Assembly: GCA_902796335.1 (NCBI GenBank)
Contig: CADBOI010000158.1
Location: 1-37,432 of the forward strand
Length of the DNA stretch: 37,432 nt
Direction: 5' to 3'
Source: an uncultured Spirochaetales bacterium
GTDB lineage: Bacteria > Spirochaetota > Spirochaetia > Sphaerochaetales > Sphaerochaetaceae
Numbering within the stretch: the first letter of the stretch is position 1; every line of letters starts with the position of its first letter. Shown here in pieces: positions 1 through 37,432 of this stretch. The notes under the pieces were generated by a model. That model did not search any database and was not told where the DNA came from. It saw only the letters and a program-made list of their open reading frames with translations. Made by a program: the position numbers and the translations under genes.

Positions 1-188
1 ATGACGCTGAAAGACATGTGAAGACATGGGGAACACGGAGGCAACAGACACTGTTTGCAGTATATTGGAACAGATATTGTTGGCATCCAGTTAGTAAATA
101 TGTTTATAATACTGTTCGTGGAGCAATGACGGCAGGATAATGCGTCAGAATTTGCTCCATAGGATTGGATTGAAACCGGAGGTGGACG

Positions 189-2336
189 ATGGACGCAGTT
201 GTTGATAGAAGGGCGGCCCGCAAGTCAAAGCGCAATCATGCCTTGGCCCTCTGTGCAGCAGGGCTTCTGATCAACATAGTCGGTGTCCGTGTTGCCAGGG
301 CAACAGGAATCCCGTTTTATCTCGACAACATAGGAACTGTTCTTGCGGCGGTTCTGGGCGGAACCATTCCGGGAATTGCAGTCGGATTCTTCACGAACAT
401 TGTAAATGCGATAGGGGATTCGGAGACAGCTTATTACGGCTCTCTGTCCGTCATGATCGCCATTGCGGCCATCATTTTCGAGCACAAGGGATTCTTTACG
501 TTCAAGAAGCCCTGGAGACTGCTGGTGGTCATAGCTGTGTTCTCTCTGATCGGCGGAGCTCTGGGTTCCGTTCTCACATGGGCGCTCTACGGTTTCAGCT
601 TCGGAAGCGGTATTTCGGCGCCGCTCGCCCACAGGCTTTATGAGACCGGTCATTTCTCGCAGTTCTTCTCGCAGTTCAGCGCCGACATCATCATAGACAT
701 CGCCGACAAGGCGGTGACGGTTCTGATTGCTACGGCCGTGCTGCATTTCCTGCCAGAGAAACTGCGCAACGATCTTGTTCTCACAGGTTGGCATCAGACA
801 CCTCTTACGGATGAGACGCTCGAGGAGGCCAGAAAGAGACGCAAGGACAGCAAGTCTCTGCAGTCGAAGATCATACTTCTCGTTGTAACGGCAATGCTGG
901 TTGTTGCAATTGTGGTCACCGTGATAAGCTTCATCTACTACCGGAGAGCCGCAATCCAGGAGCAGATATTCCAGGCCGAGGGTTATGTCCGTGTGGCCGC
1001 AAAGGTCGTCGACGGAGACAAGGTCAACGAGTACATTGAGAAAGGCTTCGATGCGGAAGGCTACGACCTGGCCTATAGCCGCTTCTACGATCTGGCAAAC
1101 AGCTCGGAGAACATCGAGTATGTATATGCCTATCAGATCCGTGAGGACGGATGTCATGTCGTCTTTGACGCAGACACTCCTGATCTTCCCGGCGAGGCTC
1201 CTGGTGCTCTGGTCGAGTTCGACGATGCATTCCTCGAATGCCTTCCGCAACTTCTGGCCGGAGAGAGGATAGAACCGATCATCTCGAATGAGAAATACGG
1301 ATGGCTGCTTTCTGTCTACGAGCCTGTCTACGACAGCAACGGGAAGTGCCAGTGCTACATAGGCGTGGACCTGAACATGGACCAGATCGCCATAGACGGC
1401 TATCAGTTCCTGGCCAGAGTCATTTCTCTTCTGGTCGGATTCTTCCTGCTGATCCTTGCTTTGACGATCTGGCTTGTCGAGTACAGCGTCGTCCTTCCAA
1501 TCAACGCCATGTCGATAGCCACCGGGCGGTTCGCAAATGACAGCGGAGCCGCACTTGAGGAGGCCGTCGAGGGTATCCGGGAGCTGGATATCCAGACGGG
1601 CGATGAGATCGAGAACCTCTACCATTCCGTGACCAAGACCACGGAGGACATGGTTTCAGCAATCGAGAACGAGGAGCATCAGAAGCAGGTCATCACCAAA
1701 ATGCAGAACGGTCTGATCCTTGTGCTTGCCGACATGGTGGAGAGCAGGGACGAATGCACGGGCCAGCATGTCAGAAAGACAGCCGCCTATACCGATGTCA
1801 TCATGCGCGAGCTGAAGAAGGAGGGCGTGTACACGGACCAGCTCACCGATGAGTTCATCTCGGACGTGTTCAACTCTGCTCCGCTTCATGACATAGGAAA
1901 GATCAAGGTCTCCGATATGATCCTGAACAAGCCTGGAAAACTCACCGACGAGGAGTTCGAGGTCATGAAGACCCATACCACAGCAGGATCCGAGGTCATA
2001 GAGCATGCAATGCGCCTGGTGTCCGAGAAAGACTCTGCATACCTGAAGGAAGCGAACAACCTCGCTCTCTACCATCACGAGAAATGGAACGGATGCGGAT
2101 ATCCGACCGGCCTGAAAGGCGAGGAGATTCCGCTTTCCGCAAGAATCATGGCTGTAGCCGATGTCTTCGACGCGCTTGTGTCGGTCAGAAGCTACAAGAA
2201 GAGCTTCTCTTTCGAGGAGGCCATGGACATCATCAAGAATGGGTCGGGTTCACATTTCGATCCTGCCATCGTCACTGCATTTGTCAATGCAAGTGACGAG
2301 GTTCGCAGAATCATGAACACAAATATGGCGATCTGA
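189..2336 (+). CDS. Membrane-anchored HD-GYP domain signalling protein (putative c-di-GMP phosphodiesterase) with a polytopic N-terminal domain and an extracytoplasmic Cache-like domain
   Basis: ATG at 189 follows GGAGGTGG. The protein is 715 aa. The first ~200 aa contain about six hydrophobic helices. Next come a TM helix (IILLVVTAMLVVAIVVTVISFIYY), a ~170-aa soluble segment (YVYAYQIREDG...GWLLSVYEPVYD...GVDLNM) and a second TM helix. The C-terminal part carries HDIGK (HD codons at nt 1887-1892) and HHEKWNGCGYP (nt 2073-2105), the HD-GYP signature. Confidence 0.9.
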   Translation: MDAVVDRRAARKSKRNHALALCAAGLLINIVGVRVARATGIPFYLDNIGTVLAAVLGGTIPGIAVGFFTNIVNAIGDSETAYYGSLSVMIAIAAIIFEHKGFFTFKKPWRLLVVIAVFSLIGGALGSVLTWALYGFSFGSGISAPLAHRLYETGHFSQFFSQFSADIIIDIADKAVTVLIATAVLHFLPEKLRNDLVLTGWHQTPLTDETLEEARKRRKDSKSLQSKIILLVVTAMLVVAIVVTVISFIYYRRAAIQEQIFQAEGYVRVAAKVVDGDKVNEYIEKGFDAEGYDLAYSRFYDLANSSENIEYVYAYQIREDGCHVVFDADTPDLPGEAPGALVEFDDAFLECLPQLLAGERIEPIISNEKYGWLLSVYEPVYDSNGKCQCYIGVDLNMDQIAIDGYQFLARVISLLVGFFLLILALTIWLVEYSVVLPINAMSIATGRFANDSGAALEEAVEGIRELDIQTGDEIENLYHSVTKTTEDMVSAIENEEHQKQVITKMQNGLILVLADMVESRDECTGQHVRKTAAYTDVIMRELKKEGVYTDQLTDEFISDVFNSAPLHDIGKIKVSDMILNKPGKLTDEEFEVMKTHTTAGSEVIEHAMRLVSEKDSAYLKEANNLALYHHEKWNGCGYPTGLKGEEIPLSARIMAVADVFDALVSVRSYKKSFSFEEAMDIIKNGSGSHFDPAIVTAFVNASDEVRRIMNTNMAI

Positions 2337-2342
2337 TTTCCA

Positions 2343-4136
2343 TCAGAACGATACGTTGACGCTGAAAGAGAACTGGGTGTCGGTTTTGCCGTCGCTGTAG
2401 GTCTTTGTGTCAGAGGCGTAGTTCCACTTGCCGATCCAGTCGAGCTCGGCCTCAAGTTTCACTCCTGGCCATCTGAAGAGGGTCTCCATGTCAAAGCTTA
2501 CGTTGGATGACAGGAAGATGGCCCGTTTCCACTGGGTGCCGGAAGGAGTGCTTCCGGGGTAGTTCGGCGGATCATCGTTGTTTCCGTCCACGTTGTGAGG
2601 GACAAAGAGATTGAACTCCCCGATCTGCAGCAGTCTTGCAAACAGCTTTGCCTTCAGCATGCCCGGGATGGAATACACTCCGCCGAGCTCCAGGGCCTGG
2701 GCATCTCCTCCATACGGGAATCCGATGTACTCGAACACCAGGGCATTGCTGTAGAATCTACGGGCATCTCCCACGGGCTGCTCCTCAAGCTCGGTGGTAA
2801 GGTGGAAATAGCGTGTCAGCTTCACGAAATCGACTTTGTCACGTCGATAGAGAAGTGGAGCTGTGTAGGCAAACTCGGCATAGAACCTGGCAATTCCGTC
2901 ACCTATGGGTACGGTGTACTTGGCTCCTGCCACAAGGCCCCAGGCATCGCCCTGTGAATGGTCCTCATTAGGGGCCTGCGCCTGATCCAGGGCGAACTGT
3001 CCGTATGCTTCCAGACCTTTCAGCGGTGCCCAGTTTACCTCCGCATAGGCTATTGCATTGAACATGCTTCTGTTGTTCAGATTGTGCCAGACGAAAGCCG
3101 GATTGAAGAAGGAGAGGTCCAGGACCTGAGAATTGCCGTTTTCTGATGCGATTCTGAACATCACATCCTCGGAGATGATGAAAGAGAGGTTTGCAAGAGG
3201 TCTGAACTCCAGGGTGTGGATCATGAATATCCTCACGTCATCGCTGACAACTTCTCCGGGAGAGGTGAGTCCGTTCAGAAAAAGGTTTGTCCACTGGTAT
3301 TTGAAGCCGTTGGAGAAGAAGGACAGCGAGAAGTAATCCTCAAAATCCGTGTGGTTGTCCACCAGCATGTTTCCAAGTGTGGAGTTTCCTATCTCAATTC
3401 GGTCACGTGCTATCTGCAGATTCCATCTCTTGCCTCCGACTGAGAACACGGCACGTTTGGGCCAGATGAAGTCGAAGTACGTGCTGTTCTTCGGGATGTT
3501 CGTTGCAAAGGGTCTGGAATAGAGCCAGGATTTGACCATCATGTGGGCATCGGGATCCATGAAATAGCTGCCGATGTATCCGTCGTTGGAGAGGACTCCG
3601 CCGCCGGTCTGGTCGGGATTCAGACTTACGAACGTATCGTACATGGAAACCCTGCCATAGCCGTACTGGATGTCACAGTAGGTGTAGAAAAGACTTCCGA
3701 CAGAGAAATCCATGGCCAGCTTTGCCAAAGGCAGACGGTTTTCGAATCCACGAAGCCAGTCGCTGTCCATGACAAATGAATCGGCATTCGTATGGGCATA
3801 GGCCTCCAGTGCCAGATCAAGTTTTACTCCGAATCCCCAGTCAGGGAAGGTCCACCTTGTGCTTTCATTTATGATGTCCTGAATTCTGGAATACATCTTT
3901 TTTTCAACAGGTGAAAGAGAGTTTTGGGCAATTCTTGACACTATTATTTCCGCTTCTGCCCGGGACCATGGCCGTCCTGTGGACGGTCTGGCCAGGCCCT
4001 GAAGCGAATACAGGTCATCTATAAGCTCATACAGCTCCGAACTCAGAGGAATGGTTTTTGAGTCAACACCATCTGCAAAGATGAGTGGTATTGCGAAAAC
4101 CAGGATGAAGGATATCAAGACAAGTTTTCTTCTCAT
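2343..4136 (-). CDS. Secreted beta-barrel outer-membrane protein candidate, Wzi-like (capsule-assembly family resemblance), paralogue 2
   Basis: 597 aa with signal peptide MRRKLVLISFILVFAIPLIFA. The N-terminal motif YELIDDLYSLQGLARPSTGRPWSRAEAEIIVSRI is shared with the upstream paralogue. The body is rich in Gly, Tyr and aromatic residues, and the protein ends ...FSFSVNVSF (terminal Phe, typical of OMP barrels). It starts 5 nt after the stop of the upstream paralogue. The Wzi resemblance is from memory of the family, not from a search. Confidence 0.65.
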   Translation of the reverse strand: MRRKLVLISFILVFAIPLIFADGVDSKTIPLSSELYELIDDLYSLQGLARPSTGRPWSRAEAEIIVSRIAQNSLSPVEKKMYSRIQDIINESTRWTFPDWGFGVKLDLALEAYAHTNADSFVMDSDWLRGFENRLPLAKLAMDFSVGSLFYTYCDIQYGYGRVSMYDTFVSLNPDQTGGGVLSNDGYIGSYFMDPDAHMMVKSWLYSRPFATNIPKNSTYFDFIWPKRAVFSVGGKRWNLQIARDRIEIGNSTLGNMLVDNHTDFEDYFSLSFFSNGFKYQWTNLFLNGLTSPGEVVSDDVRIFMIHTLEFRPLANLSFIISEDVMFRIASENGNSQVLDLSFFNPAFVWHNLNNRSMFNAIAYAEVNWAPLKGLEAYGQFALDQAQAPNEDHSQGDAWGLVAGAKYTVPIGDGIARFYAEFAYTAPLLYRRDKVDFVKLTRYFHLTTELEEQPVGDARRFYSNALVFEYIGFPYGGDAQALELGGVYSIPGMLKAKLFARLLQIGEFNLFVPHNVDGNNDDPPNYPGSTPSGTQWKRAIFLSSNVSFDMETLFRWPGVKLEAELDWIGKWNYASDTKTYSDGKTDTQFSFSVNVSF

Positions 4137-4141
4137 AACGG

Positions 4142-5884
4142 TCAGATTGAATACTTGATTCCTACAGTGAGCTGGATGTCGTTCTGGTTGTTGTTTCCGA
4201 TGTTGCCTTTGTTCTTCACGAATATGAAGTCCGCAGCAGCCGTAGCCGACAGGCCCTTCAGAATACAGTACTCGCCAGAGAGGGAGATCACGATGGTCTT
4301 CTCGACCGCATGTTCCTGTTTGATATAGCCATCGGAATAGTCGGGCTCGTGTCCGTATTCGTAGTCATCGGAATCAAACGGGTTGTAGGTGGTGGGAGTC
4401 GAGACAACCGGTGTCTGGTCGTTGTCTCCGTGGTACCATCCCCAGATGCTGTTGACATCCATAGATCCATGGACCATGTACATGGCTTCCAATCCGGCTT
4501 TGAAGACTCCGGGAACCTGATAGTTGACTTTTCCGTCCACAACAATCACATCGTTTCCGTACTTGTATGTGGTGAACATGTTCCTGTTCACCAGTCCGGT
4601 GTTCTTGAACGTCCTGTAGATGGCATCGAAACCGTAACCCTTGGTGTAGTCCTTGTGTGTGAAGCCTCTGATGTAGAGGAAGGGGTCTGTCTTTGCAAAC
4701 TCAATGCTTCCGTTAAGAATGCCGGTTCCGGCAGTCATGGCTCCCTTGACACCGACCAGGAAACCGAAAGCGGCCGGGTTGTACTTTCCCTCTCCGGGGC
4801 CGTTGAATTCATCGACAGCGAACTGACCGTAGACGTTCAGACCTGCCAGAGGAGTGTAGTTCGCTTCAAAGACAAGGAGTGAGTTTGCATTTCTGCGGAT
4901 GTATTCGTTGTGCATGAAGCCGAACGGGTTGATCTGTGCGAGGGTGAAGTTCTGGTCATCCAGTCTGGGATCAGACCAGAACATGCAGGCTTCGTTGACT
5001 ATGAGTCCGAGTCTGTTCTGGAACAGGTTGAACTCCAGACGGTGGACGATCATGGCCTTGTATCCGTCAAGACTTGTGTCCTGGTCGGCAACTGCCAATG
5101 GATAGATGGTTCCTACGATGGAGTACTTGAAGTTGTTGAAGAACGTGCTGAACATCGCAAGAGTGTGGCGGGGGAAGGAATCGGAGAACATGAGGTTTCC
5201 GGTTTCTCCGTTTCCCCAGCTGAGCTTGTCACGTCCGGCCATGATCGACCAGTGCTTTCCGCCTGCGGACACGAAAGCCCTTGCAGGGAAAGACCAGTCG
5301 AAGTTGTCCAGAAGACCGTCCTTTGTGAACAGAATGGAATCCAACAGAGGGACGTTGAATGTGAACGCGGTCCTGTAGAGGGCGTTGTTGCCTTCCTTTC
5401 CTATGTTGTTTCCGGCAGACAGTTCAAAGTATCCGTAAAAATGATCGGTAGGCCATGTCTCGAATCTGAACTTCACCAGCGGACTTCTGTATGTGAAACC
5501 ATGGAACCACTGATCCTGGTCCTTGAATTCCTCATTGTTGTGATAGTAGAGCTCAAGAGCGGCGTCCAGGCCGAACTGCATGGCGAGGTTGTCGGTGAAC
5601 TGTGTCTTGGGATTCGAAGTTATCTGTGATTCCACGTAATCGTAGTATTTCTTTGCTGTGTCTGAAAGCGAGCTCTTGTCTATTCTTGCAAGCATGAGCT
5701 GGAGTTCGGCTTCAGACCATGGACCGGCAGTTGATGGAAGACCCTTTCCTGCCAGGATGTAGAGTGTCTCCATTGCCTTGTATACGCCAGAGTCCACAGA
5801 GTAGAATTTCTGCTGATTTGAATAAGCGAATGCAGATGTGACGAGAATTGCTGCAACTAGCAGCAGTAAAGCTATTTTTTTCAT
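4142..5884 (-). CDS. Secreted beta-barrel outer-membrane protein candidate, Wzi-like, paralogue 1
   Basis: 580 aa. RBS GAAGGGAGAG lies upstream of the ATG at 5884. Signal peptide MKKIALLLLVAAILVTSAFA. N-terminal motif YKAMETLYILAGKGLPSTAGPWSEAELQLMLARID. Further blocks are shared with 2343..4136 (for example ...GGKHWSIMAGRDKLSWGNGETGNLMFSD vs GGKRWNLQIARDRIEIGNSTLGNMLVDN, and YGQFAVDE vs YGQFALDQ). Confidence 0.65.
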   Translation of the reverse strand: MKKIALLLLVAAILVTSAFAYSNQQKFYSVDSGVYKAMETLYILAGKGLPSTAGPWSEAELQLMLARIDKSSLSDTAKKYYDYVESQITSNPKTQFTDNLAMQFGLDAALELYYHNNEEFKDQDQWFHGFTYRSPLVKFRFETWPTDHFYGYFELSAGNNIGKEGNNALYRTAFTFNVPLLDSILFTKDGLLDNFDWSFPARAFVSAGGKHWSIMAGRDKLSWGNGETGNLMFSDSFPRHTLAMFSTFFNNFKYSIVGTIYPLAVADQDTSLDGYKAMIVHRLEFNLFQNRLGLIVNEACMFWSDPRLDDQNFTLAQINPFGFMHNEYIRRNANSLLVFEANYTPLAGLNVYGQFAVDEFNGPGEGKYNPAAFGFLVGVKGAMTAGTGILNGSIEFAKTDPFLYIRGFTHKDYTKGYGFDAIYRTFKNTGLVNRNMFTTYKYGNDVIVVDGKVNYQVPGVFKAGLEAMYMVHGSMDVNSIWGWYHGDNDQTPVVSTPTTYNPFDSDDYEYGHEPDYSDGYIKQEHAVEKTIVISLSGEYCILKGLSATAAADFIFVKNKGNIGNNNQNDIQLTVGIKYSI

Positions 5885-5984
5885 TGTTTCTCTCCCTTCG
5901 GATTAATGCTTCCATATACCCATATTAATTGTACCAGTTTGGGACTGAAATGGGGGAAAAACTAATTTGATGCATAACAAGATG

Positions 5985-6311
5985 TTATACCAAGACCCTT
6001 ATTAGAACCATGTAAAGGACGGTGGGAAGGACAATGCTCAGAAGGGTGTTCCTTTTCCATACATAGCTGGCTACGCAGACGGCAACCGAGATTCCGGCGG
6101 CCAGGGCGGTGGGGTCGGTGAACCTCACGTCCTTCAGGCAGAAGATCACGAGCATTCCGATCAGGGCTGGTGTGAGGTAGCGGTTCAGACTTGCTAGAAA
6201 ACGGCTCTCCGTCTTTCTGTGAAGCAGGCCGTTGATGATGAAGGGAAGGGTCCTGAGAAGGACTGTGACTGCAGATGCTATGATGCAGACGTAGAGTTCA
6301 GTTCCTGACAT
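5985..6311 (-). CDS. azlD: Branched-chain amino acid transport protein AzlD-like small membrane subunit
   Basis: 108 aa, strongly hydrophobic with 3-4 helices. It overlaps the 3' end of the AzlC-like gene by 14 nt, the classic azlCD arrangement. Confidence 0.75.
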   Translation of the reverse strand: MSGTELYVCIIASAVTVLLRTLPFIINGLLHRKTESRFLASLNRYLTPALIGMLVIFCLKDVRFTDPTALAAGISVAVCVASYVWKRNTLLSIVLPTVLYMVLIRVLV

Positions 6312-7002
6312 CCGGACCTCCTTTTCTTTCTTTGACGGCCACTGTCGTCACGACAGCAACCGAAATCGCTGCGAGACTCGGAATGAGGAAGCTTCCGGGG
6401 CCGAAGACAAGAAGGCAGACAAGTGTCGCCACAAGGCCCAGAACGGATGCGGGGATGCTTTTGTGCTTAAGAATCTGGTCAGTGAACGTGACGACAAAAA
6501 GTGCGGTCATTGAGAACTCGACACCGTAGAACGGAATGTCGACAAGTTTCTGGAAGCAGATTCCGAGGATTGTTCCCAGAACCCAATAGCTCTGGTTGAA
6601 CAAAGACAGCAGGAAATAGTATACGGGGGCATCCAGTCCTTCGGGAGCACCGTCGCAGACTATGGAGAATGTTTCGTCCGTGAGGGCGAATTCAAGATAG
6701 GGTTTGTACTTGCCTGTGTCCCGGTACTTGTCCAACATGCTGATGGAGTAGAACACATGCCTCAGGTTCACGGCGATTGTCATGAAGACCACATAAAGAG
6801 GGGAGGCTGAGGCCAGTATCAGGTTCACTGCCACATACTGCATGCTGCCCGCGAAAACTATCACACTGAAAAGGACGGCCGCCAGAGGACTGAGGCCGCT
6901 TGAGGTATATACCAGACCGAATCCTATACCCAGGGTGATGTAGCCTGCCATCACGGGAAGAGACTTGATGAATGCTGTGCGTACCTCATTGTGGTTATGC
7001 AT
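6298..7002 (-). CDS. azlC: AzlC family branched-chain amino acid permease subunit
   Basis: The track ORF (301 aa, reaching 7203) is over-extended. The ATG at 7002 (MHNHNEVRTAFIKSLPVMAGYITLGIGFGLV...) gives a 234-aa polytopic protein of typical AzlC length. This start also removes the overlap with the divergent 5'-nucleotidase gene. Confidence 0.8.
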   Translation of the reverse strand: MHNHNEVRTAFIKSLPVMAGYITLGIGFGLVYTSSGLSPLAAVLFSVIVFAGSMQYVAVNLILASASPLYVVFMTIAVNLRHVFYSISMLDKYRDTGKYKPYLEFALTDETFSIVCDGAPEGLDAPVYYFLLSLFNQSYWVLGTILGICFQKLVDIPFYGVEFSMTALFVVTFTDQILKHKSIPASVLGLVATLVCLLVFGPGSFLIPSLAAISVAVVTTVAVKERKGGPDVRN

Positions 7003-7133
7003 TATTATTGGCAAATATGGCATAAATATGCAAAAAGGTAAAGAAGACGGACTTATTTTCAAATCCGTATTCCATAACATGGGCCGTTCAATTATAATAT
7101 TCAACCAGATATACAGCATTGAAGGTGGTGGAA

Positions 7134-8747
7134 ATGAGTATTGGAAAAAAGGCTCTGGCAGTTCTGTTTGTCGCGTTTGTTCTGGTCTGCGGTGTTTTCG
7201 CACAGTCGATCAGCGAAGCCACACACGGTGAATACGAAGGGAAGGTGGTGATCCTCCATTCGAACGATGTGCATGGCGCACTGGAGGGCTATGCGAACAT
7301 GGCCGGTCTCAGGGACCGCTTCAGGGATGAGGGTGCCGAAGTCATTCTTGTCGATGACGGTGATTTCAGCCAGGGTTCTGCATATGTCAATGTCTACAAG
7401 GGCAAAAGTGCTGTGGATATGATGAACAGGGTAGGCTATGATATCGTGGGTCTGGGAAACCATGACTTCGATTTCGGATACCAGAATCTTGTGGACAATC
7501 TCAAGGACGCCCGTTTCAAGGTCATCTGTTCCAACGTTTTCGGTCCTGACGGTGCTCCCATCTATGATGCAAGCTATGTCTATACCACTCGTGGAGGGCT
7601 GAGAATCGCTTTCTTCTCCATGGATACTCCCGAGACCATGACAAAATCCAATCCTGCAAAACTCGGGGATGTGAAGTTTGCAACAGGTGATGCTTTCTTC
7701 GACATCGCCCGTTCGATGGTGGACGAATACAAACACAATCAGGGTTGCAGCCTTCTCATCTGCCTCACGCATCTTGGAACGGATGTCGCGTCAATGCCAT
7801 ATACTTCGTACAATCTGTATGAGAAGGTCGCTGGAATCGATTTCATCATCGACGGCCACTCGCACACTATCTTCAGTTCATACGACGGGCTCCCCATCCA
7901 GCAGACAGGAACCAAATTCCAGGAAATCGGTGTCATTGTAATCGATGAGGCCTCCGGCAGAATCGAGGCGAGCTATGTTCTTCCTGTAGATCTCCTTCCT
8001 TCGGACGATGATGTAGCAGCCTATGCCCAGACAATAGTGGACAAGGTCAATGCCGAGTTCGAGATCAAGTTCGCTGAATCTGCTGTCGACCTCAACGGAG
8101 ACAGGGATCCCGGAAACAGAACCATGGAGACAAACCTTGGAGACCTCGTCTGCGATTCAATGATGTGGGTCATCACATCCGATACTTCCGGCATCAAGGT
8201 TCCTCAGGAGAATCTGATTGTCCTGAACAACGGCGGAGGAATCCGCGACTGGATCAGGAAGGGTGATGTCACCAAGAAGGGTGTCAACAATGTACTTCCG
8301 TTCGGAAACACGGTCTACCTTGTATATGTCAAAGGTTCTGTGATTCTCGATGCGCTCGAGGCCTCGACATTCTGCACTCCTTCATCGGTCGGAGCTTTCC
8401 CTCAGGTTGCCGGAATCAAGATGACTATTGACACCACAAAGAAATACGATGCAAAACCGGAGACGTATCCGAACTCAACGTATTATGGTCCGGCCTCGAT
8501 TAATCGTGTGACGATCGACAGCGTTAACGGCAAGGCGTTCGACCCGGATGCGACATACGGAGTCATCACTAACGACTTCGTTGCCGCAGGCGGTGACACA
8601 TACTATGCGTTCGGCAGCGCCAAGGACAAGTTCGATACAGGTCTTCCTCTCGACGAGGTTCTGATGGATTACATAACCGAGGTGCTCGGCGGGGTCATTG
8701 GTGATAAGTACGCCCAGCCGGCGGGAAGGATTACCGTTAAGCAGTGA
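7134..8747 (+). CDS. Secreted bifunctional metallophosphatase / 5'-nucleotidase (UshA/YfkN-like)
   Basis: The track start at 7119 is a TTG. The ATG at 7134 follows AAGGTGGTGG. Signal peptide MSIGKKALAVLFVAFVLVCGVFAQ, with a possible lipobox Cys. Calcineurin-type motifs are present: ILHSNDVHG, DDGDFSQGS, GNHDFDFG, THLG, GHSH. The C-terminal 5'-nucleotidase substrate domain shows ...NNGGGIR...FGN. Confidence 0.9.
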   Translation: MSIGKKALAVLFVAFVLVCGVFAQSISEATHGEYEGKVVILHSNDVHGALEGYANMAGLRDRFRDEGAEVILVDDGDFSQGSAYVNVYKGKSAVDMMNRVGYDIVGLGNHDFDFGYQNLVDNLKDARFKVICSNVFGPDGAPIYDASYVYTTRGGLRIAFFSMDTPETMTKSNPAKLGDVKFATGDAFFDIARSMVDEYKHNQGCSLLICLTHLGTDVASMPYTSYNLYEKVAGIDFIIDGHSHTIFSSYDGLPIQQTGTKFQEIGVIVIDEASGRIEASYVLPVDLLPSDDDVAAYAQTIVDKVNAEFEIKFAESAVDLNGDRDPGNRTMETNLGDLVCDSMMWVITSDTSGIKVPQENLIVLNNGGGIRDWIRKGDVTKKGVNNVLPFGNTVYLVYVKGSVILDALEASTFCTPSSVGAFPQVAGIKMTIDTTKKYDAKPETYPNSTYYGPASINRVTIDSVNGKAFDPDATYGVITNDFVAAGGDTYYAFGSAKDKFDTGLPLDEVLMDYITEVLGGVIGDKYAQPAGRITVKQ

Positions 8748-8767
8748 GTTTGAAGCTTGAATGTGAT

Positions 8768-8791
8768 GCTCGGCCGCACAAGCGGTCGAGC
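8768..8791. terminator. GC-rich hairpin between convergent genes (possible bidirectional terminator)
   Basis: GCTCGGCCGC-acaa-GCGGTCGAGC forms a 10-bp stem with one G.U pair and a 4-nt loop. It lies between the 5'-nucleotidase stop (8747) and the flavodoxin stop (8808). Neither side has a clear U-tract. Confidence 0.4.
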
Positions 8792-8807
8792 GATAAAGCA
8801 TGAGAGC

Positions 8808-9296
8808 TTATTTCACCCAGCGTCTGATGGCATCGTCGCAGGTGGCGACGTCCTGACCTTTTATCGCAATGCCTTGCTCAAGCTCTCCACCGTGGCGTTT
8901 TACAAGAGATTCAAGCTCCATGGCGGCCATGCCGAAAGCTCCTTCCTCGTTTGTGCAGAAAGGTCTGACTTTCTTGCCTGTGAAATCCAGGCTGTCGATG
9001 AAAGTGGCTATGACGCGCGGATAGCTTCTGTACCAGATCGGGAAACCGATGTAGATGGTGTCGTATGCATCAAGGGTCTGCAGATGACTGATGATCTCCG
9101 GTCTGAGGTTGCCGTCGATCTCGGCCTTGGCCCTTCTGCAGCACTCGTCATAATCGGAGGAGTATCTCTCCTTGGGTTCGATCCTCATGATGTCCGAACC
9201 GGTGATGGCTGCTATCTTCTCGGCAACGACCGTTGTGTTGCCCTTTTTTGCTGAATTCTGTTCCTCGTATGAAAAATATGCTACCAGGCTACCCAT
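8808..9296 (-). CDS. Flavodoxin-like protein
   Basis: The ATG at 9296 follows AGGAGGG; the track start at 9350 lacks an RBS. 162 aa: MGSLVAYFSY...TIYIGFPIWYRSYPRVIATFIDSLDFTGKKVRPFCTNE, a typical short flavodoxin-fold pattern. Confidence 0.8.
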   Translation of the reverse strand: MGSLVAYFSYEEQNSAKKGNTTVVAEKIAAITGSDIMRIEPKERYSSDYDECCRRAKAEIDGNLRPEIISHLQTLDAYDTIYIGFPIWYRSYPRVIATFIDSLDFTGKKVRPFCTNEEGAFGMAAMELESLVKRHGGELEQGIAIKGQDVATCDDAIRRWVK

Positions 9297-9433
9297 AATG
9301 CCCTCCTGTTTGTGTTCAACCATGATAACACAATAATGTTGCCCTGTCATTGCAACATTTTGGAGCCTGTAAGGATGTGGCTTGATGGAATCCTGATGAG
9401 TGAGTATTGTTTCTGGTTAACAGGTGGAGTCAG

Positions 9434-9979
9434 ATGAAATACAGCGAAAAGATTGTTCTGAAGGACGGACATGAGGCTCTGATAAGAAACGGAGAGGCTT
9501 CGGATGGAGAAGCTGTCTTCGAGGTTTTCAACCGTACACATGGGGAGACGGATTATCTTCTGTCCTATCCGGACGAGAACAGCTACGATGTCGAAGGCGA
9601 GGGCAGGTTCCTGCAGTCGATGACAGACAGTTCCGACGGTATCGAGCTTGTTGCTGTTGTGGACGGAAAGGTTGTGGGAACCGCAGGCATCGGGGCAGTG
9701 GGGAAGAAGTACAAGGTCAGGCACAGGGCCGAGTTCGGCATAGGGATACTGAAGGATTACTGGGGCCTTGGACTTGGAAAGGCCCTTGCCAAGGCATGCA
9801 TCACATGTGCAAAAGAAGCCGGATACGAACAGCTGGAGCTTAATGCCGTATCCGGCAACGAAAGGGCGATCTCTCTTTATGAAAGCCTTGGTTTTGAGGA
9901 GTTCGGACGCAATCCCAGAGGGTTCAGGTCGAGGATCAGCGGTTATCAGGAAGTTGTGTATATGCTTCTGAAACTATAG
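9434..9979 (+). CDS. GNAT family N-acetyltransferase
   Basis: The ATG at 9434 follows AGGTGGAG. 181 aa with the acetyl-CoA binding core ...VVGTAGI...FGIGILKDYWGLGLGKALAKACITCAKEAGYEQLELNAVSGNERAISLYESLGFEE. Confidence 0.85.
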   Translation: MKYSEKIVLKDGHEALIRNGEASDGEAVFEVFNRTHGETDYLLSYPDENSYDVEGEGRFLQSMTDSSDGIELVAVVDGKVVGTAGIGAVGKKYKVRHRAEFGIGILKDYWGLGLGKALAKACITCAKEAGYEQLELNAVSGNERAISLYESLGFEEFGRNPRGFRSRISGYQEVVYMLLKL

Positions 9980-12011
9980 GGTACAGATACGTTTTGATCG
10001 AAATGTTGTCGTATTCCATGTATTTGTTTCTACCGAATTTCTTTACATATGCGATTACATCGTACCAGTCCATCCAGTTTCCATTCTCAAACCGGATGAA
10101 GCTTTCTCCCGGATTGACTATGCCTTTTGAGTAAATTTTAGAGAACTCCCCTTCATCACCGTGCATTTCGTTGTAAAAGGATGCACCGTCCTCGGACATG
10201 TTTCCGTTGGTGACGAGCGAATACCTCGTGCCGTTTTTTGTCTGGACAGCCTCTTTTATTACAACCGATATGATGCTTCCTTCCTTTATGAAGGTCTTTT
10301 CCAGAGATATCCTGTGATAGCCTGCATACCTGAATGTCTCTGTGGTTGACATCAGCAATGTGCCCTGAGTAGGTTTTGAGGCATCTTCGTCAAGCAGATA
10401 TATGTCTACAGTTACTTCCGTATCCAGATTGCCGGTCATGACTGAAATGGAATGCAGGTTGCAGTCTTCATCCACATGGAATACGTTGGCAGCATAGACG
10501 GGGTCTTCAAACAATGTGGAACGGGATAACATCGATGGCAAACTGTCGTACAGCATAACAATCGAATAGTCGATTCCCGTGTAATCCATGACATAGTAGT
10601 CGAATGTGGCTATGTCGCACAGAGTTTTGTCATAGTAGGAAAGAAGGAAATAGCCGTCATTTCCCCAGTCTTCTGACCAGCTGTTCTTGACTATCCAGAC
10701 GCCGTCTGCGGGTGGACGTTTGTCTTCCGGCCAGTTTTCAGCAGAGAAAGTGTCATCCCAGCCCACTATGGTAGCCGCATGGTTTGGCATAGCATTATCG
10801 TAAGTGTACTGGGCGTAGATTATGGGATCCGTTCCTATGAACGTCAGATAAGGTTCCTTGCTGTTGAATTCGACGATTGCTTCATATGAATCTCCGAAAT
10901 TCGCTGCCATAAAAATGGTTACAAGTTGGTCATGGTCATATTTGGAGAAGTCATAAGTGTCCTCGGACATGTGGTTGAGAGCAAGTCTGTCTTTGACAAG
11001 ATCTATAATCTCTTCTGTAGTCAGATCGTCTGTGGCAATAAATCCACAGCGGACATCTATGTAGAATTTCAAGCGGTCTTCCGTAAGAGTCGGGTCGTCC
11101 ATAAGACTCTCTGTCATCTTTTTCTTGCGCTCTTCTTTTGAAAGCTCAGGCATGGACTGATCTCCACAGAAAGCCATTCCGACGGCACGTCCAGCCATAA
11201 GCTCGGCTTTGATGGCTTCTCTCGCACCTGGAAGGTAAATGACATCACCTTCAGGTGTAGCTCGTACAGGGGATGGCAGGATGTTGAGATCCCTGAGTTC
11301 AAAACTGAAAGAATAGCGCAAATCTTCCGGCAGACTCCAGTCTCCTGAATAATCTGTAGTTCCTTCGCTGTTGGTATACGGGGCATATTCTTCAAGGAGA
11401 ATTCCCACTCCGGATGCCAGACTGGCGCAGGACATAAGGTAGTTTCCACCTGTATTCAGACGATCTTCGAATCCTTTCACCAGATAAACACCTTCACCAG
11501 CCTGGGAATCGTCATTGGGGTAGGGGTACTCGCCCTCCGGATAAGCATCCAGGGTGGGCAGCGCAGTCATGGTGAACCAGGCCAGATGTTTTTCGGACAG
11601 GTCCATGTCACAGTTATATTTCTCTCTGTATGTTTCTGTTGTCATGCCCATGGAACTGAGGATGCTCGACTCACTTGCAGCTATGGCTCCGAAGGACCAG
11701 CAGGTTCCCCAGGGAGACTGGTCCTTGACGGAAGTAACCAGACCTTCGTTCCGGAGATCGAATTTTGAGGGGAACTCGCCTTCAACCGGAAGGGAGTCCA
11801 TATCGGTATAGAACCATTCATTTTCTCCAATAACGTCGAACAGCAGGTCTGTTGCCTGTGCCATATTGTTGGCGAGGTAGTCCATCTCATCCGATTTCTC
11901 CAGGGTCGATTTTCTTGCATTTGTCGCGCAGCCGGTGAGAACTGCGACAAGGAAAAGGGTGATTGTTAGTACATGGATTATTTTGATTTGTTTCATACAT
12001 ATATTTTTCAT
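9936..12011 (-). CDS. Lipoprotein papain-family (C1) cysteine peptidase with a large insertion and a C-terminal beta-rich domain
   Basis: Lipoprotein signal ...LFLVAVLTGC. The catalytic motifs are present: Q-x5-C in VKDQSPWGTCWSFGA, His in NHAATIVGWDD, and Asn/Trp in WIVKNSWSEDWGNDGYF. The start is ambiguous: TTG 12032, ATG 12011 or ATG 11996. The 3' end overlaps the convergent GNAT gene by 44 nt. Confidence 0.85.
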   Translation of the reverse strand: MKNICMKQIKIIHVLTITLFLVAVLTGCATNARKSTLEKSDEMDYLANNMAQATDLLFDVIGENEWFYTDMDSLPVEGEFPSKFDLRNEGLVTSVKDQSPWGTCWSFGAIAASESSILSSMGMTTETYREKYNCDMDLSEKHLAWFTMTALPTLDAYPEGEYPYPNDDSQAGEGVYLVKGFEDRLNTGGNYLMSCASLASGVGILLEEYAPYTNSEGTTDYSGDWSLPEDLRYSFSFELRDLNILPSPVRATPEGDVIYLPGAREAIKAELMAGRAVGMAFCGDQSMPELSKEERKKKMTESLMDDPTLTEDRLKFYIDVRCGFIATDDLTTEEIIDLVKDRLALNHMSEDTYDFSKYDHDQLVTIFMAANFGDSYEAIVEFNSKEPYLTFIGTDPIIYAQYTYDNAMPNHAATIVGWDDTFSAENWPEDKRPPADGVWIVKNSWSEDWGNDGYFLLSYYDKTLCDIATFDYYVMDYTGIDYSIVMLYDSLPSMLSRSTLFEDPVYAANVFHVDEDCNLHSISVMTGNLDTEVTVDIYLLDEDASKPTQGTLLMSTTETFRYAGYHRISLEKTFIKEGSIISVVIKEAVQTKNGTRYSLVTNGNMSEDGASFYNEMHGDEGEFSKIYSKGIVNPGESFIRFENGNWMDWYDVIAYVKKFGRNKYMEYDNISIKTYLYPIVSEAYTQLPDNR

Positions 12012-12115
12012 CCAATCAACGCTGGTAATCAACAGGAATCAATAAGAATCCGAAAGGCTTCAATGATTTGCCTTTTTATGCTAAACATATGGTGAAATTT
12101 TTAGGTGGTGTTGCG

Positions 12116-12877
12116 ATGGCCAGACGTTTTTCCTATTGGGTATTCCGGGCTACGAGGGCTTTGGTGAAGTTCTTCTATCCTGTTCCTACGCTTGTAGGGG
12201 AGAGCAACATACCTGAAGGGGCCTGTGTGATCGTAGGCAACCATGCGCAGATGAACGGACCAATCGTGGCCGAGCTCTATGTTCCCGGTGACAGATTCAT
12301 ATGGTGCAACGCAGAGATGATGCATCTGAAGGAGGTTCCGGCCTATTCCTACAAGGATTTCTGGTCGGAGAAACCCAAGTCGGTACGCTGGTTCTACAAA
12401 ATACTCTCATACATGATTGCACCACTTTCCGTATGCATCTTCAACAATGCCCACTGCATTGGCGTCTACAGGGACCTGAGGATCAGAAAGACCTTCAGCC
12501 AGACCATCTCGAGGCTCAAGGAAGATGCGAGGATAGTGATCTTCCCTGAGATAGACCCTCCGGTGAACAACATCCTGTATTCGTTCCAGGAGAGGTTCAT
12601 AGACCTGGGGAAGATGTATGGAAGGCAGACGGGTAAGAACCTTTCCTTCGTCCCCATGTATGTGGCGTCTGATCTCAAGATGCTGGTGTTCGGAAAGCCA
12701 ATAGTCTACGATACTGCGGCTGATCCCAAGGAGGAGAGGGAACGCATCTGCAAGGAACTGATTGATTCCATTTCCGAACTTGCATATGACCTTCCGCCGC
12801 ACCGTGTTGTGCCTTACCGCAACATGTCCAAGCGCCTTTACCCCACCAACGAAAGACCGAATCAGATCCACAAGTGA
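12116..12877 (+). CDS. PlsC/LPLAT-superfamily acyltransferase (non-canonical HX4D motif)
   Basis: The ATG at 12116 follows AGGTGGTG; the track start at 12068 lacks an RBS. 253 aa with N-terminal hydrophobic segment, VGNHAQMNGP (His block) and VIFPE (block III). Confidence 0.7.
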   Translation: MARRFSYWVFRATRALVKFFYPVPTLVGESNIPEGACVIVGNHAQMNGPIVAELYVPGDRFIWCNAEMMHLKEVPAYSYKDFWSEKPKSVRWFYKILSYMIAPLSVCIFNNAHCIGVYRDLRIRKTFSQTISRLKEDARIVIFPEIDPPVNNILYSFQERFIDLGKMYGRQTGKNLSFVPMYVASDLKMLVFGKPIVYDTAADPKEERERICKELIDSISELAYDLPPHRVVPYRNMSKRLYPTNERPNQIHK

Positions 12878-12885
12878 GACCGACA

Positions 12886-13572
12886 ATGAGAAAACCCGTT
12901 GTAGATTATAGAGAGTTCCGTCTGTCACGGCTCAACGAGCCGCGCTTTTCACACCTGAAGCTGCTCGGAGGCTGGATCGTCTACTTCCTGATGTACTTCC
13001 TCACAGAGCATTTCATCCCGGTGGAGCGCTGCCATGTGGTTCACTGCGCCCTGGACGACATCATCCCGTTCAACGAGTACTTCCTGATCATATACTGCTA
13101 CTGGTATGCTCTGATTGTGCTGTCCCTTCTGTATTTCCTTCTCTACGACATCCAGTCTTTCAGGAACCTGCAGATCTACATCATGATTGTCCAGGCTGTG
13201 GCGGTGATAATCTATATTGTGTGGCCCAGCATCCAGCTTCTCAGGCCCACGTCGTTCGAAAGAGACAACTTCCTGACACGTATGATGGCTTTTGTATACG
13301 CTTTCGACACTCCTACAGGGGTGTGTCCGTCGCTTCATGTTGCATATTCTCTGGGAATCGCATCCTCATGGTGCCACAGGAAGGAAAGCCCGTGGCATCT
13401 GAAGGCGTTCATGATTCTGTCGGCTGTGATGATCTCCCTGTCCACGGCATTCGTGAAGCAGCACTCGGTTGTAGACATATTAGCCGCACTTCCGCTTGGA
13501 ATCCTTGCCGAGTATCTTGTGTTCTGGAAAAAGATAGGTTATCCGAAGACCAGGTCTAGTCAGTGTCCTTGA
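12886..13572 (+). CDS. PAP2-superfamily membrane phosphatase/phosphotransferase (PAP2_3 / Aur1-like pattern)
   Basis: Polytopic protein. PSLHVAYS and KQHSVVDILAA match PAP2 motifs C2/C3 (S-x-H ... H-x3-D). Start is either ATG 12886 or GTG 12874; the GTG overlaps the upstream stop as GTGA. Either start indicates tight coupling to the acyltransferase gene. Confidence 0.7.
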   Translation: MRKPVVDYREFRLSRLNEPRFSHLKLLGGWIVYFLMYFLTEHFIPVERCHVVHCALDDIIPFNEYFLIIYCYWYALIVLSLLYFLLYDIQSFRNLQIYIMIVQAVAVIIYIVWPSIQLLRPTSFERDNFLTRMMAFVYAFDTPTGVCPSLHVAYSLGIASSWCHRKESPWHLKAFMILSAVMISLSTAFVKQHSVVDILAALPLGILAEYLVFWKKIGYPKTRSSQCP

Positions 13573-14407
13573 ACTCGCCATAGAACGTGACGATGATGGA
13601 TGTTATCAACGCCACGCAGATTATTCCGTACAGTCCCAATATCACCGAAAGGACCCGTCCGATGAATGTGACGGCGGTGAAGTCTCCGAATCCGATTGTG
13701 GTGATCAGCGTGAAGCAGTACCACAACGCATCCTGGTATGTGGGGATTCCTTCCTCGACATCCTTGAGAACGAACGAGAAGGCCAGAATCAGCAACAGCA
13801 GCCAGAACAGAATCTCCGTGGCATAGGTTTTCCTGATAATCTTCCTAATCACGTCCAGCTTCAGACGGGAGAGGAAGATTATGATGATGTGGATGATGGC
13901 CCAGATGGAGAAAACCAGACCCATGACCATGTTGTGTGTGACATTGTTCTCCTCAAACGGTGCGAAGATCACCATGAGGCTTATAGGCAGTATGACCAAG
14001 ATTTCGGCCGCACACATCAGAATGTTCCTGATTGAATGCTTACGCACAATCGAGTGGATCCGTCCGGCGATGAGGGCAAACGCAATGGACACGGTAGTGG
14101 TTGAAATACGGACCATGCCGGAACTGACGATCGAAATCGTGGCCGCACTGGCCAGATAAAGGAAGACAACGAAGTAGTTGACTCTTGCCCATACCTTCTC
14201 CTCTTTGTTTTCGGGTTTGTGCTCAAGGGTTCTGAAGAGCCTTGAGAGGGCGAGAAGCACCATCAATACAGTTTCGATGGTCAGGGCCTTACGGTCATAT
14301 TTCATCGTCTGGAGCTGGATGGATATGAACAGGATCAGGAACGACACTATGCTGTCGGGAATCTTCATGCTGAAGTTCTTGATATCTTTGATCTTTTTTC
14401 TAGGCAT
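13556..14407 (-). CDS. Potassium channel family protein (pore domain with TIGFGD filter, no cytoplasmic gating domain)
   Basis: 283 aa with about 6 TM helices. The selectivity filter TTIGFGDFT lies near the C-terminus. Only one further helix and about 10 residues follow it. The 3' end overlaps the convergent PAP2 gene by 17 nt. Confidence 0.8.
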   Translation of the reverse strand: MPRKKIKDIKNFSMKIPDSIVSFLILFISIQLQTMKYDRKALTIETVLMVLLALSRLFRTLEHKPENKEEKVWARVNYFVVFLYLASAATISIVSSGMVRISTTTVSIAFALIAGRIHSIVRKHSIRNILMCAAEILVILPISLMVIFAPFEENNVTHNMVMGLVFSIWAIIHIIIIFLSRLKLDVIRKIIRKTYATEILFWLLLLILAFSFVLKDVEEGIPTYQDALWYCFTLITTIGFGDFTAVTFIGRVLSVILGLYGIICVALITSIIVTFYGEFKDTD

Positions 14408-14417
14408 ATTACTATCC

Positions 14418-15581
14418 TCAACTCATTGTCTGCATCATTGTTTCCAACACGCTCATATAATTGATGAGCACCGAATGATACATGATGACTATTCTGTAGA
14501 TTCCCTCGATATATACCACAATGCACAGAATCACGCCGATAAGGGGGATTGCATTGTCGAACATGGTTGTCTTCTCCTGGTCCCTGTTGTACGAGTAGAG
14601 CAACGACAGGGGAGAGAGGATCATCAGGACTATGGATTTTCCGAAGCCGCAGTCGGTTACAATCTTCAGGGCGGCTTCCACAGCTCCCTCCGCCTCGATG
14701 GCAATGATTCCGCCTCCGATGACAACAACCATGATCACGGCGATGATCAGGTCAAGAATGGAGATGACGAAGAACACGATTGCCATTCTGATGGAGAAGC
14801 TGAGTGAGTTGGAGTTCGTCTTGAGGAACTCATGGTACTGGTCAAGCGTGTTGCCGTGTTTCATGTACTTGCGCTTGCGGATCATCATGATCAGTCCCAG
14901 CAGTATGAGTGCCAGAAAGCTCATCGGCGGCTTTGTAGTGAGGAACGGGAAGAAGTAGGGTGAAAGGACTATCTTCCTTGTGGATGCCTGGATTTTCAGA
15001 AGGATGGATACAACTTCGTAGACCACAGGCAGCAGGGCCATGAGTCGGAAGATGATGATCTTCTTTCCCGTGAAGATCCGGCTGGGTGTGTAGTCAAGGA
15101 AAAACATGAATGCGGAGCAAAGGAACAAGTCGAGGAACATGTTGAAGGCAATATAACCGCTGGGAAGCATAAGCGAGCTGTATTCCTCGAAAACCATTTC
15201 CTCCGATCCGAGGTAAGTGCGGCACAGTCCTCCGATGATGTGCTCGTATAAGTAGAAGAACAGGACTGTTGCACCGATCATGAACGCAGCGTACTTGATC
15301 AGGAGGGCCTTGTACTTCTTCTGCGAATTCAGGATCAAGGAGAAGTTCGCAATCAGAAAGAGAGGAACTGTAAGACCGGAAAGGCTGCTTATGATATCCG
15401 TATACAGTCCGTAGTCCAGCTCGGGATTGAGCTTGGAAGCCAGTTTCAGAATGACGGCAAGCTGGGCCAGCACGAGGAACAGCCATCCGAAAATCTTCAG
15501 ATGTCTGTGAGAAAGGGGTCCTTTGTACCTGATGTCGTTGCTGAAGTTCCTTTCGTGAAGTCTAAGTCTTTTTGTCTTCAT
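14418..15581 (-). CDS. Polytopic membrane protein of unknown function
   Basis: 387 aa with roughly 10 hydrophobic helices and a basic N-terminus (MKTKRLRLHERNFSNDIRYKGPLSHRHLK). I recognise no motif. It sits 7 nt downstream of the AI-2E gene and 10 nt upstream of the K+ channel gene. Confidence 0.65.
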   Translation of the reverse strand: MKTKRLRLHERNFSNDIRYKGPLSHRHLKIFGWLFLVLAQLAVILKLASKLNPELDYGLYTDIISSLSGLTVPLFLIANFSLILNSQKKYKALLIKYAAFMIGATVLFFYLYEHIIGGLCRTYLGSEEMVFEEYSSLMLPSGYIAFNMFLDLFLCSAFMFFLDYTPSRIFTGKKIIIFRLMALLPVVYEVVSILLKIQASTRKIVLSPYFFPFLTTKPPMSFLALILLGLIMMIRKRKYMKHGNTLDQYHEFLKTNSNSLSFSIRMAIVFFVISILDLIIAVIMVVVIGGGIIAIEAEGAVEAALKIVTDCGFGKSIVLMILSPLSLLYSYNRDQEKTTMFDNAIPLIGVILCIVVYIEGIYRIVIMYHSVLINYMSVLETMMQTMS

Positions 15582-15588
15582 ATCAGTC

Positions 15589-16725
15589 TCACTTTACATC
15601 GTTGTCGGTCTGTGTTATGCCGTGTCTTTTCTCAAGCCACGGAAGAAGGTATCTGCTGTAGAGGAAGCTCAGGATTGCAACCATCGGGATTGAAAGGAGG
15701 ATTCCGACGATTCCGAACATGTTGCCGCCGACAATCACACCGATGAGGATCCACAGGCCGGACACTCCCAGTGAGTCGCCGAAGAGCTTGGGTTTGATGA
15801 AGTAGGCGTCCAGAAACTGCAGAAGCAGTGTGAAGCCCAGGAAGAACAGGACATGTATGGGTTTGACCAGAAGCAGGATGAATGCTCCGAATGCTCCTCC
15901 GATAAGCGGGCCGAATGTGGGAATCAGGTTTGTCAGGGCCACGACGAAGGTGATAAGCCCTGCGTACTCCATTCCCATGATCATCATGAAGATGAAGTTC
16001 AGAGCTCCGATTATGGCACTGTCGATCAGGTTGAAGACGATGTAGCGCTTGAAGACATCGTTGCTCTTTGTAAGGAAGATTGTGATCTCGGCATACTTTT
16101 CCTCGCCGAAGATGGCCTTGATGAGCCTTCCGGCTCCTTTTGTCAGGGAACCCTTTGCCAGAAGGAGGTAGATCGCGAGCATGAAGGCGATCAGCCAGCG
16201 TGCGATGCCTCTTCCTGCGCTCATTGATTTGGAGAGGACTGTGGAGGCACTCTCCATGATGGTCTTTGTGGTGTCCTCGACCTCGGAGTTGCCGATAAGG
16301 TAATCGAGGTCCAGAAGGTCCTTGGAGAGGCCGATCTTCTCAAGCCAGGTTCCGAGGGATTCGACGTAGGAATCAAGGTTGCCAATGAAGGTCCCAATGC
16401 TAGAGATGAGCTGCGGAATCAGGATCATCAGGGAGAAGACAAGTAAGGCGGCCACAAGAATGAATGCCACAATGCAGGAGATTGTGAAGCGATTCTTCTC
16501 TTTTCTGATGAAACGGAACATCGTTTCGGAAAGGAGGGTAGCCAGCGGATTTACAATGTAGGCTATGACACAGCCCAGGATGACGGGTCTGAAATAGCCG
16601 ATGAACTTTCCGATTCCCCTGCGTACATCAGGGAGTCTGATGAGCAGTACGTAAAGAAGAACGGCGATGCATGCCGCCACGGCGTAGGGATACCACTTCC
16701 TGTCCCTCAATTTCGGTTTATCCAT
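15589..16725 (-). CDS. AI-2E family transporter (PerM/YhhT/TqsA-like, UPF0118)
   Basis: 378 aa with 8 or more TM helices. The C-terminal conserved pattern is characteristic of this family: NLIPTFGPLIGGAFGAFILLLVKP...LLQFLDAYFIKPKLFGDSLGVSGLWILIGVIVGGNMFGIVGILLSIP. Confidence 0.85.
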   Translation of the reverse strand: MDKPKLRDRKWYPYAVAACIAVLLYVLLIRLPDVRRGIGKFIGYFRPVILGCVIAYIVNPLATLLSETMFRFIRKEKNRFTISCIVAFILVAALLVFSLMILIPQLISSIGTFIGNLDSYVESLGTWLEKIGLSKDLLDLDYLIGNSEVEDTTKTIMESASTVLSKSMSAGRGIARWLIAFMLAIYLLLAKGSLTKGAGRLIKAIFGEEKYAEITIFLTKSNDVFKRYIVFNLIDSAIIGALNFIFMMIMGMEYAGLITFVVALTNLIPTFGPLIGGAFGAFILLLVKPIHVLFFLGFTLLLQFLDAYFIKPKLFGDSLGVSGLWILIGVIVGGNMFGIVGILLSIPMVAILSFLYSRYLLPWLEKRHGITQTDNDVK

Positions 16726-16875
16726 TCAAACCTTCCTCCGTAGTGTGTCGGATACAATATTTTATTTAATTAATTTGGGACTTGCAACCTCACATTGCAT
16801 CTGCAGCTTTCTTTTTGTTTCCCCTTTTTTTGTTTGGGCGTATAATGGCTATTGTAAACGATTTGTGAGGACAAT

Positions 16876-17268
16876 ATGAATGAAGTTTATGATTTTCTGA
16901 AGAAGGCCGGAACATATTATCTGGCAACTGTCGATGGCGACCAGCCCAGGGTCAGGCCGTTCGGTACCGTTGATCTTTTCGAGGACAGACTCTACATCCA
17001 GACGGGAAAGAAGAAAGAGGTTTCTATCCAGCTGAAAGCCAATCCCAAGGCAGAGCTGTGCGCGTTCATGGACGGGCAGTGGCTCAGAGTCAGCGGAACC
17101 CTTGTTGAGGATGACAGACGCGAGGCCAAGAAACACATGCTCGACAGCTATCCTCAGCTCAGGGCCATGTACAACGAGGATGACGGAAACACGCAGGTTC
17201 TGTATTTCAAGGATGCCACCGCGGCATTCTTCTCGTTTACTGCACCTCCGAGAATCATCAGGTTCTGA
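16876..17268 (+). CDS. Pyridoxamine 5'-phosphate oxidase-family FMN-binding split-barrel protein
   Basis: 130 aa. RBS GAGGA precedes the ATG. The sequence MNEVYDFLKKAGTYYLATVDGDQPRVRPFGTV...LYIQTGKKKEVSIQLKANPKAELCAF is a typical PNPOx-like small-protein pattern. Confidence 0.75.
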   Translation: MNEVYDFLKKAGTYYLATVDGDQPRVRPFGTVDLFEDRLYIQTGKKKEVSIQLKANPKAELCAFMDGQWLRVSGTLVEDDRREAKKHMLDSYPQLRAMYNEDDGNTQVLYFKDATAAFFSFTAPPRIIRF

Positions 17269-18079
17269 TTCTGTTCAGGTGATGCAGAACAGCCTCAAGG
17301 ACTCCACCTGCTATGGCCATGGCCTTGTCCGAGCAGGTGGTATGGTCCGTTTTCTCTCCGCGTGGATCCACATCGGCCACCTTGAATCCTTCGGTGACCT
17401 CAAGCCCGCTGAACAGCATGCCGCGGATCTTGCCTGATATCAAGGTTTTTACAGGAATCTGTCCGTTTGGGCCATCGACATAGGCAACCGTCTGTCCTGC
17501 GGCCACTATATCACCGATTTCGCAGACGGCATGGAACGTTCCTCCGCAGGGACTGTGCATGACGCGCTCCATTCCGTATCCTTCAATGATTCCCGGAATT
17601 CCCGTGTTCGGAATTGCCGACCCGTTGTAGATGATCCTGCCGAGGGTGTGGCCTCGCTTCGTCTCAATAACCGCATCCACATCATCCGGAGCTTTGAAGC
17701 CCGGGCCGAGTGCTATTGTCAGGGGTGCCATGTCACGGCAGGTTCCCAGGTTCCTCTTTGCTATTATGGCATCGACAACAACCTCGGGACGGAGTTCTGA
17801 TATCAGCTTGCCTTCAGGGTCCTCGACCACGGCGACAGTGCCGGATAGGGCGGTTCGGAGAGCGTCTTCTCCGGTGCATTTCCTTGCTCGGATTCCTTCG
17901 ACCTCTGTCTGTCCGGTCAGGAGGGCCTGAGCAAATGCCACGGTCCTGCGGATTACCGTCGGTTTCCCGATGTCCAGCATGATGACGGGGAAGCCAGAGT
18001 TGTGCAGCCTTACGGCGGTTCCGGTTGCAAGATCTCCGGCTCCGCGGATGATTACCAGTGTTTTTCTGATGTCGGTCAT
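17258..18079 (-). CDS. YqeB/XdhC-like Rossmann protein (selenium-dependent molybdenum hydroxylase accessory family resemblance)
   Basis: The track ORF reaching 18277 is over-extended and would overlap the GH5 start. The ATG at 18079 gives MTDIRKTLVIIRGAGDLATGTAVRLHNSGFPVIMLDIGKPTVIRRTVAFAQAL..., 273 aa. The family call is from remembered sequence patterns. Confidence 0.65.
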   Translation of the reverse strand: MTDIRKTLVIIRGAGDLATGTAVRLHNSGFPVIMLDIGKPTVIRRTVAFAQALLTGQTEVEGIRARKCTGEDALRTALSGTVAVVEDPEGKLISELRPEVVVDAIIAKRNLGTCRDMAPLTIALGPGFKAPDDVDAVIETKRGHTLGRIIYNGSAIPNTGIPGIIEGYGMERVMHSPCGGTFHAVCEIGDIVAAGQTVAYVDGPNGQIPVKTLISGKIRGMLFSGLEVTEGFKVADVDPRGEKTDHTTCSDKAMAIAGGVLEAVLHHLNRIRT

Positions 18080-18196
18080 GGTTGTGATTATATACCCGTT
18101 GGATGAATGATAGAATAATGGTTTTGCTGAAAAAACTGTGAAAAGACGTGGGAGTTTTTCACTTGTTAGGATAGAATGGGCAGGTAGGAGGACGCC

Positions 18197-19246
18197 ATGA
18201 ACAGTTTCAAGGGTTTTCAGAAGGGAGTGAATCTGGGTGGCTGGATATCCCAGTTCAAGGAGTATGACACCAGACACTTCGAGACTTTCATCACGGAAAA
18301 GGACATTGCCGACATTGCCTCACTCGGTTTTGACCATGTCAGGGTTCCTGTGGACTACAATGTCCTGGAAGATGAGGAAGGTATTGAAATCACCGGTGGT
18401 TTCGAATATTTGGAGCATTGCAGGCAGTGGTGCGAGAAATATGGACTGAACATGCTCATTGACCTTCATGAGTGCTACGGATATTCGTTCGATCCTCTTA
18501 AGAAAGGCATGGACAGAAGGAAGTTCTTCTATGACCAGGCTCTTCAGGAAAGGTTCTTCAGCCTTTGGAAGAAGATTGCAGAACGCTTTGCCTCCTATCC
18601 TGACCAGGTGGCGTTCGAGCCGCTGAACGAGGTCGTTCTGTTTGAGGTCAAGGATGCCTGGAATGCCGTCCTTACCAAGTATATAAAGCTGATGAGGTCC
18701 ATCGCTCCCGGAAGCTACATCGTGGTGGGAGGTGTCTTCTACAACAGCGTGATGACGGTAAAGGATCTGGATGTTCCCGTGGACGACAGAATCGTCTACA
18801 ACTTCCATTGCTACGAGCCGACAGTTTTCACGCATCAGGGCGCCTACTGGCAGGAGAACATGCCGCTGGACTTCAGGACCGTTTATCCGAAATCCGTCGC
18901 TGAATACAGAGAACTGCATGAGAAGATCTACTGCGACAGGGACAGTGCCATATTCATGGACGGTCTGACGGACATGGGTCCCGGTTTCTTCGAACGAATC
19001 TTCGAGCCTGCCCTTGAGAAGGCAAGACGGGACGGGGTTGCCATATATTGCGGTGAGTACGGTGTCATAGACAAGGCCGACAACGAATCGAAGATCCGCT
19101 GGCTTGAGGACATCAGCGCTGCATTCGGGAAGTACGGAATAGGTCATGCCCTGTGGAACTACAAGGAAAAGGATTTCGGGCTTGTGGATTCCCGCTTTGA
19201 ATCGATCAGACAGAGGTTCATAAAAGACATCAACGGCACTATGTAA
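18197..19246 (+). CDS. Glycoside hydrolase family 5 (cellulase/endo-beta-glycanase type), cytoplasmic
   Basis: RBS AGGAGG. 349 aa with no signal peptide. Motifs: GVNLGGWIS, FDHVRVPVDY, acid/base in FEPLNEV, HCYEP, and nucleophile in YCGEYGV. Confidence 0.9.
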   Translation: MNSFKGFQKGVNLGGWISQFKEYDTRHFETFITEKDIADIASLGFDHVRVPVDYNVLEDEEGIEITGGFEYLEHCRQWCEKYGLNMLIDLHECYGYSFDPLKKGMDRRKFFYDQALQERFFSLWKKIAERFASYPDQVAFEPLNEVVLFEVKDAWNAVLTKYIKLMRSIAPGSYIVVGGVFYNSVMTVKDLDVPVDDRIVYNFHCYEPTVFTHQGAYWQENMPLDFRTVYPKSVAEYRELHEKIYCDRDSAIFMDGLTDMGPGFFERIFEPALEKARRDGVAIYCGEYGVIDKADNESKIRWLEDISAAFGKYGIGHALWNYKEKDFGLVDSRFESIRQRFIKDINGTM

Positions 19247-19299
19247 CAGGTGAAAGCCTCGTTTCAGTAAAATAGGGGATGACAATCCGCCTTGATGGT

Positions 19300-19314
19300 G
19301 ATAGACTGTCTATC
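19300..19314. promoter_or_regulatory. Perfect 15-bp palindrome immediately upstream of the LRR lipoprotein start codon
   Basis: GATAGAC-T-GTCTATC has 7-bp arms and a 1-nt centre, and ends 3 nt before the ATG at 19318. A 1-nt centre cannot form a hairpin loop, so this looks more like a dimeric protein-binding site. Confidence 0.3.
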
Positions 19315-19317
19315 GCC

Positions 19318-21714
19318 ATGAACCCAAAACATTTTTCTTTTTATTTGACACTTGTTGTCGCTTTGCTGGCTTTGATGATTGCAGCCGGCTGTACAAACGA
19401 AGTTTCCAAGGTCACCGAGGGAACGCTCACAGTAAGAATCTCAGATGCGAATTCGAGAGGAATTGAGCCTTCAATCTCCATGCTTGTATCAAAATACAAA
19501 GTCGCCATCTTAAAATCCCAGAACGTCGTTGAAAAGACGGCCGAGGTAGAGTCCGCTGTAAGCACCATTGATTTCAAGCTTAAGGCCGGAGACTACACCG
19601 TAACGGTCGAGGCCCTGAACGATGAGGAAACAACCATTGGAATCGGATCAAGTTCGATATCCGTTGTGGCAGGGGATGTGAACTCCGTGACGGTGAACGT
19701 TTCCGAATGCAAAGGAGAGGGAACGTTCTCTGTGGCCATCGAGGCAAACAGCGGTTATGCTCTGGATCTCGTTATCTATGACCTGTCCGCCGAGGAGGTT
19801 GTCAATGACCATCTGGTGTATGACAACGGAACATTTGTGACATCCGAAAAGATAGTTCTCCCTAACGGATTCTATTTATTCGCAGTTATCAGGACTGATA
19901 CGGGTGAAGCGATTAAGGAAGATTCTCTGAGAATCATTAAGGATTCGACGTCTTCCTACATGGCCACATTCACCCTCTATTCCGACGGAAGCCTTTCCAT
20001 CGTGAACGAGGTTCTGGTTGTCCCTGAAATTGAGTTAACACTGAACAAAGTCAAGTTCACTTCTTCCGAAACACTGACCGCAAGTGCAGATGTGACCGGT
20101 TTGGAGGACTATTCCTCATACTGGATAGTCGATGGTATTCCTTTTGGCCCTTTCGGCATCTATGAGGATCTTTCACTGGATCTTTCGGATCTGGGTCTGG
20201 GTGACCATGAGGTTATGTTCATGGTCAGCAAGGGAAAGCTGGTCTGGTCTCAGTCCGCAGGTTTTGAAATCTACAAACCTGACGGAGATATGTGTCAGGA
20301 GAACGGAAGCAGCATTCAGCATGCCTGGAAGGTGACGAAGGTTGTTCCGCCGACGCATACAGCGGAGGGATACACAGAATACGAATGTACTGTCTGCGGA
20401 GCCACGAAGAAGGTTGTGGCCGGGAAGGTCGAGGACCATAAGTGGGCAGAGAGCTGGAGTGAGGAGACACGGGACGGACACAGGCTTCTTTACAATGCCT
20501 GCCTGGTCCCGGGTTGCGACGAAAAGCAGTACTTCGGTTACCAGTTTGCGAAATACTTTGAAGTGACAGAGAACGGAGTACTTGAGTATCATGGCTACGC
20601 AGGAACTGTCGAAGACTTCGAAGTCTTGATGATTCCGACAAAAATCGGAGACAGGATCGTCACGGCAATCGGAGATTATCTTTTCGATTATTACGCTTCT
20701 ATGTGTTTTACACTGTGGGGTACAAAGAAGGTTGTTATACCGCCTTCCGTGAAAGTAATCGGAAAAGGTGCGTTTCAAAGAAACAATTCAATGGAAGTAA
20801 TCCTCCCTGATTCCGTAACAACCATAGATGACGCTGCGTTTTACCAAACAGGTCTGAAAAACATCGTTATTCCGTCAAGTGTGAAGACAATCGGAGTAGG
20901 TGCCTTTGAAAAAACAGATCTGACTAGTCTCTTCATTCCTTCAAGTGTAGAGCAGATAGGTGAAAATGCTTTCAGATATTGTTCTCATCTACAGAGCGTA
21001 GTGATTTCACCGGGAGTTACCGAGATATCACCCTATATTTTTGCATTTTGTGAAAATTTAACCAGTGTCACTTTGCCCGAAGGTCTCCTTAGTATCGGAG
21101 ACTCGGCTTTCGAATCTTGTTGCAACCTGAGCGAGATCAATATTCCTTCAACTGTGACAAATATATTGAGTTGCGCATTTTTAGACACCGATATCCGGAG
21201 CATCGTGATTCCGTCCGGAGTAACAGTAATCAGAGTATGTACTTTCCGAAGCTGCATAAACCTTGAAAGAGTAGAGCTCCCGTCAGGAATCACCAGTATC
21301 GGAGATGAGGCTTTCTATGGTTGCACCAGTCTCTCAACCATCAGTATTCCCGATACCGTTGAAAGCATCGGTGAGTTGGCATTCTCCAACTGTACAGGTC
21401 TTACCTCTTTTACTGTTCCTGACGGAGTAACACAGATAGGTAAATCGGCGTTCTCCGGATGTACAGGCCTTACCAGTTTTATCATTCCTGATGGAGTAAC
21501 ACAGATAAGTGAAAGCACGTTCTCTATGTGTTCAAATCTTGAAAGCATCACCATTCCGAAAACTGTCACAAAGATTGATTTCGGAGCTTTCAATTATTGT
21601 TACAGCCTGACGACAATCAACTTCACCGGAACAGAAGACGAATGGGCCGCCATAGATAAAGAAGATTTGGTGATGCCCTATAATTGCACAGTGCTGTGCT
21701 CCGATACCATCTGA
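19318..21714 (+). CDS. Surface lipoprotein with an N-terminal beta-rich module, Cys motifs and a C-terminal BspA-type leucine-rich repeat (LRR_5) array
   Basis: The ATG at 19318 gives the lipoprotein signal MNPKHFSFYLTLVVALLALMIAAGC, which matches the paralogue's signal in length. The C-terminal half has about 13 repeats of roughly 23 aa (IPSSVKTIGVGAF / LPSGITSIGDEAFYGC / VPDGVTQIGKSAFSGC ...). Confidence 0.85.
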   Translation: MNPKHFSFYLTLVVALLALMIAAGCTNEVSKVTEGTLTVRISDANSRGIEPSISMLVSKYKVAILKSQNVVEKTAEVESAVSTIDFKLKAGDYTVTVEALNDEETTIGIGSSSISVVAGDVNSVTVNVSECKGEGTFSVAIEANSGYALDLVIYDLSAEEVVNDHLVYDNGTFVTSEKIVLPNGFYLFAVIRTDTGEAIKEDSLRIIKDSTSSYMATFTLYSDGSLSIVNEVLVVPEIELTLNKVKFTSSETLTASADVTGLEDYSSYWIVDGIPFGPFGIYEDLSLDLSDLGLGDHEVMFMVSKGKLVWSQSAGFEIYKPDGDMCQENGSSIQHAWKVTKVVPPTHTAEGYTEYECTVCGATKKVVAGKVEDHKWAESWSEETRDGHRLLYNACLVPGCDEKQYFGYQFAKYFEVTENGVLEYHGYAGTVEDFEVLMIPTKIGDRIVTAIGDYLFDYYASMCFTLWGTKKVVIPPSVKVIGKGAFQRNNSMEVILPDSVTTIDDAAFYQTGLKNIVIPSSVKTIGVGAFEKTDLTSLFIPSSVEQIGENAFRYCSHLQSVVISPGVTEISPYIFAFCENLTSVTLPEGLLSIGDSAFESCCNLSEINIPSTVTNILSCAFLDTDIRSIVIPSGVTVIRVCTFRSCINLERVELPSGITSIGDEAFYGCTSLSTISIPDTVESIGELAFSNCTGLTSFTVPDGVTQIGKSAFSGCTGLTSFIIPDGVTQISESTFSMCSNLESITIPKTVTKIDFGAFNYCYSLTTINFTGTEDEWAAIDKEDLVMPYNCTVLCSDTI
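20731..21630 (+). repeat. In-frame coding tandem repeats (about 66-69 nt period) encoding the LRR_5 array
   Basis: The repeated peptide unit x-[IVL]-P-x-[ST]-V-x-x-I-G-x-x-A-F-x-x-C-x-x-L occurs about 13 times. Adjacent units 21391-21459 and 21460-21528 are near-identical at the DNA level. Confidence 0.8.
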
Positions 21715-21719
21715 ATGCC

Positions 21720-22793
21720 ATGAACAGAAAACTTGTTTTACGTGTTCTTTTATTGGTTTCTCTTTTATATGAGCTGATGATTCTGGCCGGTTGCTCCAAC
21801 GAGGTCGTGGGAAAGCTCTCGGTCAGAATCTCGGATGCGAATTCCAGAGGAATCAATTCTTCGACACCCATGGATGTGGATCATTATTATTTGACCCTGT
21901 ACGACAAGGATCATATTGTCATTACGGATCATATCCTTTATCCCTCGGTCAGTGTCGTGGATTTCTCTCTTGAACCGGGCGAATACATTTTACAGGTAGA
22001 GGCAAAAAATGAGTATGGGTTTATCATCGGTGAAGGCTATTGTGATGCCGAGGTTGTAGCAGGGGAAAGAAACTGTGTGACAATCAACGTCACCGAGGTC
22101 GAAGGATACGGAGAATTCAATGTCTCCATCCTTGCTAACAGAGGACCTGATCTGAAACTTGTCATCTATGACGATGAGCATGAAATCCGTTACGAGGAGA
22201 AGCTCAACCACGAAAACGGTTTCTACTTTCCTGATCAGGCTGTGTCCCTGATGAACGGTTTCTACGTATTCGAAATAATCAGAACGGACAATAACAAAGT
22301 GATCGAAAGGGACACACTGAGGATTGTCAAAAGCAGCACTTCCACATATGAGGCCACGTTCACCTTCTATTCCGATGGAAGCATTTCGATTGTCAACGAG
22401 CTAATTTTAGTTCCTGAGATACTGATTACGATTGACCGTGATCAGGATTATCTGACGGCAAGTGCCAGTGTGCCAGGTTTGACGGACTATTCCTCATGCT
22501 GGTTCGTTGATGATGTTGCTTATGGATACTACGGAATCTACAAGGACCTCCGTTTGGATCTGGCTGATCTGGAAGTGGGCGAGCACGAGCTGATGTTCCT
22601 GATCAGAAAGGGTAGTCTGATCTGGTCACAATCGCAGTTCTTCACTGTTGATGAAACCGACGGAGATCTATGTCCCATGCAAGGGCAAAGATCTTCCCAT
22701 GCATGGGAAATCACATCCACCGACAGTGAAGTTACAACCTATACCTGCTCTGTCTGCGGGGCAACGAAGACTGTCAGCACGGAATCCGAATAG
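21720..22793 (+). CDS. Lipoprotein paralogous to the N-terminal ~355 aa of the LRR protein, with no LRR array
   Basis: The ATG at 21720 lies 6 nt after the upstream stop. Signal MNRKLVLRVLLLVSLLYELMILAGC. Blocks shared with 19318..21714: VRISDANSRGI, NGFY[LV]F..IRTD, ATFT[LF]YSDGS[LI]SIVNE, DYSS.W.VD, and HAW...C[TS]VCGATK. Confidence 0.8.
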   Translation: MNRKLVLRVLLLVSLLYELMILAGCSNEVVGKLSVRISDANSRGINSSTPMDVDHYYLTLYDKDHIVITDHILYPSVSVVDFSLEPGEYILQVEAKNEYGFIIGEGYCDAEVVAGERNCVTINVTEVEGYGEFNVSILANRGPDLKLVIYDDEHEIRYEEKLNHENGFYFPDQAVSLMNGFYVFEIIRTDNNKVIERDTLRIVKSSTSTYEATFTFYSDGSISIVNELILVPEILITIDRDQDYLTASASVPGLTDYSSCWFVDDVAYGYYGIYKDLRLDLADLEVGEHELMFLIRKGSLIWSQSQFFTVDETDGDLCPMQGQRSSHAWEITSTDSEVTTYTCSVCGATKTVSTESE

Positions 22794-22795
22794 AG

Positions 22796-22828
22796 TATTG
22801 CACTTTTCTGGATGGCTCTGGTGCAATA
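22796..22828 (+). terminator. Hairpin 3 nt after the lipoprotein stop (weak terminator candidate)
   Basis: TATTGCAC-17 nt-GTGCAATA followed by TTT. The stem is 8 bp, the loop is long and the U-tract is short. Confidence 0.3.
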
Positions 22829-22841
22829 TTTGCACTTTACA

Positions 22842-22945
22842 AGCTGAGTTAGTGCCATATAGGCTATTTTATGAGTTTTGCACTACCATTTTTCGAAATA
22901 GTTAGAGCGAAAAGGAGAAAAAGGCAGTTCTGCACTAACTCAGCT
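22842..22945. repeat. 14-bp perfect inverted repeat flanking a 76-nt spacer, abutting the RBS of the downstream GNAT gene
   Basis: AGCTGAGTTAGTGC (22842-22855) and GCACTAACTCAGCT (22932-22945) are exact reverse complements. The SD sequence AGAGGTG starts at 22946. Confidence 0.6.
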
Positions 22946-22958
22946 AGAGGTGACACCA

Positions 22959-23438
22959 ATGATTATAAGAAAATACAATCCGAATGATCTTCCATCGATG
23001 ATTGCTATATGGAATGAGGTGGTTGAGGACGGCATCGCTTTCCCGCAGGAGGAACTGCTGGATGATGTGACCGGAGCAGCGTTCTTTTCCTCCCAGAGCT
23101 ATTGTGGTGTCGCTGATGATGACGGTAAAATTCTTGGTCTGTATATCCTGCATCCTAATAATGTCGGCAGATGTGGCCATATCTGCAACGCAAGCTATGC
23201 TGTCTCGTCCGATGTGCGTGGAAAGCATATCGGAGAGCAGCTTGTCCTTGATTGTCTGAAAAAGGGAAAGGAACTAGGCTTCAGAGTTCTGCAGTTCAAT
23301 GCTGTTGTGGAAACAAATATACACGCAAGGCATCTCTACGAACGCCTGGGCTTCAAACAGCTTGGAACAATTCCCGGCGGATTCAGAATGAAGGACGGAC
23401 ATTACGAGAATATCTGTCCGTATTACATTGAACTGTAA
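22959..23438 (+). CDS. GNAT family N-acetyltransferase
   Basis: The track start at 22950 is a GTG that lies inside the SD. The ATG at 22959 follows AGAGGTG. 159 aa: MIIRKYNPNDLPSMIAIWNEVVEDGIAFPQ...RGKHIGEQLVLDCLKKGKELGFRVLQFNAVVETNIHARHLYERLGF. Confidence 0.85.
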   Translation: MIIRKYNPNDLPSMIAIWNEVVEDGIAFPQEELLDDVTGAAFFSSQSYCGVADDDGKILGLYILHPNNVGRCGHICNASYAVSSDVRGKHIGEQLVLDCLKKGKELGFRVLQFNAVVETNIHARHLYERLGFKQLGTIPGGFRMKDGHYENICPYYIEL

Positions 23439-23625
23439 TGGATGCATATCTGATGTTCTGGAACAGGCTACATGGTTGAGATCTGCGGGAATCGAGATTG
23501 TTATTGTACATCTTATGATCTTGTCATGTTGGAGTGGTTCTGAAGAATGTTGTTTTAAAAATGGCAGGATATGCAAAAAGATGACAATTGCTCCTCATTC
23601 CATTCATCATCCAGAATTGAAATTG

Positions 23626-23656
23626 AGAGACTGGCCTTTGTTGGTCTCTTTTCTTG
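23626..23656 (+). terminator. Short hairpin plus T-tract in the long GNAT-OYE spacer
   Basis: AGAGAC-12 nt-GTCTCT followed by TTTCTTG. It lies 190 nt downstream of the GNAT stop and 45 nt upstream of the OYE-like start. Confidence 0.35.
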
Positions 23657-23699
23657 AGGCATATTAACCTGTAGAATCTGTTAGTTAGGAGATATCGAA

Positions 23700-25052
23700 A
23701 TGAGTCTGCATGAGAAATTCAACTTTGAAACGCTCGCTGATATTAGAAAGAAGACCTCCGAGCTGGGGTTGGGAATCGGATTTGACGAGAATCTGGATGT
23801 CCTCGGAACCCCGCTTGCGGTGGGGAAACTGATATGTCCCAACAGATTCGCAGTACTTCCTATGGAAGGTTGTGACAGCAATCCTGACGGTTCTCCCTCT
23901 CAGCTGGTTCATGACAGATATCTCAAATATGCAGAAGGTGGCTTCGGTCTTATCTGGTTCGAGGCAAATGCCATTGTCCCTGAGGGAAGGGCTAACGAAC
24001 TTCAGATGATGCTCACAGCAAGCAATGTAAGTAAGTTCAGAGAACTTGTGCAGGAAGTCGATGATCTTTCGATGAAGAAACACGGATTCAAACCAATCAA
24101 GATCCTGCAGCTCACACATTCAGGACGATACAGCAGACCTGAAGGACATATTGCCCGTCCTCTGGTTCCGCAGCACGATCCGCTTCTGGACAAGGGAAGC
24201 GAGGTCATTGTTTCCGATGAATATCTGGACAGCCTTGTGGAGCGTTATGTAATCAGTGCCATGCTTGCCAAAGAAGCCGGATTTGATGGCGTGGATATTA
24301 AGGCATGCCACAGATATCTGATCAGCGAGCTATTGGCCTCACATACCAGAGAAGGCCGGTACGGTGGGTCTTTCGAGAACCGCACCAGACTGCTTCTTTC
24401 TGTAATCAGGGCCGTCAGGGAAAAACTGGGTGATGAATTCATTGTTGCAAGCAGATTCAATGTCTTCGATGCCCATCCTTATCCATACGGATTCGGGTGT
24501 GACAAGGACGACATGTGGAAGTTCGATCCGTCGGAGCCTGTCAGACTGGTCAGGGAAATGGTCGCTTCCGGTGTTGGTCTCCTTTCTAACTCCGGCGGAA
24601 ACCCGTATTACATCTACCCGCAGGTCACCAGACCGTTTGATAAGTCCAGCTACGGAATCCCTGTTCCTGAAGAACATCCGCTTGAAAGCGTGGACAGACT
24701 ATTCGTTCTTACAGAGGTTGTACAGAAAGCTGCGGGAAATGTGCCGGTAATCGGAAACGGATACAGCTGGCTGAGACAATTCCTACCCAATGCCGCTGCT
24801 TCAAACATCAGAGCCGGACGTTGTTCCATGGTTGGTCTGGGTCGTGAAAGCTTCGCCTATCCTATGGCACCGGCTGATGTCTTTGAGAAAGGAGCTATGG
24901 ATCCCAAGAAGTGCTGCATCACCTGCTCTCTGTGCACACAGATAATGCGTGATCATGGGACAACGGGATGTGTAATCAGAAACAGTGGTACATATATGCC
25001 ATTATATAAGAAATTCAACGCTGAAGCTGTTGAAAGGGAACATCGAAAATGA
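23700..25052 (+). CDS. Old Yellow Enzyme-family NADH:flavin oxidoreductase TIM barrel, ending in a [4Fe-4S] Cys motif and lacking the fused FAD/NAD(P)H domain
   Basis: RBS AGGAG. 450 aa with FAVLPMEGC, QLTHSGRYS and GFDGVDIKACHRYLISELLAS...GRYGGSFENRTRLLL (OYE/2,4-dienoyl-CoA reductase-type barrel). C-terminal C-x2-C-x2-C-x11-C (CITCSLCTQIMRDHGTTGC, nt 24915-24971). Confidence 0.85.
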   Translation: MSLHEKFNFETLADIRKKTSELGLGIGFDENLDVLGTPLAVGKLICPNRFAVLPMEGCDSNPDGSPSQLVHDRYLKYAEGGFGLIWFEANAIVPEGRANELQMMLTASNVSKFRELVQEVDDLSMKKHGFKPIKILQLTHSGRYSRPEGHIARPLVPQHDPLLDKGSEVIVSDEYLDSLVERYVISAMLAKEAGFDGVDIKACHRYLISELLASHTREGRYGGSFENRTRLLLSVIRAVREKLGDEFIVASRFNVFDAHPYPYGFGCDKDDMWKFDPSEPVRLVREMVASGVGLLSNSGGNPYYIYPQVTRPFDKSSYGIPVPEEHPLESVDRLFVLTEVVQKAAGNVPVIGNGYSWLRQFLPNAAASNIRAGRCSMVGLGRESFAYPMAPADVFEKGAMDPKKCCITCSLCTQIMRDHGTTGCVIRNSGTYMPLYKKFNAEAVEREHRK

Positions 25053-25828
25053 ACAGTAAGATTAAGAAGACAGCTCTGATCACAGGTTCCAGCAGAGGCA
25101 TTGGCCTTGCCATTGCACGGCAGCTCGGTCTTGACGGATTCAAGGTCGTCATGGTTGCAACCGGCTCCAGGGAGAAATACGCTGCTGCAGTCGAAAGCCT
25201 TGAGAAGCTTGGAATCGAAGTCGGTTATATCCAGGCTGACATATCGAAAACCGAGGATAGACATAGGATTGTCAGGGAGGCTGTCGAACTCTTCGGCCGG
25301 ATAGATGTGCTTGTGAACAATGCCGGTGTTGCCCCGAATGAGAGGGCTGATCTTCTGGACATGTCGGAAGAATCGTTTGACCGGGTCGTCGGAATCAATA
25401 CCAAGGGCAACATGTTCCTGACACAGGCAGTCGTAAAGCAGATGCTGAAGCAGAATCCGATTGAACAGCGCCGAGGTGTTATCGTGAATGTTTCATCATG
25501 CTCATCGGTTGTCTCATCCACCAACAGGGGCGAATACTGTGTCTCAAAGGCAGGAATCTCCATGCTTACCACACTGTATGCCGACAGGCTGGCGGGAGAG
25601 GGTATTCTAGTCCACGAGGTCAGGCCGGGTGTTATAGACACCGATATGACCAGTACGGTACATGAAAAATACGACAGACTCATAGAGCAGGGCGTATTCC
25701 CGATTGCCCGCTGGGGAAAGCCGGAAGATGTTGCAAATGCCGTCAGTGCCCTTGTTTCGGATAAGTTCCTGTATACCACAGGCGATTACGTCGACGTTGA
25801 CGGAGGTTTCCACATAAAGCGCCTATGA
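25049..25828 (+). CDS. Short-chain dehydrogenase/reductase (3-oxoacyl-ACP reductase-like)
   Basis: ATGA start/stop overlap with the upstream gene. 259 aa with TGSSRGIGLAIA (cofactor site), NNAG and S...YCVSK catalytic residues. Confidence 0.9.
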   Translation: MNSKIKKTALITGSSRGIGLAIARQLGLDGFKVVMVATGSREKYAAAVESLEKLGIEVGYIQADISKTEDRHRIVREAVELFGRIDVLVNNAGVAPNERADLLDMSEESFDRVVGINTKGNMFLTQAVVKQMLKQNPIEQRRGVIVNVSSCSSVVSSTNRGEYCVSKAGISMLTTLYADRLAGEGILVHEVRPGVIDTDMTSTVHEKYDRLIEQGVFPIARWGKPEDVANAVSALVSDKFLYTTGDYVDVDGGFHIKRL

Positions 25829-27744
25829 TTGAAATCGTCAAAGTCAACACATGCATAGTCGGAACCGGAGCTGCCGGTTACAATGCCGCATGCAGACTCA
25901 AGGTATTCGGAGTTGATGACATCCTTCTCATAAGTGAGAACCGTCTGGGCGGGACCAGCCGGAATACCGGAAGCGACAAGCAGACTTATTACAAACTCTC
26001 TCTGAGCGGAGATGATCCTGACAGTGTAAGGGAGATGGCGAGAACCTTGTTCGAAGGAAAGGCTGTGGACGGGGACATCGCACTTTGTGAGGCGGCGCTG
26101 AGTACCAGAAGCTTCATGCATTTGGTAGAATCCGGTCTTCCGTTTCCTACAAACAGATACGGCGAGTTCGTTGGCTACAAGACTGACCATGACCCGAGAA
26201 CCAGAGCTACTTCCATAGGACCTTATACTTCCAGAGCAATGACACAGGCTCTGGAACTTGAAGCAGATAATCTGGAAGTTCCCTTCAGAAACCATCTGCA
26301 GGTCATCCGTACTCTTTCGGACGGAAAAAAGTGCCTCGGACTTCTCTGTCTGGACAATACTAGCTCCGATGAGCCGCATTTTGTAGCAATCGAGGCCGCG
26401 AATGTGATTCTTGCAACCGGCGGACCTGCCGGTATGTATTTGAATTCGGTCTATCCTCAGAGCCAGCACGGAGCTTCGGGTCTTGCATTCGAGGCCGGTG
26501 TGAAAGGCAGGAACCTTACTGAATGGCAGTTCGGTCTGGCATCAGTAAGGCCGAGATGGAATGTAAGCGGGACTTACATGCAGGCTCTGCCAAGATTCGT
26601 ATCCACTGATGCCGACGGAAACGATGAGAAGGAGTTCCTCCTACAGTATTTTGATACCCCTGAGGATATGTTGTCCAAGGTCTTTCTGAAAGGCTATCAA
26701 TGGCCGTTCGATGTCCGTAAAATCGGTGACGGAAGTTCAATCATCGATATTCTGGTTTACATAGAGCTGTCGGAAGGCAGAAGGGTTTTCCTTGATTTTA
26801 CAACCGATCCTGTTAGCGGTGGATTTGATTTCGATGGCCTGAATCCTGAGGTATATGCTTATCTTTCAAAGGCAGGTGCGCTTGTCAGGACACCGATAAA
26901 GCGCCTTGAAATAATGAATCAGCCAGCCATAGACTTCTACAGGGATAAAGGTGTGGACCTTGAAACCGAAAGGCTTGAGATTTCCCTCTGTGCTCAGCAC
27001 AACAACGGCGGTCTTGATCTGGACGCCTGGTGGCAGAGCAACGTAGAAGGACTTTTCGTTGCAGGTGAGGTCGCGGGAAGCCACGGTGTTTACCGTCCCG
27101 GTGGTTCGGCATTGAATGCAGGGCAGGTAGGATCTCTCAGAGCCGCCACGTACATAGCTGCAAGACGCAGGGATGCCAGTGTGGACGAAAAACAATTCTC
27201 TATCCTTCTTAAGCAGGCTTCGGACGAGATGAAAGCCATCTGCGACCTGACGCGGGGAGATATCTCAAACGTTGAAAAGACAGAGAAACATTTCTGCAAT
27301 CTGATGAGCAGGTTCTGCGGTCCTATCAGAGATGAGAACAACATCCGTTCCTTCATAGATGAAATCAATACTGTTATTGCGGATTTCTGCGGTAAGGTGC
27401 GGTATTCGGACTATTCGGAACTGAAGAACGTATTCAAGCTTAGAGATAATCTGATTGCCCAGAAGTGCTATGCCCAAAGCATGCTTGATTACATCAGAGA
27501 AGGTGGGAAAAGCAGGGGCAGCGCTCTCTATCATGATGAAAGCGGACAGAAGCCCTATGGTTTTCTACCTGAGACTTTCAGATTCTGTCGTGATGACGGA
27601 TCCAAGGATTCCCTGATCCAGGAGATGTTCTATGTGGACGGAAAGTGTTCCTTCTTCTGGAGACCTGTAAGACAGATTCCAGACGATGACGATTTCTTTG
27701 AGAATGTCTGGCGAAGTTTCCGGGAGAACGGGAACGTCAACTGA
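25825..27744 (+). CDS. FAD-binding oxidoreductase of the fumarate reductase / succinate dehydrogenase / L-aspartate oxidase flavoprotein class
   Basis: ATGA start/stop overlap with the SDR gene. 639 aa with N-terminal dinucleotide fold IVGTGAAGYNAA, then ILATGGPAG and LFVAGEVAGSHGVYRPGGSALN. No Fe-S or membrane-anchor subunit gene lies adjacent. Confidence 0.8.
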   Translation: MIEIVKVNTCIVGTGAAGYNAACRLKVFGVDDILLISENRLGGTSRNTGSDKQTYYKLSLSGDDPDSVREMARTLFEGKAVDGDIALCEAALSTRSFMHLVESGLPFPTNRYGEFVGYKTDHDPRTRATSIGPYTSRAMTQALELEADNLEVPFRNHLQVIRTLSDGKKCLGLLCLDNTSSDEPHFVAIEAANVILATGGPAGMYLNSVYPQSQHGASGLAFEAGVKGRNLTEWQFGLASVRPRWNVSGTYMQALPRFVSTDADGNDEKEFLLQYFDTPEDMLSKVFLKGYQWPFDVRKIGDGSSIIDILVYIELSEGRRVFLDFTTDPVSGGFDFDGLNPEVYAYLSKAGALVRTPIKRLEIMNQPAIDFYRDKGVDLETERLEISLCAQHNNGGLDLDAWWQSNVEGLFVAGEVAGSHGVYRPGGSALNAGQVGSLRAATYIAARRRDASVDEKQFSILLKQASDEMKAICDLTRGDISNVEKTEKHFCNLMSRFCGPIRDENNIRSFIDEINTVIADFCGKVRYSDYSELKNVFKLRDNLIAQKCYAQSMLDYIREGGKSRGSALYHDESGQKPYGFLPETFRFCRDDGSKDSLIQEMFYVDGKCSFFWRPVRQIPDDDDFFENVWRSFRENGNVN

Positions 27745-29239
27745 GTTCTACCTTTAATCCATCGAGGAAGCGGGCATCTCCCTCTTCCGAATATATTCCG
27801 AAAAGTGTTCCGGTGAAACAGTTTCCGCACGTGCAGCCGGTGGTAAGTCCTGCATAGGAAATTCTGTCGACCAGAGTATCTGCGGCATAGAATTCATAGA
27901 ATTCCCTTGTGGCTACTATCCTGAGCTCGATTGTCTCATCTGCCCGACAGCTTTCAAGCTGTATTTCCCTTGTTGTAGCTCCCAGATCATGTATATGTCT
28001 GTAAACTGAAGCCGCGACATGCCCACCGGTCTTTGAGATTCCCATTCTGGCATGGTAGTTTGTCTGAAGCCATGTGCAGACACCTGCTGTTCCGCTGAGA
28101 CTTCCCAGATCAAGTCTTGCTGTGAAAATGCAGTTGAAATCAGACTGTCTGACTGCCATCATTGTTGGGTGTCCGAGCGGTGTCTCAAGTCTCCGGTCTC
28201 CGATCAAGGTGATGCTTGCAGTACTTTTTTCCTGAAGATAGCAGTTTTCTTTGGGAACTCTGATTTTCAGAACAGGGAAGTCTGAGAGTTCTTTTTTGAA
28301 ATCAACATATATGCCGGTATTATCATGCTGTTCCGATGGAACAATGTCCGGCATCTCAAGTTCCACATATCCGTTGTCTCCAATCACAGGCCATCCATCA
28401 TCAGCCCATGAGACAGGGGCAAGAAACGTCTCGCGTCCCAGCGTGGTCAGAGGGACATTGGTGTTCTTTCTTGTGGCAAGGAAGACTGCAATCCATCTGC
28501 CGTCGGGAAGTTCCAGCAGATCGGCATGTCCGGTGCACTGTATCGGATGTCCTTTCCTGCTTACATGAGAAAGAATCGGATTGTCCGGATTCTGCTCATA
28601 AGGTCCGTGAATGTCTTTGCTGCGAAGGACGCACACATGATGCCCTATACCCGTTCCGCCTTCGGCGATGATGAGGTAATAATATCCGTTTCTGAAATAG
28701 ATGTGAGGTGCCTCTGTAGAATGACCACCGCAGCTTCCTGCTATCGGTCTGAAATCTTCCAGCATCTTACCTGTAAGTGGGTCAATGAACGCTCCGAAAA
28801 TACCTCTCGCGTTCGTGTGTGGATCGATTTCGCCGTTGGAAGTGTAGAAGCAGCGCCCGTCATCGGTGAAGAAAAGGGACGGGTCAATTCCGGTTTTGCA
28901 GATGAAGGAGGGATCTGTCCACGGACCGTGTATGCTTTCAGATGAAACTACGAAATTGAACTTCAGATATTTGTTCGTCGTGACGACATAGAAGCGACCG
29001 TCATGGTGTCTGATTGTGGCGGCATAGAGCCCGAGGCTGTCCGGACTCCTGTCTAGATCAAGAGTGCCTTGGGTTTTGAGTACACTGTCGCAATAAGACC
29101 AGTTCACCAAATCCGTACTTTCCCAGATGGTCACACCCGGAAAATACTCGAATGTAGAGGTTGCAATGTAGAAATGTCCGTCAACATAGCAGATTGAAGG
29201 ATCAGGATTGAAGCCCGGGATTATTGGATTTCTGTACAT
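27737..29239 (-). CDS. Glycoside hydrolase family 43 (beta-xylosidase / alpha-L-arabinofuranosidase type) with a C-terminal beta-sandwich domain, cytoplasmic
   Basis: 500 aa. The N-terminus MYRNPIIPGFNPDPSICYVDGHFYIATSTFEYFPGVTIWESTDLVNW is the classic GH43 opening. No signal peptide. The 3' end overlaps the convergent FAD-protein gene by 8 nt. Confidence 0.9.
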   Translation of the reverse strand: MYRNPIIPGFNPDPSICYVDGHFYIATSTFEYFPGVTIWESTDLVNWSYCDSVLKTQGTLDLDRSPDSLGLYAATIRHHDGRFYVVTTNKYLKFNFVVSSESIHGPWTDPSFICKTGIDPSLFFTDDGRCFYTSNGEIDPHTNARGIFGAFIDPLTGKMLEDFRPIAGSCGGHSTEAPHIYFRNGYYYLIIAEGGTGIGHHVCVLRSKDIHGPYEQNPDNPILSHVSRKGHPIQCTGHADLLELPDGRWIAVFLATRKNTNVPLTTLGRETFLAPVSWADDGWPVIGDNGYVELEMPDIVPSEQHDNTGIYVDFKKELSDFPVLKIRVPKENCYLQEKSTASITLIGDRRLETPLGHPTMMAVRQSDFNCIFTARLDLGSLSGTAGVCTWLQTNYHARMGISKTGGHVAASVYRHIHDLGATTREIQLESCRADETIELRIVATREFYEFYAADTLVDRISYAGLTTGCTCGNCFTGTLFGIYSEEGDARFLDGLKVELS

Positions 29240-29273
29240 GATATAAAGTTAGAGCGTTTTTTATGGTGAGTCA

Positions 29274-29296
29274 ATGTCAAAAGAAAAATTTGACAT
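29274..29296. promoter_or_regulatory. Palindromic operator candidate in the divergent GH43 / ABC-permease intergenic region
   Basis: ATGTCAAA-agaaaaa-TTTGACAT has 8-bp perfect arms. Each arm contains TTGACA on one strand. Additional TGTCA copies occur at 29296-29300 and 29311-29315. Confidence 0.35.
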
Positions 29297-29373
29297 GTCA
29301 GTTTTTAATCTGTCAATTTACAAGTTCCGGAAACCGATCTGAAAATGAAAACACATAAAGGGAGAGTTTTCAG

Positions 29374-30330
29374 ATGAAAAGACGAAAGTCGGACGGGATT
29401 TCTGAATTAGTGATTCGTGAGCCGTTGTCCAAACGCATGAGGAAAGACTGGAGCAAGAACAAAGGTCTGTATTTTATGTTCCTTCCTGTTCTTGTCTACT
29501 ATATCATCTTCCATTATGGACCGATGGCCGGTCTTCTGATTTCATTCCAGAACTACAAGCCAATCAAGGGTATCTTCGGGAGCAAGTGGGTAGGACTGAA
29601 GAACTACAGAGATTTCTTTCAGAGCTACTATTTCTGGCGTGTTCTGAGAAATACTCTGAAGATAAGTATCACCAACCTGATTTTCAGCTTCCCGATGCCG
29701 ATTATCCTTGCTCTGATGATCAACGAGCTCCGCACAAGGTATTTCAAGAAGATGGTTCAGACCATAACCTATCTGCCGCACTTCGTGTCGATTGTCGTCA
29801 TCATCTCCATGCTTTCCGATCTGACATCCAGAAACGGTGCCATTACGACTTTCCTGGCACACTTCGGATTCGAACAGCAGACAATGCTGCAGAATCCGAA
29901 ACTGTTCCTTCCCCTTTATATCATCTCAGGAATCTGGCAGAACATCGGTTGGAACTCGATCATCTACCTTTCGGCAATCATCGGAATAGATGCTCAGCTT
30001 TATGAGGCTGCGAAGATCGACGGAGCAGGAAAGCTGAGACAGCTGTTCTCCGTGACGCTTCCCTGTCTGTTCCCGACAATCATCATCATGTTCATCCTGC
30101 AGATAGGAAAGATGTTCAATGTCGGACATGAGAAGATACTCCTCATGTACAACCCGCTTACAATCGACGTTGCTGATGTCATCAACACATATGTTTACAG
30201 TGAAGGTCTTCTGAACATGAACTGGAGCTATTCGGCAGCAGTAGGCATGTTCAACTCCGTCGTGAGTTTCCTCCTGGTCTGGGGAACAAACAAGTTCAGT
30301 AAAAAACTGAGCGGCTCGAGTCTTTGGTAA
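29374..30330 (+). CDS. Carbohydrate ABC transporter permease (LplB/YteP-type)
   Basis: RBS GGGAGAG. 318 aa. The N-terminus ...KNKGLYFMFLPVLVYYIIFHYGPMAGLLISFQNYKP is typical of LplB-type permeases. EAA-loop region AAKIDGAGKLRQLFSVTLP. Confidence 0.9.
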   Translation: MKRRKSDGISELVIREPLSKRMRKDWSKNKGLYFMFLPVLVYYIIFHYGPMAGLLISFQNYKPIKGIFGSKWVGLKNYRDFFQSYYFWRVLRNTLKISITNLIFSFPMPIILALMINELRTRYFKKMVQTITYLPHFVSIVVIISMLSDLTSRNGAITTFLAHFGFEQQTMLQNPKLFLPLYIISGIWQNIGWNSIIYLSAIIGIDAQLYEAAKIDGAGKLRQLFSVTLPCLFPTIIIMFILQIGKMFNVGHEKILLMYNPLTIDVADVINTYVYSEGLLNMNWSYSAAVGMFNSVVSFLLVWGTNKFSKKLSGSSLW

Positions 30331-30340
30331 GGAGGTGAAC

Positions 30341-31225
30341 ATGTCAGACAAACCCATGAAAGTCAGATATACAAACGGAGAGAAGGCTCTGCACGTGATT
30401 ATCGTAGTCGTCTGTGCGTTTCTGTCTCTTGCAGTTCTTCTTCCGATGCTCAACATCCTTTTCGGAGCATTCTCTGATCCATATGAGGTCATGAAACATT
30501 CCGGACTGTTTCTCTATCCTGTCAGTCCCACCTTCTACAATTTCAAGCTGGTTTTCCAGAATCCGAGCATACTGACCGGATATCTGAACACGATTTTCGT
30601 TGTTGTCGTAGGAACGGGCCTGAATGTCTTCCTTTCGTTGATCGGAGCATACGTTCTTTCCAGAAAGGGAGCAGCCCTGGTGAAGGTCTTCACACTGATG
30701 ATTGTATTCACCATGTATTTCAACGGCGGAACAATTCCCACATATCTGGTCGTCGAGTCCCTCGGACTTATAAATTCCAGATGGGCTCTGATTCTTCCGG
30801 GTGCAATCAGCACATTCAATCTGATCGTCATGAGAACCGCAATGGCCCAGATTCCGGACAGTCTGCCTGAATCAGCCATGATAGACGGCGCGACTCATCC
30901 CCAGGTGCTATTCATGATCATGACACCGCTGTGTAAGGCCACGGTAGCAGTCATTGTCCTGTATTATGCGGTTGCCCACTGGAACTCCTGGTTCCCGGCC
31001 TTCCTGTATCTGCGTGACAAGACAAAGTATCCTCTTCAGCTGATACTCAGACAGATTCTGTTCCAGGAAGAGACGAACAGCATGGCTGCCGAGAACCTTG
31101 CCCTGTCAAGTGAAGCTGTCAAATACGCAACGATTGTTGTGGCAACGGTTCCGATTCTTCTTGTCTATCCGTTCCTTCAGAGATATTTCGTCAAGGGCGT
31201 TATGGTCGGCGCTGTAAAGGGTTGA
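30341..31225 (+). CDS. Carbohydrate ABC transporter permease (LplC/YtcP-type)
   Basis: The ATG at 30341 follows AAGGAGG; the track start at 30335 is a GTG inside the RBS spacing. 294 aa with EAA loop ESAMIDGATHPQVLFMIMTP. Confidence 0.9.
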   Translation: MSDKPMKVRYTNGEKALHVIIVVVCAFLSLAVLLPMLNILFGAFSDPYEVMKHSGLFLYPVSPTFYNFKLVFQNPSILTGYLNTIFVVVVGTGLNVFLSLIGAYVLSRKGAALVKVFTLMIVFTMYFNGGTIPTYLVVESLGLINSRWALILPGAISTFNLIVMRTAMAQIPDSLPESAMIDGATHPQVLFMIMTPLCKATVAVIVLYYAVAHWNSWFPAFLYLRDKTKYPLQLILRQILFQEETNSMAAENLALSSEAVKYATIVVATVPILLVYPFLQRYFVKGVMVGAVKG

Positions 31226-31228
31226 GCA

Positions 31229-31987
31229 ATGATCGGATTCGGGTTGGTAAGTGCAACATTCAAAGGTCTCTCTGTACGGAAAGTGCTTGAAATTGCACAT
31301 AATGCTGGTCTTCAGGCCATCGAATGGAGCGAGAACCACCACATTCCTTCAGGCGATGTGTCCTTTGCCGCCGAAGTCGGGAATCTCACACGTGATGCAG
31401 GCATCGCTATTGCAGGCTACGGATCCTATTTCCGTCTTGGTCAGGGTATGGACTTGACTGCGAGTCTGAATACCGCCAGGAGCCTTGGTGCTGACCAGGT
31501 CCGTATCTGGGCTGGGACCAAAGCCTCTGCAGATGTTTCCAAAGAGGAGAGAAAGGCACTTGAGAGAGAGCTTTCCGATGTCTGCCTCATTGCTGCGGAC
31601 ATGGGTATTGTCCTGAACCTGGAATGGCACAAGAACACACTGACGGATACAAATGAATCAGCCCTTGCATTGCTTCAGAATGTTGACTGTCCGAATCTGA
31701 GAACACTCTGGCAGCCGACACAGGCCCTTACAGAGGAGCAGCGTGAGGCCGGTCTGAAGATGATTCTTTCTTATCTCTCTTATCTGCATGTCTATCACTG
31801 GGACAAAACTGGAAGGAGACCTCTGGAGGAGGGCAGAACACAGTGGGAACGCTATTTCTGTGTTCTCAATGAAAACAAAGACTATTATGCGCTTCTGGAA
31901 TTCGTAAAGGACGATTCCGAAGATCAGTTTTATAAGGACTCGGAAGTCCTGAAGGAGATGCTTGGCTATGGCAGATTTGCACATTGA
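31229..31987 (+). CDS. Xylose isomerase-like TIM-barrel protein (sugar phosphate isomerase/epimerase family)
   Basis: It starts 3 nt after the permease stop. 252 aa: ...LEIAHNAGLQAIEWSENHH...LGADQVRIWAG...VLNLEWHKNTLTD...LHVYHWD, the pattern of alternating metal-ligand His/Glu/Asp strands seen in this fold family. Confidence 0.75.
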   Translation: MIGFGLVSATFKGLSVRKVLEIAHNAGLQAIEWSENHHIPSGDVSFAAEVGNLTRDAGIAIAGYGSYFRLGQGMDLTASLNTARSLGADQVRIWAGTKASADVSKEERKALERELSDVCLIAADMGIVLNLEWHKNTLTDTNESALALLQNVDCPNLRTLWQPTQALTEEQREAGLKMILSYLSYLHVYHWDKTGRRPLEEGRTQWERYFCVLNENKDYYALLEFVKDDSEDQFYKDSEVLKEMLGYGRFAH

Positions 31988-33191
31988 CTGTTTTGACATG
32001 ATTAATCCGTTCGTAATCGCCTCCAGCCCCGCTACAAGAGGTGCGGACAATGTGATAAAAAGCTCATCCTGCAAACCGGGTGCTGTTACAATGCGCAACT
32101 ACGGCCACGGCATGGGTGGCGGCGGATTCTTCTATCCGTCATTCGATGCGGTTCTCAAGGGCCAGCCGGCTTTCCATTCCCACGCGGTAGGCAAACAGCT
32201 TCCGGATACCATGAGTTCTCTGGACGAGTACTGTGAAGAGGTGAGAAAGGCCCGCAGGGAAATGTATCCCGAGACAAAGCTCTGGGCTTCGGTCGGACAT
32301 TATCATGATATCGAGAAATATCCTGACTGGAAGGAGAGGTGGGTCCGCGAGGCCAAGGATGTTGTGGCAGCCGGTGCAGATGCAGTAGAGCTTCACTTCA
32401 ACACCCCAGGTGTCGCCACAGCATCCGACAGACAGTTCAACTATTACCAGCTGGTTGCAACATGCACAAAGATGATCAAGGCTGCCGTTCCCGGAACTCC
32501 GGTAATGGTCAAACTTGCCATTGAGGATTGTGATTGTCTTACCAGCATCCGCGAGGCTGTAGCAGCCGGAGCCGATGCAGTAGGGCCGACGGCAAGATGG
32601 AAGGCTTTCTATTTCGATCTCGACTGGAAGACAACACAGCCAAGACCGGGTTCGGGCTACGGCGGAACACAGGCCAATCCGCTTGTGTGCTTTGAAGTTG
32701 CCGATGCCCGCTCCAGGGGTATAACCATTCCCATGTATGCCGGCGGAGGAGTGTTCTCCTATGATCAGGCCCTGCGCTATATCATGGCGGGATCGGACAT
32801 GGTCCAGTTCGGTGCAATCGCATGTTCGGGTGGAACCAAGGTCTGCGAGAAGATCATCAGACAGTGCTCGGAATGGATGGATAAGAACGGATATAAGAGC
32901 GTGAAGGACCTGAAGGGTGAGGCCCTCAAGCTCTTCAATATGGACAGTTCCTTTGCAAAAAGACGTCAGGACAAGCTGGGTGAGGCTTACAGACTCAGAG
33001 ATACCGATCCTGAGAAATGCATAGGCTGCGGACGCTGTACTGATGTTTGCTGGTACAAGGGAATCGAGTTGAGGAACAAGAAAGCCTGTAAGACGGAAAA
33101 CTGCATTGGTTGCGGTTACTGTTTCCAGGTCTGTCCAACCAAGGCGCTTGAGGTCGATGCAGCAGGCATTCTGAAAAGTGCCTGGGATTGA
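31968..33191 (+). CDS. Dihydroorotate/dihydropyrimidine dehydrogenase-like flavin TIM barrel with a C-terminal 2x[4Fe-4S] ferredoxin domain
   Basis: The ATG at 31968 (track start 31962 is a TTG) overlaps the upstream gene by 20 nt. 407 aa with N-terminal NPFVIASSPATRG, then VELHFNTPG, VMVKL and MYAGGGV (DHOD-fold landmarks). Two ferredoxin motifs follow: CIGCGRCTDVC and CIGCGYCFQVCP (nt 33018-33137). Confidence 0.8.
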   Translation: MADLHIDCFDMINPFVIASSPATRGADNVIKSSSCKPGAVTMRNYGHGMGGGGFFYPSFDAVLKGQPAFHSHAVGKQLPDTMSSLDEYCEEVRKARREMYPETKLWASVGHYHDIEKYPDWKERWVREAKDVVAAGADAVELHFNTPGVATASDRQFNYYQLVATCTKMIKAAVPGTPVMVKLAIEDCDCLTSIREAVAAGADAVGPTARWKAFYFDLDWKTTQPRPGSGYGGTQANPLVCFEVADARSRGITIPMYAGGGVFSYDQALRYIMAGSDMVQFGAIACSGGTKVCEKIIRQCSEWMDKNGYKSVKDLKGEALKLFNMDSSFAKRRQDKLGEAYRLRDTDPEKCIGCGRCTDVCWYKGIELRNKKACKTENCIGCGYCFQVCPTKALEVDAAGILKSAWD

Positions 33192-33203
33192 TGAGGTGGG
33201 GAG

Positions 33204-34328
33204 ATGGAGACAAGAGTCCTGCTATGCGGAATGGGCGGTTACGGCGAGAACTACATAAAAGAATATCTTGAGAGGGATGTTCTTGGTTCTGTTCTTGTCG
33301 GTATTGCCGATCCGTTCGCACAGAAAAGCCACCTGTATCCCGATGTTGTGGCAAAGGGAATTCCGGTCTATGACTCAATGGACAGTTTTTATGCAAAGGA
33401 CAGAGCGGATCTTGTCATAATTTCATCTCCGATTCATACCCATTACCCCTATGTGATGTCGGCTCTGGACCATGGCAGCAACGTACTTACGGAAAAGCCC
33501 GTCTGTTTTGATCCGTTTCATTTCAGCGAGATGATCGAGAAGAGCAGCCGAACAGGTCTGTTCGTAGCGGTTGGCTATCAGCTCTGCTTCTCAAAGGATG
33601 TCCTTGCTCTGAAGAGGGACATTCTGGATGGAGTGTATGGGAAGCCGGTCAGGATGAAGACCATCAGGCTCATGAGAAGGAACGACATCTATTACAGCAG
33701 ATCATCCTGGGCCGGGGCCATGTACTGCAATGGTGCACCGGTCTATGATTCCCCGTTTACAAATGCCTGTGCCCATCAGTTCCAGAACATGGTTTTCCTT
33801 CTGGGCAGAGAGATGGATGCGAGCGTAACAACATCCTCATGTAAAGGTATACTGGCAAAAATCAGACCGAATATCACAAACTGTGATACCGTAAGTCTTG
33901 AGTTTGTCACTGAAGACGGAGTTGTTCTCCAGTACCATGCATCACATGCTGTTGATGAGGCCAAGATCGGTCCTCTCAGCGTCTACGAGTTTGAGAAAGG
34001 CACTGTGGAACAGGGTGAGAACGGATTTGTGGGAAGACTGGATGACGGAACCCTGTTGGACTACACCTGTCTGGATAAGGGCGAACGTCTTGAAAAGCTT
34101 TGGGAAAGTGTCCGGTGTGTACAGGAGGGCCGGATTCCGGTCTGTACCTTGAAGACGGCGTTCGAGCATACCCATGCAGTGCTTATGGCGCAGCAGATGG
34201 GTGTCCGGGATCTGTCTGCAGGGGCCATCGGAAAAAAGGATGACAAGGGCAGCGTCTATTACACGATGGATGGTCTGAGTCAGTCGTTACAGAATGCCTA
34301 TGCGCAGTGGCGCATTGCAGAAATATGA
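33204..34328 (+). CDS. Gfo/Idh/MocA family NAD(P)-dependent oxidoreductase
   Basis: RBS GAGGTGGGGAG. 374 aa with N-terminal Rossmann VLLCGMGGYG, the family-typical EKP motif (VLTEKPV) and a C-terminal alpha/beta substrate domain. Confidence 0.85.
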   Translation: METRVLLCGMGGYGENYIKEYLERDVLGSVLVGIADPFAQKSHLYPDVVAKGIPVYDSMDSFYAKDRADLVIISSPIHTHYPYVMSALDHGSNVLTEKPVCFDPFHFSEMIEKSSRTGLFVAVGYQLCFSKDVLALKRDILDGVYGKPVRMKTIRLMRRNDIYYSRSSWAGAMYCNGAPVYDSPFTNACAHQFQNMVFLLGREMDASVTTSSCKGILAKIRPNITNCDTVSLEFVTEDGVVLQYHASHAVDEAKIGPLSVYEFEKGTVEQGENGFVGRLDDGTLLDYTCLDKGERLEKLWESVRCVQEGRIPVCTLKTAFEHTHAVLMAQQMGVRDLSAGAIGKKDDKGSVYYTMDGLSQSLQNAYAQWRIAEI

Positions 34329-34367
34329 TTACGAACGGTCATTGAAACCGTAAAAAAGGAGAAAAGA

Positions 34368-35942
34368 ATGAAGAAAGCATTGTTAGTTTTGCTAGCAGTT
34401 CTTCTGATTGCAGGACCTGTCTTCGCACAGGGCGCAGCAGAAGCCAAGACAAACAACGGGCCGGATGAGTTGACCTATTGGGCAACACTGAACGCTGCCA
34501 TCACAGCCAACAGCTTCGATGAGCTGCCGTACTGGCAGGAGCTTATGGCAAGAACGAACACAAAGGTCACATTCCAGCATGTTGCTGCCGGCAACAATGT
34601 TGCCGAGGCCTTCTCTGTTCTTACAGCATCCCGCAGATCCATGCCCGATATCATCGAGTATCAGTGGATCAATTACGCAGGTGGTCCCCAGAAGGCAATC
34701 GATGACGGTGTCATCATTGCATTGAACGATTATCTGGATTATGCTCCGAACCTCAAGAAGTTCCTGGAGACACATCCTGATATCGCCAACATGGTCAAGA
34801 CCGACCAGGGATACTACTACTGCTTCCCGTTCCTCAGAGGCGACAGCTATGAGAACAACACACTCCTTTACACGGAAGGCTGGGTATACAGGACAGATCT
34901 TCTTGCAAAGGCCGGTGTAGATGCTATCCCCGAGACTCCGGATGAGCTCTATGATGCCTTGGTCAAAATCAAGAAATCCGGACTTGTGGAGTGGCCGATT
35001 GCCATCAGAAGCGACCATATCAACAGAGTTTTTGCTCCTGGTTTTGACTCATGGGGAGAGAACGAAGGTATCTATGTGGACAACGGCGTGGTCAAGAGCG
35101 GTCTGATTGAGCCACAGAGATATGATTATCTGAAGTTCCTCAACAAGCTCTATACAGAAGGCCTTCTTTACAGCGACTATCTCACTCTGGACAAGAAGGG
35201 AATGGGTAACCTGATCCTCAACTCAACCACAGCCATCGGATATGCTCCCGGCGGAAGCGGAATCGGAACATGGCTCCCGAAGATGCAGAAGGATGATCCG
35301 TCTGTCACAATGTCCTCAGCAAAGCCGCTCTCACCTGTGAAGGGAAGACTCTCTATGTTCGCAAAGATGGATACCATCTACTCCAACGCCGGTGCATCAG
35401 CCGCCATCACAACAAGCTGCAAGAACATCGAAGCTGCAATGAGACTTCTTGACTACCAGTTCAGCAAGGAAGGACATCTTCTGGCCAACTACGGTATCGA
35501 GGACGTTTCCTACAAGATCGAGAACGGTGAGCCGGTTTACCTCGAGGCTGTTCTCAATGCCGACGGAGTCCTTGATTCCACAAAGGCATGGCAGTACATG
35601 AGATTCACCATCAACGGACCGTTTGTCCAGGAGCCGAAGGCACAGAAGTTCTACTATGCAGTTCCTGAGCTCCAGGAAGCTCTTGTCCTCTGGTCACAGA
35701 CAAACTACGGCGAGCACGATATGTCTCTGATCACCGTTTCTTCGGATCACGCTGATGAGTATGCAAAGATTGTCAACGACGTCAAGACATATGCAAAGGA
35801 GTGGGAGAACAAGTTCATCACAGGCGTAACTCCGCTCAATGAGAAGACATTCGCAGAGTATCAGGCCGGTCTCAAGGGTCTGAAGCTCGAGCAGGCTGTC
35901 GCATGGAGACAGGAAGCATACAACGCTTACGTCTCAAGATAA
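34368..35942 (+). CDS. Extracellular solute-binding protein of a carbohydrate ABC importer (LplA-type, large SBP)
   Basis: RBS AAGGAG. 524 aa with signal peptide MKKALLVLLAVLLIAGPVFAQG and the length and pattern of LplA/YtcQ-type SBPs (...ELTYWATLN...PYWQELMARTN...). Confidence 0.9.
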   Translation: MKKALLVLLAVLLIAGPVFAQGAAEAKTNNGPDELTYWATLNAAITANSFDELPYWQELMARTNTKVTFQHVAAGNNVAEAFSVLTASRRSMPDIIEYQWINYAGGPQKAIDDGVIIALNDYLDYAPNLKKFLETHPDIANMVKTDQGYYYCFPFLRGDSYENNTLLYTEGWVYRTDLLAKAGVDAIPETPDELYDALVKIKKSGLVEWPIAIRSDHINRVFAPGFDSWGENEGIYVDNGVVKSGLIEPQRYDYLKFLNKLYTEGLLYSDYLTLDKKGMGNLILNSTTAIGYAPGGSGIGTWLPKMQKDDPSVTMSSAKPLSPVKGRLSMFAKMDTIYSNAGASAAITTSCKNIEAAMRLLDYQFSKEGHLLANYGIEDVSYKIENGEPVYLEAVLNADGVLDSTKAWQYMRFTINGPFVQEPKAQKFYYAVPELQEALVLWSQTNYGEHDMSLITVSSDHADEYAKIVNDVKTYAKEWENKFITGVTPLNEKTFAEYQAGLKGLKLEQAVAWRQEAYNAYVSR

Positions 35943-35963
35943 TCAGTAATTCTGATTTCAGAC

Positions 35964-35995
35964 GCATTGGATTGGCCTTCGGGCCAGTCCGATGC
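35964..35995 (+). terminator. Strong stem-loop after the SBP gene (terminator or mRNA-stabilising hairpin)
   Basis: GCATTGGATTGGCC-TTCG-GGCCAGTCCGATGC forms a 14-bp stem with two G.U pairs and a UUCG tetraloop. It is followed by TGTTCTG, a weak U-tract. Confidence 0.55.
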
Positions 35996-36035
35996 TGTTC
36001 TGTCAATAAACGGTGTGAAAAAAAGGAAAACGGAC

Positions 36036-37432
36036 ATGACTGAATTTGAGATTCTGAAGACGCATCTCAAGGACGATTTCAAAGAACTGGACGGAAAGAC
36101 TCTCCTGCAGCACTTCGCTGAGAGGAAGAAACCCGTCTACCTGTTTCAGGCCACGGAGGCATCGGAAATAGAGGATGACGGCATTGTCGCCGATGCCGAG
36201 AAGGTCATGCAGCATGACATCTTCGGACATAAGTTCAATGGTCCGATTGACTGGATGTTCAACCCAACCACGGAAACCAGCAGAGACAATGAGTGGAGCT
36301 GGTCGCTTTTCCGCACCATTTATTGGCAGAGTCTTGCAAGAGCCTATGCCGTCACGAAGGATGAGAAATACACCAGGGAGTTCCTTTCCCAGATGCACTC
36401 GTTCCGTGAAGCCTGGCCTGCAGACGAATTCATCAAAGACACGACCTTCGTGCCAAAACAGCCGTTTCCGGGGACAGCATGGAGAACCATAGAGACCGGA
36501 ATCAGGGTTTATACGACATGGCTTCCGGTTTTCGAGATCTTCAGGAGTTCTCCTGTGTGGACAATTGATGACCTTGCAGGCTTCCTTCTTGGAATAAGGG
36601 ACCATGCGTTGTTCCTTATGGGCCATTATTCCAACCATGACAGATCCTCCAACTGGCTGAGCATGGAGACCAGCGCATTGCTGCAGATTTCGATAATGTT
36701 CCCTGAATTCGCTGAGTCCGGGCAATGGTTCGACACGGCCTACGGACGGGTAATGCATGAAATCCGTTACTGCTTCTCAGACAACGGTGTGCACATGGAG
36801 AAAACTCCAATCTATCACATGGTTGCATCGATAGCATTTGCCCAGGCCATAGTCCTTTGCAGCAAAAACGGAATCTACGTTCCGGACTATGCGTGGGAAG
36901 TGATAAGAAGAAGTGCTAAATACATCTGCTCGCTGGTAAAGCCGGATCTCTCGACACCTATGATAGGTGATGCCGACAGGGATGATCTGACAACCAGAAA
37001 GGCAGATACTTCCATCTACGAGGGCATGAATCTTTCGTTCTTCCCAAGGGATCTCAATGAAATCCGTGCCTACATGAACTGGATGTATCAGCTTTTCGGT
37101 GACGAGCAGTTCCGCTATTTCGGAACACTGCGCAAGGAAGGGGACGAACCGAAGGCCAGAGACTACAAGTATTCTGAGGAAGGTGTATATGTGATGCGCA
37201 CTGGATGGGGTCCTGATGCGGATTACCTGTGCACTCATGCAACTCAGCTGGAACGGGGAGAAAGGTCCACCCATTCGCATAACGACTGCATGCATGCCGA
37301 ACTTACTCTGTGCGGAGAGGATGTTCTGGTTGACAGCGGACGCTACATCTACAGATCCTCCATATGGAAGGACTGGAGGTCCTATTTCGTTTCCGCACTG
37401 GCCCACAACACTCTCTATGTGGACGACCATGA
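36036..37432 (+). CDS. Heparinase II/III-like (polysaccharide lyase-type) protein, 3'-truncated by the window edge, cytoplasmic
   Basis: This ORF is not in the track. I translated by hand from the ATG at 36036 and found 465 codons with no stop up to the window end. Sequence: MTEFEILKTHL...WSWSLFRTIYWQSLARAYAVTKDEKY...AWRTIETGIRV...NHDRSSNWLSMETSALL...HSHNDCMHAELTLCGEDVLVDSGRYIY...LAHNTLYVDDH. The pattern matches an alginate-lyase-like N-domain plus Hepar_II_III motifs. No signal peptide. Confidence 0.85.
   Translation, partial: MTEFEILKTHLKDDFKELDGKTLLQHFAERKKPVYLFQATEASEIEDDGIVADAEKVMQHDIFGHKFNGPIDWMFNPTTETSRDNEWSWSLFRTIYWQSLARAYAVTKDEKYTREFLSQMHSFREAWPADEFIKDTTFVPKQPFPGTAWRTIETGIRVYTTWLPVFEIFRSSPVWTIDDLAGFLLGIRDHALFLMGHYSNHDRSSNWLSMETSALLQISIMFPEFAESGQWFDTAYGRVMHEIRYCFSDNGVHMEKTPIYHMVASIAFAQAIVLCSKNGIYVPDYAWEVIRRSAKYICSLVKPDLSTPMIGDADRDDLTTRKADTSIYEGMNLSFFPRDLNEIRAYMNWMYQLFGDEQFRYFGTLRKEGDEPKARDYKYSEEGVYVMRTGWGPDADYLCTHATQLERGERSTHSHNDCMHAELTLCGEDVLVDSGRYIYRSSIWKDWRSYFVSALAHNTLYVDDH

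Follow-up and report, generated by a model that had tools for sequence, protein, structure and literature searches.

A conserved gene trio encoding an OYE/Fe-S protein, an SDR and an FrdA-fold flavoprotein: a candidate two-subunit oxidoreductase of sugar-acid breakdown

Organization of the locus

We focus here on three plus-strand genes in a 37,432-nucleotide stretch of DNA (the window) from an uncultured Spirochaetales bacterium. Their open reading frames (23700–25052, 25049–25828 and 25825–27744) are all present as earlier described, and the ATGA overlaps that couple them, at 25049–25052 (OYE/SDR) and 25825–25828 (SDR/FAD), can be read directly. Each product has hundreds of full-length homologues, and the trio thus consists of real genes rather than chance open reading frames. 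The features are as follows.

23439–23699, + strand: leader of 261 bp, 5′ of the OYE gene (sequence read)
23700–25052, + strand: 450-aa flavoprotein with an OYE-type TIM barrel and a C-terminal four-cysteine motif, lacking an FAD/NAD(P)H domain (PF00724, Foldseek)
24300–24317, + strand: active-site segment K201-A-C-H204-R-Y206, with Lys in place of the OYE pair's first His (phmmer alignment to 3GR7)
24912–24971, + strand: putative [4Fe-4S] motif C(C)-x2-C-x2-C-x11-C, formed by C406, C409, C412 and C424 (invariance, alignment with DCR-type enzymes)
25049–25828, + strand: classical SDR, 259 aa, with translational coupling to both neighbours (PF13561/PF00106, NCBIfam PRK12745)
25825–27744, + strand: SdhA/FrdA-fold FAD protein, 639 aa, with predicted non-covalent FAD (PF00890, Foldseek, FrdA alignment)

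The leader carries an AGGAG ribosome-binding site at 23687–23691 and weak sigma-70-like matches only; neither an Rfam family nor a palindrome was found in it.

The OYE/Fe-S protein

The Pfam match to PF00724 is confined to residues 37–257, and the predicted fold is an OYE barrel, for which Foldseek returns YqjM-class OYEs, NCR and DCR; the longest structural alignments are to 2-naphthoyl-CoA reductase (6QKG) and E. coli DCR (1PS9), both of which are Fe-S OYEs. The original prediction of a barrel with a cysteine motif and no reductase domain holds, as the protein ends 26 residues past C424, whereas the DCR-type references run on into a GGGxAG dinucleotide domain. The four cysteines are unchanged in 32 homologues and match, column for column, the [4Fe-4S] cysteines of two full-length DCR-type enzymes. 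It had also been claimed that their spacing is that of the DCR group; the position indeed agrees, but the two references read C-x2-C-x3-C-x11-C, one residue more than here.

The proposed replacement of the first OYE histidine is borne out by Lys201 (KACHRYL versus HAAHGYL in the YqjM class), which is invariant in the 32 homologues, with H204 and Y206 kept. The FMN-contact residues Q137, R252 and R382 are likewise invariant (3GR7 alignment, 32 homologues), and the active site as a whole is very strongly conserved (K201, H204, R205, Y206 and C58), including the Tyr proton donor of ene-reduction.

The SDR and the FAD protein

The SDR contains the TGxxxGxG, NNAG and YxxxK motifs, scores 336.8 bits against NCBIfam PRK12745 (cut-off 250) and has 4DA9 as its nearest structure. 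The FAD protein had been placed in the class that contains fumarate reductase, hydroxycinnamate reductase and Cgr2-like reductases, which has to be revised in that it does not belong to the soluble Cgr2, hydroxycinnamate reductase or flavocytochrome type: Foldseek places SdhA/FrdA first, at an E-value of about 1e-25, followed by AprA and NadB, and the protein has the four-domain fold of complex-II flavoproteins. In an alignment with E. coli FrdA (23 % identity), H392 and R424 are the counterparts of FrdA H355 and R390, so that the two carboxylate-anchoring residues are kept, while FrdA H232, T244, E245 and R287 are not conserved and the loop bearing the covalent-FAD His is deleted. Family-specific invariant motifs are GTSRNTGSDKQTYYKL, YKTDHDPR..RATS and GYQWPFDVRK. 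Pfam and Foldseek reveal no separate NAD(P)H-binding domain in this protein, which leaves the OYE FMN as the one plausible place for NAD(P)H to react. No FMN_bind domain was found in the trio proteins or in the fusion protein described below, and none of the loci examined has a gene for a partner of the SdhB/FrdB/AprB type.

Sister FAD proteins form an uncharacterized 693-aa family in E. coli and Rhizobium (36–37 % identity, the same invariant motifs). In the stretches examined, no OYE gene lies beside them, suggesting that the FAD fold can work with another electron partner.

Conservation and a natural fusion

The 450-aa OYE form is kept at 61–90 % identity in Spirochaetes, many Bacillota, Anaerolineae and Lentisphaerae, and its length is constant in the 120 homologues listed and in 80 genome loci. 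Among the 57 loci with enough downstream DNA, an SDR lies near the OYE gene in every one, and the FAD gene follows downstream in 54 (95 %), across several phyla; of the three loci with OYE and SDR genes but no adjacent FAD gene, one retains a remnant of it. The trio is therefore, as had been anticipated, a conserved unit, found in many anaerobic gut and rumen bacteria within loci for sugar and sugar-acid breakdown.

The absence of the C-terminal domains, and nothing further, would favour reading the first gene as a truncated DCR-type pseudogene in a fortuitous arrangement. The conservation refutes this: besides the constant length and high identity, there is no trace of the missing domain downstream, and in the plasmid collection the nearest other relatives reach only about 28 % identity. 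We give this explanation practically no chance, in agreement with the original prediction.

In one lineage the two flavoproteins are joined in frame as a 1084-aa OYE/Fe-S::FAD fusion (P0278), found in two independent assemblies with AP_endonuc_2 and SDR neighbours; it has Lys at the same active-site position (KVSHGYL). Such a natural fusion makes it very probable that both proteins belong to one FMN-[4Fe-4S]-FAD enzyme. The earlier proposal of a system that is split and re-wired and includes an SDR step is supported for an Fe-S flavoenzyme, and the literature searched holds no published description of the three-gene combination, which had been put forward as lacking a described pathway.

Genomic context and substrate class

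Downstream of the trio, the window contains the following genes.

27737–29239, − strand: GH43 glycoside hydrolase, convergent, overlapping the FAD gene's 3′ end by 8 bp (PF04616 + PF17851)
29374–31225, + strand: two ABC sugar-transporter permeases (PF00528 for the first ORF; clustering)
31229–31987, + strand: AP_endonuc_2, xylose-isomerase-like TIM barrel (PF01261)
31962–33191, + strand: DHO_dh barrel resembling PreA, with two ferredoxin-type clusters and lacking a PreT partner (PF01180 + Fer4)
33204–34328, + strand: Gfo/Idh/MocA oxidoreductase (PF01408)
34368–35942, + strand: ABC solute-binding protein, SBP_bac_1 (PF01547)
35967–37432, + strand: heparinase II/III-like protein, running past the window end (PF16889 + PF07940)

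The sugar transporters, Gfo/Idh/MocA and AP_endonuc_2 neighbours agree with the placement of the trio in carbohydrate loci. The suggested link to GH43 survives in part: this gene (cluster c20) accompanies the trio in six sources only, the window and five close rumen relatives, and elsewhere other partners recur. The DHO_dh gene (c22; 120 bits against NCBIfam PreA, under the cut-off) is also found in six sources, the window and five loci. The second permease ORF (30335–31225) has no Pfam match, yet both permease clusters (c14 and c13) are found repeatedly with the trio, and in a Blautia locus the member of c13 is called as a BPD_transp_1 gene. AP_endonuc_2 recurs beside the trio in several arrangements (c21, c10 and c48; L018, L091 and the E. 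coli island). Gfo/Idh/MocA (c17) and the heparinase-like gene (c25) both adjoin it in L021, L045 and L085 as well, the latter also in L082.

Outside the close rumen relatives, the partners that recur are carboxylate transporters, Gfo/Idh/MocA, AP_endonuc_2, an IlvD/Edd dehydratase, KDG kinase and KDPG aldolase. Transporters of the TTT, AAE, TRAP and ABC types flank the trio, and KDG kinase and KDPG aldolase genes lie inside the trio operons of three loci (L015, L016 and L063). In the E. coli sister system, the binding protein of the TRAP transporter lies close to hexuronate binders. LivJ-type (amino-acid-type) binding proteins belong to the dominant trio architecture, and some loci carry an M20 deacylase-family peptidase, a serine-dehydratase-like protein and an aminotransferase, or 2-Hacid_dh genes. 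Among annotated neighbour clusters, no ferredoxin or flavodoxin gene is conserved beside the trio. The recurrent partners make a sugar acid a likelier substrate than the hydroxycinnamates; it may be an unsaturated uronate, which like them was among the original candidates. As the trio contexts are heterogeneous, the substrate class is tentative.

A proposed mechanism and its alternatives

From gene anatomy, conservation, the fusion, folds, conserved motifs and gene contexts, we infer cofactor binding, a physical complex, a direction of electron flow and a substrate class. Our preferred reading, to which we assign a probability of roughly 0.45, is that the OYE/Fe-S and SdhA/FrdA-fold proteins are two subunits of one soluble oxidoreductase, with NAD(P)H reacting at the OYE FMN and a sugar-acid substrate at the FAD. 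The cofactors would line up as a wire, FMN-[4Fe-4S]-FAD. On the model of the soluble NADH:fumarate and NADH:acrylate reductases, the FMN would most likely be where NAD(P)H is oxidized, and single electrons would then run via the cluster to the FAD, where H392 and R424 would hold a carboxylate-bearing, sugar-derived intermediate. The two-electron reaction beside the carboxylate could be C=C reduction of an enoate (a 4,5-unsaturated uronate, for example) or a redox step at C2; the SDR, which is co-translated and of the NADP(H) type, would reduce or oxidize a nearby carbonyl, and the product would enter the 2-keto-3-deoxygluconate (KDG) kinase and KDPG aldolase steps. On this view NAD(P)H may enter at the barrel and the substrate may react at the FAD protein, which is opposite to the earlier assumption of an OYE ene-reductase with the FAD protein as mere stand-in for a reductase domain, which is not established.

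This two-subunit reading draws on trio conservation, the fusion, the alignment of the invariant cysteines with DCR cluster ligands and the kept FMN contacts, and on an FAD-protein fold typical of Fe-S-docking flavoprotein subunits (SdhA/FrdA/AprA) in loci that nevertheless lack an SdhB-type gene. An acid substrate is favoured by the H392/R424 pair, the flanking transporters and the hexuronate-like TRAP binder of the E. coli sister system. Against the reading stand the sister FAD proteins, for which the examined stretches show no OYE gene, and the restriction of the fusion to one lineage. In addition, FrdA H232 and R287, the cap-domain residues that protonate fumarate, are replaced in the 23 %-identity alignment, so that the FAD site would have to draw on another proton donor to reduce an enoate, and the strongly conserved OYE active site suits a role in substrate binding no less than one for NAD(P)H alone.

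An alternative keeps the direction assumed earlier, in a Bai-like arrangement: the barrel would be the catalytic ene-reductase, and its substrate an enone derived from a sugar or cyclitol. This enone would arise through oxidation by the SDR or Gfo/Idh/MocA and then a dehydration or elimination of the AP_endonuc_2 type. The FAD protein would be a dehydrogenase that oxidizes another pathway intermediate and feeds the FMN via the [4Fe-4S] cluster, making the pair a redox-neutral couple in one pathway. Tyr206 and one His are kept, K201, R205 and C58 do not vary, DCR, BilR and BilV have their substrate site in the FMN barrel, and potential enone-makers recur beside the trio; the OYE-less relatives of E. 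coli and Rhizobium would fit a dehydrogenase with a different acceptor in respirers. However, we found no described precedent for an SdhA-type flavoprotein feeding an OYE, two substrates would have to balance stoichiometrically, and described OYE + FAD_binding_2 enzymes run in the opposite direction; we consider this arrangement unlikely, though the likeliest of the alternatives. It is improbable that the three proteins serve one pathway without forming a complex, with the OYE/Fe-S protein reduced by ferredoxin or flavodoxin and the FAD protein acting alone like NadB: stand-alone OYE barrels are known (short-form BilR, NCBIfam model bili_reduct_N), and the sister FAD proteins and the three loci without an adjacent FAD gene would fit, but the in-frame fusion joins exactly these two proteins, their adjacency extends across phyla, and a conserved ferredoxin or flavodoxin gene is missing from the annotated neighbour clusters. 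More doubtful still is a NadB-like oxidation of the C–N or C2–OH of an amino or hydroxy sugar acid at the FAD, with the OYE/Fe-S protein carrying electrons off, for example from D-glucosaminate or an aldonate to a 2-keto-aldonate, followed by SDR reduction and IlvD/Edd dehydration to KDG. NadB is indeed among the structural relatives, the α-carboxylate anchor is kept, and the LivJ-type binding proteins, the peptidase, serine-dehydratase-like and aminotransferase genes, the IlvD-like dehydratase with KDG kinase and KDPG aldolase, and the 2-Hacid_dh genes would all suit such a route. On the other hand, the case is contextual throughout, the dehydratase and the LivJ-type transporter are missing from the window and many loci, and the OYE acceptor would be NAD(P)+, which is uphill, or some enone.

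Comparison with known systems

The closest described enzymes are the soluble NADH:fumarate reductase of Klebsiella pneumoniae (FRD) and the NADH:acrylate reductase of Vibrio harveyi (ARD), composed of an OYE-like, an FMN_bind and an FAD_binding_2 domain; the OYE-like domain oxidizes NADH and, via a mediator, the FAD_binding_2 domain reduces the enoate substrate, a carboxylate. The trio shares with them an OYE-like FMN module and an FAD_binding_2 module with a one-electron mediator between, and P0278 has the same module order, OYE then FAD_binding_2. The mediators differ, being a putative four-cysteine [4Fe-4S] motif in the trio and a covalently flavinylated FMN_bind domain in FRD/ARD. In nearly every genome, the trio modules are also distinct proteins; the FAD module belongs to the complex-II (SdhA/FrdA) type, has a helical domain at its C terminus and lacks most fumarate-site residues, and an SDR is co-encoded.

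The DCR-type group comprises E. coli 2,4-dienoyl-CoA reductase, clostridial enoate reductases, BaiCD/BaiH, long forms of BilR/BilV, 2-naphthoyl-CoA reductase and trimethylamine dehydrogenase. Common to these and the trio are an OYE barrel followed by a four-cysteine motif at the same position and a cofactor set, predicted in the trio, of FMN, [4Fe-4S] and FAD. The OYE protein, however, has no fused FAD/NAD(P)H domain, is only about 26–28 % identical to DCR-type enzymes and has Lys for the first active-site His, and the FAD comes from an unrelated SdhA/FrdA-like fold instead of glutathione-reductase-like two-dinucleotide domains. Short-form BilR, a member of the OYE/DCR group, similarly lacks the long form's C-terminal flavodoxin-like and NAD(P)H domains. 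It is presumably reduced by ferredoxin or flavodoxin. The OYE protein differs from BilR in scoring 65 bits against bili_reduct_N (cut-off 425), in lacking the HGDR motif and in its gene context and partner. Finally, the FAD protein has the four-domain fold, GxGxxG motif and FAD-domain His/Arg pair of SdhA/FrdA, NadB and AprA, and is set apart from the complex II superfamily by the deleted covalent-FAD His loop, the absence of an SdhB/FrdB/AprB-type gene and invariant motifs of its own.

The three-gene unit and its setting

The three open reading frames lie exactly where the original prediction placed them, and the ATGA overlaps at both junctions are read directly in the sequence.

The trio in the window (from the ORF list)
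23700-25052, + strand: OYE/Fe-S gene, 450 aa
25049-25828, + strand: SDR gene, 259 aa
25825-27744, + strand: FAD protein gene, 639 aa

A ribosome-binding site (AGGAG) precedes the ATG of the OYE gene by 8 nt, and neither a riboswitch nor an operator was found in the 261-bp leader before this gene. Upstream are unrelated genes for BspA-type LRR surface proteins and a GNAT acetyltransferase, while downstream a GH43 gene on the - strand converges on the FAD gene (+), the two ends overlapping by 8 bp (27737-27744) with no terminator-like hairpin between them. In the window the trio thus occupies the left edge of a carbohydrate locus as a transcription unit of its own.

Further observations concern the rest of the window. 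The overlapping neighbours at 19279-21714 and 21684-22793 (both +) encode lipoprotein-like surface proteins whose N-terminal ~330 residues are clearly paralogous; BspA-type leucine-rich repeats are present in the first product and absent from the second. A PreA-like protein at 31962-33191 (+), combining a DHO_dh FMN barrel with two ferredoxin-type 4Fe-4S motifs, is a second 'orphan' FMN/Fe-S module of the locus, a PreT-type NAD(P)H/FAD partner being absent nearby; its gene accompanies AP_endonuc_2 and Gfo/Idh/MocA genes in six sources (the window and five other loci). At the right end, the real gene is a heparinase II/III-like ORF at 35967-37432 (+) that runs past the window edge, and the - strand ORFs at 36003-36758 and 36777-37430, which lie opposite it and have no Pfam match, are probably spurious.

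Conservation of the trio and a natural fusion

Of 80 genome loci analysed, 57 have 4.5 kb or more of sequence downstream of the OYE gene and form the basis of our counts. An orthologous SDR (55-85 % identity) is nearby in all 57 and a FAD gene (43-79 % identity) lies downstream on the same strand in 54, so that the trio is conserved as a unit, one of the points on which the original prediction was to be judged. The SDR gene follows the OYE gene directly in 32 loci, and in 24 a gene of ~1 kb stands between them, a Zn-dependent alcohol dehydrogenase where annotated. Carriers are found among Spirochaetes, Lachnospiraceae, Oscillospiraceae, Erysipelotrichia, Anaerolineaceae, Lentisphaerae and Tepidanaerobacter. 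In one of the three loci that lack the FAD gene, from Spirochaetia, the SDR gene is immediately followed by a remnant encoding 33 C-terminal residues of the FAD protein (L064:12230-12328), which points to recent loss or an assembly problem.

A profile search of the FAD protein family also recovered a 1084-aa OYE/Fe-S::FAD fusion protein, P0278. Its residues 1 to ~435 correspond to the OYE/Fe-S module, with KVSHGYL and CCVTCSRCTEFMRQGVQTGC, and residues 440-1082 to the FAD module. The fusion occurs in two independent assemblies (1081/1084 residues identical) with the junction in frame, and its gene has AP_endonuc_2 upstream and an SDR downstream. Although confined to one lineage, it is the strongest evidence available that the OYE and FAD proteins act as one enzyme. 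The fusion locus (L091:1-7986) additionally encodes an SSF-family transporter, a class-V aminotransferase and proteins of 527 and 770 aa, neither of the latter two having a Pfam match.

The OYE/Fe-S protein

PF00724 scores 106 bits on this protein (cut-off 27) and covers residues 37-257 only; despite this partial coverage, the AlphaFold model (pLDDT 79) is a complete OYE barrel. The best Foldseek E-values (~1e-20) are to YqjM-class OYEs, and the longest alignments (414-431 columns) are to two Fe-S OYEs, 2-naphthoyl-CoA reductase and E. coli 2,4-dienoyl-CoA reductase (DCR). Three residues that contact FMN (Q137, R252 and R382) do not vary across 32 homologues, and the protein thus has both the TIM-barrel fold and the FMN contacts of the OYE superfamily. 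Equally invariant in these homologues are C58, K201, C203, H204, R205 and Y206. The first His of the OYE pair, suspected from the outset to be replaced, is indeed Lys201; the carbonyl-binding His-His/His-Asn pair is therefore incomplete, the second His (H204) and Tyr206 being retained.

C406, C409, C412 and C424 are likewise invariant in the 32 homologues and share alignment columns with the cysteines of two full-length DCR-type enzymes, with a spacing of C-x2-C-x2-C-x11-C in the window protein against C-x2-C-x3-C-x11-C in the references. The DCR-type four-Cys [4Fe-4S] motif is present directly after the barrel as a putative cluster site. The two references go on into a GGGxAG domain, whereas the window protein stops after one helix, 26 residues past the last Cys, a length conserved in the listed homologues; the fused C-terminal FAD and NAD(P)H dinucleotide-binding domains of DCR-type enzymes are absent from it.

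A truncated pseudogene of a DCR-type enzyme, which the original prediction had raised against itself, is rejected because length and sequence are both conserved. Nearly all of the 120 listed database clusters are near-full-length (mostly 449-461 aa; 64-100 % identity), and relatives are encoded in 373 stretches of a species-representative genome collection. The best match in a plasmid collection is from Subdoligranulum (72 %), the next being full-length DCR-type enzymes at ~28 % identity. The 450-aa proteins form a distinct family with strong conservation. Short-form bilirubin reductase (NCBIfam NF045592) is also rejected, at 65.5 bits against a cut-off of 425.

The FAD protein

PF00890 matches the FAD protein weakly, and a sequence search against solved structures returned nothing better than E ~1e-6. 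Its model (pLDDT 80) shows the four domains of the complex-II flavoprotein fold, and Foldseek places SdhA/FrdA first (E ~1e-25, TM 0.65-0.68; 6VAX, 1QLB, 1KF6), followed by APS/PAPS reductase alpha and NadB. The fumarate reductase/succinate dehydrogenase flavoprotein fold is thus present together with the dinucleotide-binding motif. The leading fold matches are all subunits that dock an Fe-S subunit. No gene for an SdhB/FrdB-type Fe-S subunit occurs in the window or was seen in the related loci examined, where the OYE protein is the only conserved Fe-S candidate.

Relative to E. coli FrdA, the loop of the covalent-FAD His44 is deleted, H355 and R390 are retained (H392 and R424 of the FAD protein), and H232, T244, E245 and R287 are replaced, the alignment of the cap-domain part being at 23 % identity. 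The full dicarboxylate site with its proton donor is thus reduced to the equivalents of H355 and R390. An identity as fumarate reductase or aspartate oxidase (NadB) is rejected, the NCBIfam models scoring far below their cut-offs and key residues being missing. A hydroxycinnamate/Cgr2-type reductase is rejected because the fold search yields complex-II flavoproteins; soluble flavocytochrome, UrdA and KstD types are absent from the best 50 fold matches, and an aromatic-acid gene context was not found for the trio. The family has invariant motifs of its own (GTSRNTGSDKQTYYKL, YKTDHDPR..RATS and GYQWPFDVRK), and an exhaustive profile search gathered 709 cluster representatives (50 %-identity clusters) at E <= 1e-30. 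The source name is 'FAD-binding protein' in every homologue record seen.

E. coli and Rhizobium have sister proteins of 693 aa (36-37 % identity to the FAD protein) with no OYE gene beside them in the stretches examined, which indicates that the FAD fold can work without an OYE partner. The E. coli gene (36 % identical to that of the window) lies in an island between ytfB and rplI (L086, NZ_CP135245.1 179692-188615) together with genes for TetR, an SDR, AP_endonuc_2, enoyl-CoA hydratase, CoA-transferase and a TRAP transporter with a hexuronate-type binding protein. This island, itself uncharacterised, is present in 1447 of 5426 complete genomes at >=80 % coverage. The binding protein of its TRAP transporter has matches at E 1e-60 to 6e-72 to 4N91, 4MHF and 4N15, TRAP proteins from structural genomics; according to PMC7660916, the first two bind D-glucuronate / D-galacturonate, and the third served there as template for the glucuronate-binding STM3169. 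The FAD-protein lineage is thus independently tied to hexuronate-like acids.

The SDR

The SDR is of the classical type, with TGxxxGxG, NNAG and YxxxK motifs read in translation and the catalytic Ser-Tyr-Lys in place. NCBIfam PRK12745 matches at 336.8 bits (cut-off 250), its family name, '3-ketoacyl-ACP reductase', being a generic label and not evidence of function. KduD (2-dehydro-3-deoxy-D-gluconate 5-dehydrogenase, TIGR01832) is rejected at 153 bits against 339, and the FabG and gluconate 5-dehydrogenase models likewise score far below their cut-offs.

Genomic contexts

Clustering all ORFs of the loci and annotating cluster representatives places the trio in several kinds of locus.

Locus types that carry the trio
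Type 1 (commonest, ~28 loci): KDPG aldolase, KDG kinase, c12 (~430 aa, orphan isomerase-like), LivJ-type ABC transporter, IlvD/Edd dehydratase, LacI, AP_endonuc_2 epimerase-like, then OYE, Zn-ADH, SDR, FAD
Type 2 (window type, rumen spirochaetes): trio, GH43, sugar ABC transporter, AP_endonuc_2, PreA-like FMN/Fe-S protein, Gfo/Idh/MocA, heparinase II/III-like
Type 3: TctC/TctA carboxylate transporter and trio
Type 4: Amidohydro_2, AAE permease, AraC and trio
Type 5 (Blautia): DUF2264, 2-Hacid_dh, Gfo/Idh/MocA, c12, trio, GH1, GH88

In two loci (L015 and L016), the transporter operon includes the aldolase and kinase genes, and LacI and the trio come right after them; in another (L063), the aldolase and kinase genes directly follow the FAD gene, and c12 stands between the SDR and FAD genes. 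A close relative of the window (L018) has in addition LacI, AP_endonuc_2, Gfo/Idh/MocA and a monosaccharide ABC transporter directly upstream. The common denominators are carboxylate/sugar uptake, keto-sugar chemistry (Gfo/Idh/MocA, AP_endonuc_2) and an end point of the 2-keto-3-deoxygluconate (KDG) type. The tie to GH43 drawn originally holds for the window and five close relatives and does not extend elsewhere. Amino-acid-type and TTT binding proteins of the loci gave no informative ligand when searched against the PDB.

The c12 family (420-445 aa; L058:15233-16564, L001:6689-7954 and 14 other loci) is tightly linked with the trio. It has no significant Pfam match and no match in the PDB by sequence, and shows only weak similarity, to sulfoquinovose isomerase SftI and the AraA central domain.

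A candidate route from sugar acids to KDG

The trio could form the centre of a widespread, as yet undescribed pathway by which anaerobes convert sugar acids (uronates, unsaturated uronates, aldonates) into KDG, the key step being carried out by a new two-subunit class of flavoenzyme in which an OYE/[4Fe-4S] barrel is wired to a complex-II-type flavoprotein, with a cluster-free sister system in about a quarter of E. coli genomes; we put the probability of this reading at roughly 0.3. Literature on the gene set, its domain pairing, KDG and Fe-S flavoenzymes of sugar acids yielded no description, in keeping with the initial impression that the trio is not a described pathway, and the pathway served may be new. 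Curated libraries name the proteins generically only, and each member seen bears the annotation 'NADH:flavin oxidoreductase', '3-ketoacyl-ACP reductase' or 'FAD-binding protein', so that the module is invisible to pathway reconstruction. If the reading is correct, it would fill a gap in what is understood of how abundant anaerobes of the gut and rumen (Blautia, Ruthenibacterium, Hungatella, Lacrimispora, Flavonifractor, Subdoligranulum and Sphaerochaeta-like spirochaetes) break down sugar acids, and the cultured carriers and the E. coli sister island would open the module to experiment.

Proposed electron path and comparison with known reductases

A separate domain for NAD(P)H binding is absent from the FAD protein, which leaves the FMN of the OYE protein as the only plausible NAD(P)H site. 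On this ground, and because two described NADH-dependent reductases share the end modules of the trio, we favour a chain in which NAD(P)H would be oxidised at the OYE FMN, electrons would pass from FMN through [4Fe-4S] to FAD, and the FAD site would deliver them to a substrate that derives from a sugar and carries a carboxylate; the SDR would act on a neighbouring carbonyl. By analogy, we give this chain as a whole somewhat less than an even chance. Candidate substrates would be 4,5-unsaturated uronates (an enoate; lyase and GH88 contexts), hexuronates or keto-aldonates, and aldonates or glucosaminate.

The favoured direction reverses that of the original prediction, taken to place ene reduction at the OYE protein, with the FAD protein in the role of the missing reductase domain. 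A related arrangement, in which ene reduction falls to the OYE protein and the FAD protein is a dehydrogenase that donates electrons in a Bai-like redox-neutral couple, has perhaps half the appeal of the favoured chain; it is kept alive by an OYE active site that, Tyr206 included, is very strongly conserved, and the analogy with the NADH-dependent reductases points the other way. That the trio products are independent enzymes is unlikely, being weakened by the OYE::FAD fusion, and a NadB-like oxidation of an amino or hydroxy sugar acid, suggested by context, is less likely still.

The closest described enzymes to the favoured chain are the NADH:fumarate reductase (FRD) of K. pneumoniae and the NADH:acrylate reductase (ARD) of V. 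harveyi, in which an OYE-like domain oxidises NADH, a covalently flavinylated FMN_bind domain acts as mediator and a FAD_binding_2 domain reduces an alpha,beta-unsaturated carboxylate. Both end modules are present in the trio, encoded adjacently, and are fused in P0278; FMN_bind (PF04205), on the other hand, has no match in the three trio proteins or the fusion, and the trio has a [4Fe-4S] motif where FRD and ARD have FMN_bind. DCR, BilR and BilV, in contrast, run from NAD(P)H to FAD, cluster, FMN and substrate, opposite to the direction favoured here. The architecture is a variant of known two-flavin, one-cluster reductases and not a new principle; if the reading holds, it would be a new build of them, pairing a complex-II-type flavoprotein with an OYE/Fe-S barrel that stands in for an SdhB-type subunit or a fused NAD(P)H domain.

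Follow-up and report, generated by a model that had tools for sequence, protein, structure and literature searches.

We conclude that the window (the whole 37,432-nt stretch of DNA analyzed here) holds the 5' half of a conserved, approximately 17-kb cytoplasmic gene cluster that probably dismantles uronic-acid-containing oligosaccharides without the usual hydrolases. The host is a rumen spirochaete, Sphaerochaetaceae-like. By its sequence, a DHOD-like flavoprotein encoded in the cluster belongs to a new discrete family, which is neither DHOD nor PreA. We found no published description of this cluster.

Organization and conservation of the gene cluster

The genes of the cluster lie on the forward strand and are closely spaced. 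Permease 1 (29374..30330) is followed by permease 2 (30335..31225, GTG start), the xylose-isomerase-fold TIM barrel TIM1 (31229..31987), the flavoprotein (31968..33191), the Gfo/Idh/MocA oxidoreductase Gfo1 (33204..34328) and a large binding protein, SBP (34368..35942). The intergenic spacings from permease 1 to SBP are +4, +3, -20, +12 and +39 nt, with a further +93 nt to a lyase-like gene (36036..37432, the window end). The ORF list, Pfam, NCBIfam and folding reproduced the gene order, spacings and hairpin of the first-pass annotation. Coordinates and Pfam also agreed with its placement of a divergent GH43 upstream, with an OYE/SDR/FAD trio beyond. The GH43 (27737..29239, reverse strand; Pfam Glyco_hydro_43 1.8e-82 and GH43_C2) is cytoplasmic and carries a C-terminal beta-sandwich domain. 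The trio, identified by Pfam on the forward strand, comprises OYE (23700-25052), SDR (25049-25828) and a fumarate-reductase-like FAD protein (FAD_binding_2, 25825-27744). The GH5, the GH43 and the lyase-like protein each start directly in the catalytic domain (ORFs and Pfam), in agreement with the noted lack of signal peptides. The reported absence of an ATPase gene also held, since neither LSGGQ nor Walker A was present in any frame across the whole window; no ATPase gene was found in the cluster.

A second contig (L001) overlaps positions 33979-37432 (3454 nt, one mismatch) and extends into the genes downstream. It encodes the PL12-like lyase in full length, followed by another TIM barrel (TIM2), two further Gfo/Idh/MocA proteins (Gfo2 and Gfo3), a regulator of the AraC type and a dehydrogenase of the Ldh_2 family.

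We fetched the best 80 of 131 matched species as loci (Spirochaetales and Clostridia), and the DHOD-like gene sits inside the same cluster in all 80 of these genomes. Among the 33 complete loci, defined as those flanked by 9 kb or more on each side, the enzymes were conserved together with the transporter, in support of the earlier reading: permeases were present in 33, TIM1 in 31 and SBP in 30. Gfo1 (20 loci) and the divergent GH43 (18 loci) were less constant. The lyase-like gene, previously regarded as merely following the operon, proved to be a core member (31 of 33). Two modules are kept in both Spirochaetales and Clostridia, namely perm-perm-(Ldh_2)-TIM1-DHODl-(Gfo1) and SBP-lyase-TIM2-Gfo2-(AraC)-Gfo3. 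Within the first, the DHOD-like gene and TIM1, usually with Ldh_2 (a 2-hydroxyacid dehydrogenase), form a fixed sub-module; TIM1 is directly upstream of the DHOD-like gene in 73 of 77 loci. The OYE/SDR/FAD trio occurs in about one third of the loci. None of the 14 related loci with the trio has the Ldh_2 gene, whereas Ldh_2 adjoins TIM1 in 34 others; the two never occur in one locus. The trio (23700..27744) is a possible accessory reductive module.

A hairpin with a 14-bp stem and 8 GC pairs lies directly 3' of the SBP gene (35964..35995, forward strand). The minimum free energy of the region 35940-36040 was -34.6 kcal/mol, compared with -20.4 +/- 3.6 for shuffled sequences (z = -3.96). The first-pass annotation noted this hairpin as the only strong one, and it is indeed the sole strong hairpin within the operon. 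It does not mark the end of the unit, because the cluster runs past the window end. Of 50 related loci that have the lyase-like gene after SBP, most show a hairpin of differing sequence adjacent to the SBP stop. The hairpin is an internal element of the cluster.

Importer and lyase-like protein

Permease 1 is LplB/UgpA-like and of the CUT1 type (Pfam BPD_transp_1, 7e-15); permease 2 has a weak Pfam match and is GlcU/UgpE/MalG-like by NCBIfam. The SBP (524 aa; Pfam SBP_bac_1) is a secreted protein that begins with a signal sequence at its N terminus. Its best PDB matches were AlgQ1/AlgQ2 (1e-25) and Smon0123 (5XS8, 5GUB, 5GX6 and 5GX8; 1e-20 to 2e-23); 5GUB, 5GX6 and 5XS8 are cited in the two papers on Smon0123 (PMC5717064, PMC5430744). 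The cluster therefore shares its SBP subfamily (E 1e-20 to 1e-25) with Smon0121-0123, an importer of unsaturated GAG disaccharides, and with the alginate importer AlgQ1/Q2-AlgM1M2, and all have two CUT1-type permeases. From this resemblance, acidic oligosaccharides are the predicted ligands. Unlike these systems, which feed GH88 or exolytic lyases together with KduI/KduD or DehR, the present cluster has no such enzymes and no ATPase gene.

The window holds codons 1-465 of the 657 of the lyase-like gene (forward strand), which encodes a cytoplasmic PL12-like protein of the heparinase II/III fold (Pfam Hepar_II_III_N, 1.8e-54, and the start of Hepar_II_III_C). In the PDB it matched heparinase III 4MMH (1.8e-30). 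Both Pfam domains are shared with the PL12 heparinase III enzymes of Pedobacter (4MMH) and Bacteroides (5JMD), and so are the neutralizer Asn and the Tyr/His acid-base residues. The candidate catalytic residues N206 (36651-36653), Y260 (36813-36815) and H413 (37272-37274) were invariant in 58 homologues and aligned with the catalytic Asn240/Tyr294/His424 of 4MMH (PMC12088678). However, identity to PL12 heparinase III is about 25% or less, the HepC equivalog model reached 125 bits where its cut-off is 700, the protein lacks a signal peptide, and its gene is embedded among those of an ABC importer and oxidoreductases. No sulfatase or amino-sugar genes were found in the cluster. To our knowledge, heparan-type chains are the only substrates known for PL12; in contrast, the GH43 neighbor hints at plant glycans.

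Oxidoreductases and TIM barrels

The pairing of a Gfo/Idh/MocA protein with a TIM barrel inside the window had suggested oxidation followed by elimination. The TIM barrel bears this out in part. TIM1 (forward strand, Pfam AP_endonuc_2) had a single PDB sequence match, the 3-dehydroshikimate dehydratase AsbF (1.2e-11). Its AF2 model (pLDDT 95) retrieved AsbF first in Foldseek (TM 0.82) and then DgpB-C, a 3-keto-C-glycoside lyase (TM 0.70). These nearest structures both eliminate beside a ring 3-keto group, although TIM1 is only 13-21% identical to them and the cluster has no DgpB-like small subunit. TIM1 is thus a candidate lyase/dehydratase acting on a cyclic 3-keto acid. Gfo1 (forward strand, Pfam GFO_IDH_MocA) does not carry the other half of the argument. 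It is a divergent NAD(P) oxidoreductase and an accessory member, absent from many Clostridia and remote from every characterized 3-dehydrogenase; its top PDB match was WbpB, a UDP-GlcNAcA 3-dehydrogenase, at only 2e-9, and its identity to Oxido2 of P2B11 was 26%.

The strongest homologies, those of Gfo2 and Gfo3, fall outside the window. P2B11 (Collinsella-like fosmid; PDB 8TDI) is a glucuronide-cleaving gene cluster that was found with aryl thio-glucuronides and broadly cleaves alpha- and beta-glucuronides (Nasseri et al., bioRxiv 10.1101/2024.03.25.586180). Gfo2 matched its crystallized glucuronide-3-dehydrogenase (Oxido1) with 314 bits and 46% identity and kept all six named pocket residues (N/W/R/Y/N/H). 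Gfo3 was 33% identical to Oxido2 (E 1e-46; locus L087 represents P2B11). Both systems are cytoplasmic and have two xylose-isomerase-fold proteins, and an AraC-type regulator is frequent among the relatives of both. The resemblance of TIM1 and TIM2 (about 250 aa) to Iso1 and Iso2 (about 300 aa) is at the profile level only (TIM1 vs. Iso1 by hhalign: probability 97.4, E 9e-12). P2B11 consists of four genes, without transporter, lyase, Ldh_2 or flavoprotein, and is adjoined by a UxuA-like gene that is missing here. The same logic of oxidation, elimination and hydration occurs in the 3-keto-glycoside pathway of Bacteroides BT2156-2160 and Alistipes AL, in which a Gfo/Idh/MocA 3-dehydrogenase works with a "sugar phosphate isomerase" that is actually a 3-keto-glycoside 1,2-lyase. 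However, the substrates there are neutral glucosides, the present cluster has no DUF1080 hydratase, and the NCBIfam BT_2158 and BT_2159 models gave 17-38 bits against cut-offs of 650-750. We also considered whether the enzymes are of the ordinary inositol catabolic type and rejected this, as scores with the IolG model were 52-90 bits, far from its cut-off of 355.

Taken together, the likeness of SBP to AlgQ1/2 and Smon0123, the Asn/Tyr/His set of the lyase and the likeness of Gfo2 to the P2B11 dehydrogenase point to uronic-acid-containing oligosaccharides as the substrate class. It is unlikely, in our judgment, that the cluster follows the conventional lyase pathway, with its later steps taken over by non-orthologous enzymes and no 3-keto glycoside chemistry. 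Unsaturated uronate released by the lyase would then open to 4-deoxy-5-hexosulose uronate and be converted to KDG, with a TIM barrel as KduI (aldose-ketose isomerization) and Gfo, Ldh_2 or SDR as KduD/DehR. This would agree with the weak family matches of TIM2 to isomerases and epimerases of keto-sugars or acids (IolO, hydroxypyruvate isomerase, 2-oxo-tetronate isomerase and ketose 3-epimerases), the reduction of 2-oxo acids by Ldh_2 enzymes, the sub-threshold KduD match of SDR and the lack of KduI and KduD themselves. However, it does not account for the identity of Gfo2, with its whole pocket, to a structurally and biochemically defined glucuronide-3-dehydrogenase, nor for the pairing of Gfo3 with Oxido2. 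It leaves unexplained the Fe-S flavoprotein and the release of unsaturated uronate without GH88/GH105, and no KDG kinase or aldolase was found nearby. As first reported for the window, GH88, GH105, KduI and KdgK/KdgA are missing; none recurs within or beside the related clusters. Narrowing the substrate to uronic-acid oligosaccharides offers an explanation for the absence of GH88/GH105.

The breadth of P2B11, together with its discovery through aryl thio-glucuronides, raises another reading, in which the substrates are small glucuronides of plant or host origin (e.g. flavonoid or triterpenoid) and not polysaccharide fragments. The P2B11-like module would remove glucuronic acid, and the DHOD-like protein (with OYE/FAD where present) would reduce a C=C of the aglycone. 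Several ene-reductase-type flavoenzymes accompany the cluster, and its hosts inhabit herbivore and human guts. Nevertheless, we regard this as very unlikely: SBP most resembles binders of oligosaccharides (alginate, unsaturated GAG disaccharides), GH43 is a frequent neighbor, and a core PL12-like lyase with an intact catalytic set would have no role on a simple glucuronide.

The DHOD-like Fe-S flavoprotein

The flavoprotein (forward strand; Pfam DHO_dh and two Fer4) is a DHOD/DPD-fold FMN protein with a C-terminal 2x[4Fe-4S] domain. It starts at ATG 31968, preceded by AAGGAG, and its homologues begin with MADL. Foldseek placed pig DPD on top (2.6e-18), followed by DHODs. An FMN TIM barrel followed by 2x[4Fe-4S] is also seen in PreA, the C-terminal half of dihydropyrimidine dehydrogenase and class 1B DHOD (PyrD), and the FMN-side motifs VKL and GGGV are kept; however, identity to these proteins is 17-23%. 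The ELN(I/L)SCPN catalytic loop of PreA/DPD/DHOD (ELNISCPN in PyrD) is replaced by ELHFNTPG (32388-32411), without a Cys or Ser base, and the position of the DHOD substrate motif (I/M)N(T/S) reads GPTARWK (32583-32603). Both motifs and the Cys motifs (33018-33050 and 33102-33134) are invariant within the family. With its catalytic and substrate motifs rebuilt and a PreA model score of 120 bits against a cut-off of 335, the protein was rejected as DHOD or PreA. The family was discrete among 1.84 billion representatives. A sister family (P0364, 40% identity) adjoins a different 2-hydroxyacid dehydrogenase, and a 31%-identical relative is encoded together with OYE and FAD enzymes in a different sugar-importer cluster.

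No PreT/PyrK-like partner or ferredoxin gene was found in the cluster as an electron donor. In the characterized systems, the 3-dehydrogenases do not release their NAD, and cycling starts only once a hydride acceptor is supplied. The flavoprotein might accordingly balance redox or relay electrons; for example, it might re-oxidize the tightly bound NADH of Gfo or dehydrogenate a saturated intermediate with ferredoxin as the acceptor. Alternatively, it might act on the released sugar acid in some unrelated step. Its two [4Fe-4S] clusters call for an external redox partner, and it lacks the Cys or Ser that serves catalysis in DHOD/DPD. We nonetheless doubt this reading. The FMN barrel retains a full substrate-side pocket, whose family-invariant motifs contain His, Asn, Thr, Arg and Lys; this speaks for a specific small molecule as the substrate. 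In addition, the flavoprotein and its fixed neighbors, a dehydratase/lyase-like barrel and a 2-hydroxyacid dehydrogenase, together recall a set of dehydratase, ene-reductase and ketoreductase. We infer that the DHOD-like protein may be the ene-reductase of a uronate-derived enone. Given that P2B11 works without flavoprotein, lyase and Ldh_2, the known chemistry can do without the additional module, and since uronates are already oxidized, the gain from an additional reductive step is not obvious.

Proposed route

The oxidation-elimination route advanced in the first-pass annotation is the best reading of these homologies and would be a variation on the pathway described by Nasseri et al. (2024). 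In the proposed scheme, the lyase would cut imported oligosaccharides at a 4-linked uronate, and Gfo2 would oxidize the terminal uronide, saturated or 4,5-unsaturated, at C3. The TIM barrels would then eliminate the aglycone and hydrate the glycal, and the 3-keto product would be reduced by Gfo3. The DHOD-like protein would reduce the C=C bond of an alpha,beta-unsaturated keto-acid formed from the uronate, receiving electrons through its clusters from ferredoxin or flavodoxin. Its most attractive substrate would be the 3-keto-4,5-unsaturated uronide, whose O5-C5(COO-)=C4-C3(=O) unit is isosteric with orotate and 3-dehydroshikimate. In the gut and rumen spirochaetes and clostridia that carry the cluster, the steps from lyase to Gfo3 would stand in for GH88/GH105/GH67-type enzymes.

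Gene organization of the cluster

The ORF calls and Pfam searches reproduced the gene order proposed in the first-pass annotation, that is, two permeases, a TIM barrel, a DHOD-like protein, a Gfo protein, and a solute-binding protein, followed by a heparinase-like gene. All are on the plus strand. The two ABC permease genes (29374-30330 and 30335-31225) are followed by genes for TIM1, a xylose-isomerase-like TIM barrel (31229-31987), the flavoprotein DHODl, which has a DHO_dh domain and two ferredoxin-type motifs (31968-33191), the Gfo/Idh/MocA oxidoreductase Gfo1 (33204-34328), and a 524-aa solute-binding protein (SBP) with a signal sequence (34368-35942). The lyase-like ORF starts at 36036 and extends beyond the window end, with a Hepar_II_III_N domain and the start of Hepar_II_III_C. 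The inter-gene gaps, previously given as -20 to +39 nt, were measured as +4, +3, -20, +12, and +39 nt, with a further +93 nt before the lyase-like ORF. A GH43 gene was divergent upstream (27737-29239, minus strand), and genes for an OYE, an SDR, and a fumarate-reductase-like FAD protein lay beyond it (23700-27744), both as described before. The ORFs of GH5 (18197-19246), GH43, and the lyase-like protein open straight into their catalytic domains, in agreement with the reported lack of signal peptides. The ABC ATPase signature was absent throughout the window, as expected from the claim that no transporter ATPase gene is present.

The strong hairpin noted after the SBP gene was located at 35964-35995. 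Its stem is 14 bp long, and the folding energy of the 101 nt around it was -34.6 kcal/mol, compared with -20.4 ± 3.6 kcal/mol for shuffled sequences. In 50 loci the SBP gene is followed by the lyase-like gene, and most of these had a hairpin of 10-14 bp directly behind the SBP stop. Among the related loci L002-L067, these hairpins were unrelated in sequence, and the 110 nt downstream of the stop had a median MFE of -32 kcal/mol. The hairpin looks like an internal stabiliser or attenuator that would raise SBP expression rather than an operon end.

Several other genes in the window were recorded. A 715-aa protein (189-2336) is hydrophobic in its N-terminal part and carries an HD_5/HD domain (HD-GYP-like) at its C-terminus; in Sphaerochaeta pleomorpha, the cluster likewise has a GGDEF/HD_5 protein encoded upstream of it (L082, 698-2710). 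An 811-aa BspA-type leucine-rich-repeat protein (19279-21714) and a 698-aa papain-family cysteine protease with a lectin-like domain (9936-12032) are of the host- or surface-interaction type and have no relation to the cluster. The cytoplasmic GH5 protein is close to Clostridium thermocellum CelC (1CEC, 1e-73). It was considered as a clue to the substrate and dropped; it is probably unrelated to the cluster, because in the window it lies 10 kb away behind unrelated genes. In one locus from Lachnospiraceae (L070), a 66% identical GH5 copy and the cluster are three ORFs (approximately 2 kb) apart.

The window splits the cluster in half. A rumen-metagenome contig from ENA (L001) encodes an identical SBP and matches positions 33979-37432 of the window with one mismatch in 3454 nt. 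The L001 genes downstream of the SBP encode, in this order, the complete lyase-like protein (657 aa), a second barrel, TIM2 (AP_endonuc_2 barrel, 256 aa), the Gfo/Idh/MocA oxidoreductase Gfo2 (L001:4837-5928, starting approximately 3.4 kb beyond the end of the window), a BD-FAE-type esterase, an AraC-family regulator, a third Gfo/Idh/MocA protein, Gfo3, and an Ldh_2-family dehydrogenase. The regulator is split in L001 (6768-8577) into overlapping ORFs of 502 aa and 116 aa, with HTH_18 in the 116-aa ORF. In relatives it is one gene of 733-742 aa, and a frameshift or a misassembly of the contig probably accounts for the split.

Conservation of the cluster

One genome per GTDB species was scanned for the DHODl-specific peptides ELHFNTPG and GPTARWK. 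The peptides matched 131 species, and the best 80 of the 131 loci were fetched, their ORFs called and compared with all window and L001 proteins. In these best 80 of 131 loci, DHODl was always inside this cluster and never outside it. The hosts included the Spirochaetales Bullifex porci, Ornithospirochaeta, and S. pleomorpha Grapes, and the Clostridia Oscillospiraceae, Gemmiger formicilis, Subdoligranulum, and Lachnospiraceae; most came from rumen, hindgut, or human gut. In S. pleomorpha Grapes, the cluster is located at 1.952-1.974 Mb of CP003155.

Presence was counted in 33 loci, from the best 80 of 131, that were flanked on each side by 9 kb or more. Both permeases were present in 33/33, TIM2 in 32, TIM1, the lyase-like protein, and Gfo2 in 31 each, and SBP in 30; lower counts were obtained for Gfo3 (26), Ldh_2 (24), AraC (23), Gfo1 (20), GH43 (18), SDR and OYE (10 each), and the FAD protein (8). 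The first-pass annotation had named a lack of co-conservation of the TIM-barrel, flavoprotein, and Gfo triad with the transporter as a reason to abandon its reading. The permease, TIM1, and SBP counts in the 33 complete loci speak clearly against such a lack. Within the triad, TIM1 and DHODl were kept with the transporter, but Gfo1 was found in only 20 of the complete loci. The gene immediately upstream of DHODl was TIM1 in 73/77 loci.

The cluster consists of two modules, [perm-perm-(Ldh_2)-TIM1-DHODl-(Gfo1)] and [SBP-lyase-TIM2-Gfo2-(AraC)-Gfo3]. The order inside each module was fixed, and the modules traded places between phyla. The neighbours outside both modules were heterogeneous. In the related loci, 96 unlabelled ORFs lay no more than 5 kb from the cluster, and a pooled Pfam scan of these detected no recurrent GH88, GH105, KduI, KdgK, KdgA, or UxaC, which extends the earlier remark that the first five are missing from the window. 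Since no flanking family was recurrent, the cluster is self-contained.

The SDR, OYE, and FAD genes accompanied the cluster in 14 loci, all of the clade nearest the window. When loci L002-L030 were compared with loci L025-L081, 14 had these three genes only, 34 had Ldh_2 only, 3 had neither, and none had both; in the 34 loci, Ldh_2 sits between the second permease and TIM1. This pattern is weak evidence, because the exclusivity may stem from a single evolutionary event. OYE or SDR genes also adjoin the cluster in unrelated Clostridia and in two further loci (L083 and L084). Given this recurrence, the three upstream genes may have a functional link with the cluster. SDR sequences from spirochaetes and from Subdoligranulum-like clostridia share 74-75% identity, a similarity that suggests horizontal transfer.

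The transporter and the lyase-like protein

The best solved relatives of SBP were the alginate-binding proteins AlgQ1 and AlgQ2 (1e-25), and next the Smon0123 structures 5XS8, 5GUB, 5GX6, and 5GX8 (1e-20 to 2e-23). In Streptobacillus moniliformis, an importer of unsaturated glycosaminoglycan disaccharides uses Smon0123 as its binding protein (PMC5430744, PMC5717064). All of the eight best PDB matches were binders of uronate-containing oligosaccharides. With an SBP of the same subfamily and two permeases, the transporter has the make-up of a CUT1 importer for acidic oligosaccharides of the AlgQ/Smon0123 type.

The lyase-like protein was closest to the PL12 heparinases III 4MMH (1.8e-30) and 5JMD among solved structures, and at full length it scored 184 bits for Hepar_II_III_N and 80 bits for Hepar_II_III_C. 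In the HMMER alignment, its N206, Y260, and H413 correspond to Asn240, Tyr294, and His424 of 4MMH, of which Asn240 is the neutraliser and Tyr294/His424 are the acid/base (PMC12088678). The three residues were invariant in 58 cluster homologues. Both Hepar_II_III domains and the catalytic set are therefore common to PL12 heparinase III and the lyase-like protein. In contrast, the lyase-like protein scored only 125 bits against the HepC equivalog (cut-off 700), and it has no N-terminal signal sequence and is cytoplasmic, whereas heparinase III is secreted. By sequence comparison, we classify it as a distant PL12-like relative, not as a HepC.

Gfo2 and Gfo3 resemble the dehydrogenases of the P2B11 cluster

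P2B11 is a four-gene fosmid cluster (Oxido1, Oxido2, Iso1, and Iso2) whose enzymes cleave alpha- and beta-glucuronides via C3 oxidation, elimination, and hydration (bioRxiv 10.1101/2024.03.25.586180). Gfo2 matched the Oxido1 structure (PDB 8TDI, 'P2B11 glucuronide-3-dehydrogenase') at 9e-93 (314 bits; 349 residues aligned at 46% identity). The pocket residues of Oxido1 are Asn147, Trp179, Arg181, Tyr185, Asn205, and His209 (Nasseri et al., bioRxiv 10.1101/2024.03.25.586180), and 6/6 were identical in Gfo2 after the 10-residue offset of the deposited chain was applied. Gfo3 aligned with Oxido2 over its full length (33% identity over 334 aa, E 1e-46). Gfo1 did not show the Oxido1 pocket (26% identity over 159 aa) and was 26% identical to Oxido2; its best PDB match was WbpB, a UDP-GlcNAcA 3-dehydrogenase, at only 2e-9. 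Through Gfo2 and Gfo3, the cluster has the dehydrogenases of the P2B11 (uronide) variant of the 3-keto-glycoside pathway. Compared with P2B11, it adds the importer, a core PL12-like lyase, Ldh_2, and a DHOD-fold Fe-S flavoprotein. The supplement of the P2B11 paper does not mention heparinase, dihydroorotate, or 4Fe-4S (bioRxiv 10.1101/2024.03.25.586180).

The P2B11 locus itself was found in a gut metagenome (L087, 5598-11038; 100% identical to 8TDI), and its ORF starts agree with the cloning primers in that supplement. The order AraC-Iso1-Oxido1-Oxido2-Iso2 was common to many soil and gut relatives of this locus. A UxuA-like (mannonate dehydratase) ORF lies directly upstream of Iso1 in L087, a position that would fit a link to glucuronate catabolism.

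Other pathways that use Gfo/Idh/MocA proteins were considered. The first-pass annotation had allowed that these might be ordinary inositol enzymes. The IolG model gave 52, 90, and 87 bits for Gfo1, Gfo2, and Gfo3, respectively, against a cut-off of 355, and apart from these IolG-like matches no iol genes were found in the cluster or the loci mapped, which rejects inositol catabolism. The model scores for levoglucosan dehydrogenase and BT_2158/2159 were far under their cut-offs. A C-glycoside deglycosidase (DgpA/DgpB-C, CarA/B/C) was also rejected; DgpA matched only at E 4e-9 to 5e-5, and the cluster contains no gene for a DgpB-C-type small subunit.

The TIM barrels

BLAST of TIM1 and TIM2 against P2B11 Iso1 and Iso2 gave nothing at E<1. 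By hhalign, TIM1 matched Iso1 with a probability of 97.4% (E 9e-12), which is as close as Iso1 is to Iso2, and TIM2 matched Iso1 with a probability of 87.4. The only PDB sequence match of TIM1 was AsbF, a 3-dehydroshikimate dehydratase. AsbF was also closest to the TIM1 AF2 model (pLDDT 95; TM 0.82), followed by the 3-keto-C-glycoside lyase DgpB-C, which TIM1 resembles at the fold level only. Both AsbF and DgpB-C eliminate beside a ring 3-keto group. The predicted fold of TIM1 and its nearest structures would fit an eliminase. TIM2 resembles ketose 3-epimerases, a 3-keto-glucoside 4-epimerase, and keto-acid isomerases.

DHODl forms a discrete flavoprotein family

DHODl scored just over the threshold of the Pfam DHO_dh model (36 bits, cut-off 27), 120 bits against the PreA model (cut-off 335), and 41 bits for its best PDB sequence match. 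Its AF2 model (pLDDT 85) retrieved domains IV-V of pig DPD first (Foldseek 2.6e-18) and then DHODs, at 17-23% identity. Both CxxCxxCxxxC motifs and the FMN-side motifs were invariant in homologues. The active site was compared by sequence alignment to Lactococcus lactis PyrD. The PyrD loop ELNISCPN aligns with ELHFNTPG of DHODl, in which Thr takes the place of the catalytic Cys and neither Asn is kept. GPTARWK aligns with MINT of PyrD (written mintlmg in the alignment), a segment that we take to be the (I/M)N(T/S) motif by which DHODs bind their substrate. Both ELHFNTPG and GPTARWK were present in 118/120 homologues. DHODl thus shares the FMN TIM barrel of PyrD/PreA and the 2x[4Fe-4S] of PreA/DPD, but the catalytic Cys/Ser loop and the pyrimidine-binding Asn are missing. 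Because these defining active-site features fail, DHODl should not be filed under DHOD/PreA. No gene for a PreT or PyrK partner was present in any locus mapped.

A search of 1.84 billion representatives at 50% identity indicated that the family is discrete. Its matches were a single full-length cluster (59% identity, 570 bits), a single sister (40%, 315 bits) with the motifs ELHLNTPG and GPTGRWK, and one further relative (31%, 153 bits) with LHLQTG and PTARY; below it were generic PreA-like proteins at ≤120 bits. The sister adjoins a 2-Hacid_dh_C dehydrogenase. The 31% relative is in a separate ABC sugar-importer cluster with OYE, FAA_hydrolase-family, FAD oxidoreductase, and DUF4838 proteins. 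These distant relatives (31% and 40%) were seen at L166 8001-9215 and its neighbours and at L168 1265-2446, with sugar-acid-type enzymes beside them.

Two library proteins appeared to be DHODl fusions, one with a PdxS-like C-terminal half and the other with a regulator-like N-terminal half (P0362 and P0366). They look like chimeric assemblies and therefore give no evidence of coupling. The flavone reductase FLR was considered as a relative of DHODl and set aside; its paper gives no DHOD link. Full-text literature searches found no published description of the cluster or the DHODl family.

A proposed route for uronic-acid-containing oligosaccharides

From homology and synteny, we infer the following mechanism. 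The cluster would import uronic-acid-containing oligosaccharides, and the PL12-like lyase would cut them at a 4-linked uronate. The terminal uronide, unsaturated or saturated, would then leave by a P2B11-type route: Gfo2 would oxidise C3, the TIM barrels would jointly eliminate the aglycone and hydrate the glycal, and Gfo3 would reduce the product. The neutral remainder would be handled by GH43. Since a P2B11-type route removes the terminal uronide, it would account for the absence of GH88 and GH105, which the first-pass annotation had left unexplained. The mode of action would be like that of the 3-keto-glycoside pathway of Nasseri et al.

In its details, the role of Ldh_2-TIM1-DHODl is rather doubtful; the three might act as a dehydratase/lyase, an ene-reductase, and a 2-oxoacid reductase on the uronate skeleton. 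Electrons for DHODl would come from ferredoxin or flavodoxin, because neither a PreT nor a PyrK gene was found. The possible substrate of the three proteins is, by three converging hints, a ring or chain with a carboxylate-C=C-C(=O) unit. First, this is just the kind of unit that is reduced in DHOD/DPD chemistry, and orotate would have an isostere in a 3-keto-4,5-unsaturated uronide. In addition, AsbF, the nearest to TIM1, acts on 3-dehydroshikimate, which can be viewed as the carbocyclic analogue. Finally, a 2-hydroxyacid dehydrogenase partner (Ldh_2, or 2-Hacid_dh for the sister) lies beside the flavoprotein. The action of the PL12-like lyase, combined with that of the uronide 3-dehydrogenase, would yield the 3-keto-4,5-unsaturated uronide, an isostere of orotate and 3-dehydroshikimate. 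It is an unlikely proposal that the ELHFNTPG/GPTARWK family is a new class of carbohydrate-active Fe-S flavoenzymes, namely a ferredoxin- or flavodoxin-driven ene-reductase that saturates C4=C5 of 3-keto-4,5-unsaturated uronides. Against the model as a whole, the P2B11 system works without a flavoprotein, uronates are already oxidised as substrates, and Gfo1 is dispensable in many genomes.

To our knowledge, the oxidation-elimination-hydration route for glycans was first described in 2024 and a handful of clusters are known, with the glucuronide version known from one four-gene fosmid hit. This known chemistry would gain coupling to an acidic-oligosaccharide importer, to a cytoplasmic polysaccharide-lyase homologue, and to a tightly linked DHOD-fold Fe-S flavoprotein. 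At least 131 species-level gut and rumen genomes of Spirochaetales and Clostridia were matched, with the cluster seen in the best 80 of 131. The model is directly testable, because the hosts include the cultured strains S. pleomorpha Grapes, B. porci, and G. formicilis. If the ene-reductase proposal is true, DHODl, TIM1, and Ldh_2 would represent a reductive, hydrolase-free use of polysaccharide-lyase products by strict anaerobes, standing in for GH88/GH105 and KduI/KduD, and the LHLQTG/PTAR relatives within other clusters for sugar import would point to a broader family of ene-reductases acting on sugars that has so far gone unrecognised. Should the model be correct, annotation based on CAZymes would overlook an entire anaerobic route for uronic-acid glycans, because only the lyase-like protein and GH43 would count, and the flavoprotein would bring a new reaction type to carbohydrate catabolism.
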